A stretch of 64,000 nucleotides of DNA, taken from positions 6,149 through 70,148 of the forward strand of contig JANXAS010000011.1 in the NCBI GenBank assembly GCA_025062195.1, read 5' to 3'. Made by a program: the position numbers and the translations under genes. The notes under the pieces are model-generated. The model was given only the letters and a program-made list of their open reading frames with translations. It was not told the DNA's origin and did no database searches. The DNA is from Armatimonadota bacterium. Lineage in GTDB: Bacteria > Armatimonadota > Fervidibacteria > Fervidibacterales > Thermosaccharophagaceae. Numbering within the stretch: position 1 is the stretch's first letter; each line of letters starts with the position of its first letter. This document shows positions 1 to 64,000 of this stretch, one piece after another.

Positions 1-266
1 GTATGCAACCTTTGCGGGCTATCACGCGCAAATTTTGCGTGCGCCTCATCATCAGCTTTATTGGCACAGTGCAACTTAACTTTAGCGTGCTCGCTCAATT
101 TGGATAGAGTTGCGCATGTGGCATTGTTTTGCAGTAGCTGATGACGGTCAATTAAAAACAAACCGAAAGATGCGGGCAGATTGACAGCTGCGCTGCATTC
201 AACTGCGCAATTCACAGCATCAAGGACAATGCTGCACATTAATCTTGTATTCGGTGGTGAAGGTGT

Positions 267-947
267 GTGGCTAAGAGAATATGGCTTGCTTGGAGCAGCG
301 GAAAAGACTCGGCGCTCGCATTTTATACTCTTCGGCAAGGTGGAAGGTGGGACGGTTTTGAAGTTTGTGCTCTCATTTGCACCGTCACAGAAGATTATGG
401 GCGAGTCAGCATGCATGGTGTGCGCAGAGAATTGGTGCTCGCACAAGCTGAATCAATCGGAATGCCACTGATTGAAGTTCCCATACCGGCAAAATGCACG
501 AATGAGCAATATGAGGAAGCCATGCGCTTAGCACTTGAAAGAGCTATTAACGATGGTGTTGTTGGGGTGGCATTTGGTGACATTCATCTTGCGGATGTGC
601 GTGAATATCGTGAGCGGCAAATGGCTCAGCTTGGAATGCTGCCGATATTTCCGCTATGGGGCGAGGAGACCGGAGAAGTCGCTATAAAGTTTTTGTCGCT
701 CGGATTTAAAGCCATCGTCATATGTGTTGATTCGGAGCAGCTTAATCCTAACCTGTGCGGGCGTGAGTATGACGAATCGTTCTTGGGTGAGTTGCCAAGC
801 TCGGTTGATCCATGCGGTGAGAATGGCGAATTCCACACATTCGTTTACGACGGACCGATATTTGTAGAGCCGATTGAAGTTCGGCGTGGGGAAATAGTTA
901 TGCGAGATGGACGGTTTGCATTCTGCGATTTAACCATGAGCGGGTGA
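267..947 (+). CDS. PP-loop ATP pyrophosphatase of the Dph6/MJ0570 (diphthine-ammonia-ligase-like) family
   Basis: 226-aa ORF from GTG 267. N-terminal PP-loop variant AWSSGKDS and C-terminal CGENGEFHTFVYDGP block, both typical of this family. The TGA stop overlaps the next start (GTGA). Confidence 0.7.
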   Translation: MAKRIWLAWSSGKDSALAFYTLRQGGRWDGFEVCALICTVTEDYGRVSMHGVRRELVLAQAESIGMPLIEVPIPAKCTNEQYEEAMRLALERAINDGVVGVAFGDIHLADVREYRERQMAQLGMLPIFPLWGEETGEVAIKFLSLGFKAIVICVDSEQLNPNLCGREYDESFLGELPSSVDPCGENGEFHTFVYDGPIFVEPIEVRRGEIVMRDGRFAFCDLTMSG

Positions 948-1993
948 GAAAGATGAAAACCGATGGGCAAGTGGTGACTCTCAAGGAAGCAATGCATTAT
1001 GAGGTGCTCCCCGATGGTTCTATTAAATGCACCCTTGAGCCACGCCAGTGCATCATTCACGATGGTGAAAGAGGCTTCTGCGGTGTTAGACAGAACTTGA
1101 AGAGGAAGCTTTGGGCTTTGACATATTCAAAGGTTGCAGTTGTTGACATTGAAACACTTTACCGGCATCACTTTTATCATGTCCTTCCGGGCGCATACTT
1201 TCTCACTGTGGGCACTGCCGGATGCAACATGAACTGCCAATACTGTGAGACGGCTTCAATATCGCAGGCAACGCTTGAGGCTGTGGAGAGCGAATATGCT
1301 ACACCGCAGATGCTCCTTTGGATGGCACTTGAGCGCGGCGCTGTCGGAATATTGTTTGCGCACAATGAGCCAGTGGTGGATTACGAGTTCATGATTGACA
1401 CATTTAAGCTTGCAAAGGATTTTAAGCTGCGCACCGCATGCCATACTGCAGCGAAGATATTCGCAAAGCCATTGGCTGAGCTTTGTCGGCATTTGGATGC
1501 CATAAACATTGACTTGAAAGCCTTTGACGAAGACGTTTACGAAAGGCTTTGTCAAGGCAGTCTCAAGACAACAAAGGAAGCAATCGCTACCATTTCAAAG
1601 CTCGCCAATGTGTTCATGGAAGTGACATATCTGCTTGTGCCGGGGTTCAACGATGACTTAGAGCAAATTAAGCGGATGTGCGAATGGCTGCTTAAGACCG
1701 CCGGAGATGAAGTGCCATTGCACTTTATCAGATTCTTCCCAGCACATAAGATGAAGGACGCCGACCCGACACCAATTGAGCTCATCTACGAGCGCCGTGA
1801 GCTCGCTATGAATATGGGTTTTAAGTATGTCTACGGTGGCAATCTGTTTGGCGACAAATCCGAGTTCACATACTGTGCCAAATGCAAAGCCGTAGTCATT
1901 GAGCGAAGCGAAGATGGCATCCCGACTTTGCGCATGCGCTCTGGAAGATGTGAGGCATGCGGCAATGCCATCCCCGGAATATGGAAGCTGTGA
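944..1993 (+). CDS. AmmeMemoRadiSam-type / PflA-like (COG1180) radical SAM enzyme
   Basis: 349-aa ORF. CNMNCQYC radical-SAM CxxxCxxC motif, Cys-containing N-terminal segment, and a C-terminal CAKC...CEACG zinc ribbon ending PGIW as in this family. GTG 944 overlaps the upstream stop by 4 nt (alternative ATG 953). Confidence 0.75.
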   Translation: MRKMKTDGQVVTLKEAMHYEVLPDGSIKCTLEPRQCIIHDGERGFCGVRQNLKRKLWALTYSKVAVVDIETLYRHHFYHVLPGAYFLTVGTAGCNMNCQYCETASISQATLEAVESEYATPQMLLWMALERGAVGILFAHNEPVVDYEFMIDTFKLAKDFKLRTACHTAAKIFAKPLAELCRHLDAINIDLKAFDEDVYERLCQGSLKTTKEAIATISKLANVFMEVTYLLVPGFNDDLEQIKRMCEWLLKTAGDEVPLHFIRFFPAHKMKDADPTPIELIYERRELAMNMGFKYVYGGNLFGDKSEFTYCAKCKAVVIERSEDGIPTLRMRSGRCEACGNAIPGIWKL

Positions 1994-2043
1994 GGGCTCA
2001 TATTTCAAGGCGACATCTGAACTCTTAGCTATGTAGCGCCGTG

Positions 2044-2116
2044 GCTTGTCCACTGCGGTCGCTCAGCTTCCGCCACCCAAAATGATGGCGCCGCATGATG
2101 GTTTTTGTCGCCTCGC
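2044..2116 (+). repeat. Dispersed repeat family Rep-2, copy a
   Basis: GCTTGTCCAC-TGCGGTCG left end matches the reverse complement of copy c (40726-40804). The TTTTGTCGCCTCGC right end is identical to copy b. Internal hairpin CGCCA/TGGCG. Lies 51 nt after the radical SAM stop. Confidence 0.6.
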
Positions 2117-2423
2117 AATTCAAATGCCGGTATGGAAGGCATGTTTTGAAAGTTTTCAAATGTGCCTGCTAAGGCTATTTGCTGCAAAGCTTACCGGGTG
2201 CTTGTTTAGGTTAAAGGCTCTTCAATGAGCCAAAAAGGCGGGCAGAGATTGAGAGGAATCTTTGAGGCATTGTGAGGATGGGGTTCTCGCCGAACAAAAT
2301 TCGAGCAAGCTGGCGATGGGAAGTAGACAGATAGGTAGCATTGTAGCCCACTTGCAAGTCCGCCATCTTCAAAACTCTTCTCCAACAACATTTTGAGCAA
2401 ATAGCACCTGTCAAATTGTAGCC

Positions 2424-3608
2424 TCAGCGTCCATGACAAACCGCACAAGTCTCCTCGCGCTTGTGACACTTGAAGCAAACTGACTTTGGATCAAAGCTCG
2501 CCACATCCTTGTGCTTGAGCGCAAACCCCTCAGGGTGTGGCAACGGAACACCGTGACAAGCATCGCAAGCATTCTTCCCGTGACAGCGCTCACAAATCTT
2601 TTGCTCTTCCTTTTTCACCTTAGCATGCGCTCTTCGGTAATCTTTTGGGTGCGGCATCGGCAAGCCATGACATGCATCACACCAAGATTGTGCATGACAG
2701 CGCATGCAAAGACTTGCGTTAATCTTTGCCTCGTTGTGCTTGCGCTCATAGCCCTTTGGATGGGGCATCCTGATGCCATGACATGAATCGCAGAAGGAAC
2801 TTGAATGGCACATAAGGCAATTCTGCCCAGCAAGGAAGAGCTTGCCGTGGCGCTTCATGAAATCGGGCTTGATGTGGGATGATGGTTTTCTGACGATGTG
2901 ACATGAATCACAAAACGAGCGCTCATGGCATTGCAAGCATTGAGTCTCTTTTTTGCGGGCGTGTTCACCATGCTTTGCGGCAAAGCCCTTCACATGGCTG
3001 GATGGTTTGCGCGGCTTGTGGCACAGGTCGCAAAATGCTTCACTATGGCAATCCAGGCACTGCTGTCTATCTTTTGTTTCCTTTGGATGGCGCTCAAGCC
3101 AATCTTGCCCGTGAGTATTCGGCAATGCTGTCTGCGGGCGAGCATGACATAACGAGCATTTCTTTGGCGCACGCTTATCATCGTGGCATTCCAAGCACAC
3201 ATCCATTGGCACAGCGCCATGCTTCGGATATGGCTTGCCCGGCTCTCGCTGCTTGATGTCTCTATGACAATCGCTGCAATGGTCACCCCTCTCAATATGC
3301 TTCATGTGCGAGAATGTAATTCGGTAGGCGCTTTCTCCGAGCGTGATGACGCTGTGGCATTCAAAGCATTCCAAATTAGCGATGTGGCGTAGGCGTTCGC
3401 TTAGAGAGTGTGAGGCTGAAATTCGCTTTGCATTGGTGTAGCGCGCCTCAGCCTCGTAGAGGCGCTTAACATCTCGCTTCACATAGTGCATATGAATCAT
3501 TAGCAGCGCCGATAACAAACTCACTATGACAATCGGAGAAAACATCAGCGCGAGTTTGAAGGACATTATTATAGCCCGCCTCAGCTTCACCGCTTTAACC
3601 CCCGACAC
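2424..3608 (-). CDS. Membrane-anchored 16-haem c-type cytochrome
   Basis: 394-aa ORF (GTG 3608; alternative Met 3566). One N-terminal TM helix. 16 CxxCH motifs account for all 32 Cys. Tandem doubled-CxxCH modules. Confidence 0.85.
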   Translation of the reverse strand: MSGVKAVKLRRAIIMSFKLALMFSPIVIVSLLSALLMIHMHYVKRDVKRLYEAEARYTNAKRISASHSLSERLRHIANLECFECHSVITLGESAYRITFSHMKHIERGDHCSDCHRDIKQREPGKPYPKHGAVPMDVCLECHDDKRAPKKCSLCHARPQTALPNTHGQDWLERHPKETKDRQQCLDCHSEAFCDLCHKPRKPSSHVKGFAAKHGEHARKKETQCLQCHERSFCDSCHIVRKPSSHIKPDFMKRHGKLFLAGQNCLMCHSSSFCDSCHGIRMPHPKGYERKHNEAKINASLCMRCHAQSWCDACHGLPMPHPKDYRRAHAKVKKEEQKICERCHGKNACDACHGVPLPHPEGFALKHKDVASFDPKSVCFKCHKREETCAVCHGR

Positions 3609-3678
3609 AGCTCAGATATGCACATGGGCAGTTTTTGACCAAGCAGTTTGCAAGCCAATTTCAACTGCCTCACCGCCT

Positions 3679-5301
3679 CTAACTGTTAGTGCTGCGGTGC
3701 TCATATTCAAGTGCGTGTCTTTCCTTTAACTCCCTCAGGCTAATCTTACCGGTTAGCCAAACCGTGCTCATCGGAAATACATCGGGACGAAGATGCGCAA
3801 AGTATATGTGGAAGCAAAGGAGGGCGAATGTTGCAAGCACAGCTTCATGGCTGTGTAACGCATGAGCGATTTCAACGAGCTGTGGCGATGTGCGTTCGGC
3901 GACAAGAGGCGCTTGCCAAAGCATTATGCCCGTTACGCCCATCATCAATATGCCCCAGCCTGCCGCCCAATAAAGGAACTTCTCAACGAAGTTGTATCGC
4001 CCCATCTTGGGTGGTTCACGGCGTATTCGTAGCAGGAAAAGTATGGAGTGATAGAAGTCAACGAAGTCCTTAAAGGTCGGAAGCATCTCTGTGCGCCTAT
4101 TGCCGAGAGCAAACTGGACGAGAAGATAGAGCAGGTGATAAACAACTGCAATGAGCATAACTATTCCTGCAACTCTATGTATGATGGCAGCGTTATCAAC
4201 CCCGCCGAGAAGCTCAAGAAGGAACAGCGAGATTGGTGACCAAAAGCCCTTTAGTGGCAAGCCAGTTAGCATTAGTGCCATAACGCTGCCCATGAAAAGA
4301 AAGTGTTGAAGGATTTGGTGGACATTCCAACGCTGCACATACCCTTTTAGCTCTTCGCCCTCCTTATGAATAGCTCTGGCGCACCAGAGCGCCCCCATCA
4401 CAACTGCGTCAAGCAACGTGTATGCGAACATTGAAATGAGCACGATGATGACGAACAGCTCAAAGAGCAAGTTGACCCAGTAGACTGCTGGACGCTCTGA
4501 GGGCGAAGCCAGCTTGTGCGTGAATGTGAGGGCAAATTTTTCGCCGCCGCCTTCGTGGCAGTTTGCGCACAACAAAGAGCGCTTTGAAGGGTGCATCATA
4601 GAGGCAGGGTCACTTGGCGAAAGTATGCTGTGGTAGCCATGACATGTGACGCAGTTGGCGCTGCGCTTGCTCCCAAGGTGCAGCTTCTTGCCGTGAAAGC
4701 TGCCCAAGTAAGTTGTGACAGTGTGTGTGTTAACTTTGTGCCGTAGCATCATTTCTTTGTTGGCGTGACACTTGGCGCATACCCATATGACATTGCTCGG
4801 ATATATTAACGAGCGTGGATCTTCATTGCTGAGTATATAATGGCTGCCATGACAATCGGTGCACATCGGTGGGTCATCACTGCCACTTAGTATGCTCATT
4901 GCATGCTCGCTTTTGCTGTATAGCTTGAAATGCTCCTTGTGGCATTCAATGCATGCAGCCAGTGCCGGCTGAGAGAGCCTATAAGCGCGCCTAACAAAAG
5001 GCTTAATCTCATTCGGTATATCTCTACGGTAGCCGCTCAAGGGGGAGTTCATTGTAATCTGGTGCGATTTTTTCATGGGACGCATGTTCGTGTGGCAATC
5101 GGTGCATTTGAATTTCCCATGCACTGAGGATGCAAACCTATCCGGGTTAACATAGAGGCTGCGTATCAATCCGTTTGGCAACCTTATGTGTAGCTTTTCG
5201 TTTGCGTGGCACGAAATGCAATGTTCCTGAGATGAGGCATATTCGTGCTGCAACCAAAGCAGAAAAACGATTATGCATGCTGCTATAGAGCGCCGAATCA
5301 T
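3679..5301 (-). CDS. Fusion protein: heptahaem cytochrome c domain plus integral-membrane cytochrome b (FdnI/PhsC/HydC-like); CbcL-like architecture
   Basis: 540 aa. Signal-peptide-like N-terminus. 7 CxxCH motifs in the first ~260 aa. The C-terminal ~270 aa has about 5 TM helices and conserved His blocks (RWNVHQILQH, HRVAG, HALHSHE). Confidence 0.8.
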   Translation of the reverse strand: MIRRSIAACIIVFLLWLQHEYASSQEHCISCHANEKLHIRLPNGLIRSLYVNPDRFASSVHGKFKCTDCHTNMRPMKKSHQITMNSPLSGYRRDIPNEIKPFVRRAYRLSQPALAACIECHKEHFKLYSKSEHAMSILSGSDDPPMCTDCHGSHYILSNEDPRSLIYPSNVIWVCAKCHANKEMMLRHKVNTHTVTTYLGSFHGKKLHLGSKRSANCVTCHGYHSILSPSDPASMMHPSKRSLLCANCHEGGGEKFALTFTHKLASPSERPAVYWVNLLFELFVIIVLISMFAYTLLDAVVMGALWCARAIHKEGEELKGYVQRWNVHQILQHFLFMGSVMALMLTGLPLKGFWSPISLFLLELLGGVDNAAIIHRVAGIVMLIAVVYHLLYLLVQFALGNRRTEMLPTFKDFVDFYHSILFLLRIRREPPKMGRYNFVEKFLYWAAGWGILMMGVTGIMLWQAPLVAERTSPQLVEIAHALHSHEAVLATFALLCFHIYFAHLRPDVFPMSTVWLTGKISLRELKERHALEYEHRSTNS

Positions 5302-5307
5302 CCGACC

Positions 5308-6660
5308 TCACTCGCCCACCTCTATGTGCTCGTTGCGATCGCCACTCAAGTTGCTCATAGCGCTGAGAAGCTCAACGCACGCCTCAATCGCTTTTATCTT
5401 GCCCTCATCGGCAGCTGTTGCTCTCAGGCGTTCAATCAGGGGGTGAAGAAGGCGCTTCATCAGGCGCTTTGTGAGCATGTCAACCACTTTGATTTCATCA
5501 TCGCCGCGTGGCGAAAGCCTGCCCATAAACTCGCTCAGAGTTTTCAAGCGCACTTGCTCTGCAGCTTTGAACATATTCACCACAATCGGCTCAACTCGCT
5601 TTGCGAGCCACCAACGCCAAAAGGCTTCAACCTCTCTCTGGACAATCGCCTCAGCCGCTTGCGCCTCATGTTGGCGCAGCTTGCGATACTCCTCGGCTAT
5701 ATCGGTTAGGTCATCAATATTTAAAAGCTTCAGTCCGTTCAATTGAGCAGCACTCGGTTCAACATCCCTTGGCACTGCAAGGTCAATGACCAACATCTGC
5801 TTTGAGTTTTGCGTGCGCCTTGAAAGTGCTTCGGCAAGCATGTTCTGGCTCAACACGAAATTCGGCGAACCGGTGCAAGAGACAATTATGTCGGCACCCG
5901 GCAGCCAACTTGGAAGTTCATCCAGTGATATGGCTACAGCGCCGGATTGACCGGCTAAATCCAAAGCCCGTTCAATTGTCCTGTTTGCGACCACGACTTT
6001 CCCTATGCCGTTCTTTTTGAACAGGCGCAGCGTGAGCAAGCCCATTTCTCCCACACCGATGAGCAGCAATGTTGCGCCGCCAAAATTGCCATATATACGC
6101 TTTGCCACATGAACTGCAGCATGTGGTATTGATGTTGCCCCCTCAGAGATGCGCGTCTCGGTGCGCACACGCTTACCAACATTAATGGCTCGCATGAACA
6201 GCCGCGATAGTATGGAGCCGCAGCATTTCAAGCGCATTGCCAGTTCATACGCATCCTTGATTTGCCTGAGTATTTGCGGTTCACCGATGACCATTGAATC
6301 CAACCCAGCTGCCACACGGAACAGGTGGGCGCAAGCACCCTTATCATCGGCTACATAGAGACCGGATATCAGCCTTTCCCTGGGCATGCGATGTTGGCAG
6401 CATAAGAATTCAATTAGCGCCATAGCGTCTGTTCCGTTAAGGACGGCATATATCTCCACACGGTTGCATGTTGATAGGAACACAACCTCATTAACGCCAT
6501 CAATTGAGCGCAGCGAACGAAGCGCATAGGGCACATCAACCTTGCACAGCGAGAGCCGTTCACGGACATCAATATTCATCGTGCGGTAATTGCCGCCAAC
6601 GAGCACCAGCTTAGGCGCTTCGCTATTTCGGTGAGCTTGCAATTGCCTCTCTCTTTCCAT
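5308..6660 (-). CDS. hemA: Glutamyl-tRNA reductase
   Basis: LVLVGGNYRT...RE N-terminus, CNRVEIY catalytic-Cys block and LLIGVGEMG NADPH Rossmann motif. The ORF is open to 6789. ATG 6660 or 6732 avoids overlap with ccmF, so the start is uncertain. Confidence 0.9.
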   Translation of the reverse strand: MERERQLQAHRNSEAPKLVLVGGNYRTMNIDVRERLSLCKVDVPYALRSLRSIDGVNEVVFLSTCNRVEIYAVLNGTDAMALIEFLCCQHRMPRERLISGLYVADDKGACAHLFRVAAGLDSMVIGEPQILRQIKDAYELAMRLKCCGSILSRLFMRAINVGKRVRTETRISEGATSIPHAAVHVAKRIYGNFGGATLLLIGVGEMGLLTLRLFKKNGIGKVVVANRTIERALDLAGQSGAVAISLDELPSWLPGADIIVSCTGSPNFVLSQNMLAEALSRRTQNSKQMLVIDLAVPRDVEPSAAQLNGLKLLNIDDLTDIAEEYRKLRQHEAQAAEAIVQREVEAFWRWWLAKRVEPIVVNMFKAAEQVRLKTLSEFMGRLSPRGDDEIKVVDMLTKRLMKRLLHPLIERLRATAADEGKIKAIEACVELLSAMSNLSGDRNEHIEVGE

Positions 6661-6757
6661 GTAACTTTCACCCTTAAATCCACCTGGGACAGATGAGCAC
6701 ACATTCACTTTATCTACCGAGCCAGTAGACATTTTAGCACAGGTATCACTGCCAAAC

Positions 6758-8971
6758 TTAAAAAGCGTTGCTATCGCTGCGACTCGCATAGCGCTTTGAG
6801 AAGACGAGTGCCATCAACCCACCGATCAGAATGAGCACGCTGCCAAAACGGAGCAAGTTCATGAATGGCTTAATGCTCAGCTCAACGATAGCATGCAACG
6901 ACTTTGCAGAGGTTTTCGGGCGCTCAACCGATAGCCGTATTAATCCCTCATCAGCATTCATTGCGAGTATGGAAAATGTGGCGCTTTCATCCGGCAGGCT
7001 CTCGTCAACCCCTTCACCGGATGCCGTTAATCCGGGTGAAACTAAGTGCCGCACACCGGTCGTCATCTGGTGCACCTCAAGTATTGCTCTTGCAATGAAC
7101 TCATCTGTCCGACCGAAAACATGTTCGCCAACCTCAAATTTGATGAACCGTATGTTCATGTCAAAAGCTCGTTTCTCCTCGCCCTTACGCAGCACCAAAG
7201 TGATGCGTTCGCTCTCACTTAAAAGCTCAATTGGCGATGCATAGATATCGCTCAACAAAAGCATCTTTATGCTCGGCTGGCGCACAACGCCATATGGGCT
7301 GTCATAAACCCTCATCTGCATGCTGCGCTTAGTCCCATCGCCTTCAATTACCAATGTAATGTGAGCATCCTTTTGAACCATGCGTGGGCTTTTGGGCTCA
7401 ATCTTACATGCGACTTTGTATCCAAGGGCTGTCTTGCTCTGACCAATTGCGAGCCTCAGTGTTTGAGAGCGTTCAAAAGAGGCTGAAAGTGATATTCCGA
7501 GCATGAGCGCAGCCACGCCGATATGCGCGATGCAGCTTCCGAGGCGATGCTGAGAACGGCTAATAGCATTCCGAAGAAGATTGAAGTTAATCAAGAGTGC
7601 TGCGACGGATAACAGCGTGGCTGCAATGTGGTATGGGTTTCGCATGCCGAAGAGGAATGCAGTGCCGGCTGCTATACACCCGATGAGGAACGATGCCATG
7701 ATTAAGCGCACACCATATCGTGTTTGGATACCTAAGCTAAGAGCGATGAGAAGCGCCAACGCAAATGGAGCCAAAGCACGGTTGTAAAAACTCGGCGATG
7801 CGCTCATGCTCACTCCAAATGGAGCTGTGAAGAGCGGCAGCGATGTCCCAAGCTCAATAATGCATGCCATTAGGATAAGAAGCACTGTTGCGCACCATGA
7901 GGCGAAGTTGACCGAATGAACCGATGTCCATGCCGGCTGGGCTTTAAGGTTGTGCCAGTAGCGAGCTGACACCGCTATTCCAACGACACTGTAAGCTATT
8001 AGCGATGCAAGGAGGGTTATATTGACCGAGCCGTGAGCTTCCCCGAAGACATGCACAGAGACCTCACGCAATATGCCGCTCCTCGTGATGAATGTCGCAT
8101 AGATGACGCTAACATAGGCAAACATGCAAAGCAGCGAGCAAGTTCTACAAACGGTCCCGCTACGCCTCTGAATCGCAAGGGTGTGTAAAAGTGCTGTCAG
8201 CAGCAGCCATGGCACAAGGGATGCATTCTCAACCGGGTCCCAACCCCAATAGCCACCCCACCCGAGAACTTCGTAGCTCCAATAAGCGCCGATGATTATG
8301 CCTGCTCCCAGCACAAGCCACGCAAGCAACACCCACTGGCGCACTATCTTAATCACTCGCTCATTGTTCGGCTCTCTAAGAAGCATGGGTGAAAGAGCAT
8401 ATGGTGCGGAGGTGAGTGCATATCCGCACAACATCAATGGTGGATGAACCACCATCCAAAAGTTACGCAGCAACGGGTTAAGCCCATGACCATCATCTGG
8501 CTTATGCGGGAGCACTTCAAAAGGGCTTTTGCAAGCCAACGCCACAAGCGCAAAGAGCTGCGCAAACGCAAACAGCGAAATGACGCTGAGAGCGCCATTG
8601 CCTAATGAATTGGTCGTCCTCGCAAGAGCGATGCCGATAAGCAATCCGAACCACGCCCAGAGGAGCATTGAACCCTCTTGACCAGCCCAAAAGGCGCTTA
8701 TACGATACCACAACGGCAACTCATTTGAGGTATGCGCAGCCACATAGGCTACATCGTATCTTCGTGCGCAGAGCAAAAACACCAAGATAGCCGATGAAAG
8801 GGTCACGCAAAAAAACGCAAAAGCGATGCTCAAGTGCGCTAACCGGCGTGCGTTAGCTGCCTTGAGATGCTGAAGCATGCTTGCAGCTACGGCAATAGAC
8901 AGCGAAACTGCAGACACCCAAATTAACGCCTCCCCAAGCACCGGAATAGCGATGGAAGCGTGCACATTCAA
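6758..8971 (-). CDS. ccmF: Haem lyase, CcmF/NrfE family (System I cytochrome c maturation)
   Basis: 737-aa polytopic membrane ORF. WWD-type motif WGGYWGWDPVENASLVPWL matches CcmF rather than CcsA. Long periplasmic C-terminal region ending in a TM helix. Confidence 0.8.
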   Translation of the reverse strand: MNVHASIAIPVLGEALIWVSAVSLSIAVAASMLQHLKAANARRLAHLSIAFAFFCVTLSSAILVFLLCARRYDVAYVAAHTSNELPLWYRISAFWAGQEGSMLLWAWFGLLIGIALARTTNSLGNGALSVISLFAFAQLFALVALACKSPFEVLPHKPDDGHGLNPLLRNFWMVVHPPLMLCGYALTSAPYALSPMLLREPNNERVIKIVRQWVLLAWLVLGAGIIIGAYWSYEVLGWGGYWGWDPVENASLVPWLLLTALLHTLAIQRRSGTVCRTCSLLCMFAYVSVIYATFITRSGILREVSVHVFGEAHGSVNITLLASLIAYSVVGIAVSARYWHNLKAQPAWTSVHSVNFASWCATVLLILMACIIELGTSLPLFTAPFGVSMSASPSFYNRALAPFALALLIALSLGIQTRYGVRLIMASFLIGCIAAGTAFLFGMRNPYHIAATLLSVAALLINFNLLRNAISRSQHRLGSCIAHIGVAALMLGISLSASFERSQTLRLAIGQSKTALGYKVACKIEPKSPRMVQKDAHITLVIEGDGTKRSMQMRVYDSPYGVVRQPSIKMLLLSDIYASPIELLSESERITLVLRKGEEKRAFDMNIRFIKFEVGEHVFGRTDEFIARAILEVHQMTTGVRHLVSPGLTASGEGVDESLPDESATFSILAMNADEGLIRLSVERPKTSAKSLHAIVELSIKPFMNLLRFGSVLILIGGLMALVFSKRYASRSDSNAF

Positions 8972-9103
8972 TCACCCTTTAAACCGTGGTTTGCAGCTGG
9001 ATACGAAAAAAACCACCAAGGGACTTACAGCGCACCAACAGACACTTCGTTTGGCTCGCCAATAGCTTCGCCAACGAATACTATGGCGCATTTGAGCTAT
9101 GCC

Positions 9104-10423
9104 TTATGACATGCGAAAATATGGGCGGTGTTGTGGTGCAAGGTGGCGCTCAACATATTCACCCCATGGCTTCCTATAAGTGCGGCAAAGGTGTTGATTG
9201 GCTTCCTCGTCCCCGATTACCAACTCTTTCTCTGCATCCCATCGTATGACCCTGCCAACCTTGAATGCTATATTCACGAGATGTAAGGCATTGGTTGAAA
9301 GGTGCCCCCATTCAATCGGCGCAACAGTTTGCTCACGGCTTTTTACACAATCAAGGAAGTTGCGCACATGGGGCGGGTGCTGCGGAGAGCCGCCGCGTTT
9401 CATTGGTTCCCCTCTTCCGGGCTCCGGTATCACCTCAAAACCTTCTCGAGTCAACACGAGCGTCCCATTTGTGCCATAGAAGGCTATGCCGTAGCCTTTT
9501 CCTTCAATTGGGCGCGCATTTGTATGATAGACGGAAGCTTGCACATAGAAATCGCCATAGTCAAGGAAGCCATCTTGAGTGTCCGGCGTCTCCCTATTGT
9601 CCTGAAGAGCGTATTTGCCACCAACTGACATGGCTGTCTTTGGAGCAGTCACGCCGAGTATCCAGTGGACTGTGTCAATGTGGTGTATTGCCCATGCAAG
9701 CATGAATCCACCCGAGTAATCCCAAAAGAACCAGTAGCCCGGCGCATTGCACCTATTGCGGTTGAACTTCCGGTATGGAGCAGGTCCAAGCCACATATCC
9801 CAATCAACGCCTGCTGGCGGATTTTCATCCGGAGGGCTGCCTATACCGAATGGCGTTTCGTTCCACGCGTTCCAGAAGCGCACCCTTACAATTTTACCGA
9901 TGACACCCTTTCGTATCAAATCCCTTGCTTCGGCATAGTGAGCACCGCTAAGCTGCTGTGTGCCATGCTGCGTGACTCTCTTAAATCTCTTTGCAGCATT
10001 AACTGCAGCTCTGCCCTCGGCTATGTTGTGGCTGAGCGGCTTTTCAACATAGACATCCTTTCCAGCTTCACACGCTGCTATAGTTTGGATGCAATGCCAA
10101 TGGTCTGGTGTAGCTATGAATACGGCGTCAATATCCTTTCGGTCAAGCAGCTGCCTGAAGTCCCTGTATGGTGTAGCCTTCCCGTCGGTCAGCTTGACAG
10201 CTGCTGCGAGCCTGTCGTCCTTCACATCACAAACTGCTGCTACAGCAACATCTTTATTTGCCATCGCCATACTCATGAGACCCTGCCCCATACCACCAAC
10301 ACCTATGAAGCCGAGGGTTATTTTTTCGTTAGCACCAAATGGTGAAGCGGAGCGAAAAGTTAAGAAAAGAGCGCCGGCTCCAACAAATTGCCGTCTTGAG
10401 AGCTTTGATATTTTGCCCCCCAT
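9104..10423 (-). CDS. Gfo/Idh/MocA-family oxidoreductase with twin-arginine signal
   Basis: 439 aa. SRRQFVGAGALFL Tat-like leader, LGFIGVGGMGQG Rossmann motif and VYVEKP motif. Confidence 0.85.
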   Translation of the reverse strand: MGGKISKLSRRQFVGAGALFLTFRSASPFGANEKITLGFIGVGGMGQGLMSMAMANKDVAVAAVCDVKDDRLAAAVKLTDGKATPYRDFRQLLDRKDIDAVFIATPDHWHCIQTIAACEAGKDVYVEKPLSHNIAEGRAAVNAAKRFKRVTQHGTQQLSGAHYAEARDLIRKGVIGKIVRVRFWNAWNETPFGIGSPPDENPPAGVDWDMWLGPAPYRKFNRNRCNAPGYWFFWDYSGGFMLAWAIHHIDTVHWILGVTAPKTAMSVGGKYALQDNRETPDTQDGFLDYGDFYVQASVYHTNARPIEGKGYGIAFYGTNGTLVLTREGFEVIPEPGRGEPMKRGGSPQHPPHVRNFLDCVKSREQTVAPIEWGHLSTNALHLVNIAFKVGRVIRWDAEKELVIGDEEANQHLCRTYRKPWGEYVERHLAPQHRPYFRMS

Positions 10424-10598
10424 GAAACATCACCTCACATTGCGCTTGCGGCTTTGCCGAGCGCTATTTTATGAGCATCGCTATATTTTGGCTTTCCATC
10501 CAAAACAAAGGTTGCCAAACTTAAGCCATCCATGCTGCTTAGTGTGGGTGCAAACGAGTTAAAATTCTGTGCAGCTATAAGGAGGGGGTGAGAAGGCT

Positions 10599-11153
10599 AT
10601 GATTACACGGCAACAGGCATGGCAATGGGTTTGTGAGTGGGTGAGCAATGAGAATTTAAGAAAGCATCTGCTCGCCGTTGAGGCTGCGATGCGCCACTAC
10701 GCGCGCATTTATGGTCAGGACGAAGATGTTTGGGGGCTCGCTGGATTACTCCACGACATCGATTATGAGCGTCATCCCGAACCACCGGAGCACCCACAAG
10801 TTGGCGCTCAGTTCTTGCGCGAGAATGGTGTCCCGCAAGAAATCGTTGAGGCGATACTTGGGCACGCCAACTGGACTGGTGTGCCGCGCAATTCACTCAT
10901 GGCTAAGGCACTCTATGCCTGTGACGAACTTACAGGCTTGCTTGTCGCTACGGCGCTTGTCATGCCGAGTAAAAAGCTATCGGAGGTCAAGGTTGATTCT
11001 GTAGTGCGCAAAATGAAGGACAAATCTTTTGCGAGGAAGGTTGACAGGCAAGCAATCGTTGATGGCGCAAACGAACTTGGCATGCCACTTGAAGAGCACA
11101 TCGCTAATGTGTTAGCAGCAATGCAGGGCATAGCCGAGCAACTTGGGTTGTAA
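10599..11153 (+). CDS. HD-domain phosphohydrolase
   Basis: 184 aa. H...LLHDIDYE HD signature. ATG preceded by AAGGAGGGGGTGA. Confidence 0.75.
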   Translation: MITRQQAWQWVCEWVSNENLRKHLLAVEAAMRHYARIYGQDEDVWGLAGLLHDIDYERHPEPPEHPQVGAQFLRENGVPQEIVEAILGHANWTGVPRNSLMAKALYACDELTGLLVATALVMPSKKLSEVKVDSVVRKMKDKSFARKVDRQAIVDGANELGMPLEEHIANVLAAMQGIAEQLGL

Positions 11154-11178
11154 CTGACATTCGAGGGGGTGATGGCGT

Positions 11179-12063
11179 ATGATGGATAGACGGAATTTCC
11201 TTATAAGCGTGGCTGCATTTCTTGGCGGGAGGGCGTTTGGCGTTATTGAAGGGGGTGAGGAGAAATTGAAATCGCCAACACAGCTTGTGTCGCTCGGTAA
11301 AACAGGGATAAAAGCAACACTTGTCGGAATAGGCACTGGTATGCGTGGTTGGATGCGCCAATCAAACCACACGCGGATGGGAAAAGAGGCGTTTATCAGG
11401 CTAATCAGGCATGCATATGATAGGGGCATAAGATTTTTTGATGTAGCAGACCTGTATGGGACGCACACATTCTTGAGAGATGCAATTAAGGGAATACCGA
11501 GAGAGGACATTGTCATCCAATCAAAGATTTGGTTCCGCAAGGAGGGCTTGCCGGAACAAGTCACAGATGCAATGGAAGCAGTTGAGCGTTTTCGCCGTGA
11601 ACTTGGCACCGATTACATTGACATTGTGCTCTTGCATTGCACCACTGATGGTGGATGGCTTGACCAGCTTAAACGAATGCGTGAGCAGCTCTCGGAAGCC
11701 AAAGAGAAAGGCATCATCAAAGCACATGGGACTTCCTCGCATAGCATTGATGCACTGAAAGCTTCTCTTGCTTCGGATTGGGTTGATGTGCAGCTTGCCC
11801 GCATAAATCACGCTGGAAGTCATATGGATGGCAAGCCCGACGAAGTAGCCGAGTTGCTGCGCAAGATGCGTTCCGCCAATAAGGGTGTAATCGGGATGAA
11901 GATATTTGGTGAGGGCACCTTTAGGGCAAAGGAGCAGCGCTGGGCAAGCTTGCATTTTGTATTGACGCAGCGTTGCGTGGATACATTCATTATCGGCTTT
12001 GAGCGCCCAAGTGAGATTGATGAGACCATAAAGATGGTTGAGGAAATACTTGTCTCACTCTAA
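11179..12063 (+). CDS. Aldo/keto reductase with twin-arginine-like leader
   Basis: 294 aa. MMDRRNFLISVAAFLGG leader. AKR blocks GIRFFDVADLYG, IQSKIW and DIVLLHC. Confidence 0.8.
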   Translation: MMDRRNFLISVAAFLGGRAFGVIEGGEEKLKSPTQLVSLGKTGIKATLVGIGTGMRGWMRQSNHTRMGKEAFIRLIRHAYDRGIRFFDVADLYGTHTFLRDAIKGIPREDIVIQSKIWFRKEGLPEQVTDAMEAVERFRRELGTDYIDIVLLHCTTDGGWLDQLKRMREQLSEAKEKGIIKAHGTSSHSIDALKASLASDWVDVQLARINHAGSHMDGKPDEVAELLRKMRSANKGVIGMKIFGEGTFRAKEQRWASLHFVLTQRCVDTFIIGFERPSEIDETIKMVEEILVSL

Positions 12064-12202
12064 GTTTTGGTGCGAGATTTGTCTCTTATCATGCTCCCAA
12101 AGGCAAATGGAGCGCTGTTCAAAAGGGCTCTAAGGATTTGAAGGCAGGGACAGATTCAAGAACGGTGGGAACAGTTCTGGCACGGTAAACTGCGTCTTCG
12201 GG

Positions 12203-15055
12203 GTGATGAGAGTGTTTCCTAATGGCATCAAGGTGAGTGCGATATACATGCTCACTTTTCTCTGGTGGCTTGCTATTGCAACGGCACGGGGAGAAGGTGA
12301 AAGCGTCGTGTCAGCTGATGTTGAGAAAGTTTTGGCTGAGTGGAACTTTGAGAGGGTAGGCGACCTTGAGGGATGGCAACCAAACTCGCACATGAAGGAT
12401 GTAAGTGTGAAGGACAGCATACTCAGCTTCGCCACATCTGGCAGTGACCCAATACTTGAGCTTCGCCCGTTGATTGACATTCCAACATCACCATGGCAGG
12501 CGATTGAAATACGGATGCTCGCCACAAAGGATGGCATAGCTGAATTCTTTTGGAGCAACACGACGCAGACCAAGTATGGTGGCTTTGCCCCGGAGAAAAG
12601 CACGCGCTTCTATGTCTATGGCGATGGCAAGTGGCGCACATATCGTGTGACACCGTTTTGGCATCCTGAGGGAAAGATCATCAGGCTGCGATTTGACCCA
12701 TATGATGGTGCATCGTTTTCCATTGACTTTATTCGCGTCGTGCAGCTTAAAGTCCCACATCAGATTGAGGGTGCTGAATTTGAATTCATTGGCACAGACT
12801 GCGCTTGGAGAGCAATTGGCGGGATAAACCTGTCTGCTGGGAAAAGTGGACTGCAAATTAACATTCAGGATGTGCATGGATACCTTATAAGCCCGCCAAT
12901 TTCAATCAATGCCGAAAAGGAAAGCTATATCTCGCTTTGCATGTCTGCAGACAAAGGTGAGGTCGCCACAATTGCATTCGTCTCAGAGAAGTCGCACCAC
13001 CTTCAAATCTTCACCTTCCCAATAGTCGCCGATGGGAAGGAGCGCACATACACATTGGACATGCTCTCATCGCCGCGCTGGCAAGGAAGGATTATAGCTG
13101 TTGGGCTTCGTCCGAGTGACAAAATTGGCGCAAAATGCATTTTGAGATGGGTGCGCGTTACGGACAAGCCCGTCGGGGAGCCACACATCGCAATAACATC
13201 TTTTGCTCCGGAAGATGCGCCTCTCAGGGTCGGCAAACCAGCTACGCTTACGGCGATCATTGCTAACAGGGGTGGAGAGCCTGCGGTAAATGTGCAGACA
13301 TCGCTTGAGCTGCCAAAGGGTGCACGCACAATCGAGGTTGATGTAAGCGCTGCGGGCGTGACTAAGAAACCCAATGGCACAATTGCATTGACCAAACTCT
13401 CCTTCGGTGATTTAGCTATATGGCGCTGGAGGGTGATTTCAGAGAAACCCATAACAGGTGAGGCGAGGCTTCATGTGAAAGCTCTTAACGCACCACCTGT
13501 AACGACAACGCTAAAATTCTCATTCAAGCCCGCACTTAAGCTTCCAAGGGCAAGTTATGTCCCTGAACCGAAGCCTGTCCGTGGCAAGTATGATGTTGGT
13601 GTTTACTACTTCCCGGGCTGGAAGACAGCATCGCAATGGATGCCGATAATCAGTTTCCCCGAAAGGAAGCCGTTGCTTGGTTGGTATCGTGAGGGCGATC
13701 CCGAAGTCGCCGATTGGCACATCAAGTGGGCTGTTGAGCATGGCATTACCTTCTTCGCCTACGACTGGTATTGGGTGCGTGGAGCAAGGCAGTTGGAACA
13801 TGCCTTACATGATGGCTACATGAGGGCACGCTATAGACACATGCTCAAGTTTTGCCTGCTTTGGGCAAACCACAACCCGCCAAATACATCATCGCTTGAA
13901 GACTGCATAGCTGTAACTCGTTTTTGGATTGAGCATTACTTTCGCCGCCCCGAATATTTGACCATAGATGGAAAGCCAGTCGTTATCATCTTCAGCACAC
14001 ACCGATTGAGCGAAGACTTGGGCACTTATGAAAATGTGCGCAAGGCATTTGATGCCATGAGGGGTGAATGCATCAAAGCCGGCTTACAAGGGCTTTACAT
14101 CATTGCGTGCGTCGGCAACGCTGCACACGCAGAGATGGCAGCCAAAGAGGGATATGACGCTGTGACGGCTTACAATTGGCCAACACTTGGCATGCCGCCA
14201 AGTTTGAGGCGAGCCTCGTTTGACAGCCTAATAGAAGCATACCGCAGGAATTGGGAGGACATAGCAGTTAGGAGTCCGATACCGCTCATGCTCCCAATAA
14301 GCGGCGGTTGGGATAGCCGACCTTGGCACGGTGAGAATGCATTAGTGCGATATGGACGGACGCCCGAAAACTTTAGACGCCACTTGCAGGATGCAAAACG
14401 CATGCTTGAAGACGAGCGCTTTAAAGGCAAGCTATTGCCGATGGTGCTGATTGAAGCATGGAATGAGTGGGGTGAGGGCAGCTACATTGAGCCGCATGCC
14501 GAATTCGCTTTCGGTTACCTTGACGCTATACGAGAAGTGTTTACCGACGCCCCAAAGGAGCATGCCGATATAACCCCATCGGATGCTGGGTTAGGTCCAT
14601 ATGAAGTAACTTTTTTGCCGAGCAGGGCTGCATGGGAGTTTGAACAGGATGACGAGGGTTGGGCTAACACAATGGGCATGAGGAACATAACTGTGATTGG
14701 CAAAGCTATCTGTGCTATCACAACATCAAACGACCCGGCGTTTTTCGGACCACCAATTCGTGTTGAGGTGGGTCAGTTTAAGTTCGTCCATTTAAGGATG
14801 CGTTTAAGAAGGTTAGATGGCGTCCACTTCAAAGACATAGGTCAGGTCTTTTGGCGCACAGCAACGATACCGGAGAGCGAGGTGACAAGTGTCAGGTTTG
14901 AAGTAATTGGCGATGGCGAGTGGCATGATTATGTGCTCAATGTCTCTGAGAATGTTCGTTGGCGCGGTATCATAACACGCCTTCGCCTTGACCCATGCAC
15001 TCAGCCCGATGTGCATGTTGAAGTTGACTTCATCAAGCTTATTGGTGAAAGGTGA
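12203..15055 (+). CDS. Secreted multidomain protein with central GH99-like/WbsX-like domain flanked by three copies of an uncharacterised ~140-aa module
   Basis: 950 aa with a hydrophobic leader. The central block GVYYFPGWK...KPLLGWYREGDPEV...HGITFFAYDWYW resembles the WbsX/GH99-like family. Modules at aa ~45-185, ~190-320 and ~800-950 share W.FE..EGW, I.(I/L)RM, GDG.W..Y, LR.DP and DFI(R/K). Confidence 0.55.
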   Translation: MMRVFPNGIKVSAIYMLTFLWWLAIATARGEGESVVSADVEKVLAEWNFERVGDLEGWQPNSHMKDVSVKDSILSFATSGSDPILELRPLIDIPTSPWQAIEIRMLATKDGIAEFFWSNTTQTKYGGFAPEKSTRFYVYGDGKWRTYRVTPFWHPEGKIIRLRFDPYDGASFSIDFIRVVQLKVPHQIEGAEFEFIGTDCAWRAIGGINLSAGKSGLQINIQDVHGYLISPPISINAEKESYISLCMSADKGEVATIAFVSEKSHHLQIFTFPIVADGKERTYTLDMLSSPRWQGRIIAVGLRPSDKIGAKCILRWVRVTDKPVGEPHIAITSFAPEDAPLRVGKPATLTAIIANRGGEPAVNVQTSLELPKGARTIEVDVSAAGVTKKPNGTIALTKLSFGDLAIWRWRVISEKPITGEARLHVKALNAPPVTTTLKFSFKPALKLPRASYVPEPKPVRGKYDVGVYYFPGWKTASQWMPIISFPERKPLLGWYREGDPEVADWHIKWAVEHGITFFAYDWYWVRGARQLEHALHDGYMRARYRHMLKFCLLWANHNPPNTSSLEDCIAVTRFWIEHYFRRPEYLTIDGKPVVIIFSTHRLSEDLGTYENVRKAFDAMRGECIKAGLQGLYIIACVGNAAHAEMAAKEGYDAVTAYNWPTLGMPPSLRRASFDSLIEAYRRNWEDIAVRSPIPLMLPISGGWDSRPWHGENALVRYGRTPENFRRHLQDAKRMLEDERFKGKLLPMVLIEAWNEWGEGSYIEPHAEFAFGYLDAIREVFTDAPKEHADITPSDAGLGPYEVTFLPSRAAWEFEQDDEGWANTMGMRNITVIGKAICAITTSNDPAFFGPPIRVEVGQFKFVHLRMRLRRLDGVHFKDIGQVFWRTATIPESEVTSVRFEVIGDGEWHDYVLNVSENVRWRGIITRLRLDPCTQPDVHVEVDFIKLIGER

Positions 15056-15061
15056 TATGAT

Positions 15062-18000
15062 ATGTCATCCAACCACCTTCAAATTGACTTAAAGCTGCGG
15101 TGCACACTCACGGTGGCTCTTTCATTTTTTCTGTTGGGCGCTAATTGCCCAGGCTTGGAGGGCAAAACAAATAGCCGACCTTGGGAGGTTGACTTGAGCG
15201 GCGAATGGAAATTCAAAGCTGGTGATGATGAACATTACGCATCGCTGCAGTTTGACGATTCAAGGTGGGAGACGCTGTATGCGCCAGCTTTGTGGGATGG
15301 GCAGGGTTATTCCGATTATGATGGCTATGGTTGGTATCGCAAATGGTTTTTCGTCCCAAAGGAACTGAGTGGGAAGGAAATCTTGTTTGAGCATGGTGGC
15401 GTAGATGACAACGATTGGGTTTACATTAACGGTGTGAAGGTCGGTGAGGGGAAGGGATGCTACATTCCCCGCAGCTACATCATTCCAGCAAAGCTCATAA
15501 AATATGGCGGGCGCAACTTGATAGCAATCCGTATTTACGACGGGGCAATGGGTGGCGGATTGGCAAGAAGCCCTCTGAGGGTGAGAGAGATGAGGCTTAG
15601 CGACCGCATAGCGATAAGCGGTGTGAGCATAGTTGGCAATGTGGGTAGTAGAGTGATGACGCTCACCATGACGCTGATGAGCAAGGATGGCAAACCACAC
15701 AAGCCTAAGTTGAGCGTGAGTGTAGTTGACCATTTTCTCAGGAAGCGCTTTCATAGATCGCTTGAGAGCCCCATCCAACCCAACGAACGGAAAGAGTTGG
15801 AATTCCAGTTTGAAGGCGGGGATAGCAAGGACTACCGTGTGAATGTCGAGCTGGCTGAGGGCAACGAGCGCGATCAATTGTTCTGGCATATCTTGAGCGA
15901 TATAACGAGCGGCATGCGCCCGACAATCGTCCTTTCTGGCGATTGGGAGATGATGCTTCCACCGGATGACAAGCTGTCGTTCCCACCAACTGGTAACTGG
16001 CAACCGATCAAGGTGCCGATGCTCAGCTGGGGAGGTTGGAGTGGAAAGAATCATCGGGTATGGTTTAGAAAACAATTTGAGATGCCAGGAGAGTTTTTTG
16101 GCAGGCGTATTATCCTTCGTTTTGAAGCGGTGGCTCATCATGCCGTAGTCTATGTGAATGGAAAGATGATAGGAGAGCACCTTGGTGGCTTTGAGCCATT
16201 TGAGTTTGACATAACTGAGGCAGCAATGGTGGGTGCTAAGAACGAGCTGCTCGTTGGCGTGACAGATTGGGTTGCCGGATTGGTTGAAGGTATCACACCG
16301 CCGGATGACACAGAAAAGATGCCCAAGGATTCAATGCTCATACCTTACGGTAATCGCCCGCAAGCAAGGCGTGGCATATGGGACGATGTGTTTGTGTATG
16401 CCAGAAACGCTTTGCACATTGCCGATGGGTTCATCATCACATCGGTTCGCAACAAAACTTTGACGGTCAAAGTCAGGCTGCAAAACGATACTGACAATGC
16501 TGCAAGCGTTGATTTAATTGGTGATGTATATGATGGCGATGTTAAAATGCTCTCATTGCCAAAGAAGTCCGTAACGGTGCCGGCGCACGGGAGCGTTGAT
16601 ATTGAACTTAGCAAGCCCGTGTCTTTGGAGGATAATGGCGCTGGCAAGAGAGCAAGCAAAGCCTTCAGGCTGTGGTTCCCACATGAACCATACCTTTATC
16701 GGCTGGCACTTCAATTGTTTAAGGATGGGCAGAGGGTTGATGAGCTGAACTTGCGCTTTGGCTTCCGTGAGATTTGGATTGATGGCATTGACTACCGGCT
16801 GAACGGGCGCATATTTAAATTGCGCGGTTTAGGTTGCCCACCAACCACTGCAACGCGTGAAGAGATACGGCATTACTACCTTGAGCGTTTGAAAGCCAAC
16901 TTCACGCTCGTTCGCTTTCACATGCAACCTCGCCAAAGGCACTTTTACGAGATAGCTGATGAAGTTGGCATGTGCCTCAAGGATGAGTCGGCGTTTTACT
17001 GTGCTGCAAATGTTTATGCCCTCGGTGAAGAGCGCCTCTGGCGCAACTTGAGTGAACACATAGCTGGCATGGTGATGCGTTCTCGCAATCATCCATCACT
17101 GCTAATTTGGAGCGTAGAGAACGAGATACTTCACTGTGGCGGAATGCGCATAAATGGGACTGATGAGCGTATCTACGAACTTGGCAAGCTCATAATGAAG
17201 CTTGACCCAACAAGACCAATTGAGTTTGAAGGCGATGGTGATGTAAACGGGCGTGCAGCGACAGTAAACATTCACTACCCAAGGGAGTTCGGCTGCCACG
17301 ACCACAACCTTTTCCCAAACGATGCCTATTGGCTCGGTAAAGAGGGGAATGATAGATGGCCACGGGAACTCATCTGGAAGCGTGACAAGCCATTAATAAT
17401 CGGCGAGTTCTGTTATTACCCATACAGCCGTCCACCCGGTGGCGTTTCCATATTCCTCGGGGATGCAGTTTATGTTAACCGTGAGATTGAGAGAGAAGCG
17501 CACCGAATTGGTGTTAGGATGTTATGCGATGGCACAAGGCGCATGGGGGTTGCCGGGCTTAATCCTTGGGTGGATGACTTGCGCTACAGCACTGAATGCT
17601 TGAAGCCAATAGCTGCCACGCTCAATCAATATGACAAGACCTTCTTATCCGGAGAGACAGTTGAGCGTGAGATAGCTGTTCACAATGACACATTGCACAG
17701 GCGCAAGTTGACTTTGACCGCCTCGGTCAAAGTCGGCAATGCTTTGTTGGCAAAGCGAAGCTTCAACTTGGACATGGATTGTGGTGAAATGCGCATTGTT
17801 AAGTTTGCTTGGCAGATGCCGAGCGTTAAGGAACGCACCAAGGCGTCGCTCAAGTTGAGCATACAAGATGGCGCAAGAGTCGTGTTTGATGAGGAACATA
17901 AGCTTTGGGTCTTCTCAAGGACACGATTGCAGATTCCAAAGGGTTTAAAGGTTGCCCTGTTTGATCCAGCTGGTGAAACTGCAAAAGCGCTCGCTAAGCT

Positions 18001-19165
18001 TGACTTGCATCCGCAAACACTTGGCGGCTTGAATGGTAAATTTCTTCAACAGGTTAACCTGCTCCTCATCGGTAAAGGCGCCACCGAAACTGAGGCGTTT
18101 AAGTCAGGTGTGAATGCGCTGCTCAAATTCATCCATGATGGTGGGATGGCATTTTGCTTTGAGCAATTATCGCAGCCTGAATGGCTGCCGATACAGCTTC
18201 GTTTGGATACACGCAGGGCTGCAACTATGGCTTATATCAGACATTCATCTCATCCGTTGCTTGATGGAATGCAACCGGATGATTTTAAATGGTGGCGCGG
18301 CGACCATTTCGTTGCGCGCTCATCGTTTGTAAAGCCATCCCGAGGGGCATTCCGAATATTGGTTGAATGCGGTGGCAGGGGTGGGCTTCGTTGGACACCA
18401 CTTGTTGAGCTGCTGTATGGAAGCGGGGCGCTCATAATGTGCCAGCTTGAGCTGACCGACAAACTGCCAGTTGAGCCGATAGCTCAAAAGCTGATGCATA
18501 ACTTGTTTGCGTATGCCATCTCATTCAAGCCATCCTCAATGAAGCGTATCGCGCTTATCTCTCCAAAGGGTTCACCGATGTTAAAGGCGTTTAAGGACAT
18601 AGGTATGCCGTTTGACGATGTTGCTCATCGCTTTGATGAGGTCAATTTTGATTCCTATGGGTTGCTCCTAATTGACGGTGATCTGCTTGAGCTATGCAAG
18701 GGGCGGCTGGATGAATTGCGCTCATTTATCTCCCGTGGCGGTATTGTATGGATACATCAACCAAAGTCGGTTGAACTTTTGCGCCGGATGACTTTGCGAG
18801 TCGTCGGATTGACGAAACAAAAGCTCGGCGGAAGAATCGTGAAGGCAAGCGATGATGAACTGCTTGCCAGCATCAGCAACTCCGACCTGTTTTGGTATCG
18901 TGAAGATTGCTGGTATGCTGATTGGGAGGGGCGCGGCAGCGGGTTAATTGATGACCCAGCCATCAGTGTTATTGAGCTTGCTGAAGGCGACGGAGTGAAG
19001 GCTCTCACAAAGCCGTGCGCATTGGCAAAGATAGAGATTGGAAATGGCTTTTTGCTCATTGATACACTGCGCTTGACAGACCCACCAAGCGAAGTCCGTG
19101 ACAAAGCTATGCGAATACTCTCGGCATTGCTGACAAGCCTTTTTTTTGCAACAGCGATAAGCTGA
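15062..19165 (+). CDS. Glycoside hydrolase family 2 protein (very long form)
   Basis: 1367 aa with a signal-like leader. Two GH2 N-terminal sugar-binding-type domains (YDGYGWYRKWF...VYINGVKVGE and HRVWFRKQFEMP...VYVNGKMIGEHLGGFEPFEFDIT). WSVENE catalytic block. Long C-terminal extension. Confidence 0.75.
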   Translation: MSSNHLQIDLKLRCTLTVALSFFLLGANCPGLEGKTNSRPWEVDLSGEWKFKAGDDEHYASLQFDDSRWETLYAPALWDGQGYSDYDGYGWYRKWFFVPKELSGKEILFEHGGVDDNDWVYINGVKVGEGKGCYIPRSYIIPAKLIKYGGRNLIAIRIYDGAMGGGLARSPLRVREMRLSDRIAISGVSIVGNVGSRVMTLTMTLMSKDGKPHKPKLSVSVVDHFLRKRFHRSLESPIQPNERKELEFQFEGGDSKDYRVNVELAEGNERDQLFWHILSDITSGMRPTIVLSGDWEMMLPPDDKLSFPPTGNWQPIKVPMLSWGGWSGKNHRVWFRKQFEMPGEFFGRRIILRFEAVAHHAVVYVNGKMIGEHLGGFEPFEFDITEAAMVGAKNELLVGVTDWVAGLVEGITPPDDTEKMPKDSMLIPYGNRPQARRGIWDDVFVYARNALHIADGFIITSVRNKTLTVKVRLQNDTDNAASVDLIGDVYDGDVKMLSLPKKSVTVPAHGSVDIELSKPVSLEDNGAGKRASKAFRLWFPHEPYLYRLALQLFKDGQRVDELNLRFGFREIWIDGIDYRLNGRIFKLRGLGCPPTTATREEIRHYYLERLKANFTLVRFHMQPRQRHFYEIADEVGMCLKDESAFYCAANVYALGEERLWRNLSEHIAGMVMRSRNHPSLLIWSVENEILHCGGMRINGTDERIYELGKLIMKLDPTRPIEFEGDGDVNGRAATVNIHYPREFGCHDHNLFPNDAYWLGKEGNDRWPRELIWKRDKPLIIGEFCYYPYSRPPGGVSIFLGDAVYVNREIEREAHRIGVRMLCDGTRRMGVAGLNPWVDDLRYSTECLKPIAATLNQYDKTFLSGETVEREIAVHNDTLHRRKLTLTASVKVGNALLAKRSFNLDMDCGEMRIVKFAWQMPSVKERTKASLKLSIQDGARVVFDEEHKLWVFSRTRLQIPKGLKVALFDPAGETAKALAKLDLHPQTLGGLNGKFLQQVNLLLIGKGATETEAFKSGVNALLKFIHDGGMAFCFEQLSQPEWLPIQLRLDTRRAATMAYIRHSSHPLLDGMQPDDFKWWRGDHFVARSSFVKPSRGAFRILVECGGRGGLRWTPLVELLYGSGALIMCQLELTDKLPVEPIAQKLMHNLFAYAISFKPSSMKRIALISPKGSPMLKAFKDIGMPFDDVAHRFDEVNFDSYGLLLIDGDLLELCKGRLDELRSFISRGGIVWIHQPKSVELLRRMTLRVVGLTKQKLGGRIVKASDDELLASISNSDLFWYREDCWYADWEGRGSGLIDDPAISVIELAEGDGVKALTKPCALAKIEIGNGFLLIDTLRLTDPPSEVRDKAMRILSALLTSLFFATAIS

Positions 19166-19438
19166 AGGGTTTATACCGTCTCAAAAAATGGTGTGTAACC
19201 CGACTTGCTGTAGTAGGGCAACCGAACAAATGAGCAGCGGACAATGAATCCTTCTTGTGTGTAGTTTCTTTCGCCACAAAATTTGTTCAAAAATCTTTTG
19301 GATGGATGTGGTCTGCCTGGAAAAAGTCATAATGAAAACAACGATGAAGGTGGCTTAATAGCTGCCCTCGCCTTCAGGTGCACAACTTCTTAATCAATAG
19401 AGCAGCGTTAGCAATTTGCTGGCTTTCGGCTCGCAGCA

Positions 19439-20780
19439 ATGGCGCAAGTTATCCGTGGAGAGGTGAGCATGAGCTGGTCAATGGAGGCATATTCAAATAA
19501 GCATTCAAGGCGTCAGTTCATTAAATCATCGGCTGCCTCAGCAATTGTTTTGGGGGTGCTTAAAACAAGCGAGGCTGGTGTGAATATTGGTGGAAGTGAC
19601 ATCATACGAGTTGGCGTCATAGGTTGCGGTGGAAGAGGGATTGGCGCTGCAGTTGATGCTATGGCTGCGGACGAAGGTGTGCGTATAGTTGCACTTGCAG
19701 ACTTGTTTGAGAGCCGAGTGCGTGCTGGGATGAAGCTGCTAAAAGAGCGCTATCCTAAGCAAGCCATCGTTGATGATGCTCATTGCTTTGTCGGTTTGAT
19801 GCATGCAAGCATGTGATTGAATGCAGCGATGTTGTCCTAATTGCATGCGCTTCAAAGTTTCACCCGCTTCATGTGCGCGCTGCTGTTGAGTCCGGCAAAC
19901 ATGTCTTTGTTGAAAAGCCACCAGCGATAGACCCGGCAGGGATTAAAATGCTTGCCGAAGCTTGCGTTTAGCCAAGAGGAAAGGGCTTTGCATTGTCTCA
20001 GGTCTGCAAAGCCGCTATCACACTGGGTATCGTGAAGCTGTTCAGAGAGTGCATGATGGTGCTATTGGTGACATCGTGGCAATTGAGGAAAATTTTCTCC
20101 GCTCACCTTACGGAGTTGTGCACCGCCAACCATGGATGAATGAGTTGCAATTCCAGCTGATGAATTGGTATCATTTCAGCTGGCTGTCGGGTGATGATGT
20201 CGTTCAATCGCTTGTTCACAACCTTGATAGAGCGACTTGGGTGCTGAGGGAACAAGCGCCAATCAGGGCGCATGGCATGGGAGGGCGTTCTGCATGGTTT
20301 GAGGAAGCCGCCGGAAATGTGTTTGACCATCACGCAGTCGTTTATGAATACGCTAATGGGGTGCGAGTTTATGCATTCTGCAGGACACAGGTCGGGTGCC
20401 ACAATGAAGTCTCAAGCAAGATATTTGGAACGAAGGGCACTTGCTACTTGACGGATATGCGCATTGAGGGCGAGAAGAAATGGCGCTATGCCGGTCCGCC
20501 ATGCAATCCATACCTTGAAGAGCACAAAGCATTGTTTAGTGCCATACGCTCCGGCAAACCAATCGTCAACGATTACATGGTGCGTTCAACGCTTGTCTCC
20601 ATAATGGGGCAAATTGCATGTTACACTGGTCAGCGCATCACATGGGAGCAAATTGAGAAGTCGGACTTCTACTATCCGCCGAAGCCTGAGGACTGCAGCT
20701 TTGAGATGGAGCCGCCGGTGAAGCCGGGGCGAGATGGTCTTTACTCGGTGCCTATACCCGGTGTTACGAAACTTATTTGA
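19439..20780 (+). pseudogene. Gfo/Idh/MocA-family oxidoreductase (Tat signal) disrupted by two frameshifts
   Basis: Three consecutive ORFs (19439-19816, 19783-19971, 19962-20780) in frames 2, 1 and 0 read as one protein: SRRQFIKS leader, VGVIGCGGRG, HVFVEKP and a C-terminal domain. The shifts lie near 19795-19797 (T run) and 19965-19970. Confidence 0.75.
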
Positions 20781-20898
20781 GTGTTAACAGGTTGTTGAGT
20801 TACAATTTGAGGCGGTGTGACTGTCACCGAACCAAACAGCGGCATGCTTGCCACATATGGTCTTCCTTCGCCGCTCATGAAAGGCAATCTACAGCCTT

Positions 20899-20963
20899 GA
20901 TGGTTCTAAACGGTCGTCGCCTGTAACTGGCGGCGCTAAATGGTGGGACTTTTGTCGCCTCGC
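20899..20963 (+). repeat. Dispersed repeat family Rep-2, copy b
   Basis: GATGGTTCTAAACGGTCG...CGTCGCC/GGCGGCG hairpin...GCTAAATGGTGGGACTTTTGTCGCCTCGC. Aligns along its length with the reverse complement of copy d. Lies 119 nt after the pseudogene stop. Confidence 0.65.
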
Positions 20964-21021
20964 TTTTAAAAGAGCAATTTGTGGCATCTTGATAAAAGTT
21001 TTTCATGGGCAGGATGTGCAT

Positions 21022-21049
21022 GTTACATTAATTTCTTGAATGGTATAAC
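21022..21049 (+). promoter_or_regulatory. Candidate sigma-70 promoter upstream of the ParB/Srx-like gene
   Basis: GTTACA - 16 nt - TATAAC, about 70 nt upstream of ATG 21122. Pattern match only. Confidence 0.25.
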
Positions 21050-21121
21050 GAGGTTCTTGCAGCTCAGCCCCTCTATCAAGCAGCCACATAGATCTGATTT
21101 TGCGGAGAGGTGAATTAGCCT

Positions 21122-22054
21122 ATGGCTAAGCAGCAAATAGTCTCAAGCAAGGAAAGGGTTGAACCAACAATTCCAGAAGATATTCAGGAGTTGGCAAAGC
21201 TGATTGAGAGCGACGGTGGGCAGGTGCTTGCCATATATCAAGAGCCATATGCGAATGCATGGCAGCTCTTTGTCATGCTGCCAATGGAAAGGGTGAAACC
21301 AACACCGTATCAGCGTGACTTATCCGACAACCATGTTGAACGCCTCGTTAATGTGATAAGGACTGTCGGGCGCTTCTTAGATCCAATTGTGGCTGTAAGA
21401 ATGCCGACGGGAGAGTATTGGACACCGAATGGAAATCACAGGCGCGCTGCACTTGAGGCTCTCGGCAAAAAGATGATACCAGCCATCCTCCTGCCCGACC
21501 AAACTGTGGCTTTTCAGATACTGGCGCTTAATACCGAGAAAGCACACAACCTAAAAGAGAAGTCACTTGAGGTCATACGCATGTATCGTGGTTTGATTGA
21601 AGGGATTGTCTTAGAGGACGCTTCCGGCTTGCGCGAGATTGATATGGCATTCCAGTTTGAGGAAGCATACTATGCCACCCTCGGCTTGATTTATGAGCGC
21701 GTAAAATCATTCAGCGGTGGTCCATATACAAGCCTGTTGAGGAAGGTTGACAGATTCCTTGAGTTGCCGTTGCGAGAAGCATATGAGGTGAGAGTGGAGC
21801 GCTCACAAAAATTGAGGCAGGCAGATGAGATCGTTGTGGGAATAGTTCGCAAGTTGAAGGAGAGGGGGATAACTCACCCATTCGTCAAGCACTATGTTGT
21901 CTCACAGTGCAATCCAATTGGAAGGGCACGGAAGGTCGCAATTGAATATGATGAGGCGATTGATAAGCTGACGCGAAACCTTCAAGAGTTTGATGTTGAG
22001 GCAGTCAGGGCAGAGGATATCGCGCATGCTGCAATAGTTGGTGAAAGTGAGTAA
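21122..22054 (+). CDS. ParB/Srx (sulfiredoxin-fold) N-terminal domain protein, orphan
   Basis: 310 aa. KPTPYQRDL and NGNHRRAALEALG blocks resemble ParB/Srx catalytic-arginine motifs. The C-terminal ~200 aa are unassigned. Good SD (GGAGAGGTGA). Confidence 0.55.
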   Translation: MAKQQIVSSKERVEPTIPEDIQELAKLIESDGGQVLAIYQEPYANAWQLFVMLPMERVKPTPYQRDLSDNHVERLVNVIRTVGRFLDPIVAVRMPTGEYWTPNGNHRRAALEALGKKMIPAILLPDQTVAFQILALNTEKAHNLKEKSLEVIRMYRGLIEGIVLEDASGLREIDMAFQFEEAYYATLGLIYERVKSFSGGPYTSLLRKVDRFLELPLREAYEVRVERSQKLRQADEIVVGIVRKLKERGITHPFVKHYVVSQCNPIGRARKVAIEYDEAIDKLTRNLQEFDVEAVRAEDIAHAAIVGESE

Positions 22055-22175
22055 CCGTGCCATGTAGAGCTTTTGTGATGCGAGCACCATCAAACGCTTG
22101 TTCATGGCTCATTGTATAGCAATGATGTTGAGGCGGTTGACGGGTTGGTTAATACTGCAACGGGGTGAGAGTTGA

Positions 22176-24323
22176 ATGCACCTAATGGCAACGCCGGTGA
22201 GCAAGCTTGGTTCCCGCTTTACGCTTATCTTTGACCCATGGGCTCATCAGGTTCTTCACTCTTCTCTGGGCAGGTGGCTTGACTTTCCAACAGACCTTGC
22301 GATAGGGATTGAAAGCAATGGCATCTGCAAAGCATTGCCCTTCACAAAGCGCTTTGAGCACTTTGAAGTTGTTGAGCAAAGGTTGCGCATGTGCGGGGTG
22401 ACTTTCATCGCTCGTTCGTTGCAACTTGGGCTCGGATTGAACGCAGAAATTATTTCACCGTTCTACCCACAGGATGAGTGGACATCCCTTGCACCGGTTT
22501 TCTTTTTCAGGCTCACCATCTTTCCTGTTGAGCGCCTCTTTTGGTCATCGGCTGAGAGAGCCCAAAAGCATGGCAGGGTGTTTTTGCTTCTGCGCCGTGA
22601 TGGGTTACACATAAAACCATCTTTTGATAGGCTCAAAATTTCATACGAGGTGCCGATGACAATATGGCGTGGTGAAAGATACCGCCCTAAAAACGGGGAT
22701 GTTGGACGGGATGTGTGGCGCTGTGAGGAACGAATATTGCCCCTCTCACCCGGAGCAAAGCTCCTTGAAGACGGCGTTGAATTTGAGTTTGACCTAAGTG
22801 ATGCATCAAGGTCGCAATTTGAGCTGCTATGGTGCACATATGTTGATGAGCCAGTGCTCAGCATATTTGGCGACCCAGCCTCTTTCAAATACATCTGGCT
22901 GTTCAGCGATGTTGACTCAGTGGCACACTTTGCCAGCGCCAACCGAAACGAGATGCTTCATAAGACGGCGTTGTTTGAAAGGTTGTTTGATGAGGCATTC
23001 TTGAGCAAGTCGCAAGCTGACCTTGTAAAGTTTGCCTTCCAAAACTTTTTGCTAAACACATGGTGGGTTGTGCGTGAGGATGGCAGCGATTGGTTTAGCG
23101 TCTGGGAAGGCTCATGCCATTACCACAGCACAGTTGATGTGGAGTATAACTGTGCCCTCGTTTACTTATCGCTGTGGCATGAGTTGCTTGAAATGTTGCT
23201 CAATGAATGGTCATGCTTTGAGATGCATGACGAGGTTGGAAATTATATAGCCCATGATATGGGGTATGGGCTTGAGGTTAGCAAGCAAGCATATCCGCAC
23301 CCAATGCAGGTTGAAGAGAACTCAAACTTCATCCTAATGCTATTTTGCCTGTGGCACTGGACCGCAAATGACGAACTAATTGAGCGCCATCGTGAGTTAT
23401 GTAAACGCCTGACCGAATACTTTGAACGCAGCGATACAACTGGCAATGGCTTCCCGAATTTGGGTGTGGCTAACACAATTGACGATGCGTCCCCTGCTGT
23501 TCAATATGCTCGTGAGCAAACTTACCTTGCTGTCAAAACACTTTGCGCATGCCATGCAGCCTCAATTATGGCCGAAAAGTTGGGCGATGATGAATGGGCA
23601 TCTCAATGCCGCAGCATAGTTGACCGCATAAAAAGAACACTTGATGAGCGGGCATGGCTTGGTGACCATTACGCAGTTTGCCTTGAAAGGACTGCGGAGG
23701 GACTTGTTGATGTATGGACTGGGGAGGAATTGCATGGCGAGTTGCGCGGTTGGGATGCCTATTCAATTTACACTGCCAATGGATTGCTATATCCGCTCCT
23801 ATGCGGTGAAGTCCCGCCAGTCAATCTTGAGAGAGTGAGAGCGGATTTGGTTAACTCCTATTTAATGGCGCTTAACGAATATGGATGCACTCACACAAGC
23901 GCTGACTTGAGCAATGTCTGGGTATCGCAGAACCTGTGGCGAGATTTTGTGGCTTCATACCTTGGCGTTGACTTACCGGACAATTCCAGCCGTTACTTTG
24001 CCCTTCAAGAGCTAATGAATACTGGCATGCTCACAAAAGGCTTCATTGACACCTATTTCACGAACAACCTTTGCTTTTACCCTCGCGGCATCACCTCCAT
24101 CGGCTATCTGCTTTCGCTCTGCGGGTTGCAGATTGATAGGCGTAAGGGATTGGTTAAGCTCAAGCGATGCGCACCATACCCATGCCGCATACCATTGCTG
24201 CCGCTCGCCATTTGGAGAGAGGGCATCATACCATTCGTTGTTTACGAACTTAAGGATGGCGAAATTGTGGGGCGTATAATTGGCGAGCAAGCGCTTGTTG
24301 ATTTGAGAGTTGAATGGACTTAG
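22176..24323 (+). CDS. GH52-like glycoside hydrolase (divergent)
   Basis: 715 aa, no signal peptide. The blocks WFSVWEGSCHYHSTVDVEYN, AHDMGYG, NGFPNLG...TIDD and the C-terminal FYPRGITSIGYLL parallel conserved GH52 beta-xylosidase blocks as I recall them. Confidence 0.5.
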   Translation: MHLMATPVSKLGSRFTLIFDPWAHQVLHSSLGRWLDFPTDLAIGIESNGICKALPFTKRFEHFEVVEQRLRMCGVTFIARSLQLGLGLNAEIISPFYPQDEWTSLAPVFFFRLTIFPVERLFWSSAERAQKHGRVFLLLRRDGLHIKPSFDRLKISYEVPMTIWRGERYRPKNGDVGRDVWRCEERILPLSPGAKLLEDGVEFEFDLSDASRSQFELLWCTYVDEPVLSIFGDPASFKYIWLFSDVDSVAHFASANRNEMLHKTALFERLFDEAFLSKSQADLVKFAFQNFLLNTWWVVREDGSDWFSVWEGSCHYHSTVDVEYNCALVYLSLWHELLEMLLNEWSCFEMHDEVGNYIAHDMGYGLEVSKQAYPHPMQVEENSNFILMLFCLWHWTANDELIERHRELCKRLTEYFERSDTTGNGFPNLGVANTIDDASPAVQYAREQTYLAVKTLCACHAASIMAEKLGDDEWASQCRSIVDRIKRTLDERAWLGDHYAVCLERTAEGLVDVWTGEELHGELRGWDAYSIYTANGLLYPLLCGEVPPVNLERVRADLVNSYLMALNEYGCTHTSADLSNVWVSQNLWRDFVASYLGVDLPDNSSRYFALQELMNTGMLTKGFIDTYFTNNLCFYPRGITSIGYLLSLCGLQIDRRKGLVKLKRCAPYPCRIPLLPLAIWREGIIPFVVYELKDGEIVGRIIGEQALVDLRVEWT

Positions 24324-24396
24324 GCGATACCGTTAAGAAGCTGTGCAGCCGAATGTAGTGCCACTGTTAAGTCACCACCCCTCAAATTTTCAGTTT

Positions 24397-24495
24397 CGCT
24401 CTTAGCTCAAAAATTTGTCGGTGCACACCTGTTCATACCCCTGGGCTTTATCCAACCGTTGATAAAGAAGCAAGTGAGCGCCAAATTCATTCAAC
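24397..24495 (+). repeat. Dispersed repeat family Rep-1, copy 4 (degenerate hairpin)
   Basis: CGCTCTTAGCTCAAAAATTTG...CTGGGCTTTATCCA...AGTGAGCGCCAAATTCATTC is colinear with copy 3 (53333-53462). Confidence 0.6.
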
Positions 24496-24567
24496 AACTT
24501 ATAGGGCAATGTTCACGCCAAACATGAAAAGGTGAAATTCTGTTGAGCCAAAAGGATATGCAGGGGC

Positions 24568-24591
24568 GCCTTTGGAAAAGGCATTTTTCTT
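24568..24591 (+). terminator. Weak intrinsic-terminator-like hairpin
   Basis: GCCTTT-GGA-AAAGGC (6-bp stem) followed by ATTTTTCTT, about 245 nt downstream of the GH52-like gene. Confidence 0.25.
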
Positions 24592-24724
24592 GCGAGCTAT
24601 TGTTTCTCTGCAAAACAACACCAGTTGCGCTACTTGCAACCACTCAAAAACTAATGCGGCATAGGCATCCTGACCATGAAGGTTTTTTAGCGAGATACCT
24701 TCAAACCTTATGAAGGTTGCTAAC

Positions 24725-25672
24725 TTAAGCGGTGCCACTCGCTTTAGACCATGCCTCGTAAAAGACACGCTTTGTCGCCGCAAGCACTGTTTCCCAATCC
24801 TGCCCCTCAAGTGGCTTTATCTCAAATGTGAGCAATGGAAGTTTCGTTGGGACGCTTCTTCTGAGATACCCGCTGTAAATGAGCGCCTCTATAAAGACGC
24901 GCAGTTCTTCAACATCGTTCTCGCCGCCGGCTATCCCAAATGGCGGATGCTGGTCACCATAAAGTGGGTGACCAACCTGTTTGACGCAGTTGCCAACATG
25001 AACATGTATCAGGTGTTCTCCAAGTGTAGCCATGCAGTCCTCTGGGGTTTCATTCAGTAAAGGCAGGTGGCTTAAGTCAATGCATATTCCAAAGTTGTCC
25101 ACTTGTTCTCTAACCCTATCTGCAAGCTCAGCTGCGTCTTGACTTGGACCAATGAGGCGTTTCCGATCAACATCTCTGTCAAATGTTTCAAGCGTTATCG
25201 TCAGCGGTTTGCCGTTGCTTGGCGCTTTCTCTTGCGCATACTGACATACTGTGACGATTGTATTGGTTAGTTTGTCCAACGCTTCGCCCTTGTTTTCCTC
25301 GCCCGGATATGGTCCACTGAGCATAGCCATTATGGCTGCGCCGATTTCATAAGCTTCGTCAACAGCGCTTTTGAGTGCTTCAATTGCCTTTGAGCGTTCA
25401 ACATCATCAAGCGAGTTTGGATTGAGGTTATTCCAAAGAATGAGCGGTTGAGCCGCATAGCCGATCTCCATGTGTGCATCTTCAAGCAACTCCCTGACCC
25501 GCTTTCGTATTTGCTCATCTGGAATATGTGTCAGCTCAACCGCTTGGAAAAACTCATCATTCGCAATTATGCGAAGCGTCTCAATTGCTGCTTTTGGGTC
25601 ACGAGCTGCGTGTGGGAATGCCATGAAGTGCACTAACCCGATGTGCAAACTGCCATGCCATAGGTGTGCCAT
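24725..25672 (-). CDS. Sugar phosphate isomerase/epimerase (xylose-isomerase-like TIM barrel)
   Basis: 315 aa. ICIDLSHL and HVHVGNC metal-ligand-type blocks. SD GGAGGGGAGG. Confidence 0.7.
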   Translation of the reverse strand: MAHLWHGSLHIGLVHFMAFPHAARDPKAAIETLRIIANDEFFQAVELTHIPDEQIRKRVRELLEDAHMEIGYAAQPLILWNNLNPNSLDDVERSKAIEALKSAVDEAYEIGAAIMAMLSGPYPGEENKGEALDKLTNTIVTVCQYAQEKAPSNGKPLTITLETFDRDVDRKRLIGPSQDAAELADRVREQVDNFGICIDLSHLPLLNETPEDCMATLGEHLIHVHVGNCVKQVGHPLYGDQHPPFGIAGGENDVEELRVFIEALIYSGYLRRSVPTKLPLLTFEIKPLEGQDWETVLAATKRVFYEAWSKASGTA

Positions 25673-25881
25673 TTTCCTCCCCTCCGTTGGAAGTTATGCT
25701 CATATCACAAAATCATCCACACCAACATCGGCGGGCTAATCGTTCCACCAACTAAGCTGTGTCATACTAAATGTGACGACACTGCCTCGCTAAGGTAAAT
25801 TGAGTTTGTGTTGATTGTTGGGAGAACCCGCCTAAGATTGGTTTCAATGCAAACATCTCTGCATGTTGAGGGGGAATACAA

Positions 25882-27027
25882 ATGCGATACCGAGAGCTTG
25901 GTCAGACGGGTCTTTCTGTGTCTGTTTTGGGCTTTGGGTGTATGCGTCTGCCTAAGCTTAAGGATGATACCAAGGTAGTTGACAGAGATGCATCAGTGAG
26001 GCTCTTTCTAAGGGCTTATGAACTTGGAGTCAATTTCTTTGACACCGCATACATTTACGATGGTGGCGACAGTGAGCGTGCGTTGGGTGAATTCCTAAAG
26101 CATGTCGCAAGAGAGAAGGTAGTCATCCAGGACAAGAACCCTGTTGGGCATCAGTGGTGGCAAATTCCGGGTGATGAAGCTCCAGCATCGTTGTGGCGTA
26201 GGTGTCTTGAGGAGATGCTTGAAAGACTTGGCACTGACTACATTGATTTGTGCCTCTTCCATGACACGCAAATGGTAACCTTCCGCATACTCGTGAAAGC
26301 TCGCAATGGCTTGCTGCAGGAGGCGCTCAAAGCCAAGGAAGAGGGGTTGATAAAGCATATTGGCTTTTCGTCGCACGACACCCCTCATAACATTATCCGC
26401 ATGATTGAGATGTCAGAGGGCGCTATTGAATCCATCGTCATCCAGTATAACTTGCTTGATAGGCGCAACGAACCTGTGATTGACTATTGCCGAAGGAATG
26501 GCATCGGAGTCGCTATTATGGGACCGATTGGTGGCGGCAGGCTTATTCATCCATCCGAGGTTTATGAAAAAGCGCTCGGTGTGCACAGCACACCCGAGTT
26601 GGCGCTCAGGTTTGTGCTTTCAAATCCTGGTGTGAGCACAGCTATGTCAGGTATGAACAGCCTTGAGCAACTTGAACAAAATGCAGCCGTTGCATCAAAC
26701 ATGCAACCGCTCTCGCAACAGGAGATTGAGTTGATTGATCGGATGCAGAAAGAGAATGAACGCTTGCTAAATCTGTATTGCACTGGCTGCAACTATTGCA
26801 TGCCATGCCCAAATGGCGTGAACATACCGGCAAACTTTGCCGCGATGATAACGCTGCGTGTTCACGGTCTTAAAGAGCTTGCTATCAGACAGTATAAGGG
26901 GCTCGGCGAATCATCAGCTGAAGCTTGTGTAGGATGCGGTGAGTGCGCTGGTAAGTGCCCACAATTTATTGACATCCCAAATCGCATCAAGGAAGTGGCA
27001 GAGACATTTGCAGCCTTATGCAAGTGA
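25882..27027 (+). CDS. Aldo/keto reductase fused to a C-terminal 2x[4Fe-4S]-type ferredoxin domain (COG1453-like)
   Basis: 381 aa. MRYRELGQTGLSVSVLGFGCMRL AKR start. C-terminal CTGCNYCMPCP and CVGCGECAGKCP cluster motifs. Confidence 0.8.
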   Translation: MRYRELGQTGLSVSVLGFGCMRLPKLKDDTKVVDRDASVRLFLRAYELGVNFFDTAYIYDGGDSERALGEFLKHVAREKVVIQDKNPVGHQWWQIPGDEAPASLWRRCLEEMLERLGTDYIDLCLFHDTQMVTFRILVKARNGLLQEALKAKEEGLIKHIGFSSHDTPHNIIRMIEMSEGAIESIVIQYNLLDRRNEPVIDYCRRNGIGVAIMGPIGGGRLIHPSEVYEKALGVHSTPELALRFVLSNPGVSTAMSGMNSLEQLEQNAAVASNMQPLSQQEIELIDRMQKENERLLNLYCTGCNYCMPCPNGVNIPANFAAMITLRVHGLKELAIRQYKGLGESSAEACVGCGECAGKCPQFIDIPNRIKEVAETFAALCK

Positions 27028-27055
27028 CGCAAACACCCGTTTGAAATTGAGATTA

Positions 27056-28609
27056 TCACACCTTTCGCGAGAGCAAAGATGGTAATAGCTTGTCCAAAAG
27101 AAGGAAGGCTTCCTCCTTAGTTCTAACTCGCCCTTCGAGCTGTGCCTCCCTGACAGCATGTAATGCTTTCCCAACGATGGGACCCTGTGGTATGCCATAG
27201 CGCTTCATCACATCATGCCCACTTAGCAACTTCGGGTATGCCTGTAGCTCCTTAAGGCGTTTTTGAACTTTAATCAACTCAAGGAGAACCTTCATTTGCA
27301 TCGTCATTTCTTCAAGCGTCATATCAACACCGCGTGTTGCAAGCATATCAGCGAGCGAAACAAAGATGATGGCTGTGCCAACCTGCTCGCCAACTTTTAT
27401 CCAAAAGCGCCTCAAGGTCCTATCGGAAAGTGACTCGCCCCTGGCAAGCCACAGCGGATACATGTGCCATCTAACGGTCTGGACTATAAGATGTGTTTCC
27501 CTGTTGCTCAACCTGAGCCGCTTGCATATTTGTTCAGATGTCTCGGCACCCCTCACCTCATGCTTGAAGAAATGCAAATCGCCATCGCTGTTTCGGCTCA
27601 TCGTAAGAGGTTTTCCAACATCGTGCAGCAGAGCCGCCATTTTTAGCGCGAAGAGACGAGTGCGACGCTCAACAATCGGATTCATCTGATGCTCAATGTA
27701 TGACTTAAGTTCGCCGTGCAGCGCCACTCCTATGTCTCTCCATTCTTCCTCAATCCAGTCTGTGCCGCTGATGAGCATCTCAATGAACCTGACCGACTCA
27801 ACTGAGTGCCTGAAACCATCAAGGTGATGATAGCCTCCTGCGGGGATGCACTTCAAACTTTCAAGCTCCGGAAGCACTTTTCCAAGCAAACCAACTTCAT
27901 CCATCATCCCGAGCATGCGAGAGCCATTATAGCTTTGAAGCATGGATGCAAACTCATCTCGTATCCGTTCCCATGAGCAATTCGCTATGAGGCTGCTATT
28001 AGCTTCAATGGCGCTGAGCAGGCTTTCATCTATCTTGAATCCGAGAGTGGCAGCGAAGCGAAAAGCCCGTAACATACGCACCGGGTCATCCAGAATCAAC
28101 TTGGATTCAATTCCGCTGTGCATCCTGATAACGCCACGAATTAAATCATCGTAGCATGATGAGGCATCTGGGAATTGTAAGGTGGCTTTGGTGGAGTTCT
28201 TTGCTCGCCTTATGGTCTCAATCGGTATTGCTAATGAGTTTATAGTGAAGTCTCGGCTTAATAGGTCATCTTCAATGGAGGTCTTGATGCCAGTTATATC
28301 AAGCTGCAATTGTTCATTGTTGTATCGCTTTACAATCCTCGCTATCTTTGGCTCTTCATGCAATGATACAAACTTGCCACCAATGGCACTTGCAAGCGCT
28401 GTGCCATATTCGTATGGATCGCCGCTCACCGCTATATCCATGTCATCCGAGACAGTGCCCAAGATCATATCCCGGACAAACCCGCCGGCTATATATGCCC
28501 TCATATTCAGCTGCTTTGCAACCGAGCCGGCACAAGCTATAGCGTTCCAATGTCTTTCAGGTAGCTTAATGAGTGTGACGCTCATTGTGCGCAATCCCAT
28601 TCGTTTCAT
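27056..28609 (-). CDS. CCA-adding enzyme / poly(A) polymerase family nucleotidyltransferase with HD domain
   Basis: 517 aa. GGFVRD...DMDI nucleotidyltransferase head, RDFTINS, and LLHDVGKP HD domain. Confidence 0.8.
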   Translation of the reverse strand: MKRMGLRTMSVTLIKLPERHWNAIACAGSVAKQLNMRAYIAGGFVRDMILGTVSDDMDIAVSGDPYEYGTALASAIGGKFVSLHEEPKIARIVKRYNNEQLQLDITGIKTSIEDDLLSRDFTINSLAIPIETIRRAKNSTKATLQFPDASSCYDDLIRGVIRMHSGIESKLILDDPVRMLRAFRFAATLGFKIDESLLSAIEANSSLIANCSWERIRDEFASMLQSYNGSRMLGMMDEVGLLGKVLPELESLKCIPAGGYHHLDGFRHSVESVRFIEMLISGTDWIEEEWRDIGVALHGELKSYIEHQMNPIVERRTRLFALKMAALLHDVGKPLTMSRNSDGDLHFFKHEVRGAETSEQICKRLRLSNRETHLIVQTVRWHMYPLWLARGESLSDRTLRRFWIKVGEQVGTAIIFVSLADMLATRGVDMTLEEMTMQMKVLLELIKVQKRLKELQAYPKLLSGHDVMKRYGIPQGPIVGKALHAVREAQLEGRVRTKEEAFLLLDKLLPSLLSRKV

Positions 28610-28615
28610 TCACCC

Positions 28616-30292
28616 CTATGGCGATGTCACCATGCACGAGCCCGAAACCGGCGTTGCAATGACATAGCATGGTTCAAAGCCTCTCGGTTCATAATAGCGC
28701 TCGCTCATGACTTCAATGAGCCTTTTCAGGGAATCATCCCTCACCAACGCCATAATACACCCTCCCAAGCCAGCACCGCAAAGCTGTGCACCCAAAACGC
28801 CATCCACCCCGTTTGCAACATCAACCATAAAGTCAATTGATGCTGTGCTACACCTGTAGCTACCTGGTTGGCGCCAAACTTCGCTGCCTTCCGATTCACC
28901 GGCTGGTGACCTTTTGCACGCCTCAATCAACTTTGCAAGATGCGCATCGCTGCACGGGCTTACATATCTCCTCATGTGACCTCTTCTATCCATCTTTGCA
29001 ACTCTATCGCCGTCATGAGATATGTTTATGAACAATCCAAATTCTTCGATTCGTTCCTGAGCGAGCAATTCGGCAGCAAGCCTGCTGCGCTCACATTCGG
29101 AGACGCCAAACAAACAAACGCCCCTTATTGGATAACCCTCTTTTGGCGGAGCATGCATTGAAGCCACTTTAAGTGCACGCTCATGCCACTTCGGTGAAAG
29201 GAGCTTAAGTATTTCCCGAAGCGATGCCCTCAGCGGCAATTCAAGAATCAACCTATAAACATCTGCTGTGCTCCCAACGACCTGAGATCTAATGTCGCTG
29301 AATTGCTTAAGGACACTCTGCAACTCTGGGTGACGTTCCAAGATAAGCATAAAGCCAAATTCGTAGCAAGCAACACGCTGATTAAAGACATCACGGGCAT
29401 TGCCAGCCTTGTGTGCGATTTCAAACGAATGGAGTGCCACCACCTTGTAGCCCTTTGGGAAGGGATTGTAGCTGACCGAAAGCGGATTCATTGTTATGTG
29501 CGATACATAACCAGCTTTTGCATACTTTATTGCTGCATGGTCACCTGCGCCACCCCTTGTGCCGACATACCATTCACCGTAACCGCAAAGCCTGACAAAT
29601 TCCTCACGGTCAAGTTGAAGTCCATTGAGTGATAGCAATGCCTCGCTTGCCAGCATGAACAGCGCTGACGATGATGCAAGCCCAGCTGATGGTGGCACAT
29701 CACCATAAACCACGATATCCATCCCTTTAAGGCTCGGGCATAAGGAACCGTCATGCAAACGGAAACGCTCCTGCAACATGACTGCGGCACCTTTGATGTA
29801 ATCGGTCCAATGAATCGGCTCGCCGCTTTTTCGTCTCTCCTCAACTTGCGCCATCGTCCAACTGTCCCATTCAGAAATGTTCATGAGCTTGCGTGGTGGG
29901 AGAGATTCCCCGATCTTGAATTGCCTCGGCGTGTATTTGTGAGCTTCAACATTATGTGCGCTTATGACATCATCCTTTCTTGGGGCAGCAACTGCAATGA
30001 GTTCGGCACTGAGAGCGATTGGATTAACTGCACCGCCACGATGGTCAATATGCCGCCCCATAAGGTTTAACCTTCCGGGGGCTCTCACAAGTATGATTTT
30101 CCTCCTCAGTCCCAGGAGGCTCAAAGCAGCCTCTAAGACGAGCTTGAAGGCGTGTCGTCGCTCGTTCAACAATCCTTCATCAGCACCATAGAACATTTGC
30201 ATATGGCTTTTGAACCTGTGCCAGTCGGAGACGAAATTAAGCCACTGTTCCACCGTCATGAGCTTCGTCATCCACATCATCACTTCACTCAC
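28616..30292 (-). CDS. GHMP kinase, galactokinase-like, long form
   Basis: 558 aa. GRHIDHRGG (galactokinase signature-like), GDVPPSAGLASSSAL GHMP motif and C-terminal GAGLGGC. The start is uncertain: GTG 30292, or ATG 30280/30277 behind AAGGTG. Confidence 0.7.
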   Translation of the reverse strand: MSEVMMWMTKLMTVEQWLNFVSDWHRFKSHMQMFYGADEGLLNERRHAFKLVLEAALSLLGLRRKIILVRAPGRLNLMGRHIDHRGGAVNPIALSAELIAVAAPRKDDVISAHNVEAHKYTPRQFKIGESLPPRKLMNISEWDSWTMAQVEERRKSGEPIHWTDYIKGAAVMLQERFRLHDGSLCPSLKGMDIVVYGDVPPSAGLASSSALFMLASEALLSLNGLQLDREEFVRLCGYGEWYVGTRGGAGDHAAIKYAKAGYVSHITMNPLSVSYNPFPKGYKVVALHSFEIAHKAGNARDVFNQRVACYEFGFMLILERHPELQSVLKQFSDIRSQVVGSTADVYRLILELPLRASLREILKLLSPKWHERALKVASMHAPPKEGYPIRGVCLFGVSECERSRLAAELLAQERIEEFGLFINISHDGDRVAKMDRRGHMRRYVSPCSDAHLAKLIEACKRSPAGESEGSEVWRQPGSYRCSTASIDFMVDVANGVDGVLGAQLCGAGLGGCIMALVRDDSLKRLIEVMSERYYEPRGFEPCYVIATPVSGSCMVTSP

Positions 30293-30390
30293 ACCTTTTT
30301 AAGCCCTCAATGTCTAAGCCATATTTGCAAGACTTTTGTCTACCGTGTAGCGAGCGAATTAGGTGGCGAGAACACCGTGAATGATTCAAG

Positions 30391-30422
30391 GCGGGTGGAT
30401 AAAGCCCACCCGCATTTTCTTC
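30391..30422 (+). terminator. Intrinsic-terminator-like hairpin in the GHMP-kinase/fur divergent region
   Basis: Perfect 8-bp GC-rich stem GCGGGTGG/CCACCCGC with a 7-nt loop, followed by ATTTTCTTC. Plus-strand polarity only. Confidence 0.4.
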
Positions 30423-30648
30423 AGGTGCATTCCGTGCACCATGCTGCTCACGATGCCCGCATTTTTACCCATCATAACTGCATCAAACCAAGCTGTTCAA
30501 CAGAAAGCGCTGGCTTTCGGTAATGCGAACATCCCCAACGGCGCAGAGCAGCATCGGCATCCTCCCAGAGAAGCCCTCCAATGGCAATCCATTAAAGCTG
30601 TAAAGTCATCCGGGCAAGCCACTGTGTCGCTCTCAACTGCAATCAGCC

Positions 30649-30689
30649 GGACACCAATTTATAGCATGCGTCATAATTGCATTTGCTAT
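30649..30689 (+). promoter_or_regulatory. Candidate fur promoter with overlapping imperfect palindrome (possible autoregulatory operator)
   Basis: GGACAC - 17 nt - CATAAT. The nested inverted repeat ATAGCATGC...GCAT..TGCTAT (30661-30689) overlaps the -10 element and the first ATG. Confidence 0.2.
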
Positions 30690-31161
30690 GAGGGGAAGGG
30701 TCAAAACATCGGAATTATACTCGCTGTTGCGCGCTCGCGGGATGCGTGTGACTGCGGTTCGCAAAGCCGTTGTTGAGGAACTTAGCAGCAGACGCCACAG
30801 CGATGCCGAGGAGCTTTGCCAAAGGCTCGCTGCAAGAGGGGTTAGTAGGGCATCTGTTTATCGCACCCTTTCATTGTTTGAGCGAATCGGCATAGTCTCA
30901 AGGGCACTTTATGGCGAACGACATAGCCACTTTGAACTCGCACTCTTACACCAGCCTCATGATCACCTTGTGTGTATACGCTGTGGACGAGTCGTTGAAT
31001 TTGAATGCCACGAAGTTGATCGTTTACAGGCTGAGATCCTGAAGGAACACGGCTTTGAGCCTGTCGGGCGCGTTTTTGAAATACGAGGGTTGTGCCAGCA
31101 GTGCCGTATGAAGGTGGCAGGGGGCAAGTTAATGCATCGTGCCACCGAGAAGCAAAGATAG
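30688..31161 (+). CDS. fur: Fur-family transcriptional regulator
   Basis: 157-aa ORF (alternative start Met 30742). Winged-helix N-terminus. HDHLVCIRCGRVVEF and C-terminal CQQC metal-site motifs. Confidence 0.85.
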   Translation: MRGRVKTSELYSLLRARGMRVTAVRKAVVEELSSRRHSDAEELCQRLAARGVSRASVYRTLSLFERIGIVSRALYGERHSHFELALLHQPHDHLVCIRCGRVVEFECHEVDRLQAEILKEHGFEPVGRVFEIRGLCQQCRMKVAGGKLMHRATEKQR

Positions 31162-31191
31162 GTCATCGCAGCCTGCTCCTTTAGCGCTCAT

Positions 31192-32136
31192 TTAGAGGCT
31201 TGAAAACGGTTCAGGTAAGGGGAACCGCATCTCCTCACGCACAAATTCAATTTCCTCAACTTGAGTCTCAGGATGGCTTAACTGAAGCAGTTTCTCAACC
31301 ACTCCTACGACTATTGACTCTGGTGTTGATGCGCTCGCAGTGATGCCTATGGTTGCCATGTCGCAAAGCTGAACTACATCAATGTCGTCTTTGTCCTCAA
31401 CAAGGAATGCTGTCACACCGCTCCCGCTCGCAACTTCGCATAACCTCTGCGCATTTGAGCTGTTATGAGAGCCAACGACGAGTATGCCATCACACACTTG
31501 AGACAACAGCTTGACCGCTGTTTGTCTATTCTGAGTTGCGTAACAAATATCCTCTGACGGTGGCGCTTCAAGGTGCGGGAAGCGCTTTTTTAGCGCCTCA
31601 ACTATAACCCTCGCAGCATCAACGCTCAAAGTCGTTTGAGTTAAGTAGACAACCTTATCCGGATTGGGAAGCTCTATACTTTCAACCTCGCTTGGGTCGC
31701 TTACAACCACAGTTTGTGTTGGCGCTTCTCCCATCGTCCCCTCAACTTCATCATGCCCCTTATGCCCTATGAGCACGATTGAATATCCCTTTGCTGCATA
31801 TCTTCTCGCCTCAGCGTGCACCTTGTTCACGAGCGGGCATGTGGCATCAATAACCTTTAACTTCTTTTGCTCTGCCTTCTCACGAACGAGCGGAGAAACA
31901 CCGTGAGCGTTGAAAACAATGAGAGCACCGTCTGGGACCTCGTCTATTGAACGAACGAAGGAGGCACCGCCCCTGCGCAACTCTTCAACAACATGCCTGT
32001 TGTGCACAATCTGCCGATGAACATAAATCGGGTGAGGGAATTGACTGAGCGCCATTTTAACCGTTTCAATTGCTCGCACAACACCTGCACAAAAGCCTCT
32101 CGGCTTAGCGAGAATAATGCGGCGAAGCTTTATCAT
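31192..32136 (-). CDS. ispH: 4-hydroxy-3-methylbut-2-enyl diphosphate reductase
   Basis: PRGFCAGVVRAI, VHNRHVV and ATCPLVNKVH blocks. The ORF is open to 32166; Met at 32136 gives the canonical N-terminus. Confidence 0.9.
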   Translation of the reverse strand: MIKLRRIILAKPRGFCAGVVRAIETVKMALSQFPHPIYVHRQIVHNRHVVEELRRGGASFVRSIDEVPDGALIVFNAHGVSPLVREKAEQKKLKVIDATCPLVNKVHAEARRYAAKGYSIVLIGHKGHDEVEGTMGEAPTQTVVVSDPSEVESIELPNPDKVVYLTQTTLSVDAARVIVEALKKRFPHLEAPPSEDICYATQNRQTAVKLLSQVCDGILVVGSHNSSNAQRLCEVASGSGVTAFLVEDKDDIDVVQLCDMATIGITASASTPESIVVGVVEKLLQLSHPETQVEEIEFVREEMRFPLPEPFSSL

Positions 32137-32319
32137 TCCCCGCATGGCTTTCCCATCACCCTGCACAGAAACAGAAAATGCCGCAAAACTGGCTTTTGAC
32201 TGGCTGCTCAGGAATTAGCCCTCAACTCAGGAGTTGGCATTCAACTTTAAAGTTGCCACAACTTGGGATGCGCCGCCAAAATGCGAATGACAATAATTTG
32301 GTAAGCGCTTTTTTCACAA

Positions 32320-32510
32320 CCATGCTATGGGCTTTAGCCCATAGCCACTGACGAAACCTCTAAGCGCCGTCTTTAGACAGCGATGAAAATTCTCGCCGAA
32401 TCAATTTGGCGAGAATTTGCTTCGTCATCAAACACTGGCTAAAGCCAGTGGCATGGATAGCTAAGCGCTGAATACGAACCAGCAAACTTTTGAGTAAAGA
32501 GCGCTCACAT
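32320..32510 (-). repeat. Dispersed repeat family Rep-1, copy 1 (most complete; 137-bp core with 38-nt terminal inverted repeats)
   Basis: Left arm 32320-32357 against the reverse complement of right arm 32419-32456 gives 26/38 identity. Each arm holds its own hairpin around GGCTTTAGCC (32324-32345 and 32433-32450). Central perfect 11-bp stem 32387-32397/32408-32418. Flanking box CAAACTTTTGAGTAAAGAG at 32483-32501. Confidence 0.75.
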
Positions 32511-32605
32511 TAATGTTTGGCTAAAAGCAGCTGCAATATGATGTCCATCTGCGCCGTGATGGCACTATAACTTGCTCCGTGCATTACTGCAAACCTTTTG
32601 GGGTA

Positions 32606-32614
32606 GTGCTACAA
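32606..32614 (+). promoter_or_regulatory. Candidate extended -10 promoter element (TGcTACAAT) upstream of the kinase-vWA module
   Basis: TGCTACAAT matches TGnTAnAAT. It would give a ~210-nt leader before ATG 32833. Pattern match only. Confidence 0.2.
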
Positions 32615-32832
32615 TCACGACTGATGCAGTTTTGAGGAGCACAGCGGAAGCAATGGCTTGCACAAATAAGACGCACGAGGACGGCGAGAAAAAATTATGT
32701 CTGCCTAACACTCTCTGATGGATACACTGGTTGCAAGGTGAGACTACTTGACAGATGAGGACATCACAGCTGGTGCGGGTAAAGCGAAATCTCTTTAGTC
32801 TTCTCCGAGCTTTGGAAGGTGATTAAACTGGC

Positions 32833-34107
32833 ATGCAGATGTGTCCCGAGTGCAGCGCTGATAACTTATCAGGGGCAGTCAATTGCTCAAGGTGCGGTGC
32901 ACAGCTTAAGGGTCTGCTTGGCTCGGGAACGCTGCTAAATAACCGCTATCGTGTGATTAAGGTTCTCGGATGCGGTGGCATGGGTGCGGTATATCTCGCT
33001 GAGGACTTAGCTTTATACGGGCGCAAGGTCGCCATCAAGGAAAACTTTGACACCTCGCAGGAAGGCAGGAAGCAATTTGAGATTGAAGCGAGGATTCTGG
33101 CAACACTATCACACCCCAACTTGCCCAAGGTGTTTGATTTCTTCACAGCGGGCGGAAAGCAATATGTTGCTATGGATTACATTGCCGGTGAAGATTTGCT
33201 CAACCATGTGGAGCAAAATGGACCACAAGGGCTTGAAGAGGCATTGAAATGGTTCTGGCAGGTGTGCGATGCTGTTGAGTATCTTCACCGTCAGTCACCG
33301 CCTGTAATACACCGAGATATCAAGCCGGGCAACATCAAGATACAGCCAGATGGCAGGGCTGTCCTTGTTGACTTTGGCATAGCTAAGTTCTACCGCCCGG
33401 GACAGCAAACTACTTCGGGTGCACAGGCAGTCACTCCCGGTTTCTCACCCATTGAGCAATATGGCAAGGGCATCACAGACCAACGCTCCGATGTTTACTC
33501 ACTCGCAGCAACGCTTTATTTTGCGTTAACTGGTGTGACTCCGCCAGAAGCAGTTGAGAGGTTAACGCACAACAGGCGACTCATTTCCATACGCAGCATC
33601 AATCCGGATGTTACAGAGGCAGTTGAGCGCGTGATTGAGAAAGCCCTCAAGTTGCACCCGAGTGAGCGCTACACAAGCGTGCGCGAATTTAGCGAAGCAC
33701 TTCGTATGGCGATAGCACAACCGGCGCAAAGCGCTTATCGGTGGGGCAGCTATCCACACAGTGGTCATAGGATGCCAACGAGCCAACGGGGCGCACAGAG
33801 AAGAGGTGGATGGCAAACACCACAACATCCAATTCCATATCCAACACAGTCTGCAGATCCATCCGGGTGCCTATTTCAACTCTTTGAAGTGCTCTTCTGG
33901 CTCATCATTGCGTGGAGCTTCGGATGCTGCGTAACCGCTTTCATTATCTACCTGCTTACCGCTCTGGGGTTGGTGTGGAGTTCTGGGACATTCATTGTGA
34001 CCGGAAATCCATTGCCGCTGCTATTCTTTGCCCTATGGGTCTTGATACTGTTGCGAATGACACGCATGATGAATGCGGCACGCAGAAGGCAAAGGAAGAG
34101 ACCTTAG
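32833..34107 (+). CDS. Ser/Thr protein kinase with N-terminal double zinc ribbon and C-terminal TM anchor
   Basis: 424 aa. CPECS...CSRCG zinc ribbon. Hanks motifs GCGGMGAVY, VAIK, HRDIKPGN, DFG and SPIEQ. Pro/Gln-rich linker followed by about 3 TM helices. SD GGAAGGTGA. Confidence 0.85.
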   Translation: MQMCPECSADNLSGAVNCSRCGAQLKGLLGSGTLLNNRYRVIKVLGCGGMGAVYLAEDLALYGRKVAIKENFDTSQEGRKQFEIEARILATLSHPNLPKVFDFFTAGGKQYVAMDYIAGEDLLNHVEQNGPQGLEEALKWFWQVCDAVEYLHRQSPPVIHRDIKPGNIKIQPDGRAVLVDFGIAKFYRPGQQTTSGAQAVTPGFSPIEQYGKGITDQRSDVYSLAATLYFALTGVTPPEAVERLTHNRRLISIRSINPDVTEAVERVIEKALKLHPSERYTSVREFSEALRMAIAQPAQSAYRWGSYPHSGHRMPTSQRGAQRRGGWQTPQHPIPYPTQSADPSGCLFQLFEVLFWLIIAWSFGCCVTAFIIYLLTALGLVWSSGTFIVTGNPLPLLFFALWVLILLRMTRMMNAARRRQRKRP

Positions 34108-34166
34108 GGGCAAACTCATCAGGCGGCGAGATTTGGTCACAGTTTGTTTTCGGGGGTGTATCTGGC

Positions 34167-35519
34167 TTGGGCTCAATCAAACTATCCCACAAGTTGAGCT
34201 ACAGCGTTGTTCCGTCAGGTGGAAGCACGCGACTGATTTACTTGCTCTTGAGGATTGATGCGACTGATGCCTCTTCGGTGCAGGCGCCGATGGCGCTCGT
34301 GGCGGTCATTGACAAGAGCGAGTCAATGATGCTCCCTATGGTCACAGAGGAGCAGTTGGAGGAACTGCGCCGGCGCGGCATCGTGAGGAGCACCGAGAGG
34401 GATGGCGTGCAAGTTTGGGAATTCCGCGGCTTTATGCTTCCGCCGGAATTGCGCGATGCTCCTCGCCCATTTGATTTCGTCAAACGCTCCCTGCGCTCCG
34501 CCGTTGAGCATCTTCAAGACTATGATGAATTTGCACTCATTGCCTTTGCTGCGGAGGCACAGGTTGTCCTGCCGATGCGTTCTGGGAAAATGCGCCACGA
34601 GATGATCAAAGCGCTTGATAGTGTTGAGAGGTTGCAGCTCGGTGAGGAGACGAAAATGTCAAAGGCGCTTGAAATGGCGCACGAGCAACTTGCGCTGAGG
34701 TTGGGTGAGCCAAAGTTGCTCCGAACCATCGTCATCAGCGATGGATATGCCCTTGATGAGAGCCAGTGCATTGATGCAGGTAGGCGTATGGCAGATGATG
34801 GGATCAGGATAAGCACGATGGGTGTTGGGGTGAATTTTAATGAGGAGTTAATGGTCAAGCTTGCAGACATATCCGGTGGCGAAGCGTTTTTTGTGCCAGA
34901 CCCCTCACATATACCCGATGTGCTTAATAGCGAACTTTCTCATTCAAGGCTGATTGCGCTCAGGCAGGCTAATTTGAAGCTGCGTTTCGCTAAAGGTGTT
35001 GAGATACGCAAGGCATACAAGATGCGTCCGGCAATTGCGCCGGTTGAGCGAATTTATGCCAGCGGTGGTCAAGAGATTGAACTTCACATTGGTGACCTAC
35101 AACTCGGCATTAGTGAGTTCCTGCTTGAATTGCTTGTGCCACCAAGGCGTGACGGGGTTTACCGAATTGTTCAAGTTTGGCTCAGCGGCACCATAGATGG
35201 CTGGGAGAGCAATATTGCAAATGCGGATGTGGTGCTGCGATACCAGAGTGGAGTTGCGCCCACCCAACCGGATGGCGAAGTGATGCGTGTTGCTTCCTTA
35301 ATCAGTGCAACGGAGTTGCAGACAAGGGCTTTGCATGATTTGAGGGTTGGGGACACAGTTTCAGCTACGCTTAAACTTAATGCTGCAAAGACGCGCCTAT
35401 TGAGCGCCGGTGCAAACACAAAACACATTGATGAATTGCTCTCCGAGATTGAGAGATATGGGAAGGCATCACCCCATGCCACAAAGAGAATGCGATATGA
35501 GACGCGCCGCCTATCATAA
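34167..35519 (+). CDS. Cytoplasmic von Willebrand factor A (vWA) domain protein with ~230-aa C-terminal beta-rich region
   Basis: The ORF is open from 33912, but that part overlaps the kinase by 196 nt. In-frame TTG 34167 sits 8 nt after GGGGGTG. MIDAS motif DKSES...VISDG. No signal peptide. Confidence 0.75.
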   Translation: MGSIKLSHKLSYSVVPSGGSTRLIYLLLRIDATDASSVQAPMALVAVIDKSESMMLPMVTEEQLEELRRRGIVRSTERDGVQVWEFRGFMLPPELRDAPRPFDFVKRSLRSAVEHLQDYDEFALIAFAAEAQVVLPMRSGKMRHEMIKALDSVERLQLGEETKMSKALEMAHEQLALRLGEPKLLRTIVISDGYALDESQCIDAGRRMADDGIRISTMGVGVNFNEELMVKLADISGGEAFFVPDPSHIPDVLNSELSHSRLIALRQANLKLRFAKGVEIRKAYKMRPAIAPVERIYASGGQEIELHIGDLQLGISEFLLELLVPPRRDGVYRIVQVWLSGTIDGWESNIANADVVLRYQSGVAPTQPDGEVMRVASLISATELQTRALHDLRVGDTVSATLKLNAAKTRLLSAGANTKHIDELLSEIERYGKASPHATKRMRYETRRLS

Positions 35520-35544
35520 TTGAGCTTGCGAGAGGTGATAAAAC

Positions 35545-36309
35545 TTGGGTGAACACATCAGCGACCAAAAGCAGTGTCCTAAATGTGGCGTCCAAAACAA
35601 GCTGAGTGCTAAGTTCTGCAGGGGTTGTGGGGCGCCGTTGGCACAAAAAGCACCAGTGGCAGGAAGAGGCACTGCAATTGAAACCTTAAAGAATGTAGCC
35701 ACAGTTGGCTTGCGCGCTGCTTATCGCGAGCTGTTTGACCCTCAACCGCAACTTGCTGGCACTGTGAGTGGCGTAAGTGTCAGCGAGAGTGCGGAGGTAA
35801 AGTTTGAACCGATGTGGCTGGTAGCAATTTGCGCTTGGTTGGTTGGCTTGTCCCTTGCGTTTGCGCCACGAGTTCTTTCTGGCTTCCTGCTTCTGATAAC
35901 AGCCTGCATTATCTTGCTTTTTCTCTCGTGGCGTTCTTCGGGTAAGCCATACATATCGTTGCTCTCATGGTTAGCGTTAGCAAGCGCGTTTTCAAAGGGC
36001 GGTGCAAAGGTCACGGCTGTGAGTATGAAAGTGAGAGATAGATCCGGGCAGGATGTTGAGGTCACATTCATTGGTGAACTGAGCGGTGTTGCTCCGAGTG
36101 TGGGAGAGCAGATTCAAGTTTGGGGAGTGTATGAAGATGGCGCAAGAACGAGGATGAGAGCTTGGAAAGCACAGGTTGTAAGTGCTGGAGAGTCAGAGCG
36201 CACAGAACCTTTGCGCACGCAGCGCTTGCTGCCGCTCATCCCATTGCTGCTGTTTCCATATCTCGGGTTTGCACTGCTTGCCCTGCTTCGCCTTTTGACG
36301 GGTAGTTAG
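35545..36309 (+). CDS. Zinc-ribbon membrane protein of unknown function
   Basis: 254 aa. TTG start 6 nt after GAGGTGA. CPKCG...CRGCG zinc ribbon, 3-4 TM helices, a ~60-aa soluble beta-rich segment (VEVTFIGEL...IQVWGVYEDG) and a terminal TM helix. Confidence 0.65.
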   Translation: MGEHISDQKQCPKCGVQNKLSAKFCRGCGAPLAQKAPVAGRGTAIETLKNVATVGLRAAYRELFDPQPQLAGTVSGVSVSESAEVKFEPMWLVAICAWLVGLSLAFAPRVLSGFLLLITACIILLFLSWRSSGKPYISLLSWLALASAFSKGGAKVTAVSMKVRDRSGQDVEVTFIGELSGVAPSVGEQIQVWGVYEDGARTRMRAWKAQVVSAGESERTEPLRTQRLLPLIPLLLFPYLGFALLALLRLLTGS

Positions 36310-36508
36310 AATGCCCGACAAACTCTGCCATGATAATCAGCGGGTTAAAAACTGCGGCGAGCTTTACTGGTTTTTTCCAAAAGGACAAGTAACTTGTTGA
36401 CTGCCTATGCTTGTATCACTTGCTGCATTCGCACCATCATTGCTTTTAAGAGATGTAAAACTTCCGCCGGGTTGTTTCATATAGGGAATCCATGTGAGGT
36501 GAAAGCAA

Positions 36509-37813
36509 TTGGCGCATCAAGGCGAGAAGGGTTTGCGTGGCAGGTTAAAGTTCGGGATTAAACTCGGCTTGGAACGCATAAAGAAGATGCTTGAGCTTGC
36601 TGGCAATCCGCAGGAACGCTTCAAAGCCATAATCGTTGGCGGAACAAATGGCAAAGGTTCTGTCAGCCATATGTTAGCGAAGGTGCTCTCGGAGAGCGGC
36701 TATAAGGTTGGGCTATACACATCACCGCACTTGGTGAGCTATAGGGAGAGGATACGAGTTGATGGCATGCCCATTTCAGAGCACGATTTTGAAAGGTTGG
36801 CAAACTGGGCTGAGGAGATTGCAAGGAGAGTTGAGCGGGATGAAGGCTTAGATGCTCCAACCGAGTTTGAGTTGCTCACTCTGATGGCGTGCCAGTATTT
36901 CTGCGACGAGTGTGTTGACATCTCGGTAATGGAAGTTGGGCTTGGTGGGAGATACGATGCCACCAATGCACTCTCACCCATGCTCTCAATCTTGACCATT
37001 GTATCGCTTGACCACACTGACAGGCTCGGGAGAACTCACTTGGAGATCGCCAATGACAAGATTGGTATAACTCGCCCAGATGTCCCATTGGTCACTGCGG
37101 AGCACAAGTTCGGTGTGCTTGAATTCATTCAATCCTATTGCTACCTTCATCGCATACCATTGCGAGTAGTCGGAAAGGATGTGCGTTGGAAAAAGCTGTG
37201 GGCTTCCTACGAGGGCATTTGCGGCGATTACAAGACATGGCGCTCTATATACCCCGAGCTGAAGTGTTCGCTTGGGGGAGATTTTCAGTTTTCAAATTTG
37301 GGGTGCGTTGTCGCTGCTGTTGAGTTGCTTAGGCAGATGGGTATGGGAATCACAGAAGAGCGTTTTCGAGTAGGTGTTGGGAATGTAAAATGCTACGGCA
37401 GACTTGATGTGCTTCATCGCAATCCGTTTGTAGTTGCTGATGGCGCTCATAACCCAGCAGCTGCTTCCTCTCTCAGCAGAGCACTCAGAACGCTATTTCC
37501 TTACAAGCGGCTTGGCTTAGTCATCGGCATAATGAGCGACAAAGATGTATACGGCATACTTGGTGCGCTTGCGCCGCTTGCCGATGTTATCTTTGCGACT
37601 CAGGCTCAAACTGAGAGGGCTTTTAAAGCGCACGAACTTGCCAGGGCAGCTTCAATGTGGGGCAAGCCGGTTCATGTGCATGATAGTGTCCAGAGAGCAT
37701 ATGAAGCTGCGAGGGAGTGGGCTGAGGATGAAGACATGGTTTGCGTCACCGGTTCCATCTATGTGATTGGTGAGCTGCCGGAGTATCAGCATTTGGCTCT
37801 CCAACCAATTTGA
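36509..37813 (+). CDS. folC: Folylpolyglutamate synthase / dihydrofolate synthase
   Basis: 434 aa. TTG start after GAGGTGA. VGGTNGKGS P-loop, MEVGLGGRYDATN and ADGAHNP blocks. Confidence 0.85.
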   Translation: MAHQGEKGLRGRLKFGIKLGLERIKKMLELAGNPQERFKAIIVGGTNGKGSVSHMLAKVLSESGYKVGLYTSPHLVSYRERIRVDGMPISEHDFERLANWAEEIARRVERDEGLDAPTEFELLTLMACQYFCDECVDISVMEVGLGGRYDATNALSPMLSILTIVSLDHTDRLGRTHLEIANDKIGITRPDVPLVTAEHKFGVLEFIQSYCYLHRIPLRVVGKDVRWKKLWASYEGICGDYKTWRSIYPELKCSLGGDFQFSNLGCVVAAVELLRQMGMGITEERFRVGVGNVKCYGRLDVLHRNPFVVADGAHNPAAASSLSRALRTLFPYKRLGLVIGIMSDKDVYGILGALAPLADVIFATQAQTERAFKAHELARAASMWGKPVHVHDSVQRAYEAAREWAEDEDMVCVTGSIYVIGELPEYQHLALQPI

Positions 37814-37840
37814 GCATCCCAGTGTATGGGAGTGGAGACG

Positions 37841-38674
37841 ATGAAGGTGGGCATAGTCGCATTTCCGAACGAGATTGAAAGCTACATAACGTGGGCTTGC
37901 ATTAACGGTTTTGAGCACATTGAGATTGACCTTTACAGCGAGCCGCAACGCTTGGAGAGATTCCACGGGTGGCGAATTAGGTGCCTACAAAATCTGCTGT
38001 GCCAGACCAATATGAGTGTAAGCCTTCATGCACCTTACACATTGAATTTAGCCGAACCTTTGCCATACCTTCGGACATGCGTCTTCAAATATGTTGAGAG
38101 GTTGATGTGGCTTGCCGATTCCATTGGTGCTCTTTGGGTGTGTGTTCACCCGGGGTATGCAATAGGCATCCCATCGCTTGTGCATTTGCGCGCTGAGGCA
38201 CTTGAGAGGTCATACGATAGCATTGAGCATCTGCTCAAGCTTTGCGAGCGCTACGGTGTAACGCTCGCCCTTGAGAATTTGAATCCAATTCCATTAGATG
38301 GCGAGCTTATCTTTCTCTGCGACAACCTCTTGGAGATGCAACGGACACTTGAAAGGTTCAACACGCCAAGGTTGCGCATGGTCCTTGATGCCGGGCATGC
38401 GAACACAGCTGAAGGTGTAGTTGAGTATGTTCATAAGCTTCATCAGTTCATCGTCGGGATACATGTGCACGATAATGATGGTGCGCATGATAGCCATAGC
38501 TTGCCGGGAGATGGCACTCTGCCATGGGACGAGTTCATCTCGGCTTTAAAGCTGGTTGGTTTTTCCGGCCCTCTAAATGTTGAGCTGTTTGATGACAAAC
38601 ACAAACTTGAGGCTAAAAGCTTCATTGAAAGGCTGCTGCAAAAGCATGGCATAAGGCGGGGTGAGGCAGCCTGA
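37841..38674 (+). CDS. Sugar phosphate isomerase/epimerase (AP-endonuclease-2/xylose-isomerase-like TIM barrel)
   Basis: LHAPY, CVHPG, LALENL, DAGHAN and HVHDNDG...H blocks. ATG 37841 follows GGGAGTGGAG. The ORF is open from ATG 37826. Confidence 0.75.
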   Translation: MKVGIVAFPNEIESYITWACINGFEHIEIDLYSEPQRLERFHGWRIRCLQNLLCQTNMSVSLHAPYTLNLAEPLPYLRTCVFKYVERLMWLADSIGALWVCVHPGYAIGIPSLVHLRAEALERSYDSIEHLLKLCERYGVTLALENLNPIPLDGELIFLCDNLLEMQRTLERFNTPRLRMVLDAGHANTAEGVVEYVHKLHQFIVGIHVHDNDGAHDSHSLPGDGTLPWDEFISALKLVGFSGPLNVELFDDKHKLEAKSFIERLLQKHGIRRGEAA

Positions 38675-38688
38675 GAGTAGCTGTTGCT

Positions 38689-40605
38689 TTGTCGGGGAAG
38701 CCTTGCGGTTACATTGGCGTGCCTGATATTGAGAGCGTTACAGTCTCCTTTGCGGCAAATGAGCTGTGCCGATACCTTGAAGCCATATGCGGCGGCAAAT
38801 TTGAGGTCCGCCCGATAGGCAATGCGATACAGCTGCCGGAGAATTGCATTATCTCCCTTCATCTCGCTCACACGCAACGCTCCTTTGATGAGGCTGTAAG
38901 ATCCAAAGATGCCTACTCGGTGGTTGTCAACGGTAAAGGGATAAAATTGAGCTCGCTCAGCGAGCGCAGCCTGCTCTATGCCGTCTATGAGCTGCTTGAG
39001 CTCATCGGATGTAGATGGGTGTTACCATTAAGGCTGCACGAATGCATACCAAGGCATGCTGACATCGTCCTTCCAACGCTTTCTTTGACCCGTGAACCAT
39101 CCTTTGAGGTGCGCGGCTTCGTTGAAGACCCAAAGCATGTCCCGTTTGGCGACGAACGAATGTTAGAGCTGCACATACAAGAGGTCACATCGTTGATTGA
39201 TTGGCTTGGGAAGATGCGCCTAAACAGTTTTCTGCCGCACCGTGTTGAACCGGATGATGTGCTTAACATCATCCTGCCGATGATGAAAGTTCGCGCAATT
39301 GAGCGCGAGGTTGGAGGGCACATCATTCCAAGCCTTTTACCAAGGGAGTTGTTTCACAGCCGTCCAGAGTTATTTCGGATGAACCCGGATGGTGAACGGA
39401 CTGCCGACGGCAATCTCTGCCCATCAAATGAGGATGCACTTTCCATCGTTGCATCAAACGCTGAAAGGCTTGTATCATCAACCTGTTCACCATTCCTTCA
39501 CCTTTGGGGCGAGGATTTGGTCAAAGGCGGATGGTGCAACTGCCCTGCCTGCTCACATATGACACCGCAGGAGCAATACCTGCGAGTTTGCGAGGCTGTC
39601 TCATCAAGGTTGCGCCTAAGCGGTTTAAAAGCCGATGTTGGCTACCTTGCATATCATGACACGCTTGAGCCAACATTTTGCGAGGTCGGCGAACCGATTT
39701 GGTTCGTTTACGCGCCAAGAGAAAGATGCTATGCCCATGCCATAAATGATAGGCGTTGTGAAATAAACAGGCGTTACTACAACGCCCTATGCATGCTTTG
39801 CGAGGCATTTGAAGGGCGCGGCTACATCTTTGAATACTACGGTGATGCTCTCCTATTTGGCTCACTCATGATGCCATTGACAAAGACTCTGAAGATGGAT
39901 TTGAAGGCTTATTTAGAGCTCGGATTGAAGCGTATAACCTGTCTCTCATTTGGCGGCTATAGTTGGTGGGCATATGGATTGAACCTGAATGCATTTGCCA
40001 GAATGGCATGGAGCGTAGACTGGTGTTGGCGTGCTGAGGATTACTTTGAATCGCTATATGGAAGCTATGGTGGAGCTATCGCTTCAATTTATGAGCGTGT
40101 TGAGTTGGCGCTATTGCCATTGGCTGAATATCATGATCTCATGCTCGCCCTTGTGAAGGACGCCGAGGACGCTTTAGGGAAGGTAAAGCGAATTGAACAT
40201 GCCATATCAGTTTTGAACGAGTGCCACAAAGAATCGTTGGCACTGTGGCAACAGATGCACAAGGACGGCGAAAGGTTTCTTGCAATGAGATGGCTATGTG
40301 ATATTGAGCTTATGCGCATAACGGTTTTACTGCTTATGCTTCTGCTGCACATGCTTGGGAGCAAAAGCAAAGCCGAGCACTCAACGAATGTCCTTGAAGG
40401 GGCAGCACAGGCTTCACCGCTGTTAGCCCGACAGCTGAAGCTTCATCCGGGAGCGATTGAGAGACTAACTCGCTCAGTGGCGGCAAAGCTTTCACCCAGT
40501 AACCGAAGTGTTCACAATCTCTTGCTCGGCACTTGGGGATGCATCGGCGCACCAAAGTATTTGAAGCGCATAGTTGAACGCATAAAGAGGCTTGAGCACC
40601 TGTGA
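38689..40605 (+). CDS. DUF4838-like protein (GH20/GH67-N-like beta-sandwich plus TIM-barrel-like region)
   Basis: 638 aa. N-terminal FAANELCRYLEAICGG...SLLYAVYELLELIGCRW and the Cys motif GGWCNCPACS resemble DUF4838 family members as I recall them. TTG start is uncertain. Confidence 0.5.
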   Translation: MSGKPCGYIGVPDIESVTVSFAANELCRYLEAICGGKFEVRPIGNAIQLPENCIISLHLAHTQRSFDEAVRSKDAYSVVVNGKGIKLSSLSERSLLYAVYELLELIGCRWVLPLRLHECIPRHADIVLPTLSLTREPSFEVRGFVEDPKHVPFGDERMLELHIQEVTSLIDWLGKMRLNSFLPHRVEPDDVLNIILPMMKVRAIEREVGGHIIPSLLPRELFHSRPELFRMNPDGERTADGNLCPSNEDALSIVASNAERLVSSTCSPFLHLWGEDLVKGGWCNCPACSHMTPQEQYLRVCEAVSSRLRLSGLKADVGYLAYHDTLEPTFCEVGEPIWFVYAPRERCYAHAINDRRCEINRRYYNALCMLCEAFEGRGYIFEYYGDALLFGSLMMPLTKTLKMDLKAYLELGLKRITCLSFGGYSWWAYGLNLNAFARMAWSVDWCWRAEDYFESLYGSYGGAIASIYERVELALLPLAEYHDLMLALVKDAEDALGKVKRIEHAISVLNECHKESLALWQQMHKDGERFLAMRWLCDIELMRITVLLLMLLLHMLGSKSKAEHSTNVLEGAAQASPLLARQLKLHPGAIERLTRSVAAKLSPSNRSVHNLLLGTWGCIGAPKYLKRIVERIKRLEHL

Positions 40606-40725
40606 GCGTTTGTGCTCACGAGGCTCATCAAACTCAACTTCTACTTCTGGGTCACCTGTAAAGCTTTTGCTGTTGTCATGCCATTTCAAAAATTCTCTAA
40701 GCAACATGACAGCCGTTTGAATCAC

Positions 40726-40804
40726 GACAAAAACTCCCACCATGTAGCATCGCCGCTTGTGGGCGACGGGATTTAAAGAATTTAAACGACCGTTGTGGAC
40801 AAGC
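40726..40804 (-). repeat. Dispersed repeat family Rep-2, copy c
   Basis: GACAAAAACTCCCACCATGTAGC...TCGCC/GGCGA hairpin...(17-nt insertion)...AAACGACCGTTGTGGACAAGC. Lies 121 nt after the DUF4838-like stop. Confidence 0.65.
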
Positions 40805-40978
40805 TGCGATGCCGCATGGGCTTGATGTCACCTTAATTTCTGAAAACGGAGTTAATGTGCGAGGACAGATAGGATGCCATTGCGAGTTGACATGGCGATG
40901 CAAATGAGGCAAGCTACTTTTTGCGGGTGAATTTTAAACTGTCGCATGTTGTAATTTGGCGAAGGTGATACAGCTGCT

Positions 40979-42397
40979 ATGTGGAACTATGTGGGAAAGT
41001 TTAACTTGAATGCTGGCTTAAAAAGGGTAGGCGTTGCAATTGCATTTTTAGTTTTGACCGGCATCTTGAAGCCTCAGGGCGCTGAAGGGGCAACAAAGGT
41101 TTATGTGCTTGACTTGAAGGATGTGGTCATAACTCAGGTGACCGTTGATGTCATCCGTGAAGCCCTTGAGAGGGCAAACTCCGAGCATGCCCAATGCCTT
41201 ATCATTCAACTCTCAACTAACGGTGGCATGGTTGAGGCAACTCAAGATATCATTGAGGAGCTTTTGAACGCCCCATTGCCAGTGGTAGTCTATGTTGCCC
41301 CGAGAGGTGCAAGAGCATTCTCTGCCGGGACTTTCGTGCTCATTGCGGGACATGTAGCTGCTATGGCGCCAGCAACTTCAACTGGTGCTGCGCACCCTGT
41401 CACAATACCGCTAACTCCGCCACCATCAAGCGAAGAAGAAGCCAAGAGACAAAAGGACGCCGAATCAATAATGCTTGATAAGCTTACCAATGCCTTGATG
41501 AGCACAGCGAAAGCAGTTGCTGAAGAGAGGAAACGGAAGTTTGAGTGGGCTGAACGGGTTATAAGAAACAGTGAGGCTCTAACAGCTAATGAGGCGCTAA
41601 AGATGGGTTTGATTGACATGATAGCCGAAGACTTGGGCGACCTGCTCTCAAAGCTTGACGGGCGCAAAGTGAAGGTGGGAAGGGGCGAAGTGAAACTCAG
41701 GACAAAAGATGCAAGGGTGGTATACATCCAGAGGACAACAAGACAGAAGTTCCTTGAGATATTGAGCCATCCAAACATCGCATACATCTTGCTGCTCGTT
41801 GCTACATTCTGTTTCCTGATAGAGATTTACAACCCCGGAGCGATAATTCCTGCGGTGATAGGTTCAATAGCTTTCCTTCTCTTCCTTTACTCGTCAACAC
41901 TTCTTCCGGTGAACTGGGTTGGTGTGCTGCTCATACTGCTCAGTATAGCCTTCTTTGTGGCTGAGCTGTTTGTTGTGAGCCATGGTGTGCTTACAGCCGG
42001 TGGATTGATATCGCTTGCCCTGGGCGGCTATATGCTCATTGATATGCGCAACCCACAGTTTTGGGGCATAGCGCTGAGGGTCTCTGTGCCAGTAATTATG
42101 GCTACAGTCACCATGTTCGGCGGTTTTATAACGCTTGTAATCTGGAAAGCCATTAGCGCTCATATGAGGAGGGTTGTTGTTGGTGCTGAGGGGATGGTTG
42201 GCAGGATTGCGATAGCCCAGACCGCACTTACACCGAGAGGGACAGTCCTAATGGATGGCTCGTTTTGGAATGCTGAGTCTGTGAATGGTCATGTTAGGGC
42301 AGGGGAGAGGGTTGAAGTTGTGGCAGTTGATGGATTGCTGCTTAAGGTCCGTCGTGTGAATGCCACAAACTCTTCAAGCCTTTCCAGCAACACTTGA
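40979..42397 (+). CDS. nfeD: NfeD-family membrane-bound ClpP-class serine protease (long form)
   Basis: 472 aa. Signal sequence, ClpP/S49-like domain (STNGGMV...YVAPRGARAFSAGTF), multiple TM helices and a C-terminal OB-like domain. Confidence 0.8.
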   Translation: MWNYVGKFNLNAGLKRVGVAIAFLVLTGILKPQGAEGATKVYVLDLKDVVITQVTVDVIREALERANSEHAQCLIIQLSTNGGMVEATQDIIEELLNAPLPVVVYVAPRGARAFSAGTFVLIAGHVAAMAPATSTGAAHPVTIPLTPPPSSEEEAKRQKDAESIMLDKLTNALMSTAKAVAEERKRKFEWAERVIRNSEALTANEALKMGLIDMIAEDLGDLLSKLDGRKVKVGRGEVKLRTKDARVVYIQRTTRQKFLEILSHPNIAYILLLVATFCFLIEIYNPGAIIPAVIGSIAFLLFLYSSTLLPVNWVGVLLILLSIAFFVAELFVVSHGVLTAGGLISLALGGYMLIDMRNPQFWGIALRVSVPVIMATVTMFGGFITLVIWKAISAHMRRVVVGAEGMVGRIAIAQTALTPRGTVLMDGSFWNAESVNGHVRAGERVEVVAVDGLLLKVRRVNATNSSSLSSNT

Positions 42398-42486
42398 GCT
42401 GTGCATAATTGAATTTGACGCCCTTCTGATTAAAGGCGGAGTTGCGGCGCAAAATTTAATCTCATTGGACTCCTTTGGGGGTGAAG

Positions 42487-43302
42487 ATGATGGAAGCGTT
42501 TGAGCGGTTGGTATTTCACATCATATTTGTGGCTGGTGTATTTATCATCGTTCTCCTCTCTCAGGCGATCAAGATCGTGCAAGAATGGGAGAGGGGAGTA
42601 ATACTCAGGTTGGGCAGATTCCAATCGGTTAAGGGACCTGGGCTGTTCCTCATCATACCGTTCATTGACAGGATGATCAAGATTGACCTTAGAGTTTTCG
42701 TTATGGATGTTCCAAAGCAGGATGTAATTACGAGGGACAATGTGCCTGTTAAGGTTAACGCCGTGGTTTACTTTCAAGTGCTTAATCCTGCGTGGGCTGT
42801 TACAAGGGTTGAAAACTATGTCGCTGCAACGCAACAGCTTTCACAGACAAGGCTGCGAAGTGTCCTCGGCGAAAGCGAGCTTGACGACTTACTGGCAAGG
42901 CGCGTTGAACTTAACAGGCGCTTACAACAAATCATTGATGAGCAAACTGACCCTTGGGGGATTAAGGTCATCGCCGTTGAAATAAAAGATGTTGAATTGC
43001 CCGCTGGAATGCAAAGGGCAATGGCAAGACAAGCAGAGGCGGAAAGGGAGAGAAGGGCAAAGGTAATCAATGCTCAAGGCGAATTGCAAGCTGCGGAACA
43101 GTTGGCTCAGGCTGCCGAAATAATGGGGCGTCATCCAAATGCACTTCAATTGCGTTACCTTCAGACGCTTTCCGAGATAGCCTCTGAAAAGGCTACAGTT
43201 GCAGTTGTGCCAGTCCCCATTGATCTGCTGACACCATTTTTGGCTTCCGCCGGTGAACGAATAATGCAAGCAAGGGGTATAGCCTCTCCATCATCGGACT
43301 AA
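42487..43302 (+). CDS. SPFH/band-7 (stomatin/slipin-like) protein
   Basis: N-terminal TM helix, then [16 protein letters not shown]...PFIDRM...[12 protein letters not shown] 42487/42490 lie behind GGGGGTGA. The ORF is open from TTG 42475. Confidence 0.85.
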
Positions 43303-43357
43303 CTAATTTGGCTGTGGACAAAGGTTTATGATTGAGAGAAAGGTGATGGCATAATCC

Positions 43358-43747
43358 ATGTGGCGTTCACCCACAAGGAAAGCATTGCTGCGTGATATAC
43401 GAATTAGGCAATTGAGGGCTGAGTTAAAGCGCCGGTTAAAGTGGTTGGCAGTCTCAAGCTGGAGGGCACTTTTAAATTTCAACAGATGGCTATGGGGCAT
43501 GGTGGGCATAAAGGCACAGGACATATATGTTGCCACGCTTGTGAGCAAAAGGCATGACGAGCTCTATAAGATCGGGGAAAAGTGCTATGAGCTTTATCGC
43601 CGCGGGCATTTAGTGCACGATGAGTTGGTTGCACACTTGAAGCGAGTTGAGATGTTGGATTCCCAAATAGATGCATGGGAGATTGAGCGGAAAATATTGC
43701 TTCCAAGTGATGTGCAATTAGACAGCCATAATAGCAAGGGTGAGTGA
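43358..43747 (+). CDS. Hypothetical protein (basic N-terminus, helical)
   Basis: 129-aa ORF. ATG sits 11 nt after AAAGGTGA and 55 nt after the SPFH stop. No recognisable motif. Confidence 0.45.
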   Translation: MWRSPTRKALLRDIRIRQLRAELKRRLKWLAVSSWRALLNFNRWLWGMVGIKAQDIYVATLVSKRHDELYKIGEKCYELYRRGHLVHDELVAHLKRVEMLDSQIDAWEIERKILLPSDVQLDSHNSKGE

Positions 43748-43804
43748 ATTGAAATATTTAACCTTTCCAACTGTGCTTAAACGCCCTAAGGGAGGGAAAG
43801 GGAG

Positions 43805-44341
43805 ATGCCCGAAACGCAATCATTTGATTCATCATTCTCATCGTCTCGGGCAAGCTCAGACGAACTTGAGGAATTTCGCAGGCGCTTGATGACGCTGCTA
43901 TCGCCCTATCGTGGGAAAGTCGGCTTTGGAAACCTGCGTTATGAGGAGAGGGAATGGGGGGGAGATGACGGCAAAGTCACAAGCTTCGCTATAGTCTACG
44001 AAACTCCCGGTGGTTCAACCAATCAGATAACTGTAACTCATGGCGAGGACAAAGGGTTTGCGCTTTTAAACGGTGACCCGCCCGAGGAAACTTATTTCTC
44101 CTCTGTTGATGAGGTTTTGAAAGCCGTAGAGGAAGCAGTTAGACAGATACCACACCGGCGCATTGAAAAGCTGAAGGCAACAGTTAAGCAATGGGTGGAA
44201 AGCGGGAAATCGCTGCACGAGTTGCTGCAAGAGATAAACAGGCTCGTTAGGAGTGAGTTCAAGGGTGGCAGCATCACGCATCAAGAGTTGAAGATGGCAA
44301 TACAGTATTGCATCCAACTCTCTTCAGAGACGCGTGGATGA
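43805..44341 (+). CDS. Hypothetical protein
   Basis: 178-aa ORF. ATG directly follows AGGGAGGGAAAGGGAG. Ser-rich N-terminus. No recognisable motif. Confidence 0.5.
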   Translation: MPETQSFDSSFSSSRASSDELEEFRRRLMTLLSPYRGKVGFGNLRYEEREWGGDDGKVTSFAIVYETPGGSTNQITVTHGEDKGFALLNGDPPEETYFSSVDEVLKAVEEAVRQIPHRRIEKLKATVKQWVESGKSLHELLQEINRLVRSEFKGGSITHQELKMAIQYCIQLSSETRG

Positions 44342-44407
44342 AAAAAACTGTGAGCTGTCTCTCATCCATGGCTGTGTAATATTTCCCCATCAGAATGCTC
44401 AAACATT

Positions 44408-45136
44408 TTGGGCGAGGTTCATACGGCAATGGTTAGGTGCATCTTCATGCCCAACGGATGTCGGTGGGATGAGCAAAGGGAAAAGTATTTTGAAAGGTTG
44501 CGTGCCCACATGGTCCAGACACAGCTTCGTGCTCGTGGCATCAAAGATGAGCGTGTTTTAAAAGCTTTCATGGAAGTGCCCAGGCACAGATTTGTCCTCC
44601 CCGAGAATATAAAAGAAGCCCATGAGGATCATCCGCTGCCCATAGGGTTTGGTCAAACAATTTCACAACCTTTTATGGTCGCAACTATGACGGAGGCGCT
44701 AAGCCTTCGCGGCGATGAGAAGGCACTTGAAGTTGGCGCTGGTTCTGGATATCAAGCCGCTATACTTGGAAAGCTTTGCAAGGAGGTCTATGCGATTGAA
44801 CGCATACCGGAGCTTGCTGAGAGAGCTAAGAGAACAATTGAGGAACTCGGATATACAAATGTGCACATAGTCGTGGGTGATGGAACGCTCGGACTGCCGG
44901 AGCACGCGCCGTATGATGCAATTGTCGTTTCTGCAGCAGCTCCAGACATACCGCCCGCCTTAATTGAGCAACTATCCGATGGCGGGCGGCTCGTCATACC
45001 AGTTGGGTCACAATATTCACAGGTGCTCATTCGTGTAACGAAGTCCGGCGGAAGGATAAAGCGGGAGGAGATTTGCGCCTGTGTCTTTGTGCCACTTATA
45101 GGCAAATATGGATGGCAAGAGGATGTCGCGTGGTGA
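44408..45136 (+). CDS. pcm: Protein-L-isoaspartate O-methyltransferase
   Basis: GQTISQPFMVATMTEAL and LEVGAGSGYQAAIL SAM-binding blocks. The start is uncertain (TTG 44408, ATG 44429 or 44447). Confidence 0.85.
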   Translation: MGEVHTAMVRCIFMPNGCRWDEQREKYFERLRAHMVQTQLRARGIKDERVLKAFMEVPRHRFVLPENIKEAHEDHPLPIGFGQTISQPFMVATMTEALSLRGDEKALEVGAGSGYQAAILGKLCKEVYAIERIPELAERAKRTIEELGYTNVHIVVGDGTLGLPEHAPYDAIVVSAAAPDIPPALIEQLSDGGRLVIPVGSQYSQVLIRVTKSGGRIKREEICACVFVPLIGKYGWQEDVAW

Positions 45137-45502
45137 TGGTGAGCATATACCAAAAACGAAAATGAAAGCGGCTTGAAAGTTGCCCTCACATTTGGCTATG
45201 TAACTTTTTGAACAGTTGTTGGGCAAGCGGTAATGTTTCGTTGGGGTGGTTGAAAGCCCGCCATAAAATCACCCCAAAAACAAGTGACGCAAAACGGTGC
45301 GAATGATAAGAATTGATAAAAATGGCGAATCCGAGCTCTCTTTGCTGCAAGCCTTGCTTGTTAGGTTTGTATTTAGCCATGAAGCATAAGCGGAGGCGCG
45401 TTAAGTTGGTGCAAAGTGCAATGTTATCATTTTGCTTGCATTTTGCGCTCGCTTCGCGCTCCGCACTCACTTTGATGGCACTGCGCTTTTCTTCGTGCCT
45501 TA

Positions 45503-45536
45503 CTAAGAACCAACAAACTTTTGAGTAAAGAGTGAC
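45503..45536 (-). repeat. Dispersed repeat family Rep-1, copy 2 (partial)
   Basis: AACCAACAAACTTTTGAGTAAAGAGTGA is 25/28 identical to 32476-32503. A diverged continuation may reach about 45420. A GCTTTAGCC box lies at 45553-45561. Confidence 0.55.
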
Positions 45537-45706
45537 TCCGAGAGTATAAGGAGCTTTAGCCAAGAACAAAAGTTTTCGTGTCTTTAAACTTTCATGCTGA
45601 AGCTGCCGCCCAAATGCGTCGTTTAAATGTGAGTGGTGCTTGCGGCTTAACAGCCGCCGCTATATTCGCTGCGTAAGTTCAGTTTGGAAAACGCTTACCC
45701 GAGGGA

Positions 45707-46561
45707 TTGGCGATGATGAACAGGATGACTATCAAAAACGAGGTTGAGTTTTCGGGCATTGGCATACATACTGGAGAGCTCGTCAAAGTGAGGCTTGTTC
45801 CGGAGATGGAGCCGGTTAAGGAAGCCCCAACTGGCGTAATCTTCGTGAGGGAAGGTGTTGCCATACCGGCTCATATTACATTTGTATCATCCTCTCGGCG
45901 GTGTGTTGTGCTCTCAAACGGTGGTGTGAGCGTTGGCACTGTTGAGCACTTACTGGCAGCCCTATGGGCATTTGGGATCACGGATGTGCGCATTTATGTG
46001 GAAGGTCCAGAAATACCCATCGGTGAAGGCAATGCGATGCATTGGGTGAAATTGCTAAGTGAGGCTGGTGTGCGTGAGTTGCCTTACGAGAGGAGCTTAA
46101 TACGAATTAAAGAGCCAATTGAGGTGGGCGATGAGCAAAAGGGGATATATGCTATGGCTGAGCCGTGCGACAGGCTCTGTGTGCATTACACTTTCAAACA
46201 CGAGCGCCCATTCATTGGGACACAGAGCTTCTTCGGCTACGACCTAAGGGGGTTGTTTGTAAATGAGATTGCTCCAGCACGCACATTTGGGTTCATTGAG
46301 GAGGTTGAAGAACTCCGCAGGGCAGGGTTGGGCAAAGGTGGCTCATTGGATAATTGCTTGATCGTCTTTGCCGACGGTTACTCTGCGCCACTAAAGTTTG
46401 AGAACGAACTTGTAAGGCATAAGGTGCTTGACCTGTTGGGTGATACAGTGTTGCTTGGTAGGGAGCTAATAGCGCGAATTGAAGTTTGTATGGGTGGGCA
46501 TGATTTACATCTGCAACTGATGAAGCGCATATGGAAGAGGGTGATAAGGGATGAAGGGTGA
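45707..46561 (+). CDS. lpxC: UDP-3-O-acyl-N-acetylglucosamine deacetylase
   Basis: 284 aa. TVEHLLAAL, ARTFGF and HKVLDLLGD blocks. Confidence 0.9.
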   Translation: MAMMNRMTIKNEVEFSGIGIHTGELVKVRLVPEMEPVKEAPTGVIFVREGVAIPAHITFVSSSRRCVVLSNGGVSVGTVEHLLAALWAFGITDVRIYVEGPEIPIGEGNAMHWVKLLSEAGVRELPYERSLIRIKEPIEVGDEQKGIYAMAEPCDRLCVHYTFKHERPFIGTQSFFGYDLRGLFVNEIAPARTFGFIEEVEELRRAGLGKGGSLDNCLIVFADGYSAPLKFENELVRHKVLDLLGDTVLLGRELIARIEVCMGGHDLHLQLMKRIWKRVIRDEG

Positions 46562-47048
46562 ATTCAAAGTTGAGGAGATACTTCCGCATCGCTACCCGTT
46601 CCTGTTTATTGACAGAATAATTGAGCTCGAGCCGGGCAAGCGTGCCGTTGCCGAAAAAAATGTCTCAATAAACGAGTCGTATTTTCAGGGGCACTTCCCT
46701 GGATACCCTGTTATGCCAGGTGTGCTTATCCTTGAAGCTATGGCTCAGACGAGCGGATTGATAATCCTGAGCATGAAGGAGCATAGAGGCAAGATTGGAT
46801 TGCTCGCCGGAATGGAGAGAGCAAGGATACGCCGCCCGGTATTCCCGGGAGACAAGTTGGTAACGCATGCCGAATTCGTCAACGCCAAAAGTAACATATG
46901 TTTGATAGATGCAAAAGCTTATGTTGATGGCGAGCTTGTGGCTGAGTGCAGATTTATCATGGCGCTTCAAGGCGATCAAATACTTCAGAGCAGCAGAGCA
47001 AGAAATTCAGAGGCACCCGATGTCCGTAGGTGTGAGCGCAATGCCTAA
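46551..47048 (+). CDS. fabZ: 3-hydroxyacyl-ACP dehydratase
   Basis: LPHRYPFLFIDRI and FQGHFPGYPVMPGVLILEAMAQ blocks. Overlaps lpxC by 11 nt. About 25-aa C-terminal tail. Confidence 0.9.
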   Translation: MKGEFKVEEILPHRYPFLFIDRIIELEPGKRAVAEKNVSINESYFQGHFPGYPVMPGVLILEAMAQTSGLIILSMKEHRGKIGLLAGMERARIRRPVFPGDKLVTHAEFVNAKSNICLIDAKAYVDGELVAECRFIMALQGDQILQSSRARNSEAPDVRRCERNA

Positions 47049-47159
47049 CTTGCGTCGGCAAAACTTGAAAGCAGTATGGCTGTCTAAGCGTTATGAGATG
47101 CACCGGTGAAAATAATCGCGGTGGTAACCACTCCACAGGGTTGAGACAACATAGCGGGA

Positions 47160-48065
47160 GTGTTAGCGATGAGAGAAGCGAAAAATGATGAGGCACTCGA
47201 AGTTGAAGAGAGCGGGCTAATGGAACAAATGTTCGCACACAGAAAGCGGTTTGAAGAGCAATTTAAGTGTATCATTCATCCGACCGCTATAGTTAGCCCG
47301 AAGGCTGAGATTGGCGAGGGCGTCATCATAGGTCCATATGCAGTTATTGAGGACGATGTGTTCATAGGTGATGGGACAATAATTGAAGCTTATGTGGTGG
47401 TTAAGCGTTGGACAAACATCGGAAGGAACAATCACATTTACCCTGGCACAGTTCTTGGTGGGGAGCCTCAGGATGTCAAATTCTCGGGTGAGAGAAGCTA
47501 CTTGATCATCGGCGACAATAATGTGATACGGGAGCATGTAACAATACACCGCTCAACCGGTGAGGACAACGCCACCCGCATTGGGAACAATTGCATGATC
47601 ATGGCTTACTGTCACATAGGACACAACTGCCTTGTGGGTGACTATGTAAATATTGCAAGTTACACAGGCATAAGCGGGCATGCGGTCATTGAAGACCATG
47701 CGACTCTTGGCGGGATGGTTGGTGTGCATCAATACACAACAATAGGTCGTTTGGCGATGGTTGGGGGCATGTCAAAAGTTGTTCAGGACATCCCACCGTT
47801 CATGCTTGCCGATGGGCGCCCGGCTCAGGTGAAGGGGATTAACAAGGTGGGTTTGGCAAGGGATGGAGTTCCACCTGATGTGCGCATGGATTTGCACCGC
47901 GCTTATAAGCTCCTATACCGCTCAAACTTGAACACCACACAGGCAATTGAAGCCATCATAAAGGAATTAAGGCTGAGCCCCGAATTGCTTTACCTTCTGG
48001 ACTTCATCAAGCGAACTGGTGAAGGTAGGGCAGGGAGACAAAGGGACAGGCGTCCAACAATTTGA
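47160..48065 (+). CDS. lpxA: Acyl-ACP--UDP-N-acetylglucosamine O-acyltransferase
   Basis: [21 protein letters not shown] and hexapeptide repeats. The true start is probably Met 47220/47229, giving the canonical N-terminus. Confidence 0.85.
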
Positions 48066-48183
48066 ACACATGTCCAAAATGTCCATCACAGTAACAGCCC
48101 CATCATTATCGGTCGCTATGGCGATGGCGAGCGATAAACATAAAAGTTGCAGGCTCAAATCATACCTTCCGGGAGATGCTACC

Positions 48184-49401
48184 ATGCGTGTCTTCCTTTC
48201 AGTCGGAGATGCCTCCGCTGACCTTTATGCATCACTGCTCGTTGAAGAGATGCGCTGCACCGGGATTAAGTTTGAATTTTGGGGCATAGGTGGACCGAGG
48301 ATGAGAAGTAAAGGCATCCGCTTGCTCGCTGAGACAACAAAGCACAGTGCTATAGGCTTCTTCGCAGCACTGCCGCATCTGCTCCCTATGTGGAGCATAT
48401 TCAGGCGGACTGTCTTCTGGCTTGAGAAATATCGTCCAAATGTGTTGGTTGCAATTGACTTTGGCGCAGTCAACAGGCGCTTGACAAAGCTTGCAGCCAA
48501 TATGGGTATCCCGACGGTCTACTACATTCCACCCGGCTTCTGGACAAAGAATGTGAACTCGGTGCGCCGTTATATTCACCCGAAAGTCATCTATGTGCCC
48601 ATTTACGATTGGCAGAAGGATATACTACTTTCAGCCGGCGCTGATAAAAGACAGGTCGTTTTTCTTGGGCACCCTCTGGTTGATGCCATGCCGGATAATT
48701 TGACCCGAAGGGATGCTGAGGAAAGATTGAAATTGCCCCACAAAGCGAAATGGGAAAGACCAATCAGAATTGCACTCTTGCCCGGAAGCAGGATCGGGGA
48801 GGTGACAGAAAACATCGGACTCATGACTAAGGCAATTTGTTATGCTGTCCGGAAGACCAAGGTTGCTGATGTTGAATTGCTTTGCGCGATTTCGCCGACA
48901 GTGGACTCAGGCAAGTTAATGAGGGCTTTAAATCGGGCTACTAAGCAGCTCAAGGGGATACAAGTTCTTGTCTTTGACGGCATGACTCACGAAGTTTTTA
49001 TGGCTTCAGATGCTGCTATTGCTGTAACAGGAACTGTCACACTTGAAGCAGCATGGCTTGGCATCCCGACAATCGCTATATTCACAACTAACTGGCTTAA
49101 CAGAACGAACGCTATCGTTATACACAAGCTGAGCTTACCGTTTTCTGGATGGGGATTTGTAGCGCTGCCGAACAGGTTGCTCGGAAGAAAAGTCATGCCA
49201 GAATTTGCATTATGGGCTTGCACACCAGAAACGGTCGGTGAGCAAATTGCAATGTGGCTTATGAACCCAGGCGATGCTGAGGCAGTTGCATGTGAGCTTC
49301 TGCAAGTCCGAAAACTTATGGGTGAGAAGGGTGCATCAAAGCGCGTTGCCGAATTGGTCATCCAACATGCCTTGGGTTTGACCGAGGTGCATTGCAACTA
49401 A
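48184..49401 (+). CDS. lpxB: Lipid-A-disaccharide synthase
   Basis: MRVFLSVGDASADLYASLL canonical N-terminus at ATG 48184 (GGGAG 9 nt upstream). The ORF is open from 48019, but that extension overlaps lpxA. Confidence 0.8.
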   Translation: MRVFLSVGDASADLYASLLVEEMRCTGIKFEFWGIGGPRMRSKGIRLLAETTKHSAIGFFAALPHLLPMWSIFRRTVFWLEKYRPNVLVAIDFGAVNRRLTKLAANMGIPTVYYIPPGFWTKNVNSVRRYIHPKVIYVPIYDWQKDILLSAGADKRQVVFLGHPLVDAMPDNLTRRDAEERLKLPHKAKWERPIRIALLPGSRIGEVTENIGLMTKAICYAVRKTKVADVELLCAISPTVDSGKLMRALNRATKQLKGIQVLVFDGMTHEVFMASDAAIAVTGTVTLEAAWLGIPTIAIFTTNWLNRTNAIVIHKLSLPFSGWGFVALPNRLLGRKVMPEFALWACTPETVGEQIAMWLMNPGDAEAVACELLQVRKLMGEKGASKRVAELVIQHALGLTEVHCN

Positions 49402-51293
49402 TGAGCGCAAATCAAAAGTGGCTGATTACGATAACCAAATTCAAAGGGGCTCTTGAGAGCCTTCACAGAACAGCTTTTGTGCGTTTGCTTAGCGAGTTTA
49501 AGCCCTATTGGAAAAGCCTGTTTTTCGCCCTCATCTTTATCGCGCTCGCTGAGGGAATAAGGCTATATCTTGTATGGCTCACACAGGACTTGCTCAAACC
49601 CATGATTTACGAGGGGTTCAAAGAGCAACGCTGTGACCCGATAATAGAGTCGCTAAAAAGAGCGCTGTCATCACTCGTATCTTCGCCTCGGTATGCTCAA
49701 CTTGCTTCAATATGCATTGCTGTCATTGTGTTTGCCTTCCTGAGGGCGCTTTTCACATTCGCGCACACATTCATGACTAACCGCGTTTGCCAGAAGGTTG
49801 TGGTCAACCTCCGTCACAAGCTTTATTCCCACATGCAACGCCTCTCACCAGCATTCTATGAGGCACACGGAACCGGTAGGCTGCTTTCTCATCTCACTAA
49901 CGATTTAAATGTGCTTCAAGTTATCAGCGCCATCGGTATACAGGACATAATCACAACACCGCTCCAAATGCTGGGAGCATTCCTCCTTATGCTCCGCCTG
50001 AGCTGGCAATTGACATTGATCGTGATGTTTATAGTCCCGATAACGGCGTGGCTCATCTACATAACTGGCAGGAGAATTAAGGTTGTGACAGGGCGCATAC
50101 AGGCAGCTCTTGCCGAAATGATGCGCACGCTAACCGAAGCACTTTCATCAATGCAGCTTGTGCAGGTGTTTAATGCCGAGAGGGAGGCGCTTGAGCGCTT
50201 TCGGGAAAAGAACATGACCGTTTACAGGGAGATGCTTAGGAGCCTGCGCCTAAAATCGGCTCTCACACCGCTCGTTGAGTTCATAGCCCTTTGTGGTGTT
50301 GCTGTTGGCTTGCTCATCGGTGGATATGAGGTCGTCTCGGGAAGGATAACGCCAGAGAGCCTTGTCCCGTTCATGATTTACTTTCACTTGCTTGCCTCCG
50401 GCTTCCGCAATTTGAGCCGAATAAACATTGTCAGAGAGGAAGTGAGCGCAGCGAGTGAACGAGTCTATTCAGTGCTTGACATACCGCCACAAGTTATGGA
50501 TGCACCGGATTCAATTGAGCTTGAAGATGTGAGCGGACACATAAAGTTTGAGGGTGTCACCTTCGTATACCCCAACGGAAAGGTTGTGCTTGGCAATGTT
50601 AGCTTTGAGATAAAGCCAGGCGAGAGTGTCGCACTCGTTGGACCAAGCGGTGCCGGGAAGACAACTATAGCCCGCCTGCTATTGCGATTGTATGAGCCAG
50701 TCAGCGGGAGAATACTCATTGATGGGCATGACATCAGGCAAATCAAGCTCTCAAGCCTGAGAAGGTTTATTGGCTTTGTCCCTCAGGAGGTATTGCTGCT
50801 TGATGGCACCGTCTTTGAGAACATAGCATTTGGGGAGCCAAACGCAACTGAAGAGGATGTGCTGCAAGCTGCAAAACTTGCTAATGCCCACGAGTTCATA
50901 TGCAGCTTGCCCGAGGGCTATAAAACTGTCATTGGTGAGCGCGGCGCGCGCCTCTCAATGGGACAAAGACAAAGAATAGCGATAGCGAGAGCAATCATAC
51001 GGGACCCAAAGATACTCATCCTTGATGAGGCAACCTCAAACTTGGATAGCGAATCAGAAGCCGAGGTTCAAAGGGCGCTTGAAAGCATACGCAACGGAAG
51101 AACGATGCTCATAATAGCCCACCGACTAACCAGCATAAGGGGTGTTGATAGGATTCTCGTGCTTGTTAATGGCGCAATAGTTGAGGAGGGTTCGCACGAA
51201 GAGTTAATTGAAAAGGGCGGTCTTTACCAAAAGTTACATCAGCTTCAGGTTGTTGGTATTAACAGGGGTGATGCAAGTGCCCAAGTTGGGTGA
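49401..51293 (+). CDS. msbA: ABC transporter permease/ATPase, lipid A flippase-like
   Basis: Six-TM domain plus NBD (GPSGAGKTT, LSMGQRQRIAIARA, ILILDEATS). ATG overlaps the lpxB stop (TAATG). The msbA assignment rests on context. Confidence 0.7.
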   Translation: MSANQKWLITITKFKGALESLHRTAFVRLLSEFKPYWKSLFFALIFIALAEGIRLYLVWLTQDLLKPMIYEGFKEQRCDPIIESLKRALSSLVSSPRYAQLASICIAVIVFAFLRALFTFAHTFMTNRVCQKVVVNLRHKLYSHMQRLSPAFYEAHGTGRLLSHLTNDLNVLQVISAIGIQDIITTPLQMLGAFLLMLRLSWQLTLIVMFIVPITAWLIYITGRRIKVVTGRIQAALAEMMRTLTEALSSMQLVQVFNAEREALERFREKNMTVYREMLRSLRLKSALTPLVEFIALCGVAVGLLIGGYEVVSGRITPESLVPFMIYFHLLASGFRNLSRINIVREEVSAASERVYSVLDIPPQVMDAPDSIELEDVSGHIKFEGVTFVYPNGKVVLGNVSFEIKPGESVALVGPSGAGKTTIARLLLRLYEPVSGRILIDGHDIRQIKLSSLRRFIGFVPQEVLLLDGTVFENIAFGEPNATEEDVLQAAKLANAHEFICSLPEGYKTVIGERGARLSMGQRQRIAIARAIIRDPKILILDEATSNLDSESEAEVQRALESIRNGRTMLIIAHRLTSIRGVDRILVLVNGAIVEEGSHEELIEKGGLYQKLHQLQVVGINRGDASAQVG

Positions 51294-51309
51294 GGAAACA
51301 CAATCTGGT

Positions 51310-52665
51310 ATGCAAGGCAACGGCTCAAGCCTAATTTATGCCATCTACAACATGGCACTTAATGGTGCAACGCCAGTCATCGCCCTATACATTGTTTACA
51401 GGTTGCTGGTAATGCGTAAAGGGTTAGGGGCGGTGAGAAATTGGTTTGGCGATATGCCGAAGCCGGGTTCAAACGGCAAAACAAAGCGCCTATGGGTGCA
51501 TGCCGTTTCAGTTGGTGAAGTGATGGTGGCACAGGCGTTAATCAAAATGTTGCGCCAACTTATCCAAGACGCATGGATGGTCCTGACTACAGTGACGGAC
51601 ACCGGAAACATTGTCGCCAAAAGACTGGCAAGCGAAGTTGACGCAGTGGCTTACTTACCCATTGATTATCACTGGAGTGCAATGAGAGCAATGAGAATTA
51701 TCCGCCCTAATGCTCTCGTGCTCATTGAGGGTGAACTCTGGCCAAATATCATAAGGTGTGCTAAGAGGAATTCATCAGCCATCATACTCGCAAATGGTAG
51801 GGTGTCGGATGCAACATACCATAGAGCGCTCACTTATGGACAGCCATTTTACAGGACACTGCTAAGGCAGTTTGATGCTCTTCTGATGCGCACAGAGATT
51901 GATGCGCAACGAATCATATCAATTGGTGCTGAAGAAAGCAAAGTTCACATAACCGGCGACATAAAGCTTGATGTGCACCAACTCAGCAATGAAGAACTTG
52001 AGCTCCTCCGCAAAGAGCTGCTGATGGAATTCGGCATCCCCGAGAGCAGTTTGGTGTGGGTTGCCGGGAGCACCCACCAAGGTGAAGAGGAATTGCTACT
52101 TGAGGTCTACAAAAGACTGCTGATTCACTTCCCAACGCTTCGTTTGATCATAGCTCCAAGACATATTGAGCGCTCAAGTGAGGTCGCTGCACTAATAGCA
52201 AGGAATCGCTTTTGGTGTGTGCGCCGGAGCTCTCTCCTTCATGGCACAATTGAGCCAAAGGCAATTAGCATGGCGACAGCCACACCCGTATTCTTGCTTG
52301 ACACGATGGGCGAACTGAAACGCATCTATGCTATGTCTACAGTGGCATTTGTTGGTGGTAGTTTAGTGAAGCGCGGCGGACACAACGTGATTGAGCCATT
52401 GGCATATGGATGTCCGGTAGTCTTTGGAAAGCATGTGGATAATTTCAGACCGCATGCTGCTGTGCTGCAATCTGAAGGTGTCGGATTTGTGGTGAGCGAT
52501 GCAGATGAACTTTTTGGCACTATGCTAAAGCTGCTCTCCTCACAGATGATGCGCACGCAGATAAGATGGCGCTCCAAAAAGCTACTTCAAGCCCACAGTG
52601 GCGCTGCATTCAGAACAGCAATGCACATTGCCAAATTGATAGCGGCACAAGAATCACGCCCATGA
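51310..52665 (+). CDS. waaA: 3-deoxy-D-manno-octulosonic acid (Kdo) transferase
   Basis: LWVHAVSVGEV block, typical two-domain GT30 length, and lipid A context. The ORF is open from 51208 and overlaps msbA. ATG 51310 is preferred. Confidence 0.8.
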   Translation: MQGNGSSLIYAIYNMALNGATPVIALYIVYRLLVMRKGLGAVRNWFGDMPKPGSNGKTKRLWVHAVSVGEVMVAQALIKMLRQLIQDAWMVLTTVTDTGNIVAKRLASEVDAVAYLPIDYHWSAMRAMRIIRPNALVLIEGELWPNIIRCAKRNSSAIILANGRVSDATYHRALTYGQPFYRTLLRQFDALLMRTEIDAQRIISIGAEESKVHITGDIKLDVHQLSNEELELLRKELLMEFGIPESSLVWVAGSTHQGEEELLLEVYKRLLIHFPTLRLIIAPRHIERSSEVAALIARNRFWCVRRSSLLHGTIEPKAISMATATPVFLLDTMGELKRIYAMSTVAFVGGSLVKRGGHNVIEPLAYGCPVVFGKHVDNFRPHAAVLQSEGVGFVVSDADELFGTMLKLLSSQMMRTQIRWRSKKLLQAHSGAAFRTAMHIAKLIAAQESRP

Positions 52666-52792
52666 TTTGCGGTATTTTCGCCGCTCAGAAATGGTGTCAC
52701 TTTTGCGAACACTGCTGAATGATGCGGCGCAATATGCATCTTGCCCGAGATTCTGTTGGCTTGAGGGCATAAGCATTTTTTAACGCCACTAT

Positions 52793-52851
52793 GACAGAAA
52801 CTGCCACCCTGTAGCGTTGCTCCTTGCAGGCAACGGTCGTTTGTAACTATC
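52793..52851 (-). repeat. Dispersed repeat family Rep-2, copy d
   Basis: GACAGAAACTGCCACCCTGTAGCG...CGTTGC/GCAACG hairpin...GTCGTTTGTAACTATC. Colinear with the reverse complement of copy b. Lies 128 nt after the waaA stop. Confidence 0.65.
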
Positions 52852-53332
52852 AAAATTGCCACATGTCCTTCATGGGCGAGGTGAAACCTAACAGCCATCG
52901 GATTTTTAGGGCATGACAGTAGCTCTGCCCTCCGAGGTTATACAATTCCAAGAAATTAGTGTGGCGTGGGCATAACGCACATGAATGCTTTGTAGGATGC
53001 TTTCGCTGTTGTTTTGCGCTGTCCCTTGCCTACCGAAGTGAACTACCGTCGGCTGAAGCTAATAGTTCACTGCGCCCATTATTTATGTGGGTGGGATTCA
53101 AAGACCATCAGGGATAGACTCTGACGGGTAGGTTAGGGGTATACCATTGGCACTGGTAAGGAATTTATAGTATCCAACCTAACTTATTGCAGAACAAACA
53201 AACGGCTGGGCAACATACCATCCGATTCTTAGGCATTTTTAAGCACAATGCTTCAACTGCTTTTTAGCGTTGCCGAACTTTTTGGACTGAAAATGCTTGC
53301 CAAAATGAACGAACACAAGCATTGAAAAGCCA

Positions 53333-53462
53333 ACTTTGCTCAAAAAAACTTGTTTTCGCTTTTCACACATGCCGCTGGCTTTAGCCAGCGGTTAGTGACG
53401 AATTAGTGAGCGCAGAATTCATTCGGCGAAAAATTTCTGTCGGGGATAAATCCTGACGCTAC
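53333..53462 (+). repeat. Dispersed repeat family Rep-1, copy 3
   Basis: ACTTTGCTCAAAAAAACTTG...CATGCCGCTGGCTTTAGCCAGCGGTTAGTGACGAA...AGTGAGCGCAGAATTCATTCGGCGAAAAATTTC. 8-bp hairpin 53372-53379/53384-53391. Colinear with the reverse complement of copy 1. Confidence 0.7.
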
Positions 53463-53497
53463 ATAATTTGTATGCTGCCTTGGTCTCTGAAATAGTG

Positions 53498-54451
53498 TTA
53501 CCGCGGCTTAACATAGTAACCAAATCTCCTGAGCGCCTGTTCATCCCTGCGCCAATCCTCTGTCACCTTTACCCATAGCTCAAGGAATACGGGCTTTCCA
53601 AGGTATTGCTCAATGGAGAGCCTCGCATCTTGCCCTATGCGTTTTATCATTGTGCCACCCTTACCAATCACGATTTTCTTTTGGCTCTCTTTCTCAACAT
53701 GGATTGTAGCTGCAATGTATGCTTTTCCACCGGGGCGCTCCTCAAATCTCTCCACAAGCACTGCAATACAGTGTGGCACTTCTTGATGGAGATTGTGCAG
53801 GACTGACTCGCGAATTAACTCAGCGAGCATGAACTTCTCCGGCATCTCCGTTATAGTCCCCTTTGGGTAATAACGCGGACCTTCGGGGAGCAGCTCAACA
53901 ATCTTCTCAACAAGTTTTCCAACATTGTCGCCGCGAGTCGCCGATATGTCTATGATGTATTCAAATTCGCCGAGAGAGGCGTATTGCAAACTATGTTCGG
54001 CAAGCACATCCGGCTTTACCAGATCTCGCTTATTGAGGGCGAGTATGACCGGTGCCTTTGAGTGCTTTATTTTGTTTGCCGCAAGTTTGTCCTCCGGCGT
54101 AGGTGATATAGAGACATCCACGACGAAGACAATAACATCGGCATCGGGCAGCTGTGCCATTGCTTCATCAACCAGGAAGGTTCCCAGCTTATGTTTTGGC
54201 TCATGCATTCCGGGGGTGTCCACGAATATGATTTGTGCCGTCTCAAGCTCAACAATCCCGAGAATGCGATTGCGAGTTGTCTGCGGCTTCGGTGAAACAA
54301 TAGCCACCTTCTCTCCAACGAGCAAATTGAGCAATGCTGACTTACCGACGTTTGGTCGTCCCCATAGTGTCACGAAGCCGGATTTGAAACCGGGCGGCAC
54401 ATCTTGTGATAAGTCAAGTCCATTCAAACTACTCTTGAGACACTCATCCAT
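53498..54451 (-). CDS. era: GTPase Era
   Basis: FKSGFVTLWGRPNVGKSALLN, DTPG, NKRD and a C-terminal KH domain. Met 54451 is preferred; the ORF is open to 54475. Confidence 0.9.
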   Translation of the reverse strand: MDECLKSSLNGLDLSQDVPPGFKSGFVTLWGRPNVGKSALLNLLVGEKVAIVSPKPQTTRNRILGIVELETAQIIFVDTPGMHEPKHKLGTFLVDEAMAQLPDADVIVFVVDVSISPTPEDKLAANKIKHSKAPVILALNKRDLVKPDVLAEHSLQYASLGEFEYIIDISATRGDNVGKLVEKIVELLPEGPRYYPKGTITEMPEKFMLAELIRESVLHNLHQEVPHCIAVLVERFEERPGGKAYIAATIHVEKESQKKIVIGKGGTMIKRIGQDARLSIEQYLGKPVFLELWVKVTEDWRRDEQALRRFGYYVKPR

Positions 54452-54899
54452 GCTTGACACCCCAATCATAACCAATTATCCGAGTGTTGTATGGCAACCT
54501 ATGTTCATCTGGGCTCTGTCGGTTGTAAGGTTTGTCAGGGCAGTTTAGCACATATGCCATCTCATTCCCGATGGCAGTAAAGCCATGCCACACCCTTGGC
54601 GGTATCATCACAAGTATGCGATTGTGGTCACCCATCACAAACTCGTTAATTTCGCCGTTCGTTGGTGAGTCGTCCCTAAGGTCGGCAAGCACAAGCTTTA
54701 TCATGCCCTTGATCGCGCACAGGTAATCAGTTTGATGTTCATGCATGTGCCATGCTTTTATGACACCCGGATAGCATGTCGTAATGTATACCTGACCAAA
54801 CTCACGGAATATATCATCATCACATCGCAGCACTTCAAACAGAAAGCCGCGCTCATCAGCATGCACAACCAGCTGCTTTACAGCCACACCGCAAATCAT
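54444..54899 (-). CDS. RmlC-like cupin (dTDP-4-dehydrorhamnose 3,5-epimerase family, short form)
   Basis: HADERGFLFE, GVIKAWHMH and IPPRVWHGF blocks. ATG 54899 lies 5 nt after AAGAGGTGA. Its stop overlaps the era start. Confidence 0.7.
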   Translation of the reverse strand: MICGVAVKQLVVHADERGFLFEVLRCDDDIFREFGQVYITTCYPGVIKAWHMHEHQTDYLCAIKGMIKLVLADLRDDSPTNGEINEFVMGDHNRILVMIPPRVWHGFTAIGNEMAYVLNCPDKPYNRQSPDEHRLPYNTRIIGYDWGVKHG

Positions 54900-55112
54900 G
54901 CTCTTCACCTCTTAATGCTTATCGCCAGACTATACGAGGTAGATGTGCCCATCCCGCACACAAATGATGCCATAGAGTCGTCATTTAAAGTGAAAGCCAG
55001 CAAGCCATAGACCACCCCCTCCCGCACACCAAAACCCTTCACACTGCCACACCCATGGCTTGCTGGCATTTTGATAGCTTCCTTGAAACCGAGCCCAGCT
55101 TATGCGAACGAT

Positions 55113-56390
55113 TTATAACCCAACAATATACCCATAACGCGCCCTGAACTCTTCTGGCGTCATCTTGGCTTTTGAGGCGAGCTTGTTCAGCATTTCCTCA
55201 TCTTCAAAGTCCTCGCGCTTAAGCCTTATCATGTAGTCATAGGCGCATCTATAAAGGTCGGAGTTAAGGTCAACCTTCCTTGTTCTCGCCCTGCCTGTCT
55301 GCGGATCTATGAATTCATCAAAAGCAAGCACTTTTCTCTCCCCCCGTATGATGCAAACCATGCCACCATCACGCAACTTCGGGTCAGTCGGCTCCTCCCT
55401 CAGAAATTCAATCGCACCATGCCCAAGTTGGCGTGTGTAAATCATGTCAAATACATTTGGCGGGGCACAGCGCAACTCATACCCGAGTGTCAAATCAACA
55501 ATCGTTATCTTATCACCGCGCTCCTTAAACCGCTGCTGTATGCGTCTCTTAATGACATCTCCAAGCGGGACCTCAGCCAAGCGCAGGTGCCCGTGTTCGT
55601 CACGCTCAATGACAACGCCAGGCATCGCTTCTAACTCCTCGGGGTCAAGTTTCTCACCGATACCCTCGGCTATTACAGCAACGCCATCTTCTCTTCCGAG
55701 GACTTTACTCTTCAGTATTGCCCCCTCAATTACATCGCAGACCTCGTCAAGCTTTATCTTATCTTTCGGGAACTCCTCGGGGATCACTGTGACTGTTGCA
55801 CCCGCTGCACTGCCAATGCCAAGTGCAAGGTGACCAGCTGCTCTGCCCATTGCGACAATGAAATACCATCGGACTGCAGTGCGTGCATCATCTATCACAT
55901 TTCGCACCAAACTCGCGCCTACCTCACACGCGGTCGTAAAACCGAATGTGGGGGTATTGTCCGGCAGTGGAAGGTCATTGTCTATCGTCTTTGGAACATG
56001 TGCGACGCGCAGTTGACCGCCGGACTCCCTGGCTATGCGATGCGCTACAGTAGCTGTGTCATCACCGCCGATGGTAACAAGGCATGTTATGCCAAGTTCA
56101 CGCAGGGCGTTGAGCGTGTTGGGAACACCATCGGGACGCTTGAGCGGGTTAGCACGAGATGTCCTAAGTATTGAACCGCCGAGAAAATGAATCTGTGAAA
56201 CATCCTCAATTGAGAGCGGCTTGACCTTTGTAGTATCACCCCTCATGAGATGCTCAAAGCCATCATAGATTCCGATCACATTCCAGCCCAAGTTGCGTGC
56301 CCTTATAGTAGCAGCCTCTATAACTCCATTTATGCCCGGTGCCGGACCTCCGCCAACAAGTATCCCTACTTGTTGCTTTACTTCCGCCAT
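55113..56390 (-). CDS. 6-phosphofructokinase, probably PPi-dependent type
   Basis: 425 aa. GGGPAPGINGVI, TIGGDDT (Asp where ATP-dependent enzymes have Gly), PKTIDNDL and MGR blocks. Confidence 0.8.
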   Translation of the reverse strand: MAEVKQQVGILVGGGPAPGINGVIEAATIRARNLGWNVIGIYDGFEHLMRGDTTKVKPLSIEDVSQIHFLGGSILRTSRANPLKRPDGVPNTLNALRELGITCLVTIGGDDTATVAHRIARESGGQLRVAHVPKTIDNDLPLPDNTPTFGFTTACEVGASLVRNVIDDARTAVRWYFIVAMGRAAGHLALGIGSAAGATVTVIPEEFPKDKIKLDEVCDVIEGAILKSKVLGREDGVAVIAEGIGEKLDPEELEAMPGVVIERDEHGHLRLAEVPLGDVIKRRIQQRFKERGDKITIVDLTLGYELRCAPPNVFDMIYTRQLGHGAIEFLREEPTDPKLRDGGMVCIIRGERKVLAFDEFIDPQTGRARTRKVDLNSDLYRCAYDYMIRLKREDFEDEEMLNKLASKAKMTPEEFRARYGYIVGL

Positions 56391-56407
56391 AGTTACTTCA
56401 CCCCCTG

Positions 56408-57940
56408 TTAAGACCTCTGGATTGGATTAATGCCCCACTTGCGCATTCGGCGATACAATGCCGAGCGGCTTGTGTTTAACGCCTGTGCACACTTGTCTAA
56501 ATCCCAATCGTAGACCTCAAGCAACGCAAGCAACTCGTTGCGCTTCGTTGTATCGTTTGAGTTTGATTCATCCGCTTCCTCCACTTCAAGCTGTGCGGGG
56601 AATCTTAAACCTGCCTCCATTACTGCCTGCCTTATGTGCACTGGCAGATGATGCGGTTGTATGTATCCACCCTTGCACACGACAAAAGCATACTCAAGGG
56701 CATTCTCAAGCTCCCTTATGTTGCCCGGCCAATTGTAATTGAGGAAGATATGCATTGTATTTGGGCTTACACCCTCTATAGGGCGTCCGGTATCTCGCCT
56801 GAACTTCTCAACGAAGTGATCAACAAGGAGGGGTATGTCATCGCGGCGCTCTCGCAGAGGCGGGATGTGAATTGGGATGACATTGAGCCGATAGAACAGA
56901 TCCTCCCGAAAGTGCCCCCGCTTAACAGCCTCCCTAAGGTCCCTGTTGGTTGCGGCTATGATTCTCACATCCACTTTTATCGTTTTCGTTCCACCGAGCC
57001 GCTCAAATTCCCTTTCCTGAAGCACTCGTAGGAGTTTAACCTGCACTGCTGGGCTTATCTCGCCAATCTCGTCAAGGAAGATAGTGCCCCCGTGCGCAAG
57101 CTCAAACCTGCCTGGTTTGTCCGTCACTGCGTCCGTGAACGCACCACGAACATAGCCGAAAAGTTCAGCTTCAAGTAGCGTCTCAGGTATAGCGCCACAG
57201 TTGACTTTCACAAACGGTCCGTTAGCACGAAGGCTCGTTTGATGAATAGCTTGAGCCACAAGTTCTTTACCTGTGCCTGTCTCGCCATAAATCAGCACTG
57301 TGGCAAGTGAATCACTTATGTCCTCAATGAGTTGATAGATTTGCTGCATCGCCTTACTTCGCCCAATCAGCGGACCAAACCTATCCCTGTGCTTTGGTGG
57401 GGTTTCCCTGTGCTTGTCAGCTGACACATCCCGCAGGAACTCAATGCCGCCAATTATTTGGTTATGCTCGTCCCTTAGTAGGCGGACGCGCACCCTAACA
57501 GTGGAAATGCCGTTCTTGTTGTTGAGGAGTTGCATCTCCGTTTCCGGAGGTTCGTTGCCAGTCTGCATTGCTATTGCCAATGGACAACCAATGCCACATC
57601 TGCTGCTGTGGTAAACCTTGAAACATGAAACACCAATCACATCCTCTTCGGTTGCTCCGATAAGCTGTCTTGCTGCCGTGTTAATAGCCAAAACTTTTAG
57701 GTCACGATTGACTACAATTGCAGCTTCGTTCATTGACTCCACAAGTGCAAGAAACATTTTGTGGTAGCCATCGCTGTCAATGTAATGCTTCACACTGGCA
57801 TCGTGTGTGTGGATGAGGCTTCTTCTCTTTGCACTGCTGCTTGGGGAGCGCCTTTTACCTTTGCGAGAAACAACGGTGGTGTCAGAGGATGTGGCAGCGC
57901 GTTTGGGCTTGCTTGCGTCTCTTCGCCTTGAAGTGGTCAT
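56408..57940 (-). CDS. Sigma-54-dependent transcriptional activator (PAS - AAA+ - Fis HTH)
   Basis: GETGTGKE Walker A, GAFTDA (GAFTGA variant), EAELFG and a C-terminal HTH. ATG 57940 follows GGGAGGAG. The ORF is open to TTG 58003. Confidence 0.85.
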   Translation of the reverse strand: MTTSRRRDASKPKRAATSSDTTVVSRKGKRRSPSSSAKRRSLIHTHDASVKHYIDSDGYHKMFLALVESMNEAAIVVNRDLKVLAINTAARQLIGATEEDVIGVSCFKVYHSSRCGIGCPLAIAMQTGNEPPETEMQLLNNKNGISTVRVRVRLLRDEHNQIIGGIEFLRDVSADKHRETPPKHRDRFGPLIGRSKAMQQIYQLIEDISDSLATVLIYGETGTGKELVAQAIHQTSLRANGPFVKVNCGAIPETLLEAELFGYVRGAFTDAVTDKPGRFELAHGGTIFLDEIGEISPAVQVKLLRVLQEREFERLGGTKTIKVDVRIIAATNRDLREAVKRGHFREDLFYRLNVIPIHIPPLRERRDDIPLLVDHFVEKFRRDTGRPIEGVSPNTMHIFLNYNWPGNIRELENALEYAFVVCKGGYIQPHHLPVHIRQAVMEAGLRFPAQLEVEEADESNSNDTTKRNELLALLEVYDWDLDKCAQALNTSRSALYRRMRKWGINPIQRS

Positions 57941-58066
57941 ACTCAACTCCTCCCAACAAACCCGCTTGTGTGAAGCAGTTGCCACAGCTGTTTTATGAGC
58001 CAACTTCCATACGCTACATTATGCCAACACAACGTGCATATGGGAACCAAACGGCACTGTCACCTA

Positions 58067-59569
58067 CTACATTGACTGACTGCGCCATATCGTCCCTAAT
58101 AGCTTGATAGCATAGTGAAGTATTATTGCGATGGCGAAGCAGGAAACATTGCCGATGACCGTCCACAGCAGGAAGTTAAGCTTTGTCATCAGCATCACAT
58201 ACGCAAGGATTCCATACGAACTCAAAAAACCAAAAAGCACCGCCAACCAATTTATGCGCACCGGCAGGAGAGCAAACACCATTAATGCGAGTATGCCGTT
58301 CGTTAATATTCCCATAGCTTTGTTCCAAGCTACCTGTGCATACCCTAAACCGATAAAACACAAAGCCATGACTATTGAGAGAGCGCCCCAAAAGAGCGTT
58401 AACAGGCGAGCCACAAGTAGGTAATGCCTATCGCTGGCATTGCGGCAAATAAAGCGCTTATAGAAATCCTCAACACAAACTGTGGATGCCGAGTTCATGC
58501 TTGAGTCAATACTTGACATTGCTGCTGCAATTATGGCAGCGATAATTAGCCCTGAGATGCCCTCGGGAAGGACGCTCACAACAAAATATGGGTAAACGGC
58601 ATCGCGCATTTCCTTCCTTGAAAATATTTCCACCATCGGATCAGGGTGTAGCTTGTAGTAGACGAAAAGAAGGACACCGAGGAAGTAAAAGAAGTAACCC
58701 AAAGGTATGTAACCCAAGATGGCTATCCAAACGCTCGCGTTTGCCTTGGCTGTTGACTCTGTAGTCATGTAGCGTTGAACCATGTCCTGTTGGGTTGAGT
58801 AGATGCGCATTGTCTGAAAGAGGGTTTCGAGTATGAGCCAAGGGGTTACAACCTCCGCAAAATCTATCCGCCAGTCAAACATGCGCAGTTTGCCATGCTC
58901 AATAGCAATCGCTATCGGGTTATCCGCATATACAAAGATAGTAGCATAAAGCATGGATAGCACTGCCCCAATTACAAGCACGACGACTTGAACCACATCC
59001 GTCCATATCACAGCCTCAATTCCGCCAGCTACTGTGTATGCGGTGGCTACACCGCCCATCAGGAAAATCAGCGAGCGCAAATCCATTCCGGTAGCCGTAT
59101 GAAGGGTCAATGCTGTTAGGTATGTGATAAGACCCATTCGGACTATTGATAGGGAAATGAACGAGACTGAGGCGAGCAAGCGAAGCAAAACATGAATCCT
59201 CATCTCAAAGAGCTCGTAGACACTTATAACACCTGCTTCCCTATATTTCGGCAACACGAATTTGGTTACAAGGAATGCCGTCACAATAAGGAATGGCAGT
59301 TGAACTGAGAAAAGCATGTCAAACTTGCCGAAGGATATCGCCGGCAAAGCGAGCATTGTGAGGGCTGAAAGATAGGTTCCAAGCAGCGATAAGCCAACTG
59401 CTATGTGATTCATCTTGCCATTTGCTATGAAGAAGCTGCGAGCTCCTTTCACCTTCGGGGTCAAAATAAAGCCGATAAGGAGCATGCCAACGAAGTATAG
59501 TGAGAGAGTCAACCAGTCAATTAAACCAAAGTGTGATTGAGCAACATTAATCCCAAAATCATTCGCCAT
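58067..59569 (-). CDS. Sodium:solute symporter (SSS) family transporter
   Basis: 500 aa with about 13 TM segments and an SSS-like N-terminal pattern. ATG lies 6 nt after GGAGTGA. Confidence 0.7.
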   Translation of the reverse strand: MANDFGINVAQSHFGLIDWLTLSLYFVGMLLIGFILTPKVKGARSFFIANGKMNHIAVGLSLLGTYLSALTMLALPAISFGKFDMLFSVQLPFLIVTAFLVTKFVLPKYREAGVISVYELFEMRIHVLLRLLASVSFISLSIVRMGLITYLTALTLHTATGMDLRSLIFLMGGVATAYTVAGGIEAVIWTDVVQVVVLVIGAVLSMLYATIFVYADNPIAIAIEHGKLRMFDWRIDFAEVVTPWLILETLFQTMRIYSTQQDMVQRYMTTESTAKANASVWIAILGYIPLGYFFYFLGVLLFVYYKLHPDPMVEIFSRKEMRDAVYPYFVVSVLPEGISGLIIAAIIAAAMSSIDSSMNSASTVCVEDFYKRFICRNASDRHYLLVARLLTLFWGALSIVMALCFIGLGYAQVAWNKAMGILTNGILALMVFALLPVRINWLAVLFGFLSSYGILAYVMLMTKLNFLLWTVIGNVSCFAIAIILHYAIKLLGTIWRSQSM

Positions 59570-59584
59570 AGGTTATCACTCCAA

Positions 59585-61606
59585 TCAAATCCAGAATATG
59601 ACATTGCCCTGCTTGCCAGTGATGGCATCTATAATTAGCCACACGGCATTACATACGAATTGACCGAGCACAAGCCCAAGGAAAAATGGGCGTGCACGAA
59701 CATATGCGCTCATCCCTCCATAGCGCAATAGCACCCCTTTAATCATCCACGCAAGAAAACATGTGAACCAGATTTGATCCATCAGCCAAATTGTTGAGAC
59801 GCAAAAGCCGATTGGATGAAACGGCCACCACATCCACTGTCGTCTGGCTATGGCAAGCAAAAGCGTTATTAGTGCGCCAGCCAACCTCACCCAATATCCA
59901 GGAATAAATACGCCCGGCATCGTGGTGAGCTTGCCATGGATGTAGTCATATGGCACTCTCGGACCTCCCACAAGATACCATTGATTCAAATTGACGCCGC
60001 CATATATGTAGCCAAGATGTAACATTGTTAAGCAGGATACAATGAGGGTTGAGACAGCTGACGCATACATGCAGAAGAACAGCGGTGGACGGTTGATTCG
60101 CATTTGCGTGGCTATCTTTAGCCCATGGGCAGCTGATGCCATAACATTAGTCCTTATGTCAGCACACCAAACATAAGTTAAGGCGAGCGATGCAAGCCCC
60201 TTTGATCCAATCGGGGAGACACCAAGAGTTGACACTGTCATTGGCGGCGCAATTGCTGGAGCAACAGCTTCTCCCAAACCGGACTCAACAACTATGCGAA
60301 CAAGCCCGATGAAGAAGATGAAAGCATATCCAAGAAAAACCGGTATGACAAGCCAAGGCAATCCACTGTAGGCAAGCCAAATTGACATGACGACAAAGCC
60401 AATAAGCATGCCGATGAAGGCAACATGATATGGCATTATCTCGTCCTCGTATTCCTTTGCGCTGGGGGAGCTTATGCGCAAAGAACGCTTTGCAACATCA
60501 ATCAGGTAGCCGCGTGCATTCCAAAATGCCAATGCAACGAGCGTCAGCAGCGCACCAGTTCCAAGATGCTTATACGGCACATATGGGGCGCCATATGTCC
60601 CTTGATCTTCGCGCATCTCAATTCCATAGACGGTTAGGAGACCTCGCACGAGAAGACCGATAAGGTTGAAGAACCAAAGGCTGAATGCCACATCAAGGTT
60701 GACGAGATAAAAGAAACCGAGCATGGGAAAGCTGAGGCGGAATGTTATACTAACGAGCTGCCTGAACCATTCAAGCGGGAATGAGCGAGCAAGCACAATC
60801 TTTGGAACCTGCGGAAAATAGAAGTTCAATCCGATGAGCGAACTCACAGAGAACGGCATCGCAAAGCCGAGCCATAGCATCCTGTTTTGAAAAAATGGGG
60901 CGATAGTATGATGGCTCTCCCTTTGACACATTTCAAGCGGCAGGTGAACAAGGGGGTAAACCAAGCGCTCATGCTCAACCCACTGGCGGCGGAACAACAC
61001 ACTTATGCAAATCATCGTGAAGTAGAGTGCGAGCAGGAATGGAAGCCATGCAATTAGCACCGGAAGCCAAACTTCAGCGAATGGTATCTGCCACCACTTC
61101 ATTCGTGATGCGCCTGCATAACCCTCAAAGAAGTCACGCACAGCTTGAAAATCATTTGGGATAAGCCATTTGGGCAAGTTGGGCAAGACCGTTGTATCCC
61201 AACCAAGTTCTGGGTTAACCTTGGCTTTGTATAGCGGCGTTGCAACAACTGGGACTAACTGTGCGCCTAAGCCCATAGTGCTTATGGCGCATGCAATTAT
61301 GCTCATGATGTAAATTAGTGAAAGCTCCTGAGGGCTTAATGTTAGCCTCGGAGAGATGAGGCGCAAAACAGCGTTTACCGGTAGAGAAAAAAAGAAGAGC
61401 ACAACTATGGCAGCTGGTGTTGTGAAGTCAAGCGCCATGTAAGAGCCTCTTATAACATGTGTGCCATATTGGTCACCGATGGCAATGCCGATTGCACTCA
61501 TCAACCCAAGTAAGATTGCCCGCCCGGTAAATGCCTCCCGTGTAACTTCAGCTGTTGATTCCTCAAGGCGCATTGTCGGTTGGCTTTCCTTTGTGCGCCT
61601 TTGCAT
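59585..61606 (-). CDS. Large polytopic membrane protein of unknown function
   Basis: 673 aa with more than 12 hydrophobic segments by eye and no motif I recognise. Its stop lies 15 nt before the SSS transporter start. Confidence 0.6.
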   Translation of the reverse strand: MQRRTKESQPTMRLEESTAEVTREAFTGRAILLGLMSAIGIAIGDQYGTHVIRGSYMALDFTTPAAIVVLFFFSLPVNAVLRLISPRLTLSPQELSLIYIMSIIACAISTMGLGAQLVPVVATPLYKAKVNPELGWDTTVLPNLPKWLIPNDFQAVRDFFEGYAGASRMKWWQIPFAEVWLPVLIAWLPFLLALYFTMICISVLFRRQWVEHERLVYPLVHLPLEMCQRESHHTIAPFFQNRMLWLGFAMPFSVSSLIGLNFYFPQVPKIVLARSFPLEWFRQLVSITFRLSFPMLGFFYLVNLDVAFSLWFFNLIGLLVRGLLTVYGIEMREDQGTYGAPYVPYKHLGTGALLTLVALAFWNARGYLIDVAKRSLRISSPSAKEYEDEIMPYHVAFIGMLIGFVVMSIWLAYSGLPWLVIPVFLGYAFIFFIGLVRIVVESGLGEAVAPAIAPPMTVSTLGVSPIGSKGLASLALTYVWCADIRTNVMASAAHGLKIATQMRINRPPLFFCMYASAVSTLIVSCLTMLHLGYIYGGVNLNQWYLVGGPRVPYDYIHGKLTTMPGVFIPGYWVRLAGALITLLLAIARRQWMWWPFHPIGFCVSTIWLMDQIWFTCFLAWMIKGVLLRYGGMSAYVRARPFFLGLVLGQFVCNAVWLIIDAITGKQGNVIFWI

Positions 61607-61636
61607 TTATCTTCGCCCCCAAAGCACTGCTGATGT

Positions 61637-61652
61637 AGCTTTTCCGGCACCA
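61637..61652 (-). promoter_or_regulatory. Candidate sigma-54 (-24/-12) promoter
   Basis: The minus strand reads TGGTGCCGGAAAAGCT. GG and GC have the exact consensus spacing of TGGCAC-N5-TTGC. It sits in the 58-nt trmB/membrane-protein gap, about 30 nt upstream of ATG 61606. The -12 region (AAGC) is weak. Confidence 0.3.
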
Positions 61653-61664
61653 AACGATGTAACT

Positions 61665-62762
61665 TCACTCTGTTCCGCCGACATCCCATCCAAGCCATCT
61701 GTGAACGGCATTGCCCAAATTACTTCTTTTGACCTGTTTTAAGTTGGCGATGCGCATAAGGACTTGAGCGGCAACCCCCAATGATTGTTGGATGCCCCTT
61801 GTCACATTCAGGCGGCATGCCGGATGGATTTGAACAACTGTTTCACCAACTCGGCTTAATGCCCTCACAATAAATCTCTGCTGCATCTTCCCCTCAACAC
61901 AAAGCATGGAGAGAAGCAAGCCATTGCCATCGCGCTCAATAAAAACCTCTTCACATTTGATCACCAGCATTGGTTGCTGAACCCACACACCAACCTCTAT
62001 ACTGCTGGCTATGATGTTCCAATCATTTATCTGACCGCCAATGATGACATGCGGCATGGGCAAAGATTCCTCCAAATGAGCTAATGGGTAGTGCTGCGAG
62101 ACCCACTCTGGCAGTTCGTAATAGCCTGTCTTTGCGAACCGCAGCATGTATATTTGCCGTCCATGTGCTGTCCACTTGCGGTAATACTTTGTGGCAAAGC
62201 CATCTGGAACGCCAACGCAAAATCCATTGCTACCAACCGCTGGAGATAATGCGTTGATAGAGCTTGCAAGTTCCAATGCGCTCATAGCGTAAGAGTGTGA
62301 ATCGGTGACCATCATGAATGTGCCATTGATGCAGAGTCTTGATGCAACGAGGCAGACAAAGGGTTCGTCAACCAGGCGCCTTTTGTAGTGCCTCGGCTTC
62401 TCCCAAGGGTCTGGAAAGTTCAGATATATTGAACTCAGTGAAGAGGGCGAGAAAAGCTTTGAGAGGCATGTCCCGCCTTCTCCGTGGATCAAAAGGACAT
62501 TGGTTAACCCGCAAGCAACAACCCTATTCCTTGCCTTGCGCAGGTAGTGCAAAGCGTATTCAACACCGATGAAATTGTGTTCCGGACGCATTGAAGCCAT
62601 AGCGGCTATGAACTCCCCATTGCCGATACCTATCTCAAGTTCAATTGGTGCGTCTCGGCGAAACAGCATACGCCATTTTGGACGCACTGGCAATTCAAGT
62701 TCTGCGAGAAGAATGTCATTTGATGAGGGCATGTCGCATGCCTCAAGTGCCATATCATTCAC
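61665..62762 (-). CDS. trmB: tRNA (guanine-N7)-methyltransferase fused to a ~150-aa C-terminal domain of unknown function
   Basis: ELEIGIGNGEF, FIGVE and LNFPDPWEKPRHYKRRL TrmB blocks in the first ~210 aa. The extension has no recognisable motif. Confidence 0.75.
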   Translation of the reverse strand: MNDMALEACDMPSSNDILLAELELPVRPKWRMLFRRDAPIELEIGIGNGEFIAAMASMRPEHNFIGVEYALHYLRKARNRVVACGLTNVLLIHGEGGTCLSKLFSPSSLSSIYLNFPDPWEKPRHYKRRLVDEPFVCLVASRLCINGTFMMVTDSHSYAMSALELASSINALSPAVGSNGFCVGVPDGFATKYYRKWTAHGRQIYMLRFAKTGYYELPEWVSQHYPLAHLEESLPMPHVIIGGQINDWNIIASSIEVGVWVQQPMLVIKCEEVFIERDGNGLLLSMLCVEGKMQQRFIVRALSRVGETVVQIHPACRLNVTRGIQQSLGVAAQVLMRIANLKQVKRSNLGNAVHRWLGWDVGGTE

Positions 62763-63666
62763 CTATCCCGACCCTCACATAACCTCCCATTGCTTTATAC
62801 TCGTCAACCGAGATAAGCTCTCGCTTTACGCTTTTCCCATCAAGGACAAGGACACGGTATGTGCGCACGGTGCACCCCTGTATACCTTCGGAGACGCGCA
62901 CAACCCTTCCGTGTTTCAACTCACGCTCATATATCACAGTTGGGGTTGGCGGGTCATGCCACTTAATCTCACTCTCAATGATGCACTTTGCCCTGTAACG
63001 AAAGCTGCTCAATAGGCGGCATTGAAGCACCTCGTCATTCACTCGAAACTCAATCCGCACTGGCTCGTCATACGGATTGCGAAGCTTTAAATCAGCAATT
63101 CCGTATGCCACGGCTGCATCCCTTCCCGGGGAGACATAAGTTGGAAGCCATTGGTGCGGATGTCGCTCAATGATCTCAAGTCCTGCAAGCAACGCCGCAT
63201 TGTAAAGTGCTGAGGATGTCTGGCACACTCCGCCACCGAAGGCGAGAACTATCTCGCCACCATAGCTTACCGGTGCTCTCTTGTAACCGCGGTCTCGTGT
63301 CCAAGGACCCACGGCTTCGTTGAATGAAAATGTGCTACGGGGCGGTATGACTTTCCCGTTAAGAGCTTGTGCAGCAAGCTTTGCATTATGCTTTTGAGCC
63401 TTTGTCCTCCCGACAAGGCTCGTTGAGAAGTTGCTGAGTTCTCTCTCTCTCGGCTGGCTCACAATGAAGACGATTATACAGGCAGCGCTTGTGCAGACTG
63501 CAAGCATTGCGCAAGATAAAATAAAGCGATCCACAAATTGGCACCTCCGTCGTCCAGAAAACGCATCGGGAGCAAAAGCGTGAGCCATCATAAAGATTAA
63601 CACAGCGCTAATAGCAATCCGTTGGCGATTGGCAATATGAGTGCCTCGTTGGTGCAGGTTGCCCAT
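62755..63666 (-). CDS. VanW-family protein
   Basis: N-terminal TM helix. FSFNEAVGP and GGGVCQTSSALYNAALLAGLEIIERHPH VanW blocks. Overlaps the trmB start by 8 nt. Confidence 0.75.
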   Translation of the reverse strand: MGNLHQRGTHIANRQRIAISAVLIFMMAHAFAPDAFSGRRRCQFVDRFILSCAMLAVCTSAACIIVFIVSQPRERELSNFSTSLVGRTKAQKHNAKLAAQALNGKVIPPRSTFSFNEAVGPWTRDRGYKRAPVSYGGEIVLAFGGGVCQTSSALYNAALLAGLEIIERHPHQWLPTYVSPGRDAAVAYGIADLKLRNPYDEPVRIEFRVNDEVLQCRLLSSFRYRAKCIIESEIKWHDPPTPTVIYERELKHGRVVRVSEGIQGCTVRTYRVLVLDGKSVKRELISVDEYKAMGGYVRVGIGE

Positions 63667-63753
63667 CTTATGTTGCTATGGCGGGCATCTATGATAAACT
63701 ATGCTAAGAAATTTTAGGCAGGTTGCGACATCAAAAGTAGCGAGGTGATTGAG

Positions 63754-64000
63754 ATGTTCGTTTCAGTGCGTGACTCAGTTGTTATGCATGCTGGTTACGA
63801 GAAGCTGATTGACGGCTTAAGGGACATAGATGTATGGGCAGTTGAGCTTAACATTGACAGGCAATTGAGGGTGGCATCGCTAACCGAACCGGGCAAGCTC
63901 GTAAGCATTGTAGCAGATGAGGAGGTTGAAGCTTACAAAGAGGAGCTTGAAAGGAACGGAGTTAGAGTGAGCGCTCTGCTCCTCTCAAACAACTTTGGTG
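63754..64000 (+). CDS. Partial CDS (5' end only), possibly TIM-barrel sugar phosphate isomerase/epimerase
   Basis: ATG 63754 lies 5 nt after GAGGTGA and the frame stays open to the window edge (82 codons: MFVSVRDSVVMHAGYEKLIDGL...). The family guess is weak. Confidence 0.45.
   Translation, partial: MFVSVRDSVVMHAGYEKLIDGLRDIDVWAVELNIDRQLRVASLTEPGKLVSIVADEEVEAYKEELERNGVRVSALLLSNNFG

Follow-up and report, generated by a model that had tools for sequence, protein, structure and literature searches.

A tightly spaced PP-loop ATPase and variant radical SAM gene pair, probably an operon peculiar to the class Fervidibacteria

We analysed a 64-kb stretch of Armatimonadota DNA (hereafter the window, meaning the whole stretch at its full length) in which a gene for a PP-loop ATPase is directly followed, on the same strand, by a gene for a radical SAM enzyme. 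The genes and their diagnostic motifs are collected in Table 1. The next gene, which encodes a multihaem cytochrome (2424-3608), converges on the pair, in agreement with the original prediction made for this DNA. Both genes have the GC and GC3 typical of the window (49% GC), and on these grounds we rejected the idea that the two were acquired together by recent horizontal transfer. Promoter and terminator scans of positions 1-2600 gave counts at or below shuffled expectation and were uninformative. When known RNAs were sought ahead of the pair, no Rfam match reached the gathering score in the window or in the pair-bearing loci L001-L003 and L013.

Table 1. Genes, motifs and putative translation signals of the pair (window coordinates)
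Feature	Position	Strand	Details
Shine-Dalgarno-like sequence GGTGGTGA	253..260	+	6 nt 5' of the PP-loop gene's GTG start; read from the sequence, putative function
PP-loop ATP pyrophosphatase gene, PF01902, DUF71-B12 subgroup	267..947	+	226 aa, GTG start
PP-loop nucleotide-binding motif S-S-G-K-D-S (family consensus SGGKDS)	294..311	+	residues 10-15; alignment A1; aligned with the PP-loop of PF0828, PDB 3rjz
E-N-G-E-F-H motif, DUF71-B12 signature	819..836	+	residues 185-190; invariant in A1 (27 aligned orthologues)
GGTGA, final bases and TGA stop of the PP-loop gene, also Shine-Dalgarno sequence of the radical SAM gene	943..947	+	
Radical SAM gene, TIGR04337-type, Cys-to-Glu subclade	953..1993	+	346 aa from ATG-953; 349 aa if GTG-944
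N-terminal motif C26-x2-E29-x3-C33-x9-C43 (C26-TL-E29-PRQ-C33...C43)	1028..1081	+	alignments A2 and A3; Cys at 29 in the canonical family
Radical SAM cluster motif C91-x3-C95-x2-C98 (GCNMNCQYC)	1223..1246	+	invariant in A2; matches PF04055
C-terminal CxxC...CxxC: C308, C311, C333, C336	1874..1960	+	A2: C308 and C333 invariant, C311 and C336 nearly invariant

The PP-loop gene had been described as ending inside the start codon of the radical SAM gene. Bases 944-947 do read GTGA and the spacing is very tight, but a true overlap requires the radical SAM gene to start at GTG-944, and ATG-953 is the likelier start. We preferred it to GTG-944 because ATG-953 is better placed behind a Shine-Dalgarno sequence (the GGTGA of the junction, at a spacing of 5 nt), because the databases record the 346-residue product and not the 349-residue one, and because in two of the orthologous loci (L002 and L013) the GTG does not share the reading frame of the called radical SAM start. 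The GG-TGA junction was kept in all five orthologous loci compared, the radical SAM gene starting at -1 to +6 nt relative to the stop. Such tight spacing makes translational coupling of the two genes plausible, and the overlap of the second gene's Shine-Dalgarno sequence with the stop of the first would make it probable. Stop/start junctions of this kind are commonplace in bacterial operons, however, and the junction therefore carries no special weight.

The ATPase had been predicted to belong to the Dph6/MJ0570 family. This holds at the superfamily level, the protein scoring 125.4 bits against the Pfam model PF01902 (Diphthami_syn_2, cut-off 23.2), but the label is too loose: against the Dph6 model TIGR03679 it reached 83.6 bits, below the equivalog cut-off of 197.3, and it carries the DUF71-B12 motif ENGEFH. 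The signatures that separate the two subgroups, ENGE(F/Y)H for DUF71-B12 and EGGE/DxE for Dph6, were defined in PMC3541065. What the window ATPase shares with Dph6 (EC 6.3.1.14) is the fold family and the PP-loop, its best solved matches being PF0828 (3rjz, 65 bits) and PH1257 (2d13, 63 bits); both of these read GEGGEFETF where the window protein has ENGEFH, and the Dph6 catalytic-site residue E188 is a His in the window protein. TIGR00290 was not among its NCBIfam matches at E<=0.01, the inclusion of that model in the release being uncertain, while JGI labels homologues of 53-61% identity 'TIGR00290 family'. A 226-residue product of identical sequence is listed for an Armatimonadota MAG. NCBI names the window protein 'diphthine--ammonia ligase'; diphthamide and the other dph genes are missing from bacteria (PMC3541065), so this name is most likely an over-annotation.

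In a 27-sequence family alignment (A1, window ATPase included), the protein retains all 51 invariant columns and all 18 that are at least 90% conserved, and thus shows no sign of neofunctionalisation. Four residues of its loop W-S-S-G-K-D-S (residues 9-15), namely S10, G12, K13 and D14, are invariant in this alignment. Judged by its sequence, the ATPase is an ordinary representative of the DUF71-B12 branch of PF01902, which is widespread in bacteria and archaea, and no Dph6 orthologue.

For the DUF71-B12 subgroup of PF01902/COG2102, de Crecy-Lagard et al. (2012, PMC3541065) predicted a part in the salvage of pseudo-B12 or cobinamide, and the surroundings of many orthologues point the same way. 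Orthologues at 47-56% identity to the window ATPase are found in BtuB/BtuFCD-like clusters that have a cobalamin riboswitch ahead of them. In 18 of 80 species, from at least five phyla, the orthologue adjoins FecCD, Peripla_BP_2, ABC and TonB-receptor genes, and all 11 tested loci of this transporter-adjoining kind have a same-strand cobalamin riboswitch upstream. Over all tested species loci the riboswitch was found upstream of the orthologue in 12 of 33, usually together with BtuB/BtuFCD-like transporters and at L071 directly ahead of the orthologue, which leaves about two thirds of the tested loci without this context. No neighbour is common to all orthologues. The top shared-neighbour clusters were rejected as antisense shadow ORFs of the ATPase gene itself.

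In contrast to these orthologues, the window genome and its relatives have no riboswitch, btu or cob gene near the ATPase, whose operon partner is a radical SAM enzyme. No cobalamin riboswitch was detected even at E<=1 in the L001 upstream region, the L003 upstream region gave chance matches to miRNA models only, and a Pfam scan of long ORFs found neither btu nor cob genes in the 64-kb window. The F. sacchari paper does not mention B12 or radical SAM. With no B12 context visible at the Fervidibacterial locus, the corrinoid assignment is borrowed from the orthologues. By family chemistry, the enzyme would bind ATP at its SGKDS loop and use it to activate its substrate, a carboxylate or amide, by forming an acyl-adenylate, with release of AMP and PPi; from the genomic context of the orthologues, its substrate would most likely be a corrinoid under salvage or remodelling.

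The assignment of the second gene product to the AmmeMemoRadiSam-type radical SAM enzymes was confirmed. It scored 293.3 bits against TIGR04337 (AmmeMemoSam_rS, curated cut-off 220), an end-to-end match in which residues 18-348 cover model positions 3-334 of 349, and 53.9 bits against PF04055. Like the rest of this family it has the C-x3-C-x2-C cluster motif, the paired CxxC motifs near the C-terminus and a GIW(K/R) terminus, and a 43%-identical homologue from Omnitrophota adjoins a Memo-AMMECR1 fusion. The C-terminal CxxC pairs probably form a zinc-ribbon-like or auxiliary metal site. Unlike the canonical enzymes, it has Glu in place of the central Cys in the N-terminal C-x2-C-x3-C motif, and it lacks the twin-arginine-like leader that over half of the sampled family members carry.

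The divergence of the N-terminal Cys motif, which the original prediction had singled out as C-TLEPRQ-C, was real: Cys occupies the middle position in 109 of the 120 closest homologues (C-x-L-C-P-x-x-C). Glu at position 29 occurs in 22 of 188 sampled TIGR04337-family members, and the nine such members among the first 120 matches form a single clade in a neighbour-joining (NJ) tree. This clade also alters the most conserved family motifs, with DPIEKKP changed to D(I/V)E(T/M)LY(R/H)HH (for example DIETLYRHH) and FCQNW to YCETA; HSxG is replaced by HTAA. Its members recur with tandem paralogous radical SAM enzymes and DUF362, in a sample that is small (six contexts besides this locus). At one of these contexts, L175, a PFL-like glycyl-radical enzyme is encoded 3.7 kb downstream. 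The Cys-to-Glu subclade is the modest novelty of the locus.

The TIGR04337 family (NCBIfam) is defined by co-occurrence with AMMECR1 (PF01871) and Memo (PF01875), and the original prediction had pointed to the lack of both downstream. Neither is present downstream of the pair or anywhere in the 64-kb window, and neither was found in the 8.8 kb that precede position 1, where their presence had been named as refuting an unusual pathway (~73 kb in all). This search combined a Pfam scan of the long ORFs of the window, the called genes of L001 for the 8.8 kb upstream, and phmmer and jackhmmer runs seeded from a Pfam-verified Memo-AMMECR1 fusion; all were negative, and the idea that either gene is hidden in the window or just upstream was rejected. 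The premise that such radical SAM enzymes are canonically found beside these genes did not survive, however: Memo or AMMECR1 lay near canonical family members at 19 of 80 loci, and at 7 of the 26 that were well flanked. Their absence nearby is thus weak evidence of anything unusual. Likewise, none of seven independent contexts of the Cys-to-Glu clade has AMMECR1 or Memo adjoining the radical SAM gene, a count that is not significant against the 27% background (0.73^7 ~0.11). In the literature consulted, the function of AmmeMemoRadiSam proteins receives incidental mentions only.

These figures bear on a rival reading, in which the radical SAM enzyme is an ordinary AmmeMemoRadiSam protein, its partners AMMECR1 and Memo are encoded at other places in the genome, and the PP-loop gene is an unrelated neighbour. 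Dispersed partners are common in the family, as the counts above attest, and the full-length TIGR04337 score exceeds the curated cut-off. The reading does not account well for a clade in which the N-terminal motif and the core motifs (DPIEKKP and FCQNW) are altered, or for the want of AMMECR1 and Memo at every Cys-to-Glu locus as well as around the window; we regard it as rather unlikely.

Many database entries instead name such proteins 'pyruvate formate lyase activating enzyme', which would make the radical SAM enzyme the activase of a glycyl-radical enzyme. PflA is indeed both the second-best HMM match and the nearest solved structure for the radical SAM core (PDB 3cb8, TM 0.79 over PflA for an AlphaFold2 model of pLDDT 94.3), and the glycyl-radical gene at L175 fits the same idea. 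The score against the PflA model TIGR02493 was 65.3 bits vs a cut-off of 231.75, the other activase models fell far below their cut-offs, and no PFL-like or Gly_radical gene (PF02901, PF01228) was found in the 64-kb window. Identity to PflA is 17-18%, and the window enzyme has ~70 extra N-terminal and ~45 extra C-terminal residues, Cys-rich extensions that PflA does not have. An activase role is consequently very improbable. The likeness to PflA, which acts on a protein substrate, gives a hint of a macromolecular substrate for the window enzyme. As a radical SAM enzyme with a PflA-like core, it would cleave SAM reductively at the [4Fe-4S] cluster held by C-x3-C-x2-C and abstract hydrogen from its substrate, possibly a protein or peptide.

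We then considered how far the pairing itself is conserved, a check on which the original prediction depended. Loci L001-L007 and L013 carry the pair; all come from Fervidibacterota or Ca. Thermosaccharophagus genomes, with identities of 70-100% for the ATPase and 74-100% for the radical SAM enzyme. This lineage corresponds to the class Fervidibacteria (Armatimonadota), whose members are hot-spring bacteria. Within it the pairing is conserved, and so is the order of the flanking genes over ~20 kb (secDF, ribD/E/BA, MFS, 3-keto-disaccharide hydrolase, the pair, cytochromes, hemA, ccmF). Since every flanking gene keeps its place as well, adjacency of the two genes is not independent evidence of a shared pathway. 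Outside the class the pairing was never seen. It was absent from all 79 loci of other species with an ATPase orthologue (47-56% identity), 70 of which have at least 1.2 kb of downstream sequence and 49 at least 5 kb on both sides. Of 80 metagenomic loci that encode a member of the radical SAM family (62 with at least 800 nt upstream), none had a PF01902 gene, and there was none in the six other contexts of the Cys-to-Glu clade (L011, L012, L173/174, L175/176, L177/178 and L179/180).

The proposal that the two enzymes form a shared, uncharacterised modification pathway was not upheld, given a pairing confined to one syntenic class and absent elsewhere; a shared pathway is possible and unsupported. 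In its explicit form, the PP-loop enzyme would adenylate a carboxylate of a small molecule, corrinoid or peptide and the radical SAM enzyme would carry out a radical step on the same substrate, giving a new Fervidibacterial modification or salvage route that replaces AMMECR1 and Memo. The tight operon speaks for it, with a Shine-Dalgarno sequence set in the stop codon in all Fervidibacterial genomes sampled, and so does a radical SAM clade that never stands beside AMMECR1 or Memo, although the latter count is, as noted, not significant. General precedents exist in the synthesis of preQ0 (QueC/QueE) and of diphthamide (Dph2/Dph6), pathways in which a PP-loop ATPase works alongside a radical SAM-type enzyme, queC and queE often forming one operon. 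These are formal analogies between different families: QueC belongs to PF06508 rather than PF01902, Dph2 lies outside PF04055, and the QueE model gave the window radical SAM enzyme 18.9 bits vs a cut-off of 260. Against the same proposal, the pairing is limited to a single syntenic lineage with no recurrence elsewhere, the ATPase is an unmodified family member whose orthologues work without such a radical SAM enzyme, and the other Cys-to-Glu members work without a PF01902 protein. We therefore hold this proposal to be unlikely.

Altogether, we favour with fair confidence the explanation that the two genes form an ordinary operon specific to the class Fervidibacteria, joining enzymes that have different partners everywhere else, and that their adjacency is no evidence of a conserved shared pathway. 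Under this explanation the two genes would be co-transcribed and the functions of their products independent. One point against it is the junction, since a Shine-Dalgarno sequence in the stop codon and a start at -1 to +6 nt are conserved across all sampled Fervidibacteria, as in a functional operon, and a lineage-specific functional link is thus possible. The boldest version of such a link, to which we give still less credence than to the general pathway proposal, is that a Fervidibacterial Cys-to-Glu radical SAM enzyme has lost AMMECR1 and Memo and been recruited to a DUF71-B12 enzyme. The two would then form a new ATP- and SAM-dependent route operating at hyperthermophilic temperatures, in corrinoid remodelling or in protein or peptide modification, and Glu29 would give an auxiliary metal centre either an unusual carboxylate ligand or an open site.

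For annotation, an adjacency seen in one lineage should not serve to transfer function between the PF01902 and TIGR04337 families. The 'AmmeMemoRadiSam' label may be misleading for the Cys-to-Glu members, given that they recur in a setting of their own, with tandem radical SAM paralogues and DUF362, and have neither AMMECR1 nor Memo nearby; even among canonical family loci, adjacency to AMMECR1 or Memo is true of just about a quarter. On the ATPase side, the DUF71-B12 prediction of 2012 gains independent support from the ENGEFH motif combined with the control of orthologues by cobalamin riboswitches in at least five phyla. Both families are large and widespread, and a genuine partnership between them, if true, would provide a handle on both.

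The gene calls at the left end of the window, their families and the convergent orientation of the next gene were as originally predicted (see table). The first ORF matches PF01902 (Diphthami_syn_2) with 125 bits, and the second matches both PF04055 and, over about its whole length, TIGR04337, the model for the AmmeMemoRadiSam-system radical SAM enzyme (293.3 bits, cut-off 220). Motifs and folds show an ATP pyrophosphatase and a SAM-cleaving [4Fe-4S] enzyme, encoded as one tightly packed same-strand pair. The proposed GTGA overlap is indeed read at bases 944-947, but its use as a start codon fared less well. GGTGA (943-947) precedes ATG-953 with a spacing of 5 nt and is a much better Shine-Dalgarno than anything 5' of GTG-944; public annotations record the ATG-953 product and not the longer one; and in the relatives L002 and L013 the called radical SAM start and the GTG are in different frames. 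Across orthologous loci, the first-gene end GG-TGA was kept in 5/5 compared while the downstream start varied between 1 nt within the stop (TGATG, L003 and L004) and 6 nt past it (TTG, L002 and L013), showing that the conserved feature is a ribosome-binding site within the upstream stop, not the overlap. Translational coupling of the pair is plausible; such tight junctions are routine in bacterial operons.

Features of the window and of the compared loci (L-numbers)
Feature	Locus	Position	Strand	Detail
PP-loop ATPase ORF	window	267-947	+	226 aa, GTG start
Radical SAM ORF	window	GTG-944 or ATG-953 to 1993	+	349 aa or 346 aa
Multihaem cytochrome, next gene	window	2424-3608	opposite to pair	
Haem-related block	window	2424-8971	-	
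Ser/Thr protein kinase	window	32833-34107	+	
VWA-domain gene, longest ORF	window	33912-35519		
Intergenic stretch 5' of pair	window	1-239	-	
Intergenic stretch 5' of pair	L001	7361-8809		
Hairpin	L003	4960-5033		
Cobalamin riboswitch	L071	5656-5859		110.7 bits
Group II intron D1-D4 matches	L071	8699-9680		two
Moco/tungsten riboswitch context	L016	620-6705		
Recurring Cys-to-Glu cluster	L012	5643-11708		
Recurring Cys-to-Glu cluster	L173	6951-10338		
Recurring Cys-to-Glu cluster	L179	5342-11955		
Recurring Cys-to-Glu cluster	L175	5338-9155		
Recurring Cys-to-Glu cluster	L177	5718-9137		
PFL-like glycyl-radical enzyme	L175	12891-15260		PF02901 + PF01228

Proteins identical to both of the pair are carried by the Armatimonadota MAG GCA_026418135.1, and close relatives appear under the labels Candidatus Fervidibacterota and Ca. 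Thermosaccharophagus yellowstonensis. A matching contig, reaching 8.8 kb left of window position 1, encodes secD, ribD, ribE and ribBA, followed by three opposite-strand genes (an MFS transporter, a 3-keto-disaccharide hydrolase and a 115-aa ORF without family). No AMMECR1 or Memo gene was found among the called genes of these 8.8 kb, so that the usual partners do not lie just upstream; the claim that they are missing downstream also held, neither domain being detected in the 64-kb window by Pfam scan of long ORFs or by jackhmmer profiles (seeded with an Omnitrophota Memo-AMMECR1 fusion verified by Pfam) run against all six-frame ORFs. Among canonical TIGR04337 loci, Memo or AMMECR1 occurred within the fetched flanks in 19/80, and in 7 of the 26 flanked by 3 kb or more on each side: the AmmeMemoRadiSam 'system' is more often dispersed than clustered. 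Their count of 0/7 in the contexts of the window enzyme's own subclade (Cys-to-Glu, below) is suggestive and not significant against this background.

The intergenic stretch 5' of the pair measures 1.4 kb in this genome versus 160-514 nt in relatives. Its sole content, the 115-aa ORF, has no family match and is uncalled in relatives; this may reflect a spurious call or an insertion specific to the lineage. The corresponding region of L003 holds a ~70-nt hairpin, a palindromic stem-loop with sub-threshold miRNA-model matches on both strands. No Rfam family, tRNA included, reached its gathering score across the whole window.

The ATPase belongs, as a normal member, to the DUF71-B12 group and is not Dph6. 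It keeps all 51 invariant and 18 at least 90%-conserved columns of a 27-sequence family alignment that includes it, and public data hold more than 8,000 relatives at E <= 1e-10, the best 120 all at least 53% identical. The predicted 'Dph6/MJ0570 family' is right at the level of the PF01902 superfamily and too loose beyond it: the protein scores 83.6 bits against the Dph6 equivalog TIGR03679 (cut-off 197.3) and reads ENGEFH where Dph6 enzymes have EGGE/DxE, as do PF0828 and PH1257, the solved structures that it matches best. In De Crecy-Lagard et al. 2012 (PMC3541065), ENGE(F/Y)H defines the bacterial DUF71-B12 subgroup, for which a part in pseudo-B12 or cobinamide salvage was predicted because its genes cluster with btuCDF and cbiB. 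Our sample independently reproduces this B12 link: FecCD and/or Peripla_BP_2 genes lie beside the ATPase gene in 18/80 species, usually accompanied by genes for ABC ATPases and TonB-dependent receptors, and a same-strand cobalamin riboswitch was found upstream in 11/11 tested loci with such neighbours (Acidobacteriota, Gemmatimonadota, Actinomycetota, Dormibacterota and Ignavibacteriales). Among loci without transporter neighbours, a riboswitch directly preceded the ATPase gene in 1/22, the Vicinamibacterales chromosome L071, with no transporter between; two group II intron matches lie ~2-3 kb downstream there. In the Anaerolineales MAG L016, two tandem Moco/tungsten riboswitches and a moaA-like radical SAM gene lie upstream of the orthologue, a cofactor context other than B12. 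The Fervidibacterial loci showed no cobalamin riboswitch, even at permissive thresholds, and the 64-kb window no btu or cob genes.

The divergent partner of the pair is the radical SAM enzyme. Only five proteins exceed 70% identity to it, and the next falls to 45%. The divergent N-terminal Cys motif noted in the original prediction was borne out: C-x-L-C-P-x-x-C...G-x-C occurs in 109/120 closest homologues and C-x-L-E-P/T-R-x-C in 9/120, which form exactly one clade of a 120-sequence neighbour-joining tree. A profile search with this Cys-to-Glu clade brought its number to 22 of 188 sampled family members; the sample of the clade is small. Near-universal family motifs are also changed in the clade (in the window protein, DPIEKKP to DIETLYRHH, FCQNW to YCETA and HSxG to HTAA), and the C-x3-C-x2-C cluster motif and C-terminal CxxC...CxxC are retained. 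In a confident AlphaFold2 model (pLDDT 94.3), the core most resembles that of the pyruvate formate-lyase activating enzyme PflA (TM 0.79 over PflA, 3cb8), with N- and C-terminal extensions added that bear the extra Cys residues. By a crude regex, a twin-arginine-like RRxF occurs in the N-terminal extension of 96/166 canonical and 15/22 Cys-to-Glu members (P0001-P0120, P0241-P0310), odd for a SAM-dependent enzyme if truly a Tat export signal; the window protein is without it.

In place of Memo and AMMECR1, which none of the Cys-to-Glu contexts has, several carry tandem radical SAM paralogues along with DUF362. Outside Fervidibacteria, a second and sometimes third TIGR04337-like paralogue recurs (407-489 bits, family model built here), as do DUF362 genes, with large Reg_prop-like proteins directly upstream in three of the loci, and these neighbourhoods look like a separate conserved cluster. 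In L175, a glycyl-radical enzyme is encoded 3.7 kb downstream of the radical SAM gene, with DHDPS and MR_MLE genes between; it may be that enzyme's true target or a coincidence.

The pair was present in all Fervidibacterial loci sampled (L001-L007 and L013), at 70-100% identity for the ATPase and 74-100% for the radical SAM enzyme. All flanking genes over ~20 kb are likewise in the same order there (secDF, rib genes, MFS, hydrolase, the pair, two cytochrome genes, hemA, ccmF, a GFO/IDH/MocA oxidoreductase and an HD protein), so that adjacency of the pair is inseparable from general synteny. Scanning one genome per species from the ATPase side gave 80 loci (47-70% identity) spanning many bacterial phyla and some archaea, among which only L013, itself Fervidibacterial, had a TIGR04337-type gene nearby; the other loci gave 0/79 (70 with at least 1.2 kb downstream, 49 with 5 kb or more on each side). 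From the radical SAM side, a PF01902 gene was found in 0/80 metagenomic loci (34-40% identity; 62 with at least 800 nt upstream) and in 0/6 further independent contexts of the Cys-to-Glu subclade. The proposed check of related genomes thus finds the pairing conserved within Fervidibacteria and nowhere else sampled; it is not a recurrent system.

Converging on the pair, the haem-related block encodes a 394-aa multihaem cytochrome, a 540-aa fusion of multihaem cytochrome and the membrane domain Ni_hydr_CYTB (called as a shorter CYTB-only protein in L002 and L004), the glutamyl-tRNA reductase hemA and ccmF. Elsewhere in the window, a Ser/Thr kinase gene (N-terminal zinc ribbon, C-terminal membrane segment) extends into the 5' part of the longest ORF taken for the next, VWA-domain gene, which in reality probably starts further downstream.

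NCBI already names the two proteins 'AmmeMemoRadiSam system radical SAM enzyme' and 'diphthine--ammonia ligase', the latter very probably the wrong name for a bacterium. A 2019 comparison of Memo, AMMECR1 and radical SAM by Burroughs et al. reportedly proposes, without experiments, roles in nucleotide-base or isoprenoid modification. The sole feature for which we could not find a description is the Cys-to-Glu TIGR04337 subclade with its own gene neighbourhoods. By family chemistry, the ATPase would form an acyl-adenylate on a carboxylate-bearing substrate (ATP to AMP and PPi), most likely a corrinoid as judged by orthologue context. The radical SAM enzyme would make a 5'-deoxyadenosyl radical and then take hydrogen from its substrate, possibly a protein or peptide given its likeness to PflA, and Glu29 may take the place of one Cys ligand of an auxiliary metal site. 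That the two enzymes form a genuine new pathway together in Fervidibacteria is unlikely; the distribution data argue that the two enzymes need not act on one molecule.

Follow-up and report, generated by a model that had tools for sequence, protein, structure and literature searches.

Four neighbouring genes on the minus strand of a 64-kb stretch of DNA (hereafter the window, meaning the whole 64,000 nucleotides analysed) probably make up a conserved two-protein respiratory module together with two genes for making and attaching its cofactor. The DNA comes from a hot-spring Armatimonadota bacterium, a Thermosaccharophagus-type member of the Fervidibacteria. The genes stand in the order ccmF-hemA-B-A, where B is the gene for a fusion of a c-type domain with seven CXXCH motifs to a cytochrome b and A is the gene for a cytochrome with 16 CXXCH motifs. 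What is new here is a comparative result, namely that B and A are, judged from their homologues, a conserved module. The pair is related to the Cbc quinol oxidoreductases of Geobacter and has so far not been characterised. In the ORF list of the window, the four minus-strand reading frames lie at 6758-8971 (737 aa), 5308-6789 (maximal), 3679-5301 (540 aa) and 2424-3608 (394 aa), where the first-pass annotation had placed them, the end of ccmF at 6758 included. An HMM check with Pfam and NCBIfam domain matches bore out all four gene identities proposed there, and the counts of 7 and 16 CXXCH motifs for B and A proved exact. No other ORF in the whole window has more than one CXXCH motif. The features are as follows.

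6758..8971, minus strand: ccmF, long-type haem lyase of the CcmF/NrfE family (737-aa ORF; 735 aa in the NCBI call)
6730..6739, minus strand: TGCTAAAATG, extended -10-like motif in the 97-nt ccmF-hemA spacer
5308..6660, minus strand: hemA, glutamyl-tRNA reductase (GluTR), 450 aa from the most likely start, ATG 6660; maximal ORF to 6789
3679..5301, minus strand: B, CbcL/CbcBA-type fusion, 540 aa
4492..5229, minus strand: B c domain (residues 25-270), seven-haem cytochrome c
3697..4338, minus strand: B b domain (residues 322-535), FdnI/HydC-type cytochrome b
2424..3590, minus strand: A, membrane-anchored 16-haem cytochrome c, 388 aa from GTG 3590; maximal ORF to 3608
3495..3551, minus strand: N-terminal TM anchor of A (residues 14-32; hydropathy scan)
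3126..3383, minus strand: four-haem head of A (residues 70-155) with c7/ActA-like similarity
2427..3125, minus strand: six tandem dihaem repeats of A (residues 156-388), haems 5-16

The product of B consists of a signal peptide, a periplasmic c domain with seven haem sites, a linker TM helix and a dihaem b domain with four TM helices. The seven CXXCH motifs, which begin at residues 28, 66, 117, 147, 175, 217 and 245, are all invariant among 44 homologues. Moreover, His 61, 133, 154, 203, 224 and 262 are invariant and H80 is nearly so in the same homologues, which is consistent with bis-His ligation of the c-haems. Several Pfam families of multihaem cytochromes c also match B, and no match to the c domain was found among solved structures. 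The b domain matches the cytochrome b561 family PF01292 over residues 324-503 (33.6 bits; cut-off 30.1) and FdnI of E. coli (1kqf_C) with an E value of 1e-6 in phmmer. Its AF2 model (pLDDT 81) superimposes on 1kqf_C with a TM-score of 0.79, normalised to target length, and a Foldseek probability of 1.00, and thus has the four-helix dihaem fold of FdnI and HyaC. His375, His483 and His498 align with His57, His155 and His169 of FdnI; the fourth axial ligand has its conserved counterpart in the first TM helix of the b domain, and H333, H375, H483 and H498 are invariant among the homologues of B. In contrast to FdnI, B has at its N-terminus the seven-haem c domain plus one additional TM helix, and neither FdnG/FdnH nor hydrogenase genes adjoin it.

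The comparison with Geobacter Cbc proteins drawn in the first-pass annotation is therefore apt, given the seven c-haem sites, the linker TM helix, the FdnI-fold b domain and its four invariant histidines. CbcL of G. sulfurreducens is an inner-membrane bc-type menaquinol oxidoreductase, in which a dihaem b domain is fused to a nine-haem c domain with bis-His haems and which has PpcA, a c7 cytochrome, as its partner; CbcBA combines a dihaem b protein with a seven-haem c protein that has a TM anchor. B shares with both the joining of a periplasmic bis-His multihaem c part to an FdnI/HydC-type dihaem b part, and it has the haem count of CbcA and the c-b fusion of CbcL. However, it has seven rather than the nine c-haems of CbcL and five rather than six predicted TM helices, and its identity to the broader fusion family is just 28-35%. 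The c7-type partner likewise takes another form: whereas CbcL has the soluble trihaem PpcA, the counterpart for B would be the c7-like head of A, which is membrane-anchored, carries 16 haem sites, is encoded next door and is sometimes fused to B. The host also differs, being of a thermophilic Armatimonadota lineage in which B and A are known from sequence.

All 32 cysteines of A lie within its 16 CXXCH motifs, and the protein has 37 histidines. The TM anchor is followed by a predicted helical stalk that reaches to about residue 60; the AF2 model is a helix over residues 2-60 (pLDDT 81-96) and unreliable in the remainder. The four-haem head matches PF14522 (Cytochrome_C7) with 45.1 bits. Searched with the profile of the A family, the ActA chains of alternative complex III (6f0k_A, 6lod_A and 8k9e_A) gave E values of 3e-11 to 3e-10 and PpcA/c7 about 1e-5. 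The repeats, which no Pfam or NCBIfam model covers, have a unit of about 38-40 aa with the pattern H..C-x2-CH-x4-C-x2-CH-x4-P-x2-H and a haem spacing of 9/31/9/31/9/28/9/29/9/30/10, and whole units have been gained or lost between homologues in the alignment. A thus resembles ActA in its N-terminal TM anchor and c7-like multihaem head, and Desulfovibrio HmcA in its haem count of 16. However, HmcA is a soluble protein composed of c3-like domains, whereas A is anchored and made of tandem dihaem repeats of varying copy number, and partner genes of the Hmc or Act systems are not present.

The idea that the two cytochromes form a real unit, put forward when the sequence was first read, is backed by their conservation across Armatimonadota and Thermoleophilia and by their fusion in one case. 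A B-type cytochrome b gene adjoins the A-like gene in 64 of the 80 genome loci that have an A-like gene. Some of these loci have the c and b parts fused and others have them as separate proteins, and the A-like proteins have 10-32 haem sites. In the metagenomic protein P0361, B and A are joined in a single polypeptide of 975 aa (51% identity to B and 46% to A). Elsewhere a B homologue (46%) is followed by a full-length A homologue with 39% identity and 18 CXXCH motifs (L005), the A-like gene precedes B (L003), or a split c+b pair is followed by a 25-haem A-like gene (L008).

Quinol would be the substrate of this module, and the electron flow is most likely from quinol to an outward acceptor in an anaerobe that lacks oxidases. 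The lpx gene cluster in the window shows that the cell has an outer membrane, and MtrB/PioB porin genes lie close to the module in three other loci (L008, L022 and L028); in the 64-kb window, no outer-membrane, porin-cytochrome or other terminal partner was found. The reverse route is possible but rather doubtful. Here, a periplasmic donor such as a group 1a [NiFeSe] H2-uptake hydrogenase would pass electrons via A and the c-haems of B to menaquinone at the b domain, making the module a functional analogue of Desulfovibrio Hmc/Qrc. According to published reports, the Thermosaccharophagaceae possess a respiratory H2-uptake hydrogenase of group 1a and lack terminal oxidases. PF01292 is the family of Ni-hydrogenase cytochrome b subunits, and among the structural matches of the B b domain in Foldseek, HyaC (6g94_A) ranks second. 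The profile of A also matches the 16-haem HmcA chains 1gws, 1h29 and 1z1n weakly (E 4e-5 to 2e-3). However, this similarity is confined to the generic c3/c7-like head of A, neither the window nor the flanking regions of the related loci contain a hydrogenase gene, the porin genes by the module in other Armatimonadota point outward, and a quinone-reducing path would still need a terminal acceptor.

The two genes ahead of B belong to haem synthesis and attachment. HemA scores 400 bits against TIGR01035 (cut-off 209.55), shows the three-domain build of GlutR_N, Shikimate_DH and GlutR_dimer in Pfam and carries the catalytic-Cys motif STCNR. CcmF exceeds the cut-offs of PF01578 (123.7 bits) and PF16327 (63.4 bits), and a TM scan shows 13 or more TM segments, with a periplasmic domain at the C-terminal end and a last TM helix. 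It matches CcmF of T. thermophilus (6zmq) with an E value of 2.5e-57, and the motifs HPP, WGGYWGWDPVEN, ALLHT, SVHVF and IAHIG are kept. It thus shares with the CcmF/NrfE lyases of System I the WWD domain, the four conserved histidines, the multi-TM build and the periplasmic CcmF_C domain. However, it stays under the NCBIfam cut-offs (262.8 bits against 569 for TIGR00353) and belongs to a 'long' clade of about 730-750 aa, and homologues of about that length, with 31-37% identity, are spread over many phyla. The gene also differs in its setting, as it lies among multihaem cytochrome genes and not beside ccmABCDE/H, which were not found in the 64-kb window; its relatives are likewise placed among multihaem cytochrome genes (L006/L007, L012, L013 and L016). 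In classical System I, CcmF is unable to mature cytochromes by itself.

Concerning the spacing of the four genes, the 6 nt noted between the hemA stop and the B start were found as described, and the putative ribosome-binding site of B (GAGG) lies within the 3' end of hemA. The gap of 70 nt between B and A applies to the longest A ORF and widens to 88 nt with the NCBI start at 3590. Likewise, the overlap of hemA with ccmF, which amounts to 32 nt, exists for the maximal hemA ORF and disappears with the likely start at 6660. The GluTR domain sets in at residue 62-64 of the maximal ORF, the NCBI call is 450 aa from ATG 6660 with GGGTGA ahead of it, and the ccmF-hemA spacers of three Thermosaccharophagus species measure at least 72-120 nt. 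Thus, the gap between the two genes is about 97 nt and hemA most likely starts at 6660. The sole invariant block in an alignment of this spacer from the window and the three species is TGCTAAAATG, a candidate internal promoter for hemA-B-A. As the window has two copies of it where 0.82 would be expected, the case for it rests on conservation and not on rarity. Promoter and terminator scans of the locus were uninformative; the consensus promoter scan missed TGCTAAAATG because its -35 region is poor. The spacer has neither an Rfam match nor an unusual RNA fold. Given the conserved motif between the genes, ccmF may be transcribed apart from hemA-B-A.

The proposal that the conduit brings its own cofactor supply gains comparative support from the recurrence of haem-synthesis or cytochrome c-maturation genes, in several arrangements, within 10 kb of the A-like gene in 16 of the 80 loci. 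The same order ccmF-hemA-B-A is found in three named Thermosaccharophagus species, so that the synteny expected in relatives is indeed present; since the entire neighbourhood is collinear in these genomes, it is weak evidence there. In the CG06 Armatimonadetes lineage, a ccmF with 50% identity to that of the window lies directly downstream of A, and in L074 ccmABC-ccmF precedes the A-like genes. The module is flanked by hemA-hemX, resB/ccsA, sirC, cobA/hemD or ahb genes in L008, L037, L025, L027, L030, L044 and L045, with true hemA-hemX pairs ahead of it in L008 and L037. A hemA gene lies within 10 kb in 7 of the 80 loci, against about 0.5 under random gene placement, an expectation that is our own estimate for loci that are phylogenetically non-independent.

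We give a limited probability to happenstance, that is, to ccmF and hemA being ordinary housekeeping copies that came to lie beside the largest cytochrome genes and were kept there by shared descent, with neither regulatory nor stoichiometric coupling. The collinearity among Thermosaccharophagus genomes extends far past the four genes, to HD and GFO genes on one side and to radical SAM, riboflavin-synthesis and secD genes on the other; most A-like loci (64 of the 80, Fervidibacter sacchari among them) lack any haem or maturation gene over a distance of 10 kb; hemA has a candidate promoter of its own upstream; and no compositional anomaly was seen. However, the linkage recurs in varied orders and with different systems (CcmF upstream, CcmF downstream, ResB/CcsA, hemA-hemX and ahb). 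Moreover, in all four genomes hemA ends either inside B or no more than 6 nt ahead of it, the overlap being 4 nt in two of the three Thermosaccharophagus species.

The pairing of ccmF with hemA had also been likened to hemA-hemX in Bacillus. In the Bacillus and Staphylococcus loci (gtrR-hemX; hemAXCDBL), a GluTR gene likewise stands beside a gene for a PF01578 'cytochrome c assembly' membrane protein, and HemX, which adjoins gtrR/hemA in 94% of 113 genomes, lowers the abundance of GluTR. In related Armatimonadota, a PF01578 gene of 271 aa directly follows hemA ahead of the same cytochrome module. It is thus conceivable, but in our judgement unlikely, that CcmF senses haem flux and controls GluTR abundance post-translationally, besides or instead of acting as a lyase; to our knowledge, no experiment connects CcmF with GluTR. 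Taken literally, the analogy fails, as the PF01578 protein of the window is a full CcmF of 737 aa with the CcmF_C domain and every haem-lyase hallmark, encoded upstream of hemA, whereas HemX has about 270 aa and is encoded downstream. Moreover, hemCDBL are absent from the locus, and the CG06-lineage ccmF has no adjoining hemA. Finally, it is most improbable that B and A are subunits of a characterised complex such as formate dehydrogenase-N, Nrf nitrite reductase, Hmc, alternative complex III or a NapC/NirT-type quinol dehydrogenase: there are weak matches to FdnI models, ActA and NapC/NirT, and a Fer4_11-NrfD-molybdopterin oxidoreductase set lies upstream of related modules (L005), but equivalog models score far under their cut-offs (TIGR01583, 60.7 against 115.85; also PF03264, 22.5 against 24.1), and neither the window nor the Thermosaccharophagus loci have catalytic subunit genes, with FdnGH, NrfA, ActB-F and HmcB-F all missing.

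The preferred reading is thus that of a respiratory module encoded together with genes for its cofactor. B would be a membrane oxidoreductase of the CbcL/CbcBA type: electrons would be exchanged between the menaquinone pool and its dihaem b domain, which has the FdnI fold, and would move on along the seven bis-His c-haems of its periplasmic part. A would be its dedicated partner, held by an inner-membrane anchor and stalk, with a c7/ActA-like four-haem head and six dihaem repeats that make up a relay of 16 haems extending into the periplasmic space of a diderm cell. The two proteins would form a physical complex and may serve as an extracellular conduit. With hemA translationally coupled to B and ccmF 97 nt upstream, B and A would be co-regulated with both genes. 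The likely effect is that haem synthesis, through its committed step catalysed by GluTR, and covalent haem attachment would rise together with a module that may demand about 25 haems per B-A pair.

The four minus-strand reading frames that the first-pass annotation had interpreted as a haem operon are all present at the positions assigned to them, and its counts of haem sites are exact, with 7 CXXCH motifs in B and 16 in A. Moreover, the gene identities, which had been put forward together with the proposal of an HMM search, are borne out for all four genes by Pfam and NCBIfam.

Genes of the locus (window positions)
6758-8971, minus strand: D, ccmF, ORF of 737 aa
5308-6789, minus strand: C, hemA, maximal ORF; start placed at the ATG at 6660
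3679-5301, minus strand: B, cytochrome bc fusion, ORF of 540 aa
2424-3608, minus strand: A, 16-haem cytochrome, ORF of 394 aa

The distances of 6 nt between hemA and B and of 70 nt between B and the longest ORF of A also hold. However, hemA does not abut or overlap ccmF as had been claimed, the overlap being a property of the maximal hemA ORF only. The hemA start was placed at the ATG at 6660 because residues 62-64 of the maximal ORF mark the beginning of the GluTR domain, the NCBI call, whose start follows GGGTGA, comprises 450 aa, and the ccmF-hemA spacers in relatives span at least 72-120 nt. Thus, the true ccmF-hemA spacer is about 97 nt. Overall, the first-pass reading is largely sound and the finding is real. 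Taken singly, the genes are of known kinds. Three things are new: a conserved module, in some cases fused, of a Cbc-like cytochrome and a dihaem-repeat cytochrome, its spread in the Terrabacteria, and its repeated tie to genes for haem supply and maturation.

B begins with a signal peptide and a 7-haem domain, which a long linker helix (residues 271-312) connects to four further TM helices. Pfam assigns to it multihaem c families and, at residues 324-503, PF01292 (cytochrome b561/Ni-hydrogenase cytochrome b; 33.6 bits, cut-off 30.1). The AlphaFold2 model (pLDDT 81.4, pTM 0.75) has five predicted TM helices, and its sole significant Foldseek match in the PDB is FdnI (1kqf_C; TM-score 0.79, normalised to target length; probability 1.00), with HyaC as the next match. 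The matches are confined to the b domain, and Foldseek found no solved relative of the c domain in the PDB. His375, His483 and His498 of B align to the FdnI haem ligands His57, His155 and His169, and these three residues as well as H333 are invariant in 44 homologues. In the c domain, all seven CXXCH motifs are invariant in the 44 homologues, and 6-7 further His are conserved, six of them invariantly. Thus, in view of the invariant motifs and the match to the FdnI fold and ligands, B very probably carries seven c-haems together with two b-haems. B has the Cbc architecture of the CbcL/CbcBA type, the match being one of architecture. Like these systems, it joins a periplasmic multihaem c domain with bis-His ligation via a TM helix to an FdnI/HydC-type dihaem b domain with four axial His. 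CbcBA comprises the dihaem b protein CbcB and the seven-haem c protein CbcA, which carries a TM anchor; B has the same haem count as CbcA and a CbcB-like domain. B also resembles CbcL, whose c-haems are all bis-His ligated and whose partner is the c7 cytochrome PpcA, in being a c-b fusion, whereas CbcL has nine c-haems and six TM helices compared with seven CXXCH motifs and five predicted TM helices in B. More than 1,100 proteins share the fusion architecture at 28-35% identity, and the members compared are unnamed and about 650-690 aa long. FdnI proper was rejected as an identity for B because the TIGR01583 score is below the cut-off (60.7 vs 115.85) and genes for the molybdopterin and FeS subunits (fdnG/fdnH) are absent nearby.

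All 32 cysteines of A lie within its 16 CXXCH motifs. The N-terminal TM anchor of the protein is followed by a stalk that is confidently predicted to be helical and by a head with four haems; next come six tandem dihaem repeats, each 38-40 residues long, which contain enough extra His for bis-His ligation. Its Pfam and NCBIfam matches are to the c7 family only and fall in the N-terminal third, where the head resembles c7 cytochromes and ActA of alternative complex III (E 3e-11 to 3e-10); the repeat region matches no model in either database. In the AlphaFold2 model, built from a 17-sequence alignment, only the N-terminal helix is credible (pLDDT 61, pTM 0.28). A is not a NapC/NirT/NrfH tetrahaem protein because the PF03264 score is below the cut-off (22.5 vs 24.1, profile positions 105-171 only) and partner genes are absent; furthermore, the first CXXCH lies 43 residues past the end of the TM segment and not immediately after it. 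PF03264 matches do occur in larger relatives of A. HmcA, a soluble protein with c3-like tetrahaem domains that is encoded with hmcBCDEF, shares only weak local matches with A (E 4e-5), and this identity was rejected because of the different architecture of A, with its TM anchor and tandem dihaem repeats, and the absence of hmc partner genes. The A family has 1,847 cluster representatives at E<=1e-3 and 688 at E<=1e-10 among 1.84 billion. No characterisation of the family was found, and it appears to be uncharacterised.

By comparison across genomes, B and A are a conserved module. Scanning one genome per species with a profile from 6 sequences yielded 80 A-like loci, mostly in Armatimonadota (Fimbriimonadaceae, Chthonomonadia, Hebobacteria and Fervidibacter, including F. 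sacchari PD1) and in Thermoleophilia. A B-type cytochrome b gene adjoins the A-like gene in 64 of the 80 loci, usually in the order c-b-A. The A-like proteins contain between 10 and 32 haems, a range that reflects the gain and loss of entire repeat units. For instance, in locus L005 a full-length A homologue (39% identity, 18 CXXCH) is encoded after a B homologue (46%), while in L003 a 10-haem A-like gene lies ahead of B. L008 has separate genes for the two parts of B, a 6-haem c gene (34%) and a 242-aa b gene (42%), and a 25-haem A-like gene comes next. Moreover, the metagenomic protein P0361 (L089:93-3020; GCA_012962865.1, DTWT01001713) is a 975-aa B::A fusion with 51% identity to B and 46% to A, in which the 7-haem c domain and cytochrome b are joined to an A-type multihaem protein via the TM anchor of A. 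P0361 supports a physical B-A complex, but it is known from one gene call, on a contig of 4.2 kb lacking the upstream context, and is possibly a frameshift or assembly artefact.

The order is reversed on the chromosome of F. sacchari PD1 (L073:8651-13686), where a 17-haem A-like gene (829 aa) precedes a fused 11-haem B-like gene (686 aa). Neither hem nor ccm genes occur within 10 kb of this module, and F. sacchari, a cultivated aerobe, could be used for an experimental test of module function. In the CG06 Armatimonadetes lineage (L005:1-13073, L012:1-4450), genes for a Fer4_11-NrfD-molybdopterin oxidoreductase lie directly upstream of two successive c-b-A-type modules with 27, 10, 17, 7 and 18-20 haems, and a ccmF gene comes after the last gene. 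From this arrangement, the module may be able to serve a molybdoenzyme in the periplasm.

Judging from domain content and alignment, D is a genuine but divergent CcmF-type haem lyase. It matches PF01578, the WWD-domain family (123.7 bits, cut-off 29.9), and PF16327, CcmF_C (63.4 bits, cut-off 28.7), has at least 13 TM segments, and aligns to the solved CcmF of Thermus thermophilus (6zmq) with an E value of 2.5e-57. In this alignment, the motifs VHPPLM, WGGYWGWDPVENAS, LLHT, SVHVF and IAHIG agree with their T. thermophilus counterparts, and the WWD motif, WGGYWGWDPVEN, is conserved. Presumably, as in E. coli CcmF, the conserved motifs provide the two periplasmic P-His and the two TM-His ligands of the b-haem. 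D scores below the curated NCBIfam cut-offs (TIGR00353, 262.8 vs 569.05; TIGR03145, 263.4 vs 927.3) and belongs to a large clade of CcmFs of 730-750 aa that spans many phyla. No ccmABCDE or ccmH/I genes were found in the 64-kb window. In an unrelated metagenomic lineage (L006:674-7779, L007:1-6933), a long CcmF with 35% identity to D ends a cluster of a multihaem gene, a porin-like gene and a 13-haem gene. Long ccmF genes set within cytochrome clusters may be a wider pattern. C can be assigned by its profile matches as a glutamyl-tRNA reductase (HemA/GtrR); it scores 400 bits against TIGR01035 (cut-off 209.55), has the GlutR_N, Shikimate_DH and GlutR_dimer domains and contains the STCNR catalytic-Cys motif. 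By analogy, it is conceivable that the PF01578 protein D has a HemX-like regulatory role, as the abundance of GluTR is under the control of HemX, whose gene is almost always a neighbour of gtrR (PMC5801465). However, HemX is a PF01578-only protein of about 270 aa encoded directly downstream of hemA, whereas D has 737 aa, contains CcmF_C and is encoded upstream. The HemX arrangement occurs in L008 and L037: there, hemA is directly followed by a PF01578 gene of 271 aa, or a 167-aa fragment of one in L037.

The order GFO-ccmF-hemA-B-A is identical in three named Thermosaccharophagus species, in two of which hemA and B overlap by 4 nt. This synteny alone is weak evidence because the flanks are collinear as well; more remote lineages provide a stronger case. 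In the CG06 lineage (L005/L012), a ccmF with 50% identity to D lies directly downstream of A and not upstream of B, and in two Fimbriimonadaceae genomes ccmF lies within a few kb, amid multihaem genes. Furthermore, resB, a multihaem gene, ccsA, (sirC), hemA and hemX precede the module in L008 and L037, and in L008 the module is followed on the opposite strand by hemB, cobA/hemD and ahb-type genes. Other arrangements with resB/ccsA, hemA, sirC, hemC and ahb genes occur in L025, L027, L030, L044 and L045. An Actinomycetota MAG (L074:2385-11443) has contiguous ccmA-ccmB-ccmC-ccmF genes followed by a 6-haem gene and a 22-haem A-like gene. In this MAG, ccmC and ccmF lie too close together to leave space for ccmD or ccmE, and the MAG may have a CcmE-less System I variant or encode ccmE elsewhere. 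Altogether, a haem-synthesis or maturation gene lies within 10 kb in 16 of the 80 loci, and hemA in seven; by our own estimate, random placement would give roughly 0.5 loci with hemA, the loci not being independent. The linkage is thus recurrent, but it is not obligatory because 64 loci, all those of Fervidibacter among them, have no such gene within 10 kb.

Scanning positions 1900-10700 for promoter and terminator consensus sequences revealed sites no more frequently than in shuffled sequence and none in the intergenic gaps. Likewise, an Rfam scan of the locus gave no match, and the ccmF-hemA spacer RNA folds no better than its shuffles (z = -0.8). The spacer contains TGCTAAAATG at 6730-6739 on the minus strand; this is the sole block, TG(C/T)TAAAATG, that is invariant across four Thermosaccharophagus-type genomes, the rest of the spacer having diverged. 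The block is a candidate for an extended -10 promoter element. The most economical reading is that hemA-B-A would be a unit, tightly coupled because the RBS of B is situated inside hemA, and that ccmF would be read through or transcribed alone.

Two neighbouring genes were considered and set aside. The flanking radical-SAM gene does not encode a haem enzyme (AhbD or HemW); its product is an AmmeMemoRadiSam enzyme (TIGR04337, 293 bits). The upstream GFO/IDH/MocA gene, which does not belong to the unit, encodes a Tat-signal sugar dehydrogenase typical of this CAZyme-rich lineage. Elsewhere in the 64-kb window, no further cytochrome-, ccm- or hem-like gene was found. A run of large CAZyme genes at 12203-24323, encoding a 950-aa WbsX-like, a 1367-aa GH2 and a 715-aa GH116/GH52-like protein, fits the polysaccharide-degrading lifestyle described for Fervidibacteria. 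Another GFO/IDH/MocA oxidoreductase gene (19439-20780) is apparently split, with ORF fragments at 19439-19971 and pieces of 52 aa and 272 aa in the public annotation; a sequencing error, or a frameshift that made it a pseudogene, is the probable cause. At 56408-61606, the gene for a 673-aa DUF6785/DUF6784 membrane protein adjoins those for a sodium:solute symporter and a PAS-domain sigma-54 activator. The lipid A/LPS cluster lpxC-fabZ-lpxA-lpxB-msbA-kdtA (45707-52665) shows that this Armatimonadota lineage has an outer membrane and a diderm envelope.

The same proteins were found in the Armatimonadota MAG GCA_026418135.1, and the nearest genomes are those of Candidatus Thermosaccharophagus tengchongensis, yellowstonensis and gerlachensis (identities of 67-77% for A, 49-64% for ccmF and 63-73% for hemA). 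The Thermosaccharophagaceae (class Fervidibacteria) have been reported to lack aerobic terminal oxidases and to possess a group 1a H2-uptake [NiFeSe] hydrogenase (PMC11535203). We infer that this physiology extends to the present genome.

In the best-supported model, the b domain of B would exchange electrons with menaquinone, its seven c-haems would conduct electrons into the periplasm, and A would accept them at its c7-like head and relay them along its 16 haems. The co-location of hemA and ccmF would allow haem synthesis and attachment to keep pace with the roughly 25 haems that each B-A pair requires. The gene context only suggests that the module may oxidise menaquinol and feed extracellular electron transfer. 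As to direction, outward electron flow is favoured because the family is oxidase-less and because MtrB/PioB porins are encoded beside the module in L008, L022 and L028; within the window, no MtrB/PioB porin gene was found. A serious rival is that, as in Hmc or Qrc, a periplasmic hydrogenase would feed electrons inward.

A broader picture is possible, although we consider it rather doubtful as a whole. The c-b-A unit would be a respiratory module so far overlooked in Terrabacteria (Armatimonadota, Thermoleophilia and some Bacillota), namely a CbcBA-like quinol oxidoreductase that is hard-wired and sometimes fused to an anchored cytochrome 'wire' of 10-32 haems, in which dihaem repeats are gained and lost. 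In Armatimonadota, it would form a self-sufficient 'haem island' with hemA, ahb genes and a long CcmF or ResB/CcsA; in Thermosaccharophagus, the translational coupling of hemA and cytochrome would meter the cofactor to the apoprotein. On this doubtful picture, the module would be the missing anaerobic respiratory outlet of the oxidase-less family.

The repeated presence of cytochrome substrates beside hemA and System I or II maturation genes offers a natural experiment on how haem supply is matched to multihaem demand, and the co-location raises the question of whether long CcmFs within cytochrome clusters are dedicated lyases. For the field of extracellular electron transfer, the A family, which almost always occurs with a Cbc-type bc unit, may provide a new thermostable inner-membrane module, and one that lies outside Proteobacteria and Desulfobacterota. 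For the Thermosaccharophagaceae, which are thermophilic polysaccharide degraders reported to be oxidase-less, the 25-haem module is a concrete candidate for the electron sink, an idea that is open to testing by metatranscriptomics and heterologous expression.

Follow-up and report, generated by a model that had tools for sequence, protein, structure and literature searches.

GTAG-tagged REPs carry an unpaired GTAG at one end of a 6–13-bp imperfect stem-loop, and the degenerate tags GYAG, GYRG, GTRG, GTMG and GTGG are also accepted (PMC3733652). They are found singly or as two inverted units, joined head-to-head or tail-to-tail through a short spacer, and lie outside genes, mainly between convergent or same-direction open reading frames (ORFs) and near stop codons (PMC3733652). 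Units measure 20–40 bp, are conserved in the tag and palindrome only, and number tens to hundreds per genome, which also encodes a RAYT gene flanked by repeats (PMC3733652). The taxa for which a 2013 survey reports GTAG repeats are Proteobacteria, Cyanobacteria, Chloroflexi and the PVC group, Armatimonadota not being among them (PMC3733652), and our literature search found no paper on repeats in Fervidibacteria. Here we describe Rep-2, a family of palindromic repeats in a 64,000-nt stretch of DNA (the window) from an uncultured hot-spring Armatimonadota bacterium whose closest named relatives are Candidatus Fervidibacter and Fervidibacterota.

The original prediction placed four copies of Rep-2 in the window, which we label a, b (the focal copy), c and d and compare on the strand that ends in TTTTTGTC. 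Written on one strand, each copy consists of AACGRYCG, a 7-bp hairpin and the 23-mer GCTACATGGTGGGAGTTTTTGTC; allowing up to 3 mismatches, this 23-mer had 2 matches in the window, compared with 0 in 100 shuffles. Pairwise BLAST between copies was of modest significance (E = 0.002 for b and c, and E = 0.08 for a and b), and we therefore carried out a leave-one-out test, in which an nhmmer profile was built from any three copies and the omitted copy was sought. The omitted copy was the top non-training match each time, apart from a reverse-strand self-match of the palindromic copy c, with E values of 0.014 (a), 1.7e-7 (b), 2.7e-9 (c) and 1.2e-5 (d). This recovery of each copy bears out all four positions: b, c and d are solid, and a is the most divergent yet significant. 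We conclude that Rep-2 is a real repeat family, with identity among its copies of ~60–77%. A profile of all four copies gave no other match below E ~0.9 over the window. We also built a covariance model on a MAFFT alignment of the four cores and scanned the whole window with filters off. This check, of the cmbuild/cmsearch type that had been proposed, recovered the four copies at 53–65 bits together with three weaker units (c-left, e and a-left); the next-best matches in the 64 kb include inverted partners adjoining copies a and c. Two segments suggested as possible degenerate copies (19185–19245 and 36317–36343) were detected neither by nhmmer (E limit 100) nor by the covariance model (E limit 10), and the 5 kb outside the window yielded no Rep-2 unit. 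The units known from the 69 kb of the genome read, four strong and three weak, are as follows.

2004–2063, minus strand: unit a-left, with a GTAG tag, the inverted partner of a-right (covariance model E = 0.042, full model length)
2065–2120, plus strand: unit a-right (covariance model 53.2 bits)
20909–20967, plus strand: unit b, the focal unit (covariance model 57.6 bits)
40718–40774, minus strand: unit c-right (covariance model 65.1 bits)
40785–40837, plus strand: unit c-left, the inverted partner of c-right (covariance model E = 0.002)
52785–52841, minus strand: unit d (covariance model 60.2 bits)
53432–53487, plus strand: unit e, a weak fifth locus (covariance model E = 0.015; DNA fold z = −2.1)

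A unit spans ~57 nt and comprises AACGRYCG, the 7-bp hairpin, CTAC (GTAG on the other strand), which directly adjoins the 3′ side of the stem, and then ATGGTGGGAGTTTTTGTCRCC. The size had originally been put at ~60–80 nt; copies a and c proved to be inverted dimers of ~117–120 nt. The consensus, the ACGRYCGTT box and the different outer boxes of a and c versus b and d are as originally described, and the four listed hairpin arms all check out. The GTGGACAAGC box, ascribed to a and c only, is present in them and corresponds to the loop and stem of the inverted partner. Four units (c, d, a-left and e) carry the tag GTAG, two (a-right and c-left) carry GCGG, and b alone carries TTAG; GCGG fits the degenerate form GYRG, and TTAG fits no published degenerate form. 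In b, AACGGT is followed by the stem CGTCGCC (20915–20921), the loop TGTAACT, the stem GGCGGCG (20929–20935), the tag CTAA (TTAG on the other strand) and the tail ATGGTGGGACTTTTGTCGCCTCGC. Stem arms and tags are CGCCACC/GATGGCG with CCGC (other strand GCGG) in a-right, CGTCGCC/GGCGATG with CTAC (other strand GTAG) and the tail ATGGTGGGAGTTTTTGTC in c-right, and CGTTGC/GCAACG with CTAC and the tail AGGGTGGCAGTTTCTGTC in d. Unit e combines the stem TGTCGGG/CCTGACG and the tag CTAC with a degenerate tail, and the stem of c-left, tagged GCGG, includes four G·T pairs. Hairpin loops are 6–7 nt long. Conservation reaches ~20 nt past the tag and 6–8 nt on the other side, the unpaired ~20-nt tail outside the tag being the best-conserved part. 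The AACGRYCGTT box is itself palindromic, with a 12-nt opposite-strand match.

The hairpin keeps its position while its sequence differs, as the original prediction held. The 7-bp stem occupies the same MAFFT columns in 4/4 copies, with 26 of 28 cells paired (92.9%), and is in register in 7/7 units. Among the four copies, three of the seven pairs change on both sides (C–G to U–A twice and G–C to A–U once), a level of covariation equalled by 13 of 500 shuffles. With all seven units, 93.9% of cells are paired, 5/7 pairs change on both sides and 0/500 shuffles reach the score, although this alignment leans towards structure because the model itself supplied and aligned three of its rows. Selection on the hairpin structure, which had been claimed from the pattern of arms, is supported by these both-side changes but underpowered at 4 to 7 sequences, and a transposase that recognises a single-stranded DNA hairpin would account for the pattern equally well. 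G·T wobbles in the four strong copies, read by hand, showed no strand bias (2 favour one strand and 2 the other), and so neither strand pairs better than the other, as a DNA palindrome would predict. Fold energies were not unusual for the single-strand hairpins of single units; fold stability was unusual for the c dimer alone (z = −3.5 to −3.7).

Loci b, d and e hold one unit each; at a and c, two units form a head-to-head inverted dimer, near-palindromic over ~117–120 nt, with the tags outside and a spacer of ~13–20 nt. Dimer a (2004–2120) is bounded by an 8-bp perfect terminal inverted repeat, AGGCGACA/TGTCGCCT, which closes two hairpins in its DNA fold. Dimer c (40718–40837) folds into one long hairpin; its outer repeat matches in 4 nt only, and units b, d and e have no terminal repeat.

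All five loci, a sample too small for statistics, lie between convergent genes (a and d/e) or same-direction genes (b and c), and none between divergent genes. The original prediction placed every copy after the stop codon of a plus-strand gene. The distances are correct (51, 119, 121 and 128 nt), but the position is not a defining property, since b lies between a promoter and a ribosome-binding site and e follows a minus-strand gene. Unit e shares its spacer with d and lies 11 nt past the stop codon of era.

Proteins of the window are identical in two Armatimonadota bacterium MAGs, GCA_026418135.1 and GCA_033582355.1 (contig JAVQRV010000014.1, 74.5 kb); the two assemblies are 99.97% identical, and there is therefore no insertion polymorphism between them. 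More distant relatives, in which flanking proteins are 77–88% identical, keep the gene order, and sites b, c and d lack the element there, with spacers ~240 to 830 nt shorter. In ~130 kb of these relatives (with overlaps), neither nhmmer nor the covariance model found a Rep-2 unit. The spacers, and the extra DNA delimited at site c, are as follows.

Site b (GFO / ParB-like): spacer of 341 nt here, ~96 nt in L058–L060 and L061
Site c (DUF4838 / NfeD): spacer of 373 nt here, 125 nt in L057
Site d (kdtA / era): spacer of 832 nt here, 4–5 nt or 14-nt overlap in L050, L053 and L056
40606–40848, minus strand: extra DNA at site c, ~243 nt, absent from L057 (alignment, with boundaries set by stop codons)

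At site b, a promoter-like TTGAGT-N18-TACAAT (20777–20806) and the ribosome-binding site are conserved in relatives, which places the ~245 nt of extra DNA, with unit b, within what is presumed to be the ParB-like gene's 5′ leader. The extra DNA at site c consists of the c dimer and ~100 nt of other sequence, and the NfeD promoter region is conserved. Direct repeats that seemed to bound the c insertion were rejected as a product of shifted gap placement, one copy being native C-terminal coding sequence.

Six further spacers of the window are enlarged by 200–520 nt compared with the same gene pairs in relatives: 19166–19438 (273 versus 25 nt), 24324–24724 (401 versus 45 nt), 30272–30687 (416 versus 159 nt), 32167–32832 (666 versus 195 nt), 36310–36508 (199 versus 14 nt) and 45137–45706 (570 versus 46 nt). 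The two segments once suspected of being degenerate copies fall within two of these enlarged spacers, which contain no model-detected unit.

We found that sequence similarity extends beyond the Rep-2 core into flanking arms at a, b and d.

20811–20908, plus strand: left arm of b, GAGGCGG..ACTGTCA..CATGAAAGG..TTGATGGTT, common to d (local alignment)
52845–52985, minus strand: left arm of d, preceded by a copy of module P (52937–52985); homologue of the b left arm
20983–21049, plus strand: module P, which makes up the right arm of b, GGCATCTTGATAAAAGTTTTTCATGGGCAGGATG..TAATTTCTTGAATGGTATAAC (alignments)
2138–2256, plus strand: right arm of a; its homologue in b is the right arm with module P (local alignment)

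The left arms of b and d align locally with p = 0.003 against shuffles, and the ~120 nt common to a and b to the right of the core score 148, compared with a null maximum of 126 in 300 shuffles. Homology of the right flanks of a and c was marginal (p = 0.02) and is not relied on. Copies of module P are found at 2138–2200 (a) and 20983–21049 (b), in each case right of the core; at 52937–52985, where the module precedes the left arm of d; and at 24639–24699, where it stands by itself between two convergent genes. Its ~60 nt end in TAATTTCTTGRAATNGTATAAC, which resembles a promoter −10 box; since it recurs at several sites, we class module P as a repeat, which need not function as a promoter. The modules are ordered left arm, core and P at b, and P, left arm and core at d. 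Rep-2 units are thus one module of lineage-specific mosaic insertions between genes.

Other repeats are found in the same spacers. A second palindromic family between genes, probably the one named 'Rep-1' earlier, is present at 32385–32455, 53368–53437 and 24434–24492. Its stem of 8–9 bp encloses a 2-nt loop (CACTGGCT AA AGCCAGTG versus CCGCTGGCT AA AGCCAGCGG, with one pair changed on both sides) and is flanked by TTCGTCA and GCATG, and a nearby CGTC recalls the CGTC-tagged REP superfamily. Further short modules lie in enlarged spacers at 32473–32501, 45504–45532 and 24396–24422 (for example CTTACTAAGAACCAACAAACTTTTGAGTAAAGAG, 93% identity), and 19335–19393 shares a stretch with 45153–45187 and 24333–24376. 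Such modules, common to the enlarged spacers, form a network of mosaic repeats.

Rep-2 agrees in its features with GTAG-tagged REPs as published (PMC3733652), and on that ground we read it as a GTAG-tagged REP/REPIN-like non-autonomous palindromic element. Our confidence in this reading is evenly balanced, because the unit is long, its tail is conserved, the copies are ~60–77% alike, and the 69 kb read gave only four strong and three weak units and no RAYT gene. As in GTAG REPs, REPINs and BIMEs (PMC3733652, PMC3116915), a tag stands beside a stem-loop with alternative complementary stem residues and G·T pairs. Rep-2 likewise combines singletons with head-to-head dimers able to fold into one large hairpin, lies between convergent or same-direction genes near stop codons, and forms mosaics with other short repeats. 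The resemblance to REP/BIME elements noted in the original prediction is thus supported by the tag, the 7-bp palindrome, the coexistence of singletons and dimers, the location and the mosaic spacers. Rep-2 differs from GTAG REPs in its size, ~57 nt against 20–40 nt, and from classical REPs in that the ~20 unpaired bases past the tag are its best-conserved part. Its loops of 6–7 nt are longer than those of most REP families, and its copies are more diverged than those of active REPIN populations.

The units, each with a GTAG-type tag, a 7-bp imperfect stem-loop and ~20 conserved bases past the tag, sit in blocks of additional intergenic DNA, ~240 to 830 nt long, alongside other repeat modules. 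By analogy with the REP family, the units may be mobile but non-autonomous, in which case a RAYT-type HUH/Y1 transposase encoded elsewhere in the genome would copy them in the form of single-stranded hairpin DNA. Effects on transcripts would be secondary and might take the form of a hairpin at an mRNA 3′ end or a longer 5′ leader of the ParB-like gene (21122). In the left end of IS608-type elements, an imperfect hairpin carries a conserved stretch of ~20 nt on one side. Rep-2 resembles such IS200/IS605 subterminal hairpins (PATE-type) in its imperfect hairpin and one-sided ~20-nt conservation, an arrangement that requires no terminal inverted repeats. In contrast to IS200/IS605 derivatives, however, we found no tnpA or tnpB remnant and no conserved 4–5-nt target next to a defined end, and inverted dimers are atypical there.

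Rep-2 is possibly a variant of GTAG-tagged REPs, which would not surprise a specialist and opens no long-standing question. If confirmed across the genome, it would bring the Armatimonadota (Fervidibacteria-related thermophiles) into the known range of GTAG-tagged REP/REPIN-type elements and account for host spacers 200–800 nt longer than those of relatives; in annotation, such spacers would be flagged as repeat-derived, not regulatory. Insertions would also have remodelled several gene 3′ ends and the ParB-like gene's long 5′ leader.

Rep-2 could instead be a foldback or terminal-inverted-repeat MITE, or its decayed remnants, moved by the DDE transposase of an unseen insertion sequence, with the hairpin as the inner part of long inverted ends. 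We regard this as rather unlikely. Like Correia, ERIC, RPE and RIME, Rep-2 is a short, non-coding, palindromic insertion between genes that is present in one genome and absent from related ones and may come to lie within a 5′ or 3′ untranslated region. The terminal repeat of copy a, the near-palindromes of a and c, the MITE-sized ~240 nt of extra DNA at sites b and c and a high divergence that fits an old, inactive family are what such an element would leave. Clear terminal repeats, however, are confined to copy a, c having no matching outer repeat, and no inverted partner accompanies b, d or e. No target-site duplication is visible at a or c, though the relatives, diverged by 12% or more, place insertion ends only approximately. 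Nor did we find a parent insertion sequence: there is no transposase, recombinase or RAYT gene in the window or its extensions, no remnant of tnpA or tnpB, and no similarity to Rep-2 in plasmid DNA, including the insertion sequences carried there. A MITE would also leave the GTAG-type tag directly beside the stem unexplained.

It is improbable that the units are a structured RNA family (3′-UTR stabilisers, terminators or small RNAs) in which the hairpin and the 23-nt single-stranded tail act as RNA. The hairpin is kept through both-side pair changes and G·U pairs, units sit just past stop codons with a T-rich tail following, and REPs elsewhere do act on mRNA (PMC3733652). In a terminator scan, the hairpin of d on the other strand, followed by GTCGTTTG, scored as terminator-like. 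Apart from this plus-strand hairpin, the scan scored only a small tail hairpin in b; it found nothing at c, and the sole site at a falls outside the element. Scans for intrinsic terminators and sigma-70 promoters thus gave no consistent site across copies. Units occur in both orientations relative to the upstream gene, the T run lies 15 nt from the stem on one strand with only 3 T on the other, single-unit fold energies are not unusual, relatives lack the units at the same sites, and copy b is in a 5′ leader. Rfam 15 gave no match at gathering thresholds, and raising the limit to E = 10 returned noise only, such as miRNA hairpin models on the c palindrome. The 3′-UTR structure family that had been put forward beside REP/BIME elements is therefore weakly supported, as orientation varies, the units are absent in relatives, b is in a 5′ leader and the T-rich run is not beside the stem.

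Equally unlikely, in our estimate, is that the units form the recognition core of an undescribed three-module composite (P, left arm and core) that would have reshaped untranslated regions genome-wide, or that the 23-nt tail and hairpin are a functional RNA- or protein-binding module. The basis for a composite is the module order, which is circularly permuted between b and d; given the promoter-like TATAAC box of module P, such an element would carry its own outward promoter. A binding site for a host protein (nucleoid-associated, or recombination- or partition-like), with the 23-mer as the site and the palindrome incidental, is very unlikely: the strongest conservation is indeed in primary sequence outside the hairpin and the AACGRYCGTT box is itself palindromic, but relatives with the same genes have no copies, the units come with ~240 nt of inserted DNA, and a simple site needs neither inverted dimers nor hairpin covariation.

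We also considered coding potential and a set of candidates picked out by eye. Rep-2 copies share no ORF and have stops in all frames. A leader peptide was rejected: 7-codon ATG..TGA mini-ORFs occur in b and d without a ribosome-binding site and are absent from a and c. A tRNA 3′ end (CTCCCACCA), an integron attC site, a dif/Xer site, and sigma-54 and ECF-sigma promoters were rejected as partner motifs or spacings are missing. A search of sequence collections with the pattern GACARAAN{1,2}TNCCACCNTKTAGC matched 22 stretches in genome contigs, 26 in metagenome contigs and 1 in viral contigs. These are either one conserved Chitinophagaceae locus or isolated chance matches, and none has the hairpin; the Rep-2 family and its host species are therefore absent from the scanned collections. 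The Chitinophagaceae locus, GACAAAACTTTCCACCATTTAGC...ACTAACAATTGTTTGCAA (L003, L005, L007 and others; L024–L049, from Chitinophagaceae and Bacteroidota), is unrelated to Rep-2 and is strikingly conserved in DNA across genera.

Three observations concern genes of the window. The GFO/IDH/MocA oxidoreductase gene (19439–20780) is split into two or three ORFs here, is intact (439 aa) in L058–L060 and is deleted in L061, where a 69-aa ORF is left; it is probably a pseudogene in the host lineage. At 12203–15055, a gene for a 950-aa WbsX-type glycosyltransferase lies between the aldo/keto reductase and GH2 genes, which are direct neighbours in L058–L061, and the WbsX-type gene is therefore a lineage-specific insertion. 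Direct repeats at 2530–2930, with a period of 111–120 nt and 64–71% identity, fall within a minus-strand multihaem cytochrome gene (2424–3608) and are most likely repeated coding haem-binding domains.

Follow-up and report, generated by a model that had tools for sequence, protein, structure and literature searches.

A decayed copy of a ~210-bp non-coding MITE family with ISH4-like terminal inverted repeats in the ispH/kinase spacer of a Fervidibacteria genome

The spacer between ispH and a Ser/Thr kinase gene in the 64,000-nt stretch of DNA analyzed here (the window) contains a palindromic sequence at 32320–32510, and the question is what kind of element it represents. The initial annotation described two 38-nt arms (32320–32357 and 32419–32456) as the terminal inverted repeats (TIRs) of a MITE-like element, and offered a MITE, a REP-like structure and a structured RNA family as possible readings. 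The features on which this description was based are present: a count by hand, with the second arm reverse-complemented, gave 26 identical positions out of 38; the arms contain the hairpins GCTATGGGC-TTTA-GCCCATAGC and CACTGGC-TAAA-GCCAGTG; and AAATTCTCGCC (32387–32397) pairs with GGCGAGAATTT (32408–32418) to form an 11-bp central stem. As described below, it represents a decayed member of a family of ~210-bp non-coding MITEs that is widespread in genomes of hot-spring Armatimonadota (Fervidibacteria).

Alignment of full copies yielded a 210-bp consensus (CGCTCTTTACTTCAAATGTTGTTGGTGACCATTTTTCACAACCATGCTATGGGCTTTAGCCCATAGTCGCTGACGAATTTTTGAGCGCCGTCTTTAGACGGCGGGAATTTTTTCGCCGAATGAATTCGGCGCTCATTAGTTCGTCATCAACCACTGGCTAAAGCCAGTGGCATGGATACAAAGCACCAACAAACTTTGAAGTAAAGAGCG) with inverted-repeat ends. 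The TIR, built from 82 instances, is 26–28 bp long and reads CGCTCTTTACTnCAAAkkTTGTTGGTG (CGCTCTTTACTNCAAANNTTGTTGGT in search-pattern form), while the interior is a near-palindrome consisting of hairpin module A, a central palindrome and hairpin module B. The copy in the window, of the type here denoted “alpha”, extends from 32298 to 32503 on the plus strand and is truncated on the left, covering positions 22–210 of the 210 in the consensus (nhmmer E = 4.3e-49). Module A, at 32321–32355 (+), reads CATGC-TATG-GGCTTTAGCC-CATA-...TGACGAA, with the first of the two hairpins given above starting at 32324, and is defined by an exact pattern match and by stem statistics. The central palindrome (32387–32418), apparent in the sequence, the alignments and the predicted fold, is the window's variant of the family core, CGCCGAATgAATTCGGCG. 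Module B, at 32421–32455 (−), is the inverted partner of module A, with the stem CCACTGGC/GCCAGTGG, and also matches the pattern exactly. The right TIR, ACCAGCAAACTTTTGAGTAAAGAGCG, lies at 32478–32503 (−; TIR profile E = 2.3e-6). This block is terminal in all full copies and is the true end of the element; it corresponds to the “flank box” of the initial annotation. The 38-nt arms are internal hairpin modules in the full-copy alignment, not TIRs.

The 32298–32503 copy lacks the outermost ≈21 nt of the left TIR. The host sequence shared with relatives stops at ≈32294 and the element starts at consensus position 22, indicating that this part of the TIR was lost; the copy, lacking its left TIR, is probably immobile. 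The stretch 32298–32514 is 72–89% identical to many loci in other genomes, including full copies, compared to at most ≈70% identity for housekeeping DNA in the same genome comparisons.

The 35-nt pattern CATGC-N4-GGCTTTAGCC-N9-TGACGAA (CATGCNNNNGGCTTTAGCCNNNNNNNNNTGACGAA) has three exact matches in the window, at 32321–32355 (+), 32421–32455 (−) and 53368–53402 (+), and none in 100 shuffles. Allowing for one mismatch, the 10-mer GGCTTTAGCC by itself was only weakly enriched in the window (9 matches vs. 4.3 expected). The initial proposal had been staked on the existence of further copies elsewhere, and these were found: when one genome was scanned for each species, the 35-nt unit was located at no fewer than 86 loci, nearly all of them in the Armatimonadota / Candidatus Fervidibacter group. 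The genomes include the MAGs SKYB17, SKYB58, SKYB71, SKW126 and BF2.bins.111, as well as Candidatus Fervidibacter sinensis, F. sacchari PD1 and Thermosaccharophagus gerlachensis. The window, too, derives from an Armatimonadota MAG, its IspH having a 100% match on a 74.5-kb contig. With nhmmer, 180 distinct copies were identified in 575 kb. The size of the TIR-bounded variants ranges from 174 to 576 bp. A minimum of four unrelated interiors occur between TIRs of this one type, and the internal module can form tandem multimers within a single TIR pair, for example in the loci L067 (576 bp) and L012. Although long ORFs cover 79% of the bases, 164 of the 180 copies lie outside them, and the copies are found in convergent, divergent and tandem gene contexts roughly in proportion, without bias. 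This distribution fits better with selfish insertions that are tolerated by the host than with terminators or operators. No description of this repeat family was found in the accessible Fervidibacter literature, and searches for repeats and transposons gave nothing relevant. The MITE family is new; its class, ordinary selfish DNA, is well known and unsurprising in kind.

Target-site duplications and empty sites in relatives had been suggested as checks, and both were observed. Among 23 TIR pairs located no more than 700 nt apart, 10 were flanked by perfect 8-bp duplications (e.g., TTGGTAAA, TGAAAATG, AACGAAAA and GAAATCTT) and another four by duplications matching at 7/8 positions, while an offset control gave none at 6/8 or better. 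Duplications of 8 bp also flank elements with unrelated interiors, some of them perfectly, and multimers of 389–576 nt. Syntenic relatives, namely GCA_032161065.1 / GCA_964463645.1 (80–85% protein identity) and a contig from JGI (73%), had compact spacers at the four window sites that were examined. Between a GH gene and a gene for a 315-aa protein, the spacer is 45 nt in the relative compared to 401 nt in the window, which includes the copy at 24397–24497. The ispH/kinase spacer that contains the 32298–32503 copy is 195 nt in the relatives and ≈670 nt in the window. The corresponding lengths are 41–43 and 570 nt between pcm and lpxC (element at 45336–45534), and 5–103 and 832 nt between kdtA and era (copy at 53325–53482). 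No match to the TIR or to the element was found in 65 kb of the syntenic relatives. The insertions of the window are shared by the near-identical genome GCA_026418135.1. In a second, independent assembly of the window organism, the sequence breaks off within the element, which would be expected of a repeat. The genes around the window elements (ispH, Ser/Thr kinase, kdtA, era, pcm and lpxC) are ordinary chromosomal genes. The window also has two further pieces of extra spacer DNA beyond these elements, ≈310 nt at 32504–32815 and ≈660 nt at 52666–53324. Several features by which MITEs are recognized are seen in the family: a size below ≈600 bp without coding sequence, TIRs, a duplication of fixed length, and dispersed copies that are present in some genomes and absent from others.

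The two colinear copies initially placed near 24397–24495 and 53333–53462 were recovered by the family profile. The first, at 24397–24497 (−), is half of an alpha element, comprising a TIR (24397–24424; TIR profile E = 0.012), a degenerate module B and the centre (nhmmer consensus 113–210, E = 1e-10). The second, a decayed alpha-type copy at 53325–53482 (−), retains the centre and module B, with module A and a TIR (≈53325–53366) persisting in degenerate form, and both of its usable ends are gone. The nhmmer match in this case covers 53344–53482 (consensus 62–198, E = 2.4e-21), and the boundary at 53325 was set by eye. The hairpin CCGCTGGC-TTTA-GCCAGCGG, reported as a third instance, is indeed present at 53372–53391.

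The flank box noted at 45503–45536 does recur (AACTTTTGAGTAAAGAG is found exactly at 32485 and 45516, with 0.2 matches expected), but it is the end of a different element and not another copy of the same one. This second MITE, located at 45336–45534 (+), has the same TIRs surrounding a “beta” interior that is unrelated to alpha, and was identified by BLAST to beta elements in the loci L002 (4179–4365) and L005. Both TIRs are kept, the right one at 45508–45533 (TIR profile E = 2.7e-6), and the element is flanked by an 8-bp duplication with 7/8 identity, AATCCGAG (45328–45335) and ACTCCGAG (45535–45542). The sequence at 45203–45232 was considered as the left TIR of the beta element and ruled out, since BLAST places the start at 45336. 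Looser boxes described at 19278–19295 and 45213–45228 did not hold up: the TIR profile gave E = 1.8 at 19270–19287 and nothing at 45213. At 2173–2406 (+) lies a third element enclosed by TIRs, in this case of diverged sequence (GGCTATTTGCTGCAAAG... / ...TTTTGAGCAAATAGCA). The TIR profile matched its right end at 2381–2405 (E = 0.0015) and, weakly, its left end at 2174–2189; the flanking octamers CCTGCTAA and CCTGTCAA are identical at six of eight positions, and no copy of this element was present in the loci fetched from other genomes.

The initial description of all copies as intergenic holds, and the ORFs that overlap the window copies had no Pfam match. The alpha copies in the window have neither an intact TIR pair nor a duplication, and are called MITE copies because they are homologous to complete copies elsewhere. 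The window copies are best seen as old, immobile fossils that have lengthened the intergenic spacers.

The TIRs point to a parent family. The ISH4 subgroup of the IS1595 family has CGCTCTT ends and makes 8-bp duplications. ISH4 on pNRC100 is 1004 bp long, with TIRs CGCTCTTGTGGCGGAGATTGTTGGTGAGT and CGCTCTTGGGTAGAGGATTGTTGGTCAGT and the 8-bp duplication TAGATAGT. Like ISH4 itself, the MITE has the outer CGCTCTT heptamer and an inner TTGTTGGTG box 10–11 nt further in, located one base deeper in the MITE, and the two agree in TIR length (≈27–29 bp) and in the 8-bp duplication. They differ in that the middle of the MITE TIR, TACTnCAAAkk, is specific to the family, and in the hairpin-rich palindromic interior, which is unrelated to ISH4. 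The hosts also differ, ISH4 being haloarchaeal and the MITE residing in a thermophilic bacterial lineage (Armatimonadota, Fervidibacteria). Non-coding derivatives do exist in this class, as MITEHsal1 and MITEHsal12 of Halobacterium salinarum are listed under ISH4 (PMC7002104).

When the ISH4 transposase was compared with representative proteins, full-length relatives were found at 29–41% identity, and three of the corresponding loci were read. Two of these, L105 and L106, are on metagenome contigs taken as bacterial, although only the protein cluster of L105 carries a bacterial name (Poribacteria). The TIR at L105 is GGCTCTT-N11-TTGTTGGTG, and that at L106 is CGCTCTT-N11-TTGTTGCTG (CGCTCTTATTGTTGAATGTTGTTGCTGG in full), which is identical to the MITE TIR at 19 of 26 positions and has the same spacing. 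At the third locus, L107, CGCTCTT was the sole shared block. The C-terminus of the transposase is encoded within the right TIR at both L105 (TNILGK-stop) and L106 (SNNIQQ-stop). Read in the same frame, the MITE TIR gives TNNI-stop or TNKL-stop, which looks like a coding remnant.

Other families were a poorer match to the TIRs. ISL3 elements also make 8-bp duplications. However, the Priestia ISL3 element, with terminus GGCTCTTT and TIR GGCTCTTTCTCACTTTTGGTGAAGGT, has only the GCTCTTT block in common with the MITE and lacks the inner TTGTTGGTG box and its spacing, while a Rhodococcus ISL3 element shares nothing; ISL3 was therefore rejected as the parent family. The ISEc69, IS1595, ISAcra1 and ISCsp2 subgroups of IS1595 were likewise rejected, since their ends are unrelated and contain neither block.

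Given the TIR architecture and the length of the duplication, an ISH4-clade (IS1595 family) DDE transposase acting in trans is the most likely mobilizer, its identity and its action both being inferred. Such a transposase, encoded elsewhere, would bind both TIRs and cut out or copy the element, which would then be inserted at a staggered 8-bp cut, repair of which would generate the 8-bp duplication. The interior would be carried as cargo; the same TIRs mobilize several unrelated interiors as well as tandem multimers of the alpha interior.

The transposase gene itself was sought in several ways. No autonomous element and no ISH4-, IS1595- or ISL3-like ORF was found by tblastn in ≈650 kb comprising the window and the loci, even with the real ISH4 transposase as query. 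The ISL3-like and IS1595-like probes did recover annotated ISL3 and IS1595 genes in plasmids, showing that the probes work. TIR pairs located 0.8–3.5 kb apart enclosed no transposase; the ORFs between them are ordinary genes that separate neighbouring MITEs (enolase-superfamily, AccA and an FG-GAP-like protein). An all-against-all comparison of ORFs revealed no multi-copy ORF, and the C-terminus that the MITE TIR would predict was absent from all of the top 150 representatives related to ISH4. Scanning for the TIR gave no matches in viral contigs and three loci in JGI metagenomes, all of which were MITEs, while BLAST of the TIR against plasmids returned chance matches only. A separate protein search with ISH4 retrieved only near-identical haloarchaeal proteins, and a literature search on the ISH4 end sequence found nothing relevant.

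Taken as a whole, a copy of a TIR-bound MITE that was mobilized in trans, with the interior as cargo, is the best explanation for the flagged sequence, and we would give it a probability of roughly 0.8. The firm part of this explanation consists of the TIRs, the duplications, the copy number, the empty sites and the similarity of the TIRs to those of ISH4-clade elements.

One part of the data that sits uneasily with a pure cargo role is the interior, which is better conserved than the TIRs and about twice as abundant among the nhmmer copies, although part of this imbalance is ascertainment, since only loci matching the internal unit exactly were retrieved and the sample is thus biased toward conserved interiors. 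A pure cargo view does not predict either property. In F. sacchari, F. sinensis and Thermosaccharophagus, internal modules are found with at most degenerate traces of TIRs, and often adjoin other small hairpin repeats. We considered the possibility that the CATGC-hairpin units are REPs, and that the inverted doublet at 32321–32455 is a REPIN that a RAYT (HUH/Y1) transposase moves in single-stranded form, in which case the TIR-bounded elements would be secondary. REP, BIME and REPIN sequences of proteobacteria are, like the modules described here, short GC-rich imperfect palindromes that occur as doublets and as mosaic clusters of alternating orientation, in high copy number, in intergenic DNA and with compensatory changes in the stems. 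The units here are imperfect palindromes of ≈35 nt, and modules A and B are within the 20–40 nt size of REP palindromes and form inverted doublets. The units also cluster in alternating orientation, with five in 400 nt at L012 and a triple module at L067, and stem pairing is kept across subfamilies. Moreover, F. sacchari, F. sinensis and Thermosaccharophagus have units that lack clear TIRs, among them CATGC-bounded doublets without a duplication, as expected of a REPIN. The complete elements, however, have 26-bp TIRs and 8-bp duplications, the hallmarks of DDE-type transposition; REPs and REPINs have no TIRs beyond the palindrome and no duplication, and HUH/Y1 transposition makes neither. Most doublets lie inside TIR-bounded elements, and the degenerate TIR traces seen by eye beside some of the “solo” units suggest that these are decayed complete elements. 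Furthermore, the conserved GTAG-type head of REPs is absent, and a cognate RAYT gene was not seen in ≈575 kb, where tblastn with an E. coli RAYT query (a weak test, on a limited sample) gave nothing below E = 1. On balance, we regard the REPIN interpretation as improbable.

A related reading has a slightly better chance of being correct, but is still unlikely: that the CATGC-GGCTTTAGCC module and the CGCCGAATgAATTCGGCG core form an independently maintained REP-like unit that moves on its own or serves the host. The module is conserved nearly base for base across Fervidibacteria genera in which IspH is only 57% identical (the value for the window organism and F. sacchari), and in some of these it lacks usable TIRs. 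A host use, if there is one, could be as a thermostable transcript-end or DNA-structure element. ISH4-like MITEs have repeatedly acquired the module and amplified it in tandem, giving rise to a mosaic, cargo-swapping repeat system; these observations leave room for a REP-like reading.

The hairpins also raised the possibility that the family is a structured non-coding or cis-regulatory RNA, in which the compensatory changes would reflect selection on an RNA fold. The compensatory changes described in the initial annotation are real. In 158 distinct units, five variable stem pairs were paired in 95% of cases, compared to 77% when partners were shuffled, and alternative Watson–Crick pairs (two pair types each) occurred at three stem positions. 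The stem part GGC-TTTA-GCC is invariant, and the differences lie outside of it, between the subfamilies CCACT/AGTGG (51 copies), CTATG/CATAG (26), CTACG/CGTAG (13) and CTGTG/CACAG (2). The compensation thus mostly reflects three or four subfamilies and few independent events. The predicted folds are far more stable than those of shuffled sequences, with z = −14.7 for the consensus (−114 kcal/mol) and z = −5.6 for the window copy. However, a strong fold of the consensus is expected because it is a palindrome, as palindromic DNA repeats fold well in any case, and templated repair within quasi-palindromes can mimic compensation. The stem changes could have arisen by selection on DNA or RNA hairpins or by such repair, and do not establish an RNA gene. 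The evidence for covariation at the RNA level is weak: the RNAalifold covariation term was ≈0 for 16 full copies. An explanation by a known Rfam family also failed, as the window had no Rfam matches at gathering thresholds; the best match below threshold, RF02450, reached 24.4 bits where the cutoff is 60 (E = 0.048), which is at the level of chance. Both orientations and all three gene contexts (convergent, divergent and tandem) are found among the copies, which are associated with TIRs, duplications and empty sites. A structured RNA is therefore very unlikely to be the correct reading.

We consider it just as unlikely that the sequence is regulatory DNA of the host, such as a terminator or attenuator, or the operator of a global DNA-binding protein at gene ends. 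The strong hairpins, the intergenic location and the invariant core GGCTTTAGCC would be consistent with such a role, but the main copy (32298–32503) lies between divergent genes, the orthologous sites in relatives are entirely without the element, and the copies show no bias in gene context. No terminator-like site (a hairpin followed by a T-run) is present in 32100–32900, which led us to reject the terminator reading. Reading TGGCATGG...GC as a sigma-54 promoter was also rejected, since by eye the spacing is wrong.

Of the three initial readings, it is thus the MITE that is borne out by the TIRs, duplications, dispersed copies and empty sites, while the REP-like and RNA readings were not upheld. 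The element resembles other small, non-coding palindromic MITEs, namely Correia/CREE in Neisseria, RUP in Streptococcus, ERIC/IRU in enterobacteria and Nezha in cyanobacteria, which likewise have TIRs, form long hairpins, occupy dispersed intergenic sites and depend on mobilization in trans. Their TIR sequences, duplication lengths and parent IS families differ from those of the MITE described here; Correia and RUP, for example, duplicate TA. Rfam showed no sequence similarity between the MITE and other palindromic MITEs.

These results provide names and boundaries for a repeat superfamily in Fervidibacteria MAGs, where it breaks assemblies and creates spurious ORFs. The elements account for the greater extent of intergenic DNA in the window lineage, where it has two to three times the length seen in syntenic relatives. 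The architecture of the TIRs ties MITEs of thermophilic bacteria to the ISH4 clade of IS1595, and one TIR pair can carry several interchangeable, hairpin-rich interiors. Judging from their position, copies in promoter-proximal spacers, such as that between ispH and the Ser/Thr kinase gene, could alter the expression of neighbouring genes.

A second complete MITE lies at 45336-45534 in the window, with the same TIRs as the main family and an unrelated interior (beta). It is flanked by an 8-bp duplication, AATCCGAG at 45328-45335 and ACTCCGAG at 45535-45542, and homologues were found at two loci from other genomes (L002, 4161-4367, and L005, 1178-1519). A 127-aa ORF on the minus strand (45186-45569) is probably spurious, because it overlaps this MITE and has no Pfam match. 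A further 234-bp element, at 2173-2406, carries TIRs of the MITE type in diverged form (GGCTATTTGCTGCAAAG... and ...TTTTGAGCAAATAGCA), with a core-like motif, CGCCGAAC..AATTCG, in its interior. Its flanks, CCTGCTAA and CCTGTCAA, are identical at 6/8 positions, and no further copies of it were present among the fetched loci. A minus-strand gene at 2424-3608 encodes a multihaem cytochrome c (Cytochrome_C7, NapC/NirT), and within it direct repeats of 111-120 nt at 2530-2930 probably reflect repeated haem-binding units.

Upstream of the main MITE (32298-32503), the spacer between ispH and the kinase gene contains a perfect 14-nt palindrome, CAACTTTAAAGTTG (32242-32255), which overlaps a sequence resembling a promoter, TTGCCA-18-CAAAAT (32253-32282). 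The two features are kept in the corresponding spacer of the relatives and are candidates for an operator and a promoter. Because the MITE lies directly downstream of them, the 5' leader of the kinase may include it.

Two stretches of window spacer DNA, 32504-32815 (≈310 nt) and 52666-53324 (≈660 nt), are missing from the syntenic relatives, and the MITE and TIR profiles gave no match in them. Decayed hairpins in the latter stretch, among them GGGCGAGGTGAAACCTAAC and AGGGCATGACAGTAGCTCTGCCCTCCGA, are similar to other repeat modules from related genomes. Another type of small palindromic repeat, headed by GTAGGG (e.g., GTAGGGCAGGGCTTCCACGCCCTGCC), was seen in loci from other genomes (L092, 470-560; L065, 3850-4150; L013, 3732-3905; L020, 4421-4520; L038, 6211-6392), both free and as cargo within MITE-family TIRs. 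In appearance this repeat is closer to a classical REP, so that a RAYT partner would more plausibly belong to it.

Two window ORFs of 125 and 272 aa (19439-19816 and 19962-20780) are the parts of a split Gfo/Idh/MocA oxidoreductase that carries a TAT signal; its counterpart in the relative is a single 439-aa gene (L094, start 20378). The split represents a frameshift or pseudogene, or else an assembly error.

The Fervidibacter-type 35-nt unit occurs without mismatch on a contig labelled as a Bacillota MAG (L055, JAJZIM010000077.1), which also carries ORFs homologous to window genes of the era region. Mis-binning of a Fervidibacteria contig is a more probable explanation than presence of the unit in a second phylum. 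An ISH4 transposase (P0251) listed for a Melioribacteraceae-labelled contig of 708 kb is 93% identical to the Halobacterium protein, which suggests contamination, mis-binning or very recent transfer. Finally, MITE copies in two distinct species-level MAGs, SKYB17 and SKYB58 (L010, 5283-5487, and L046, 7193-7396), apparently occupy one and the same site, since their flanking sequences are similar both left and right. Thus, some MITE insertions may be older than speciation and have persisted since.
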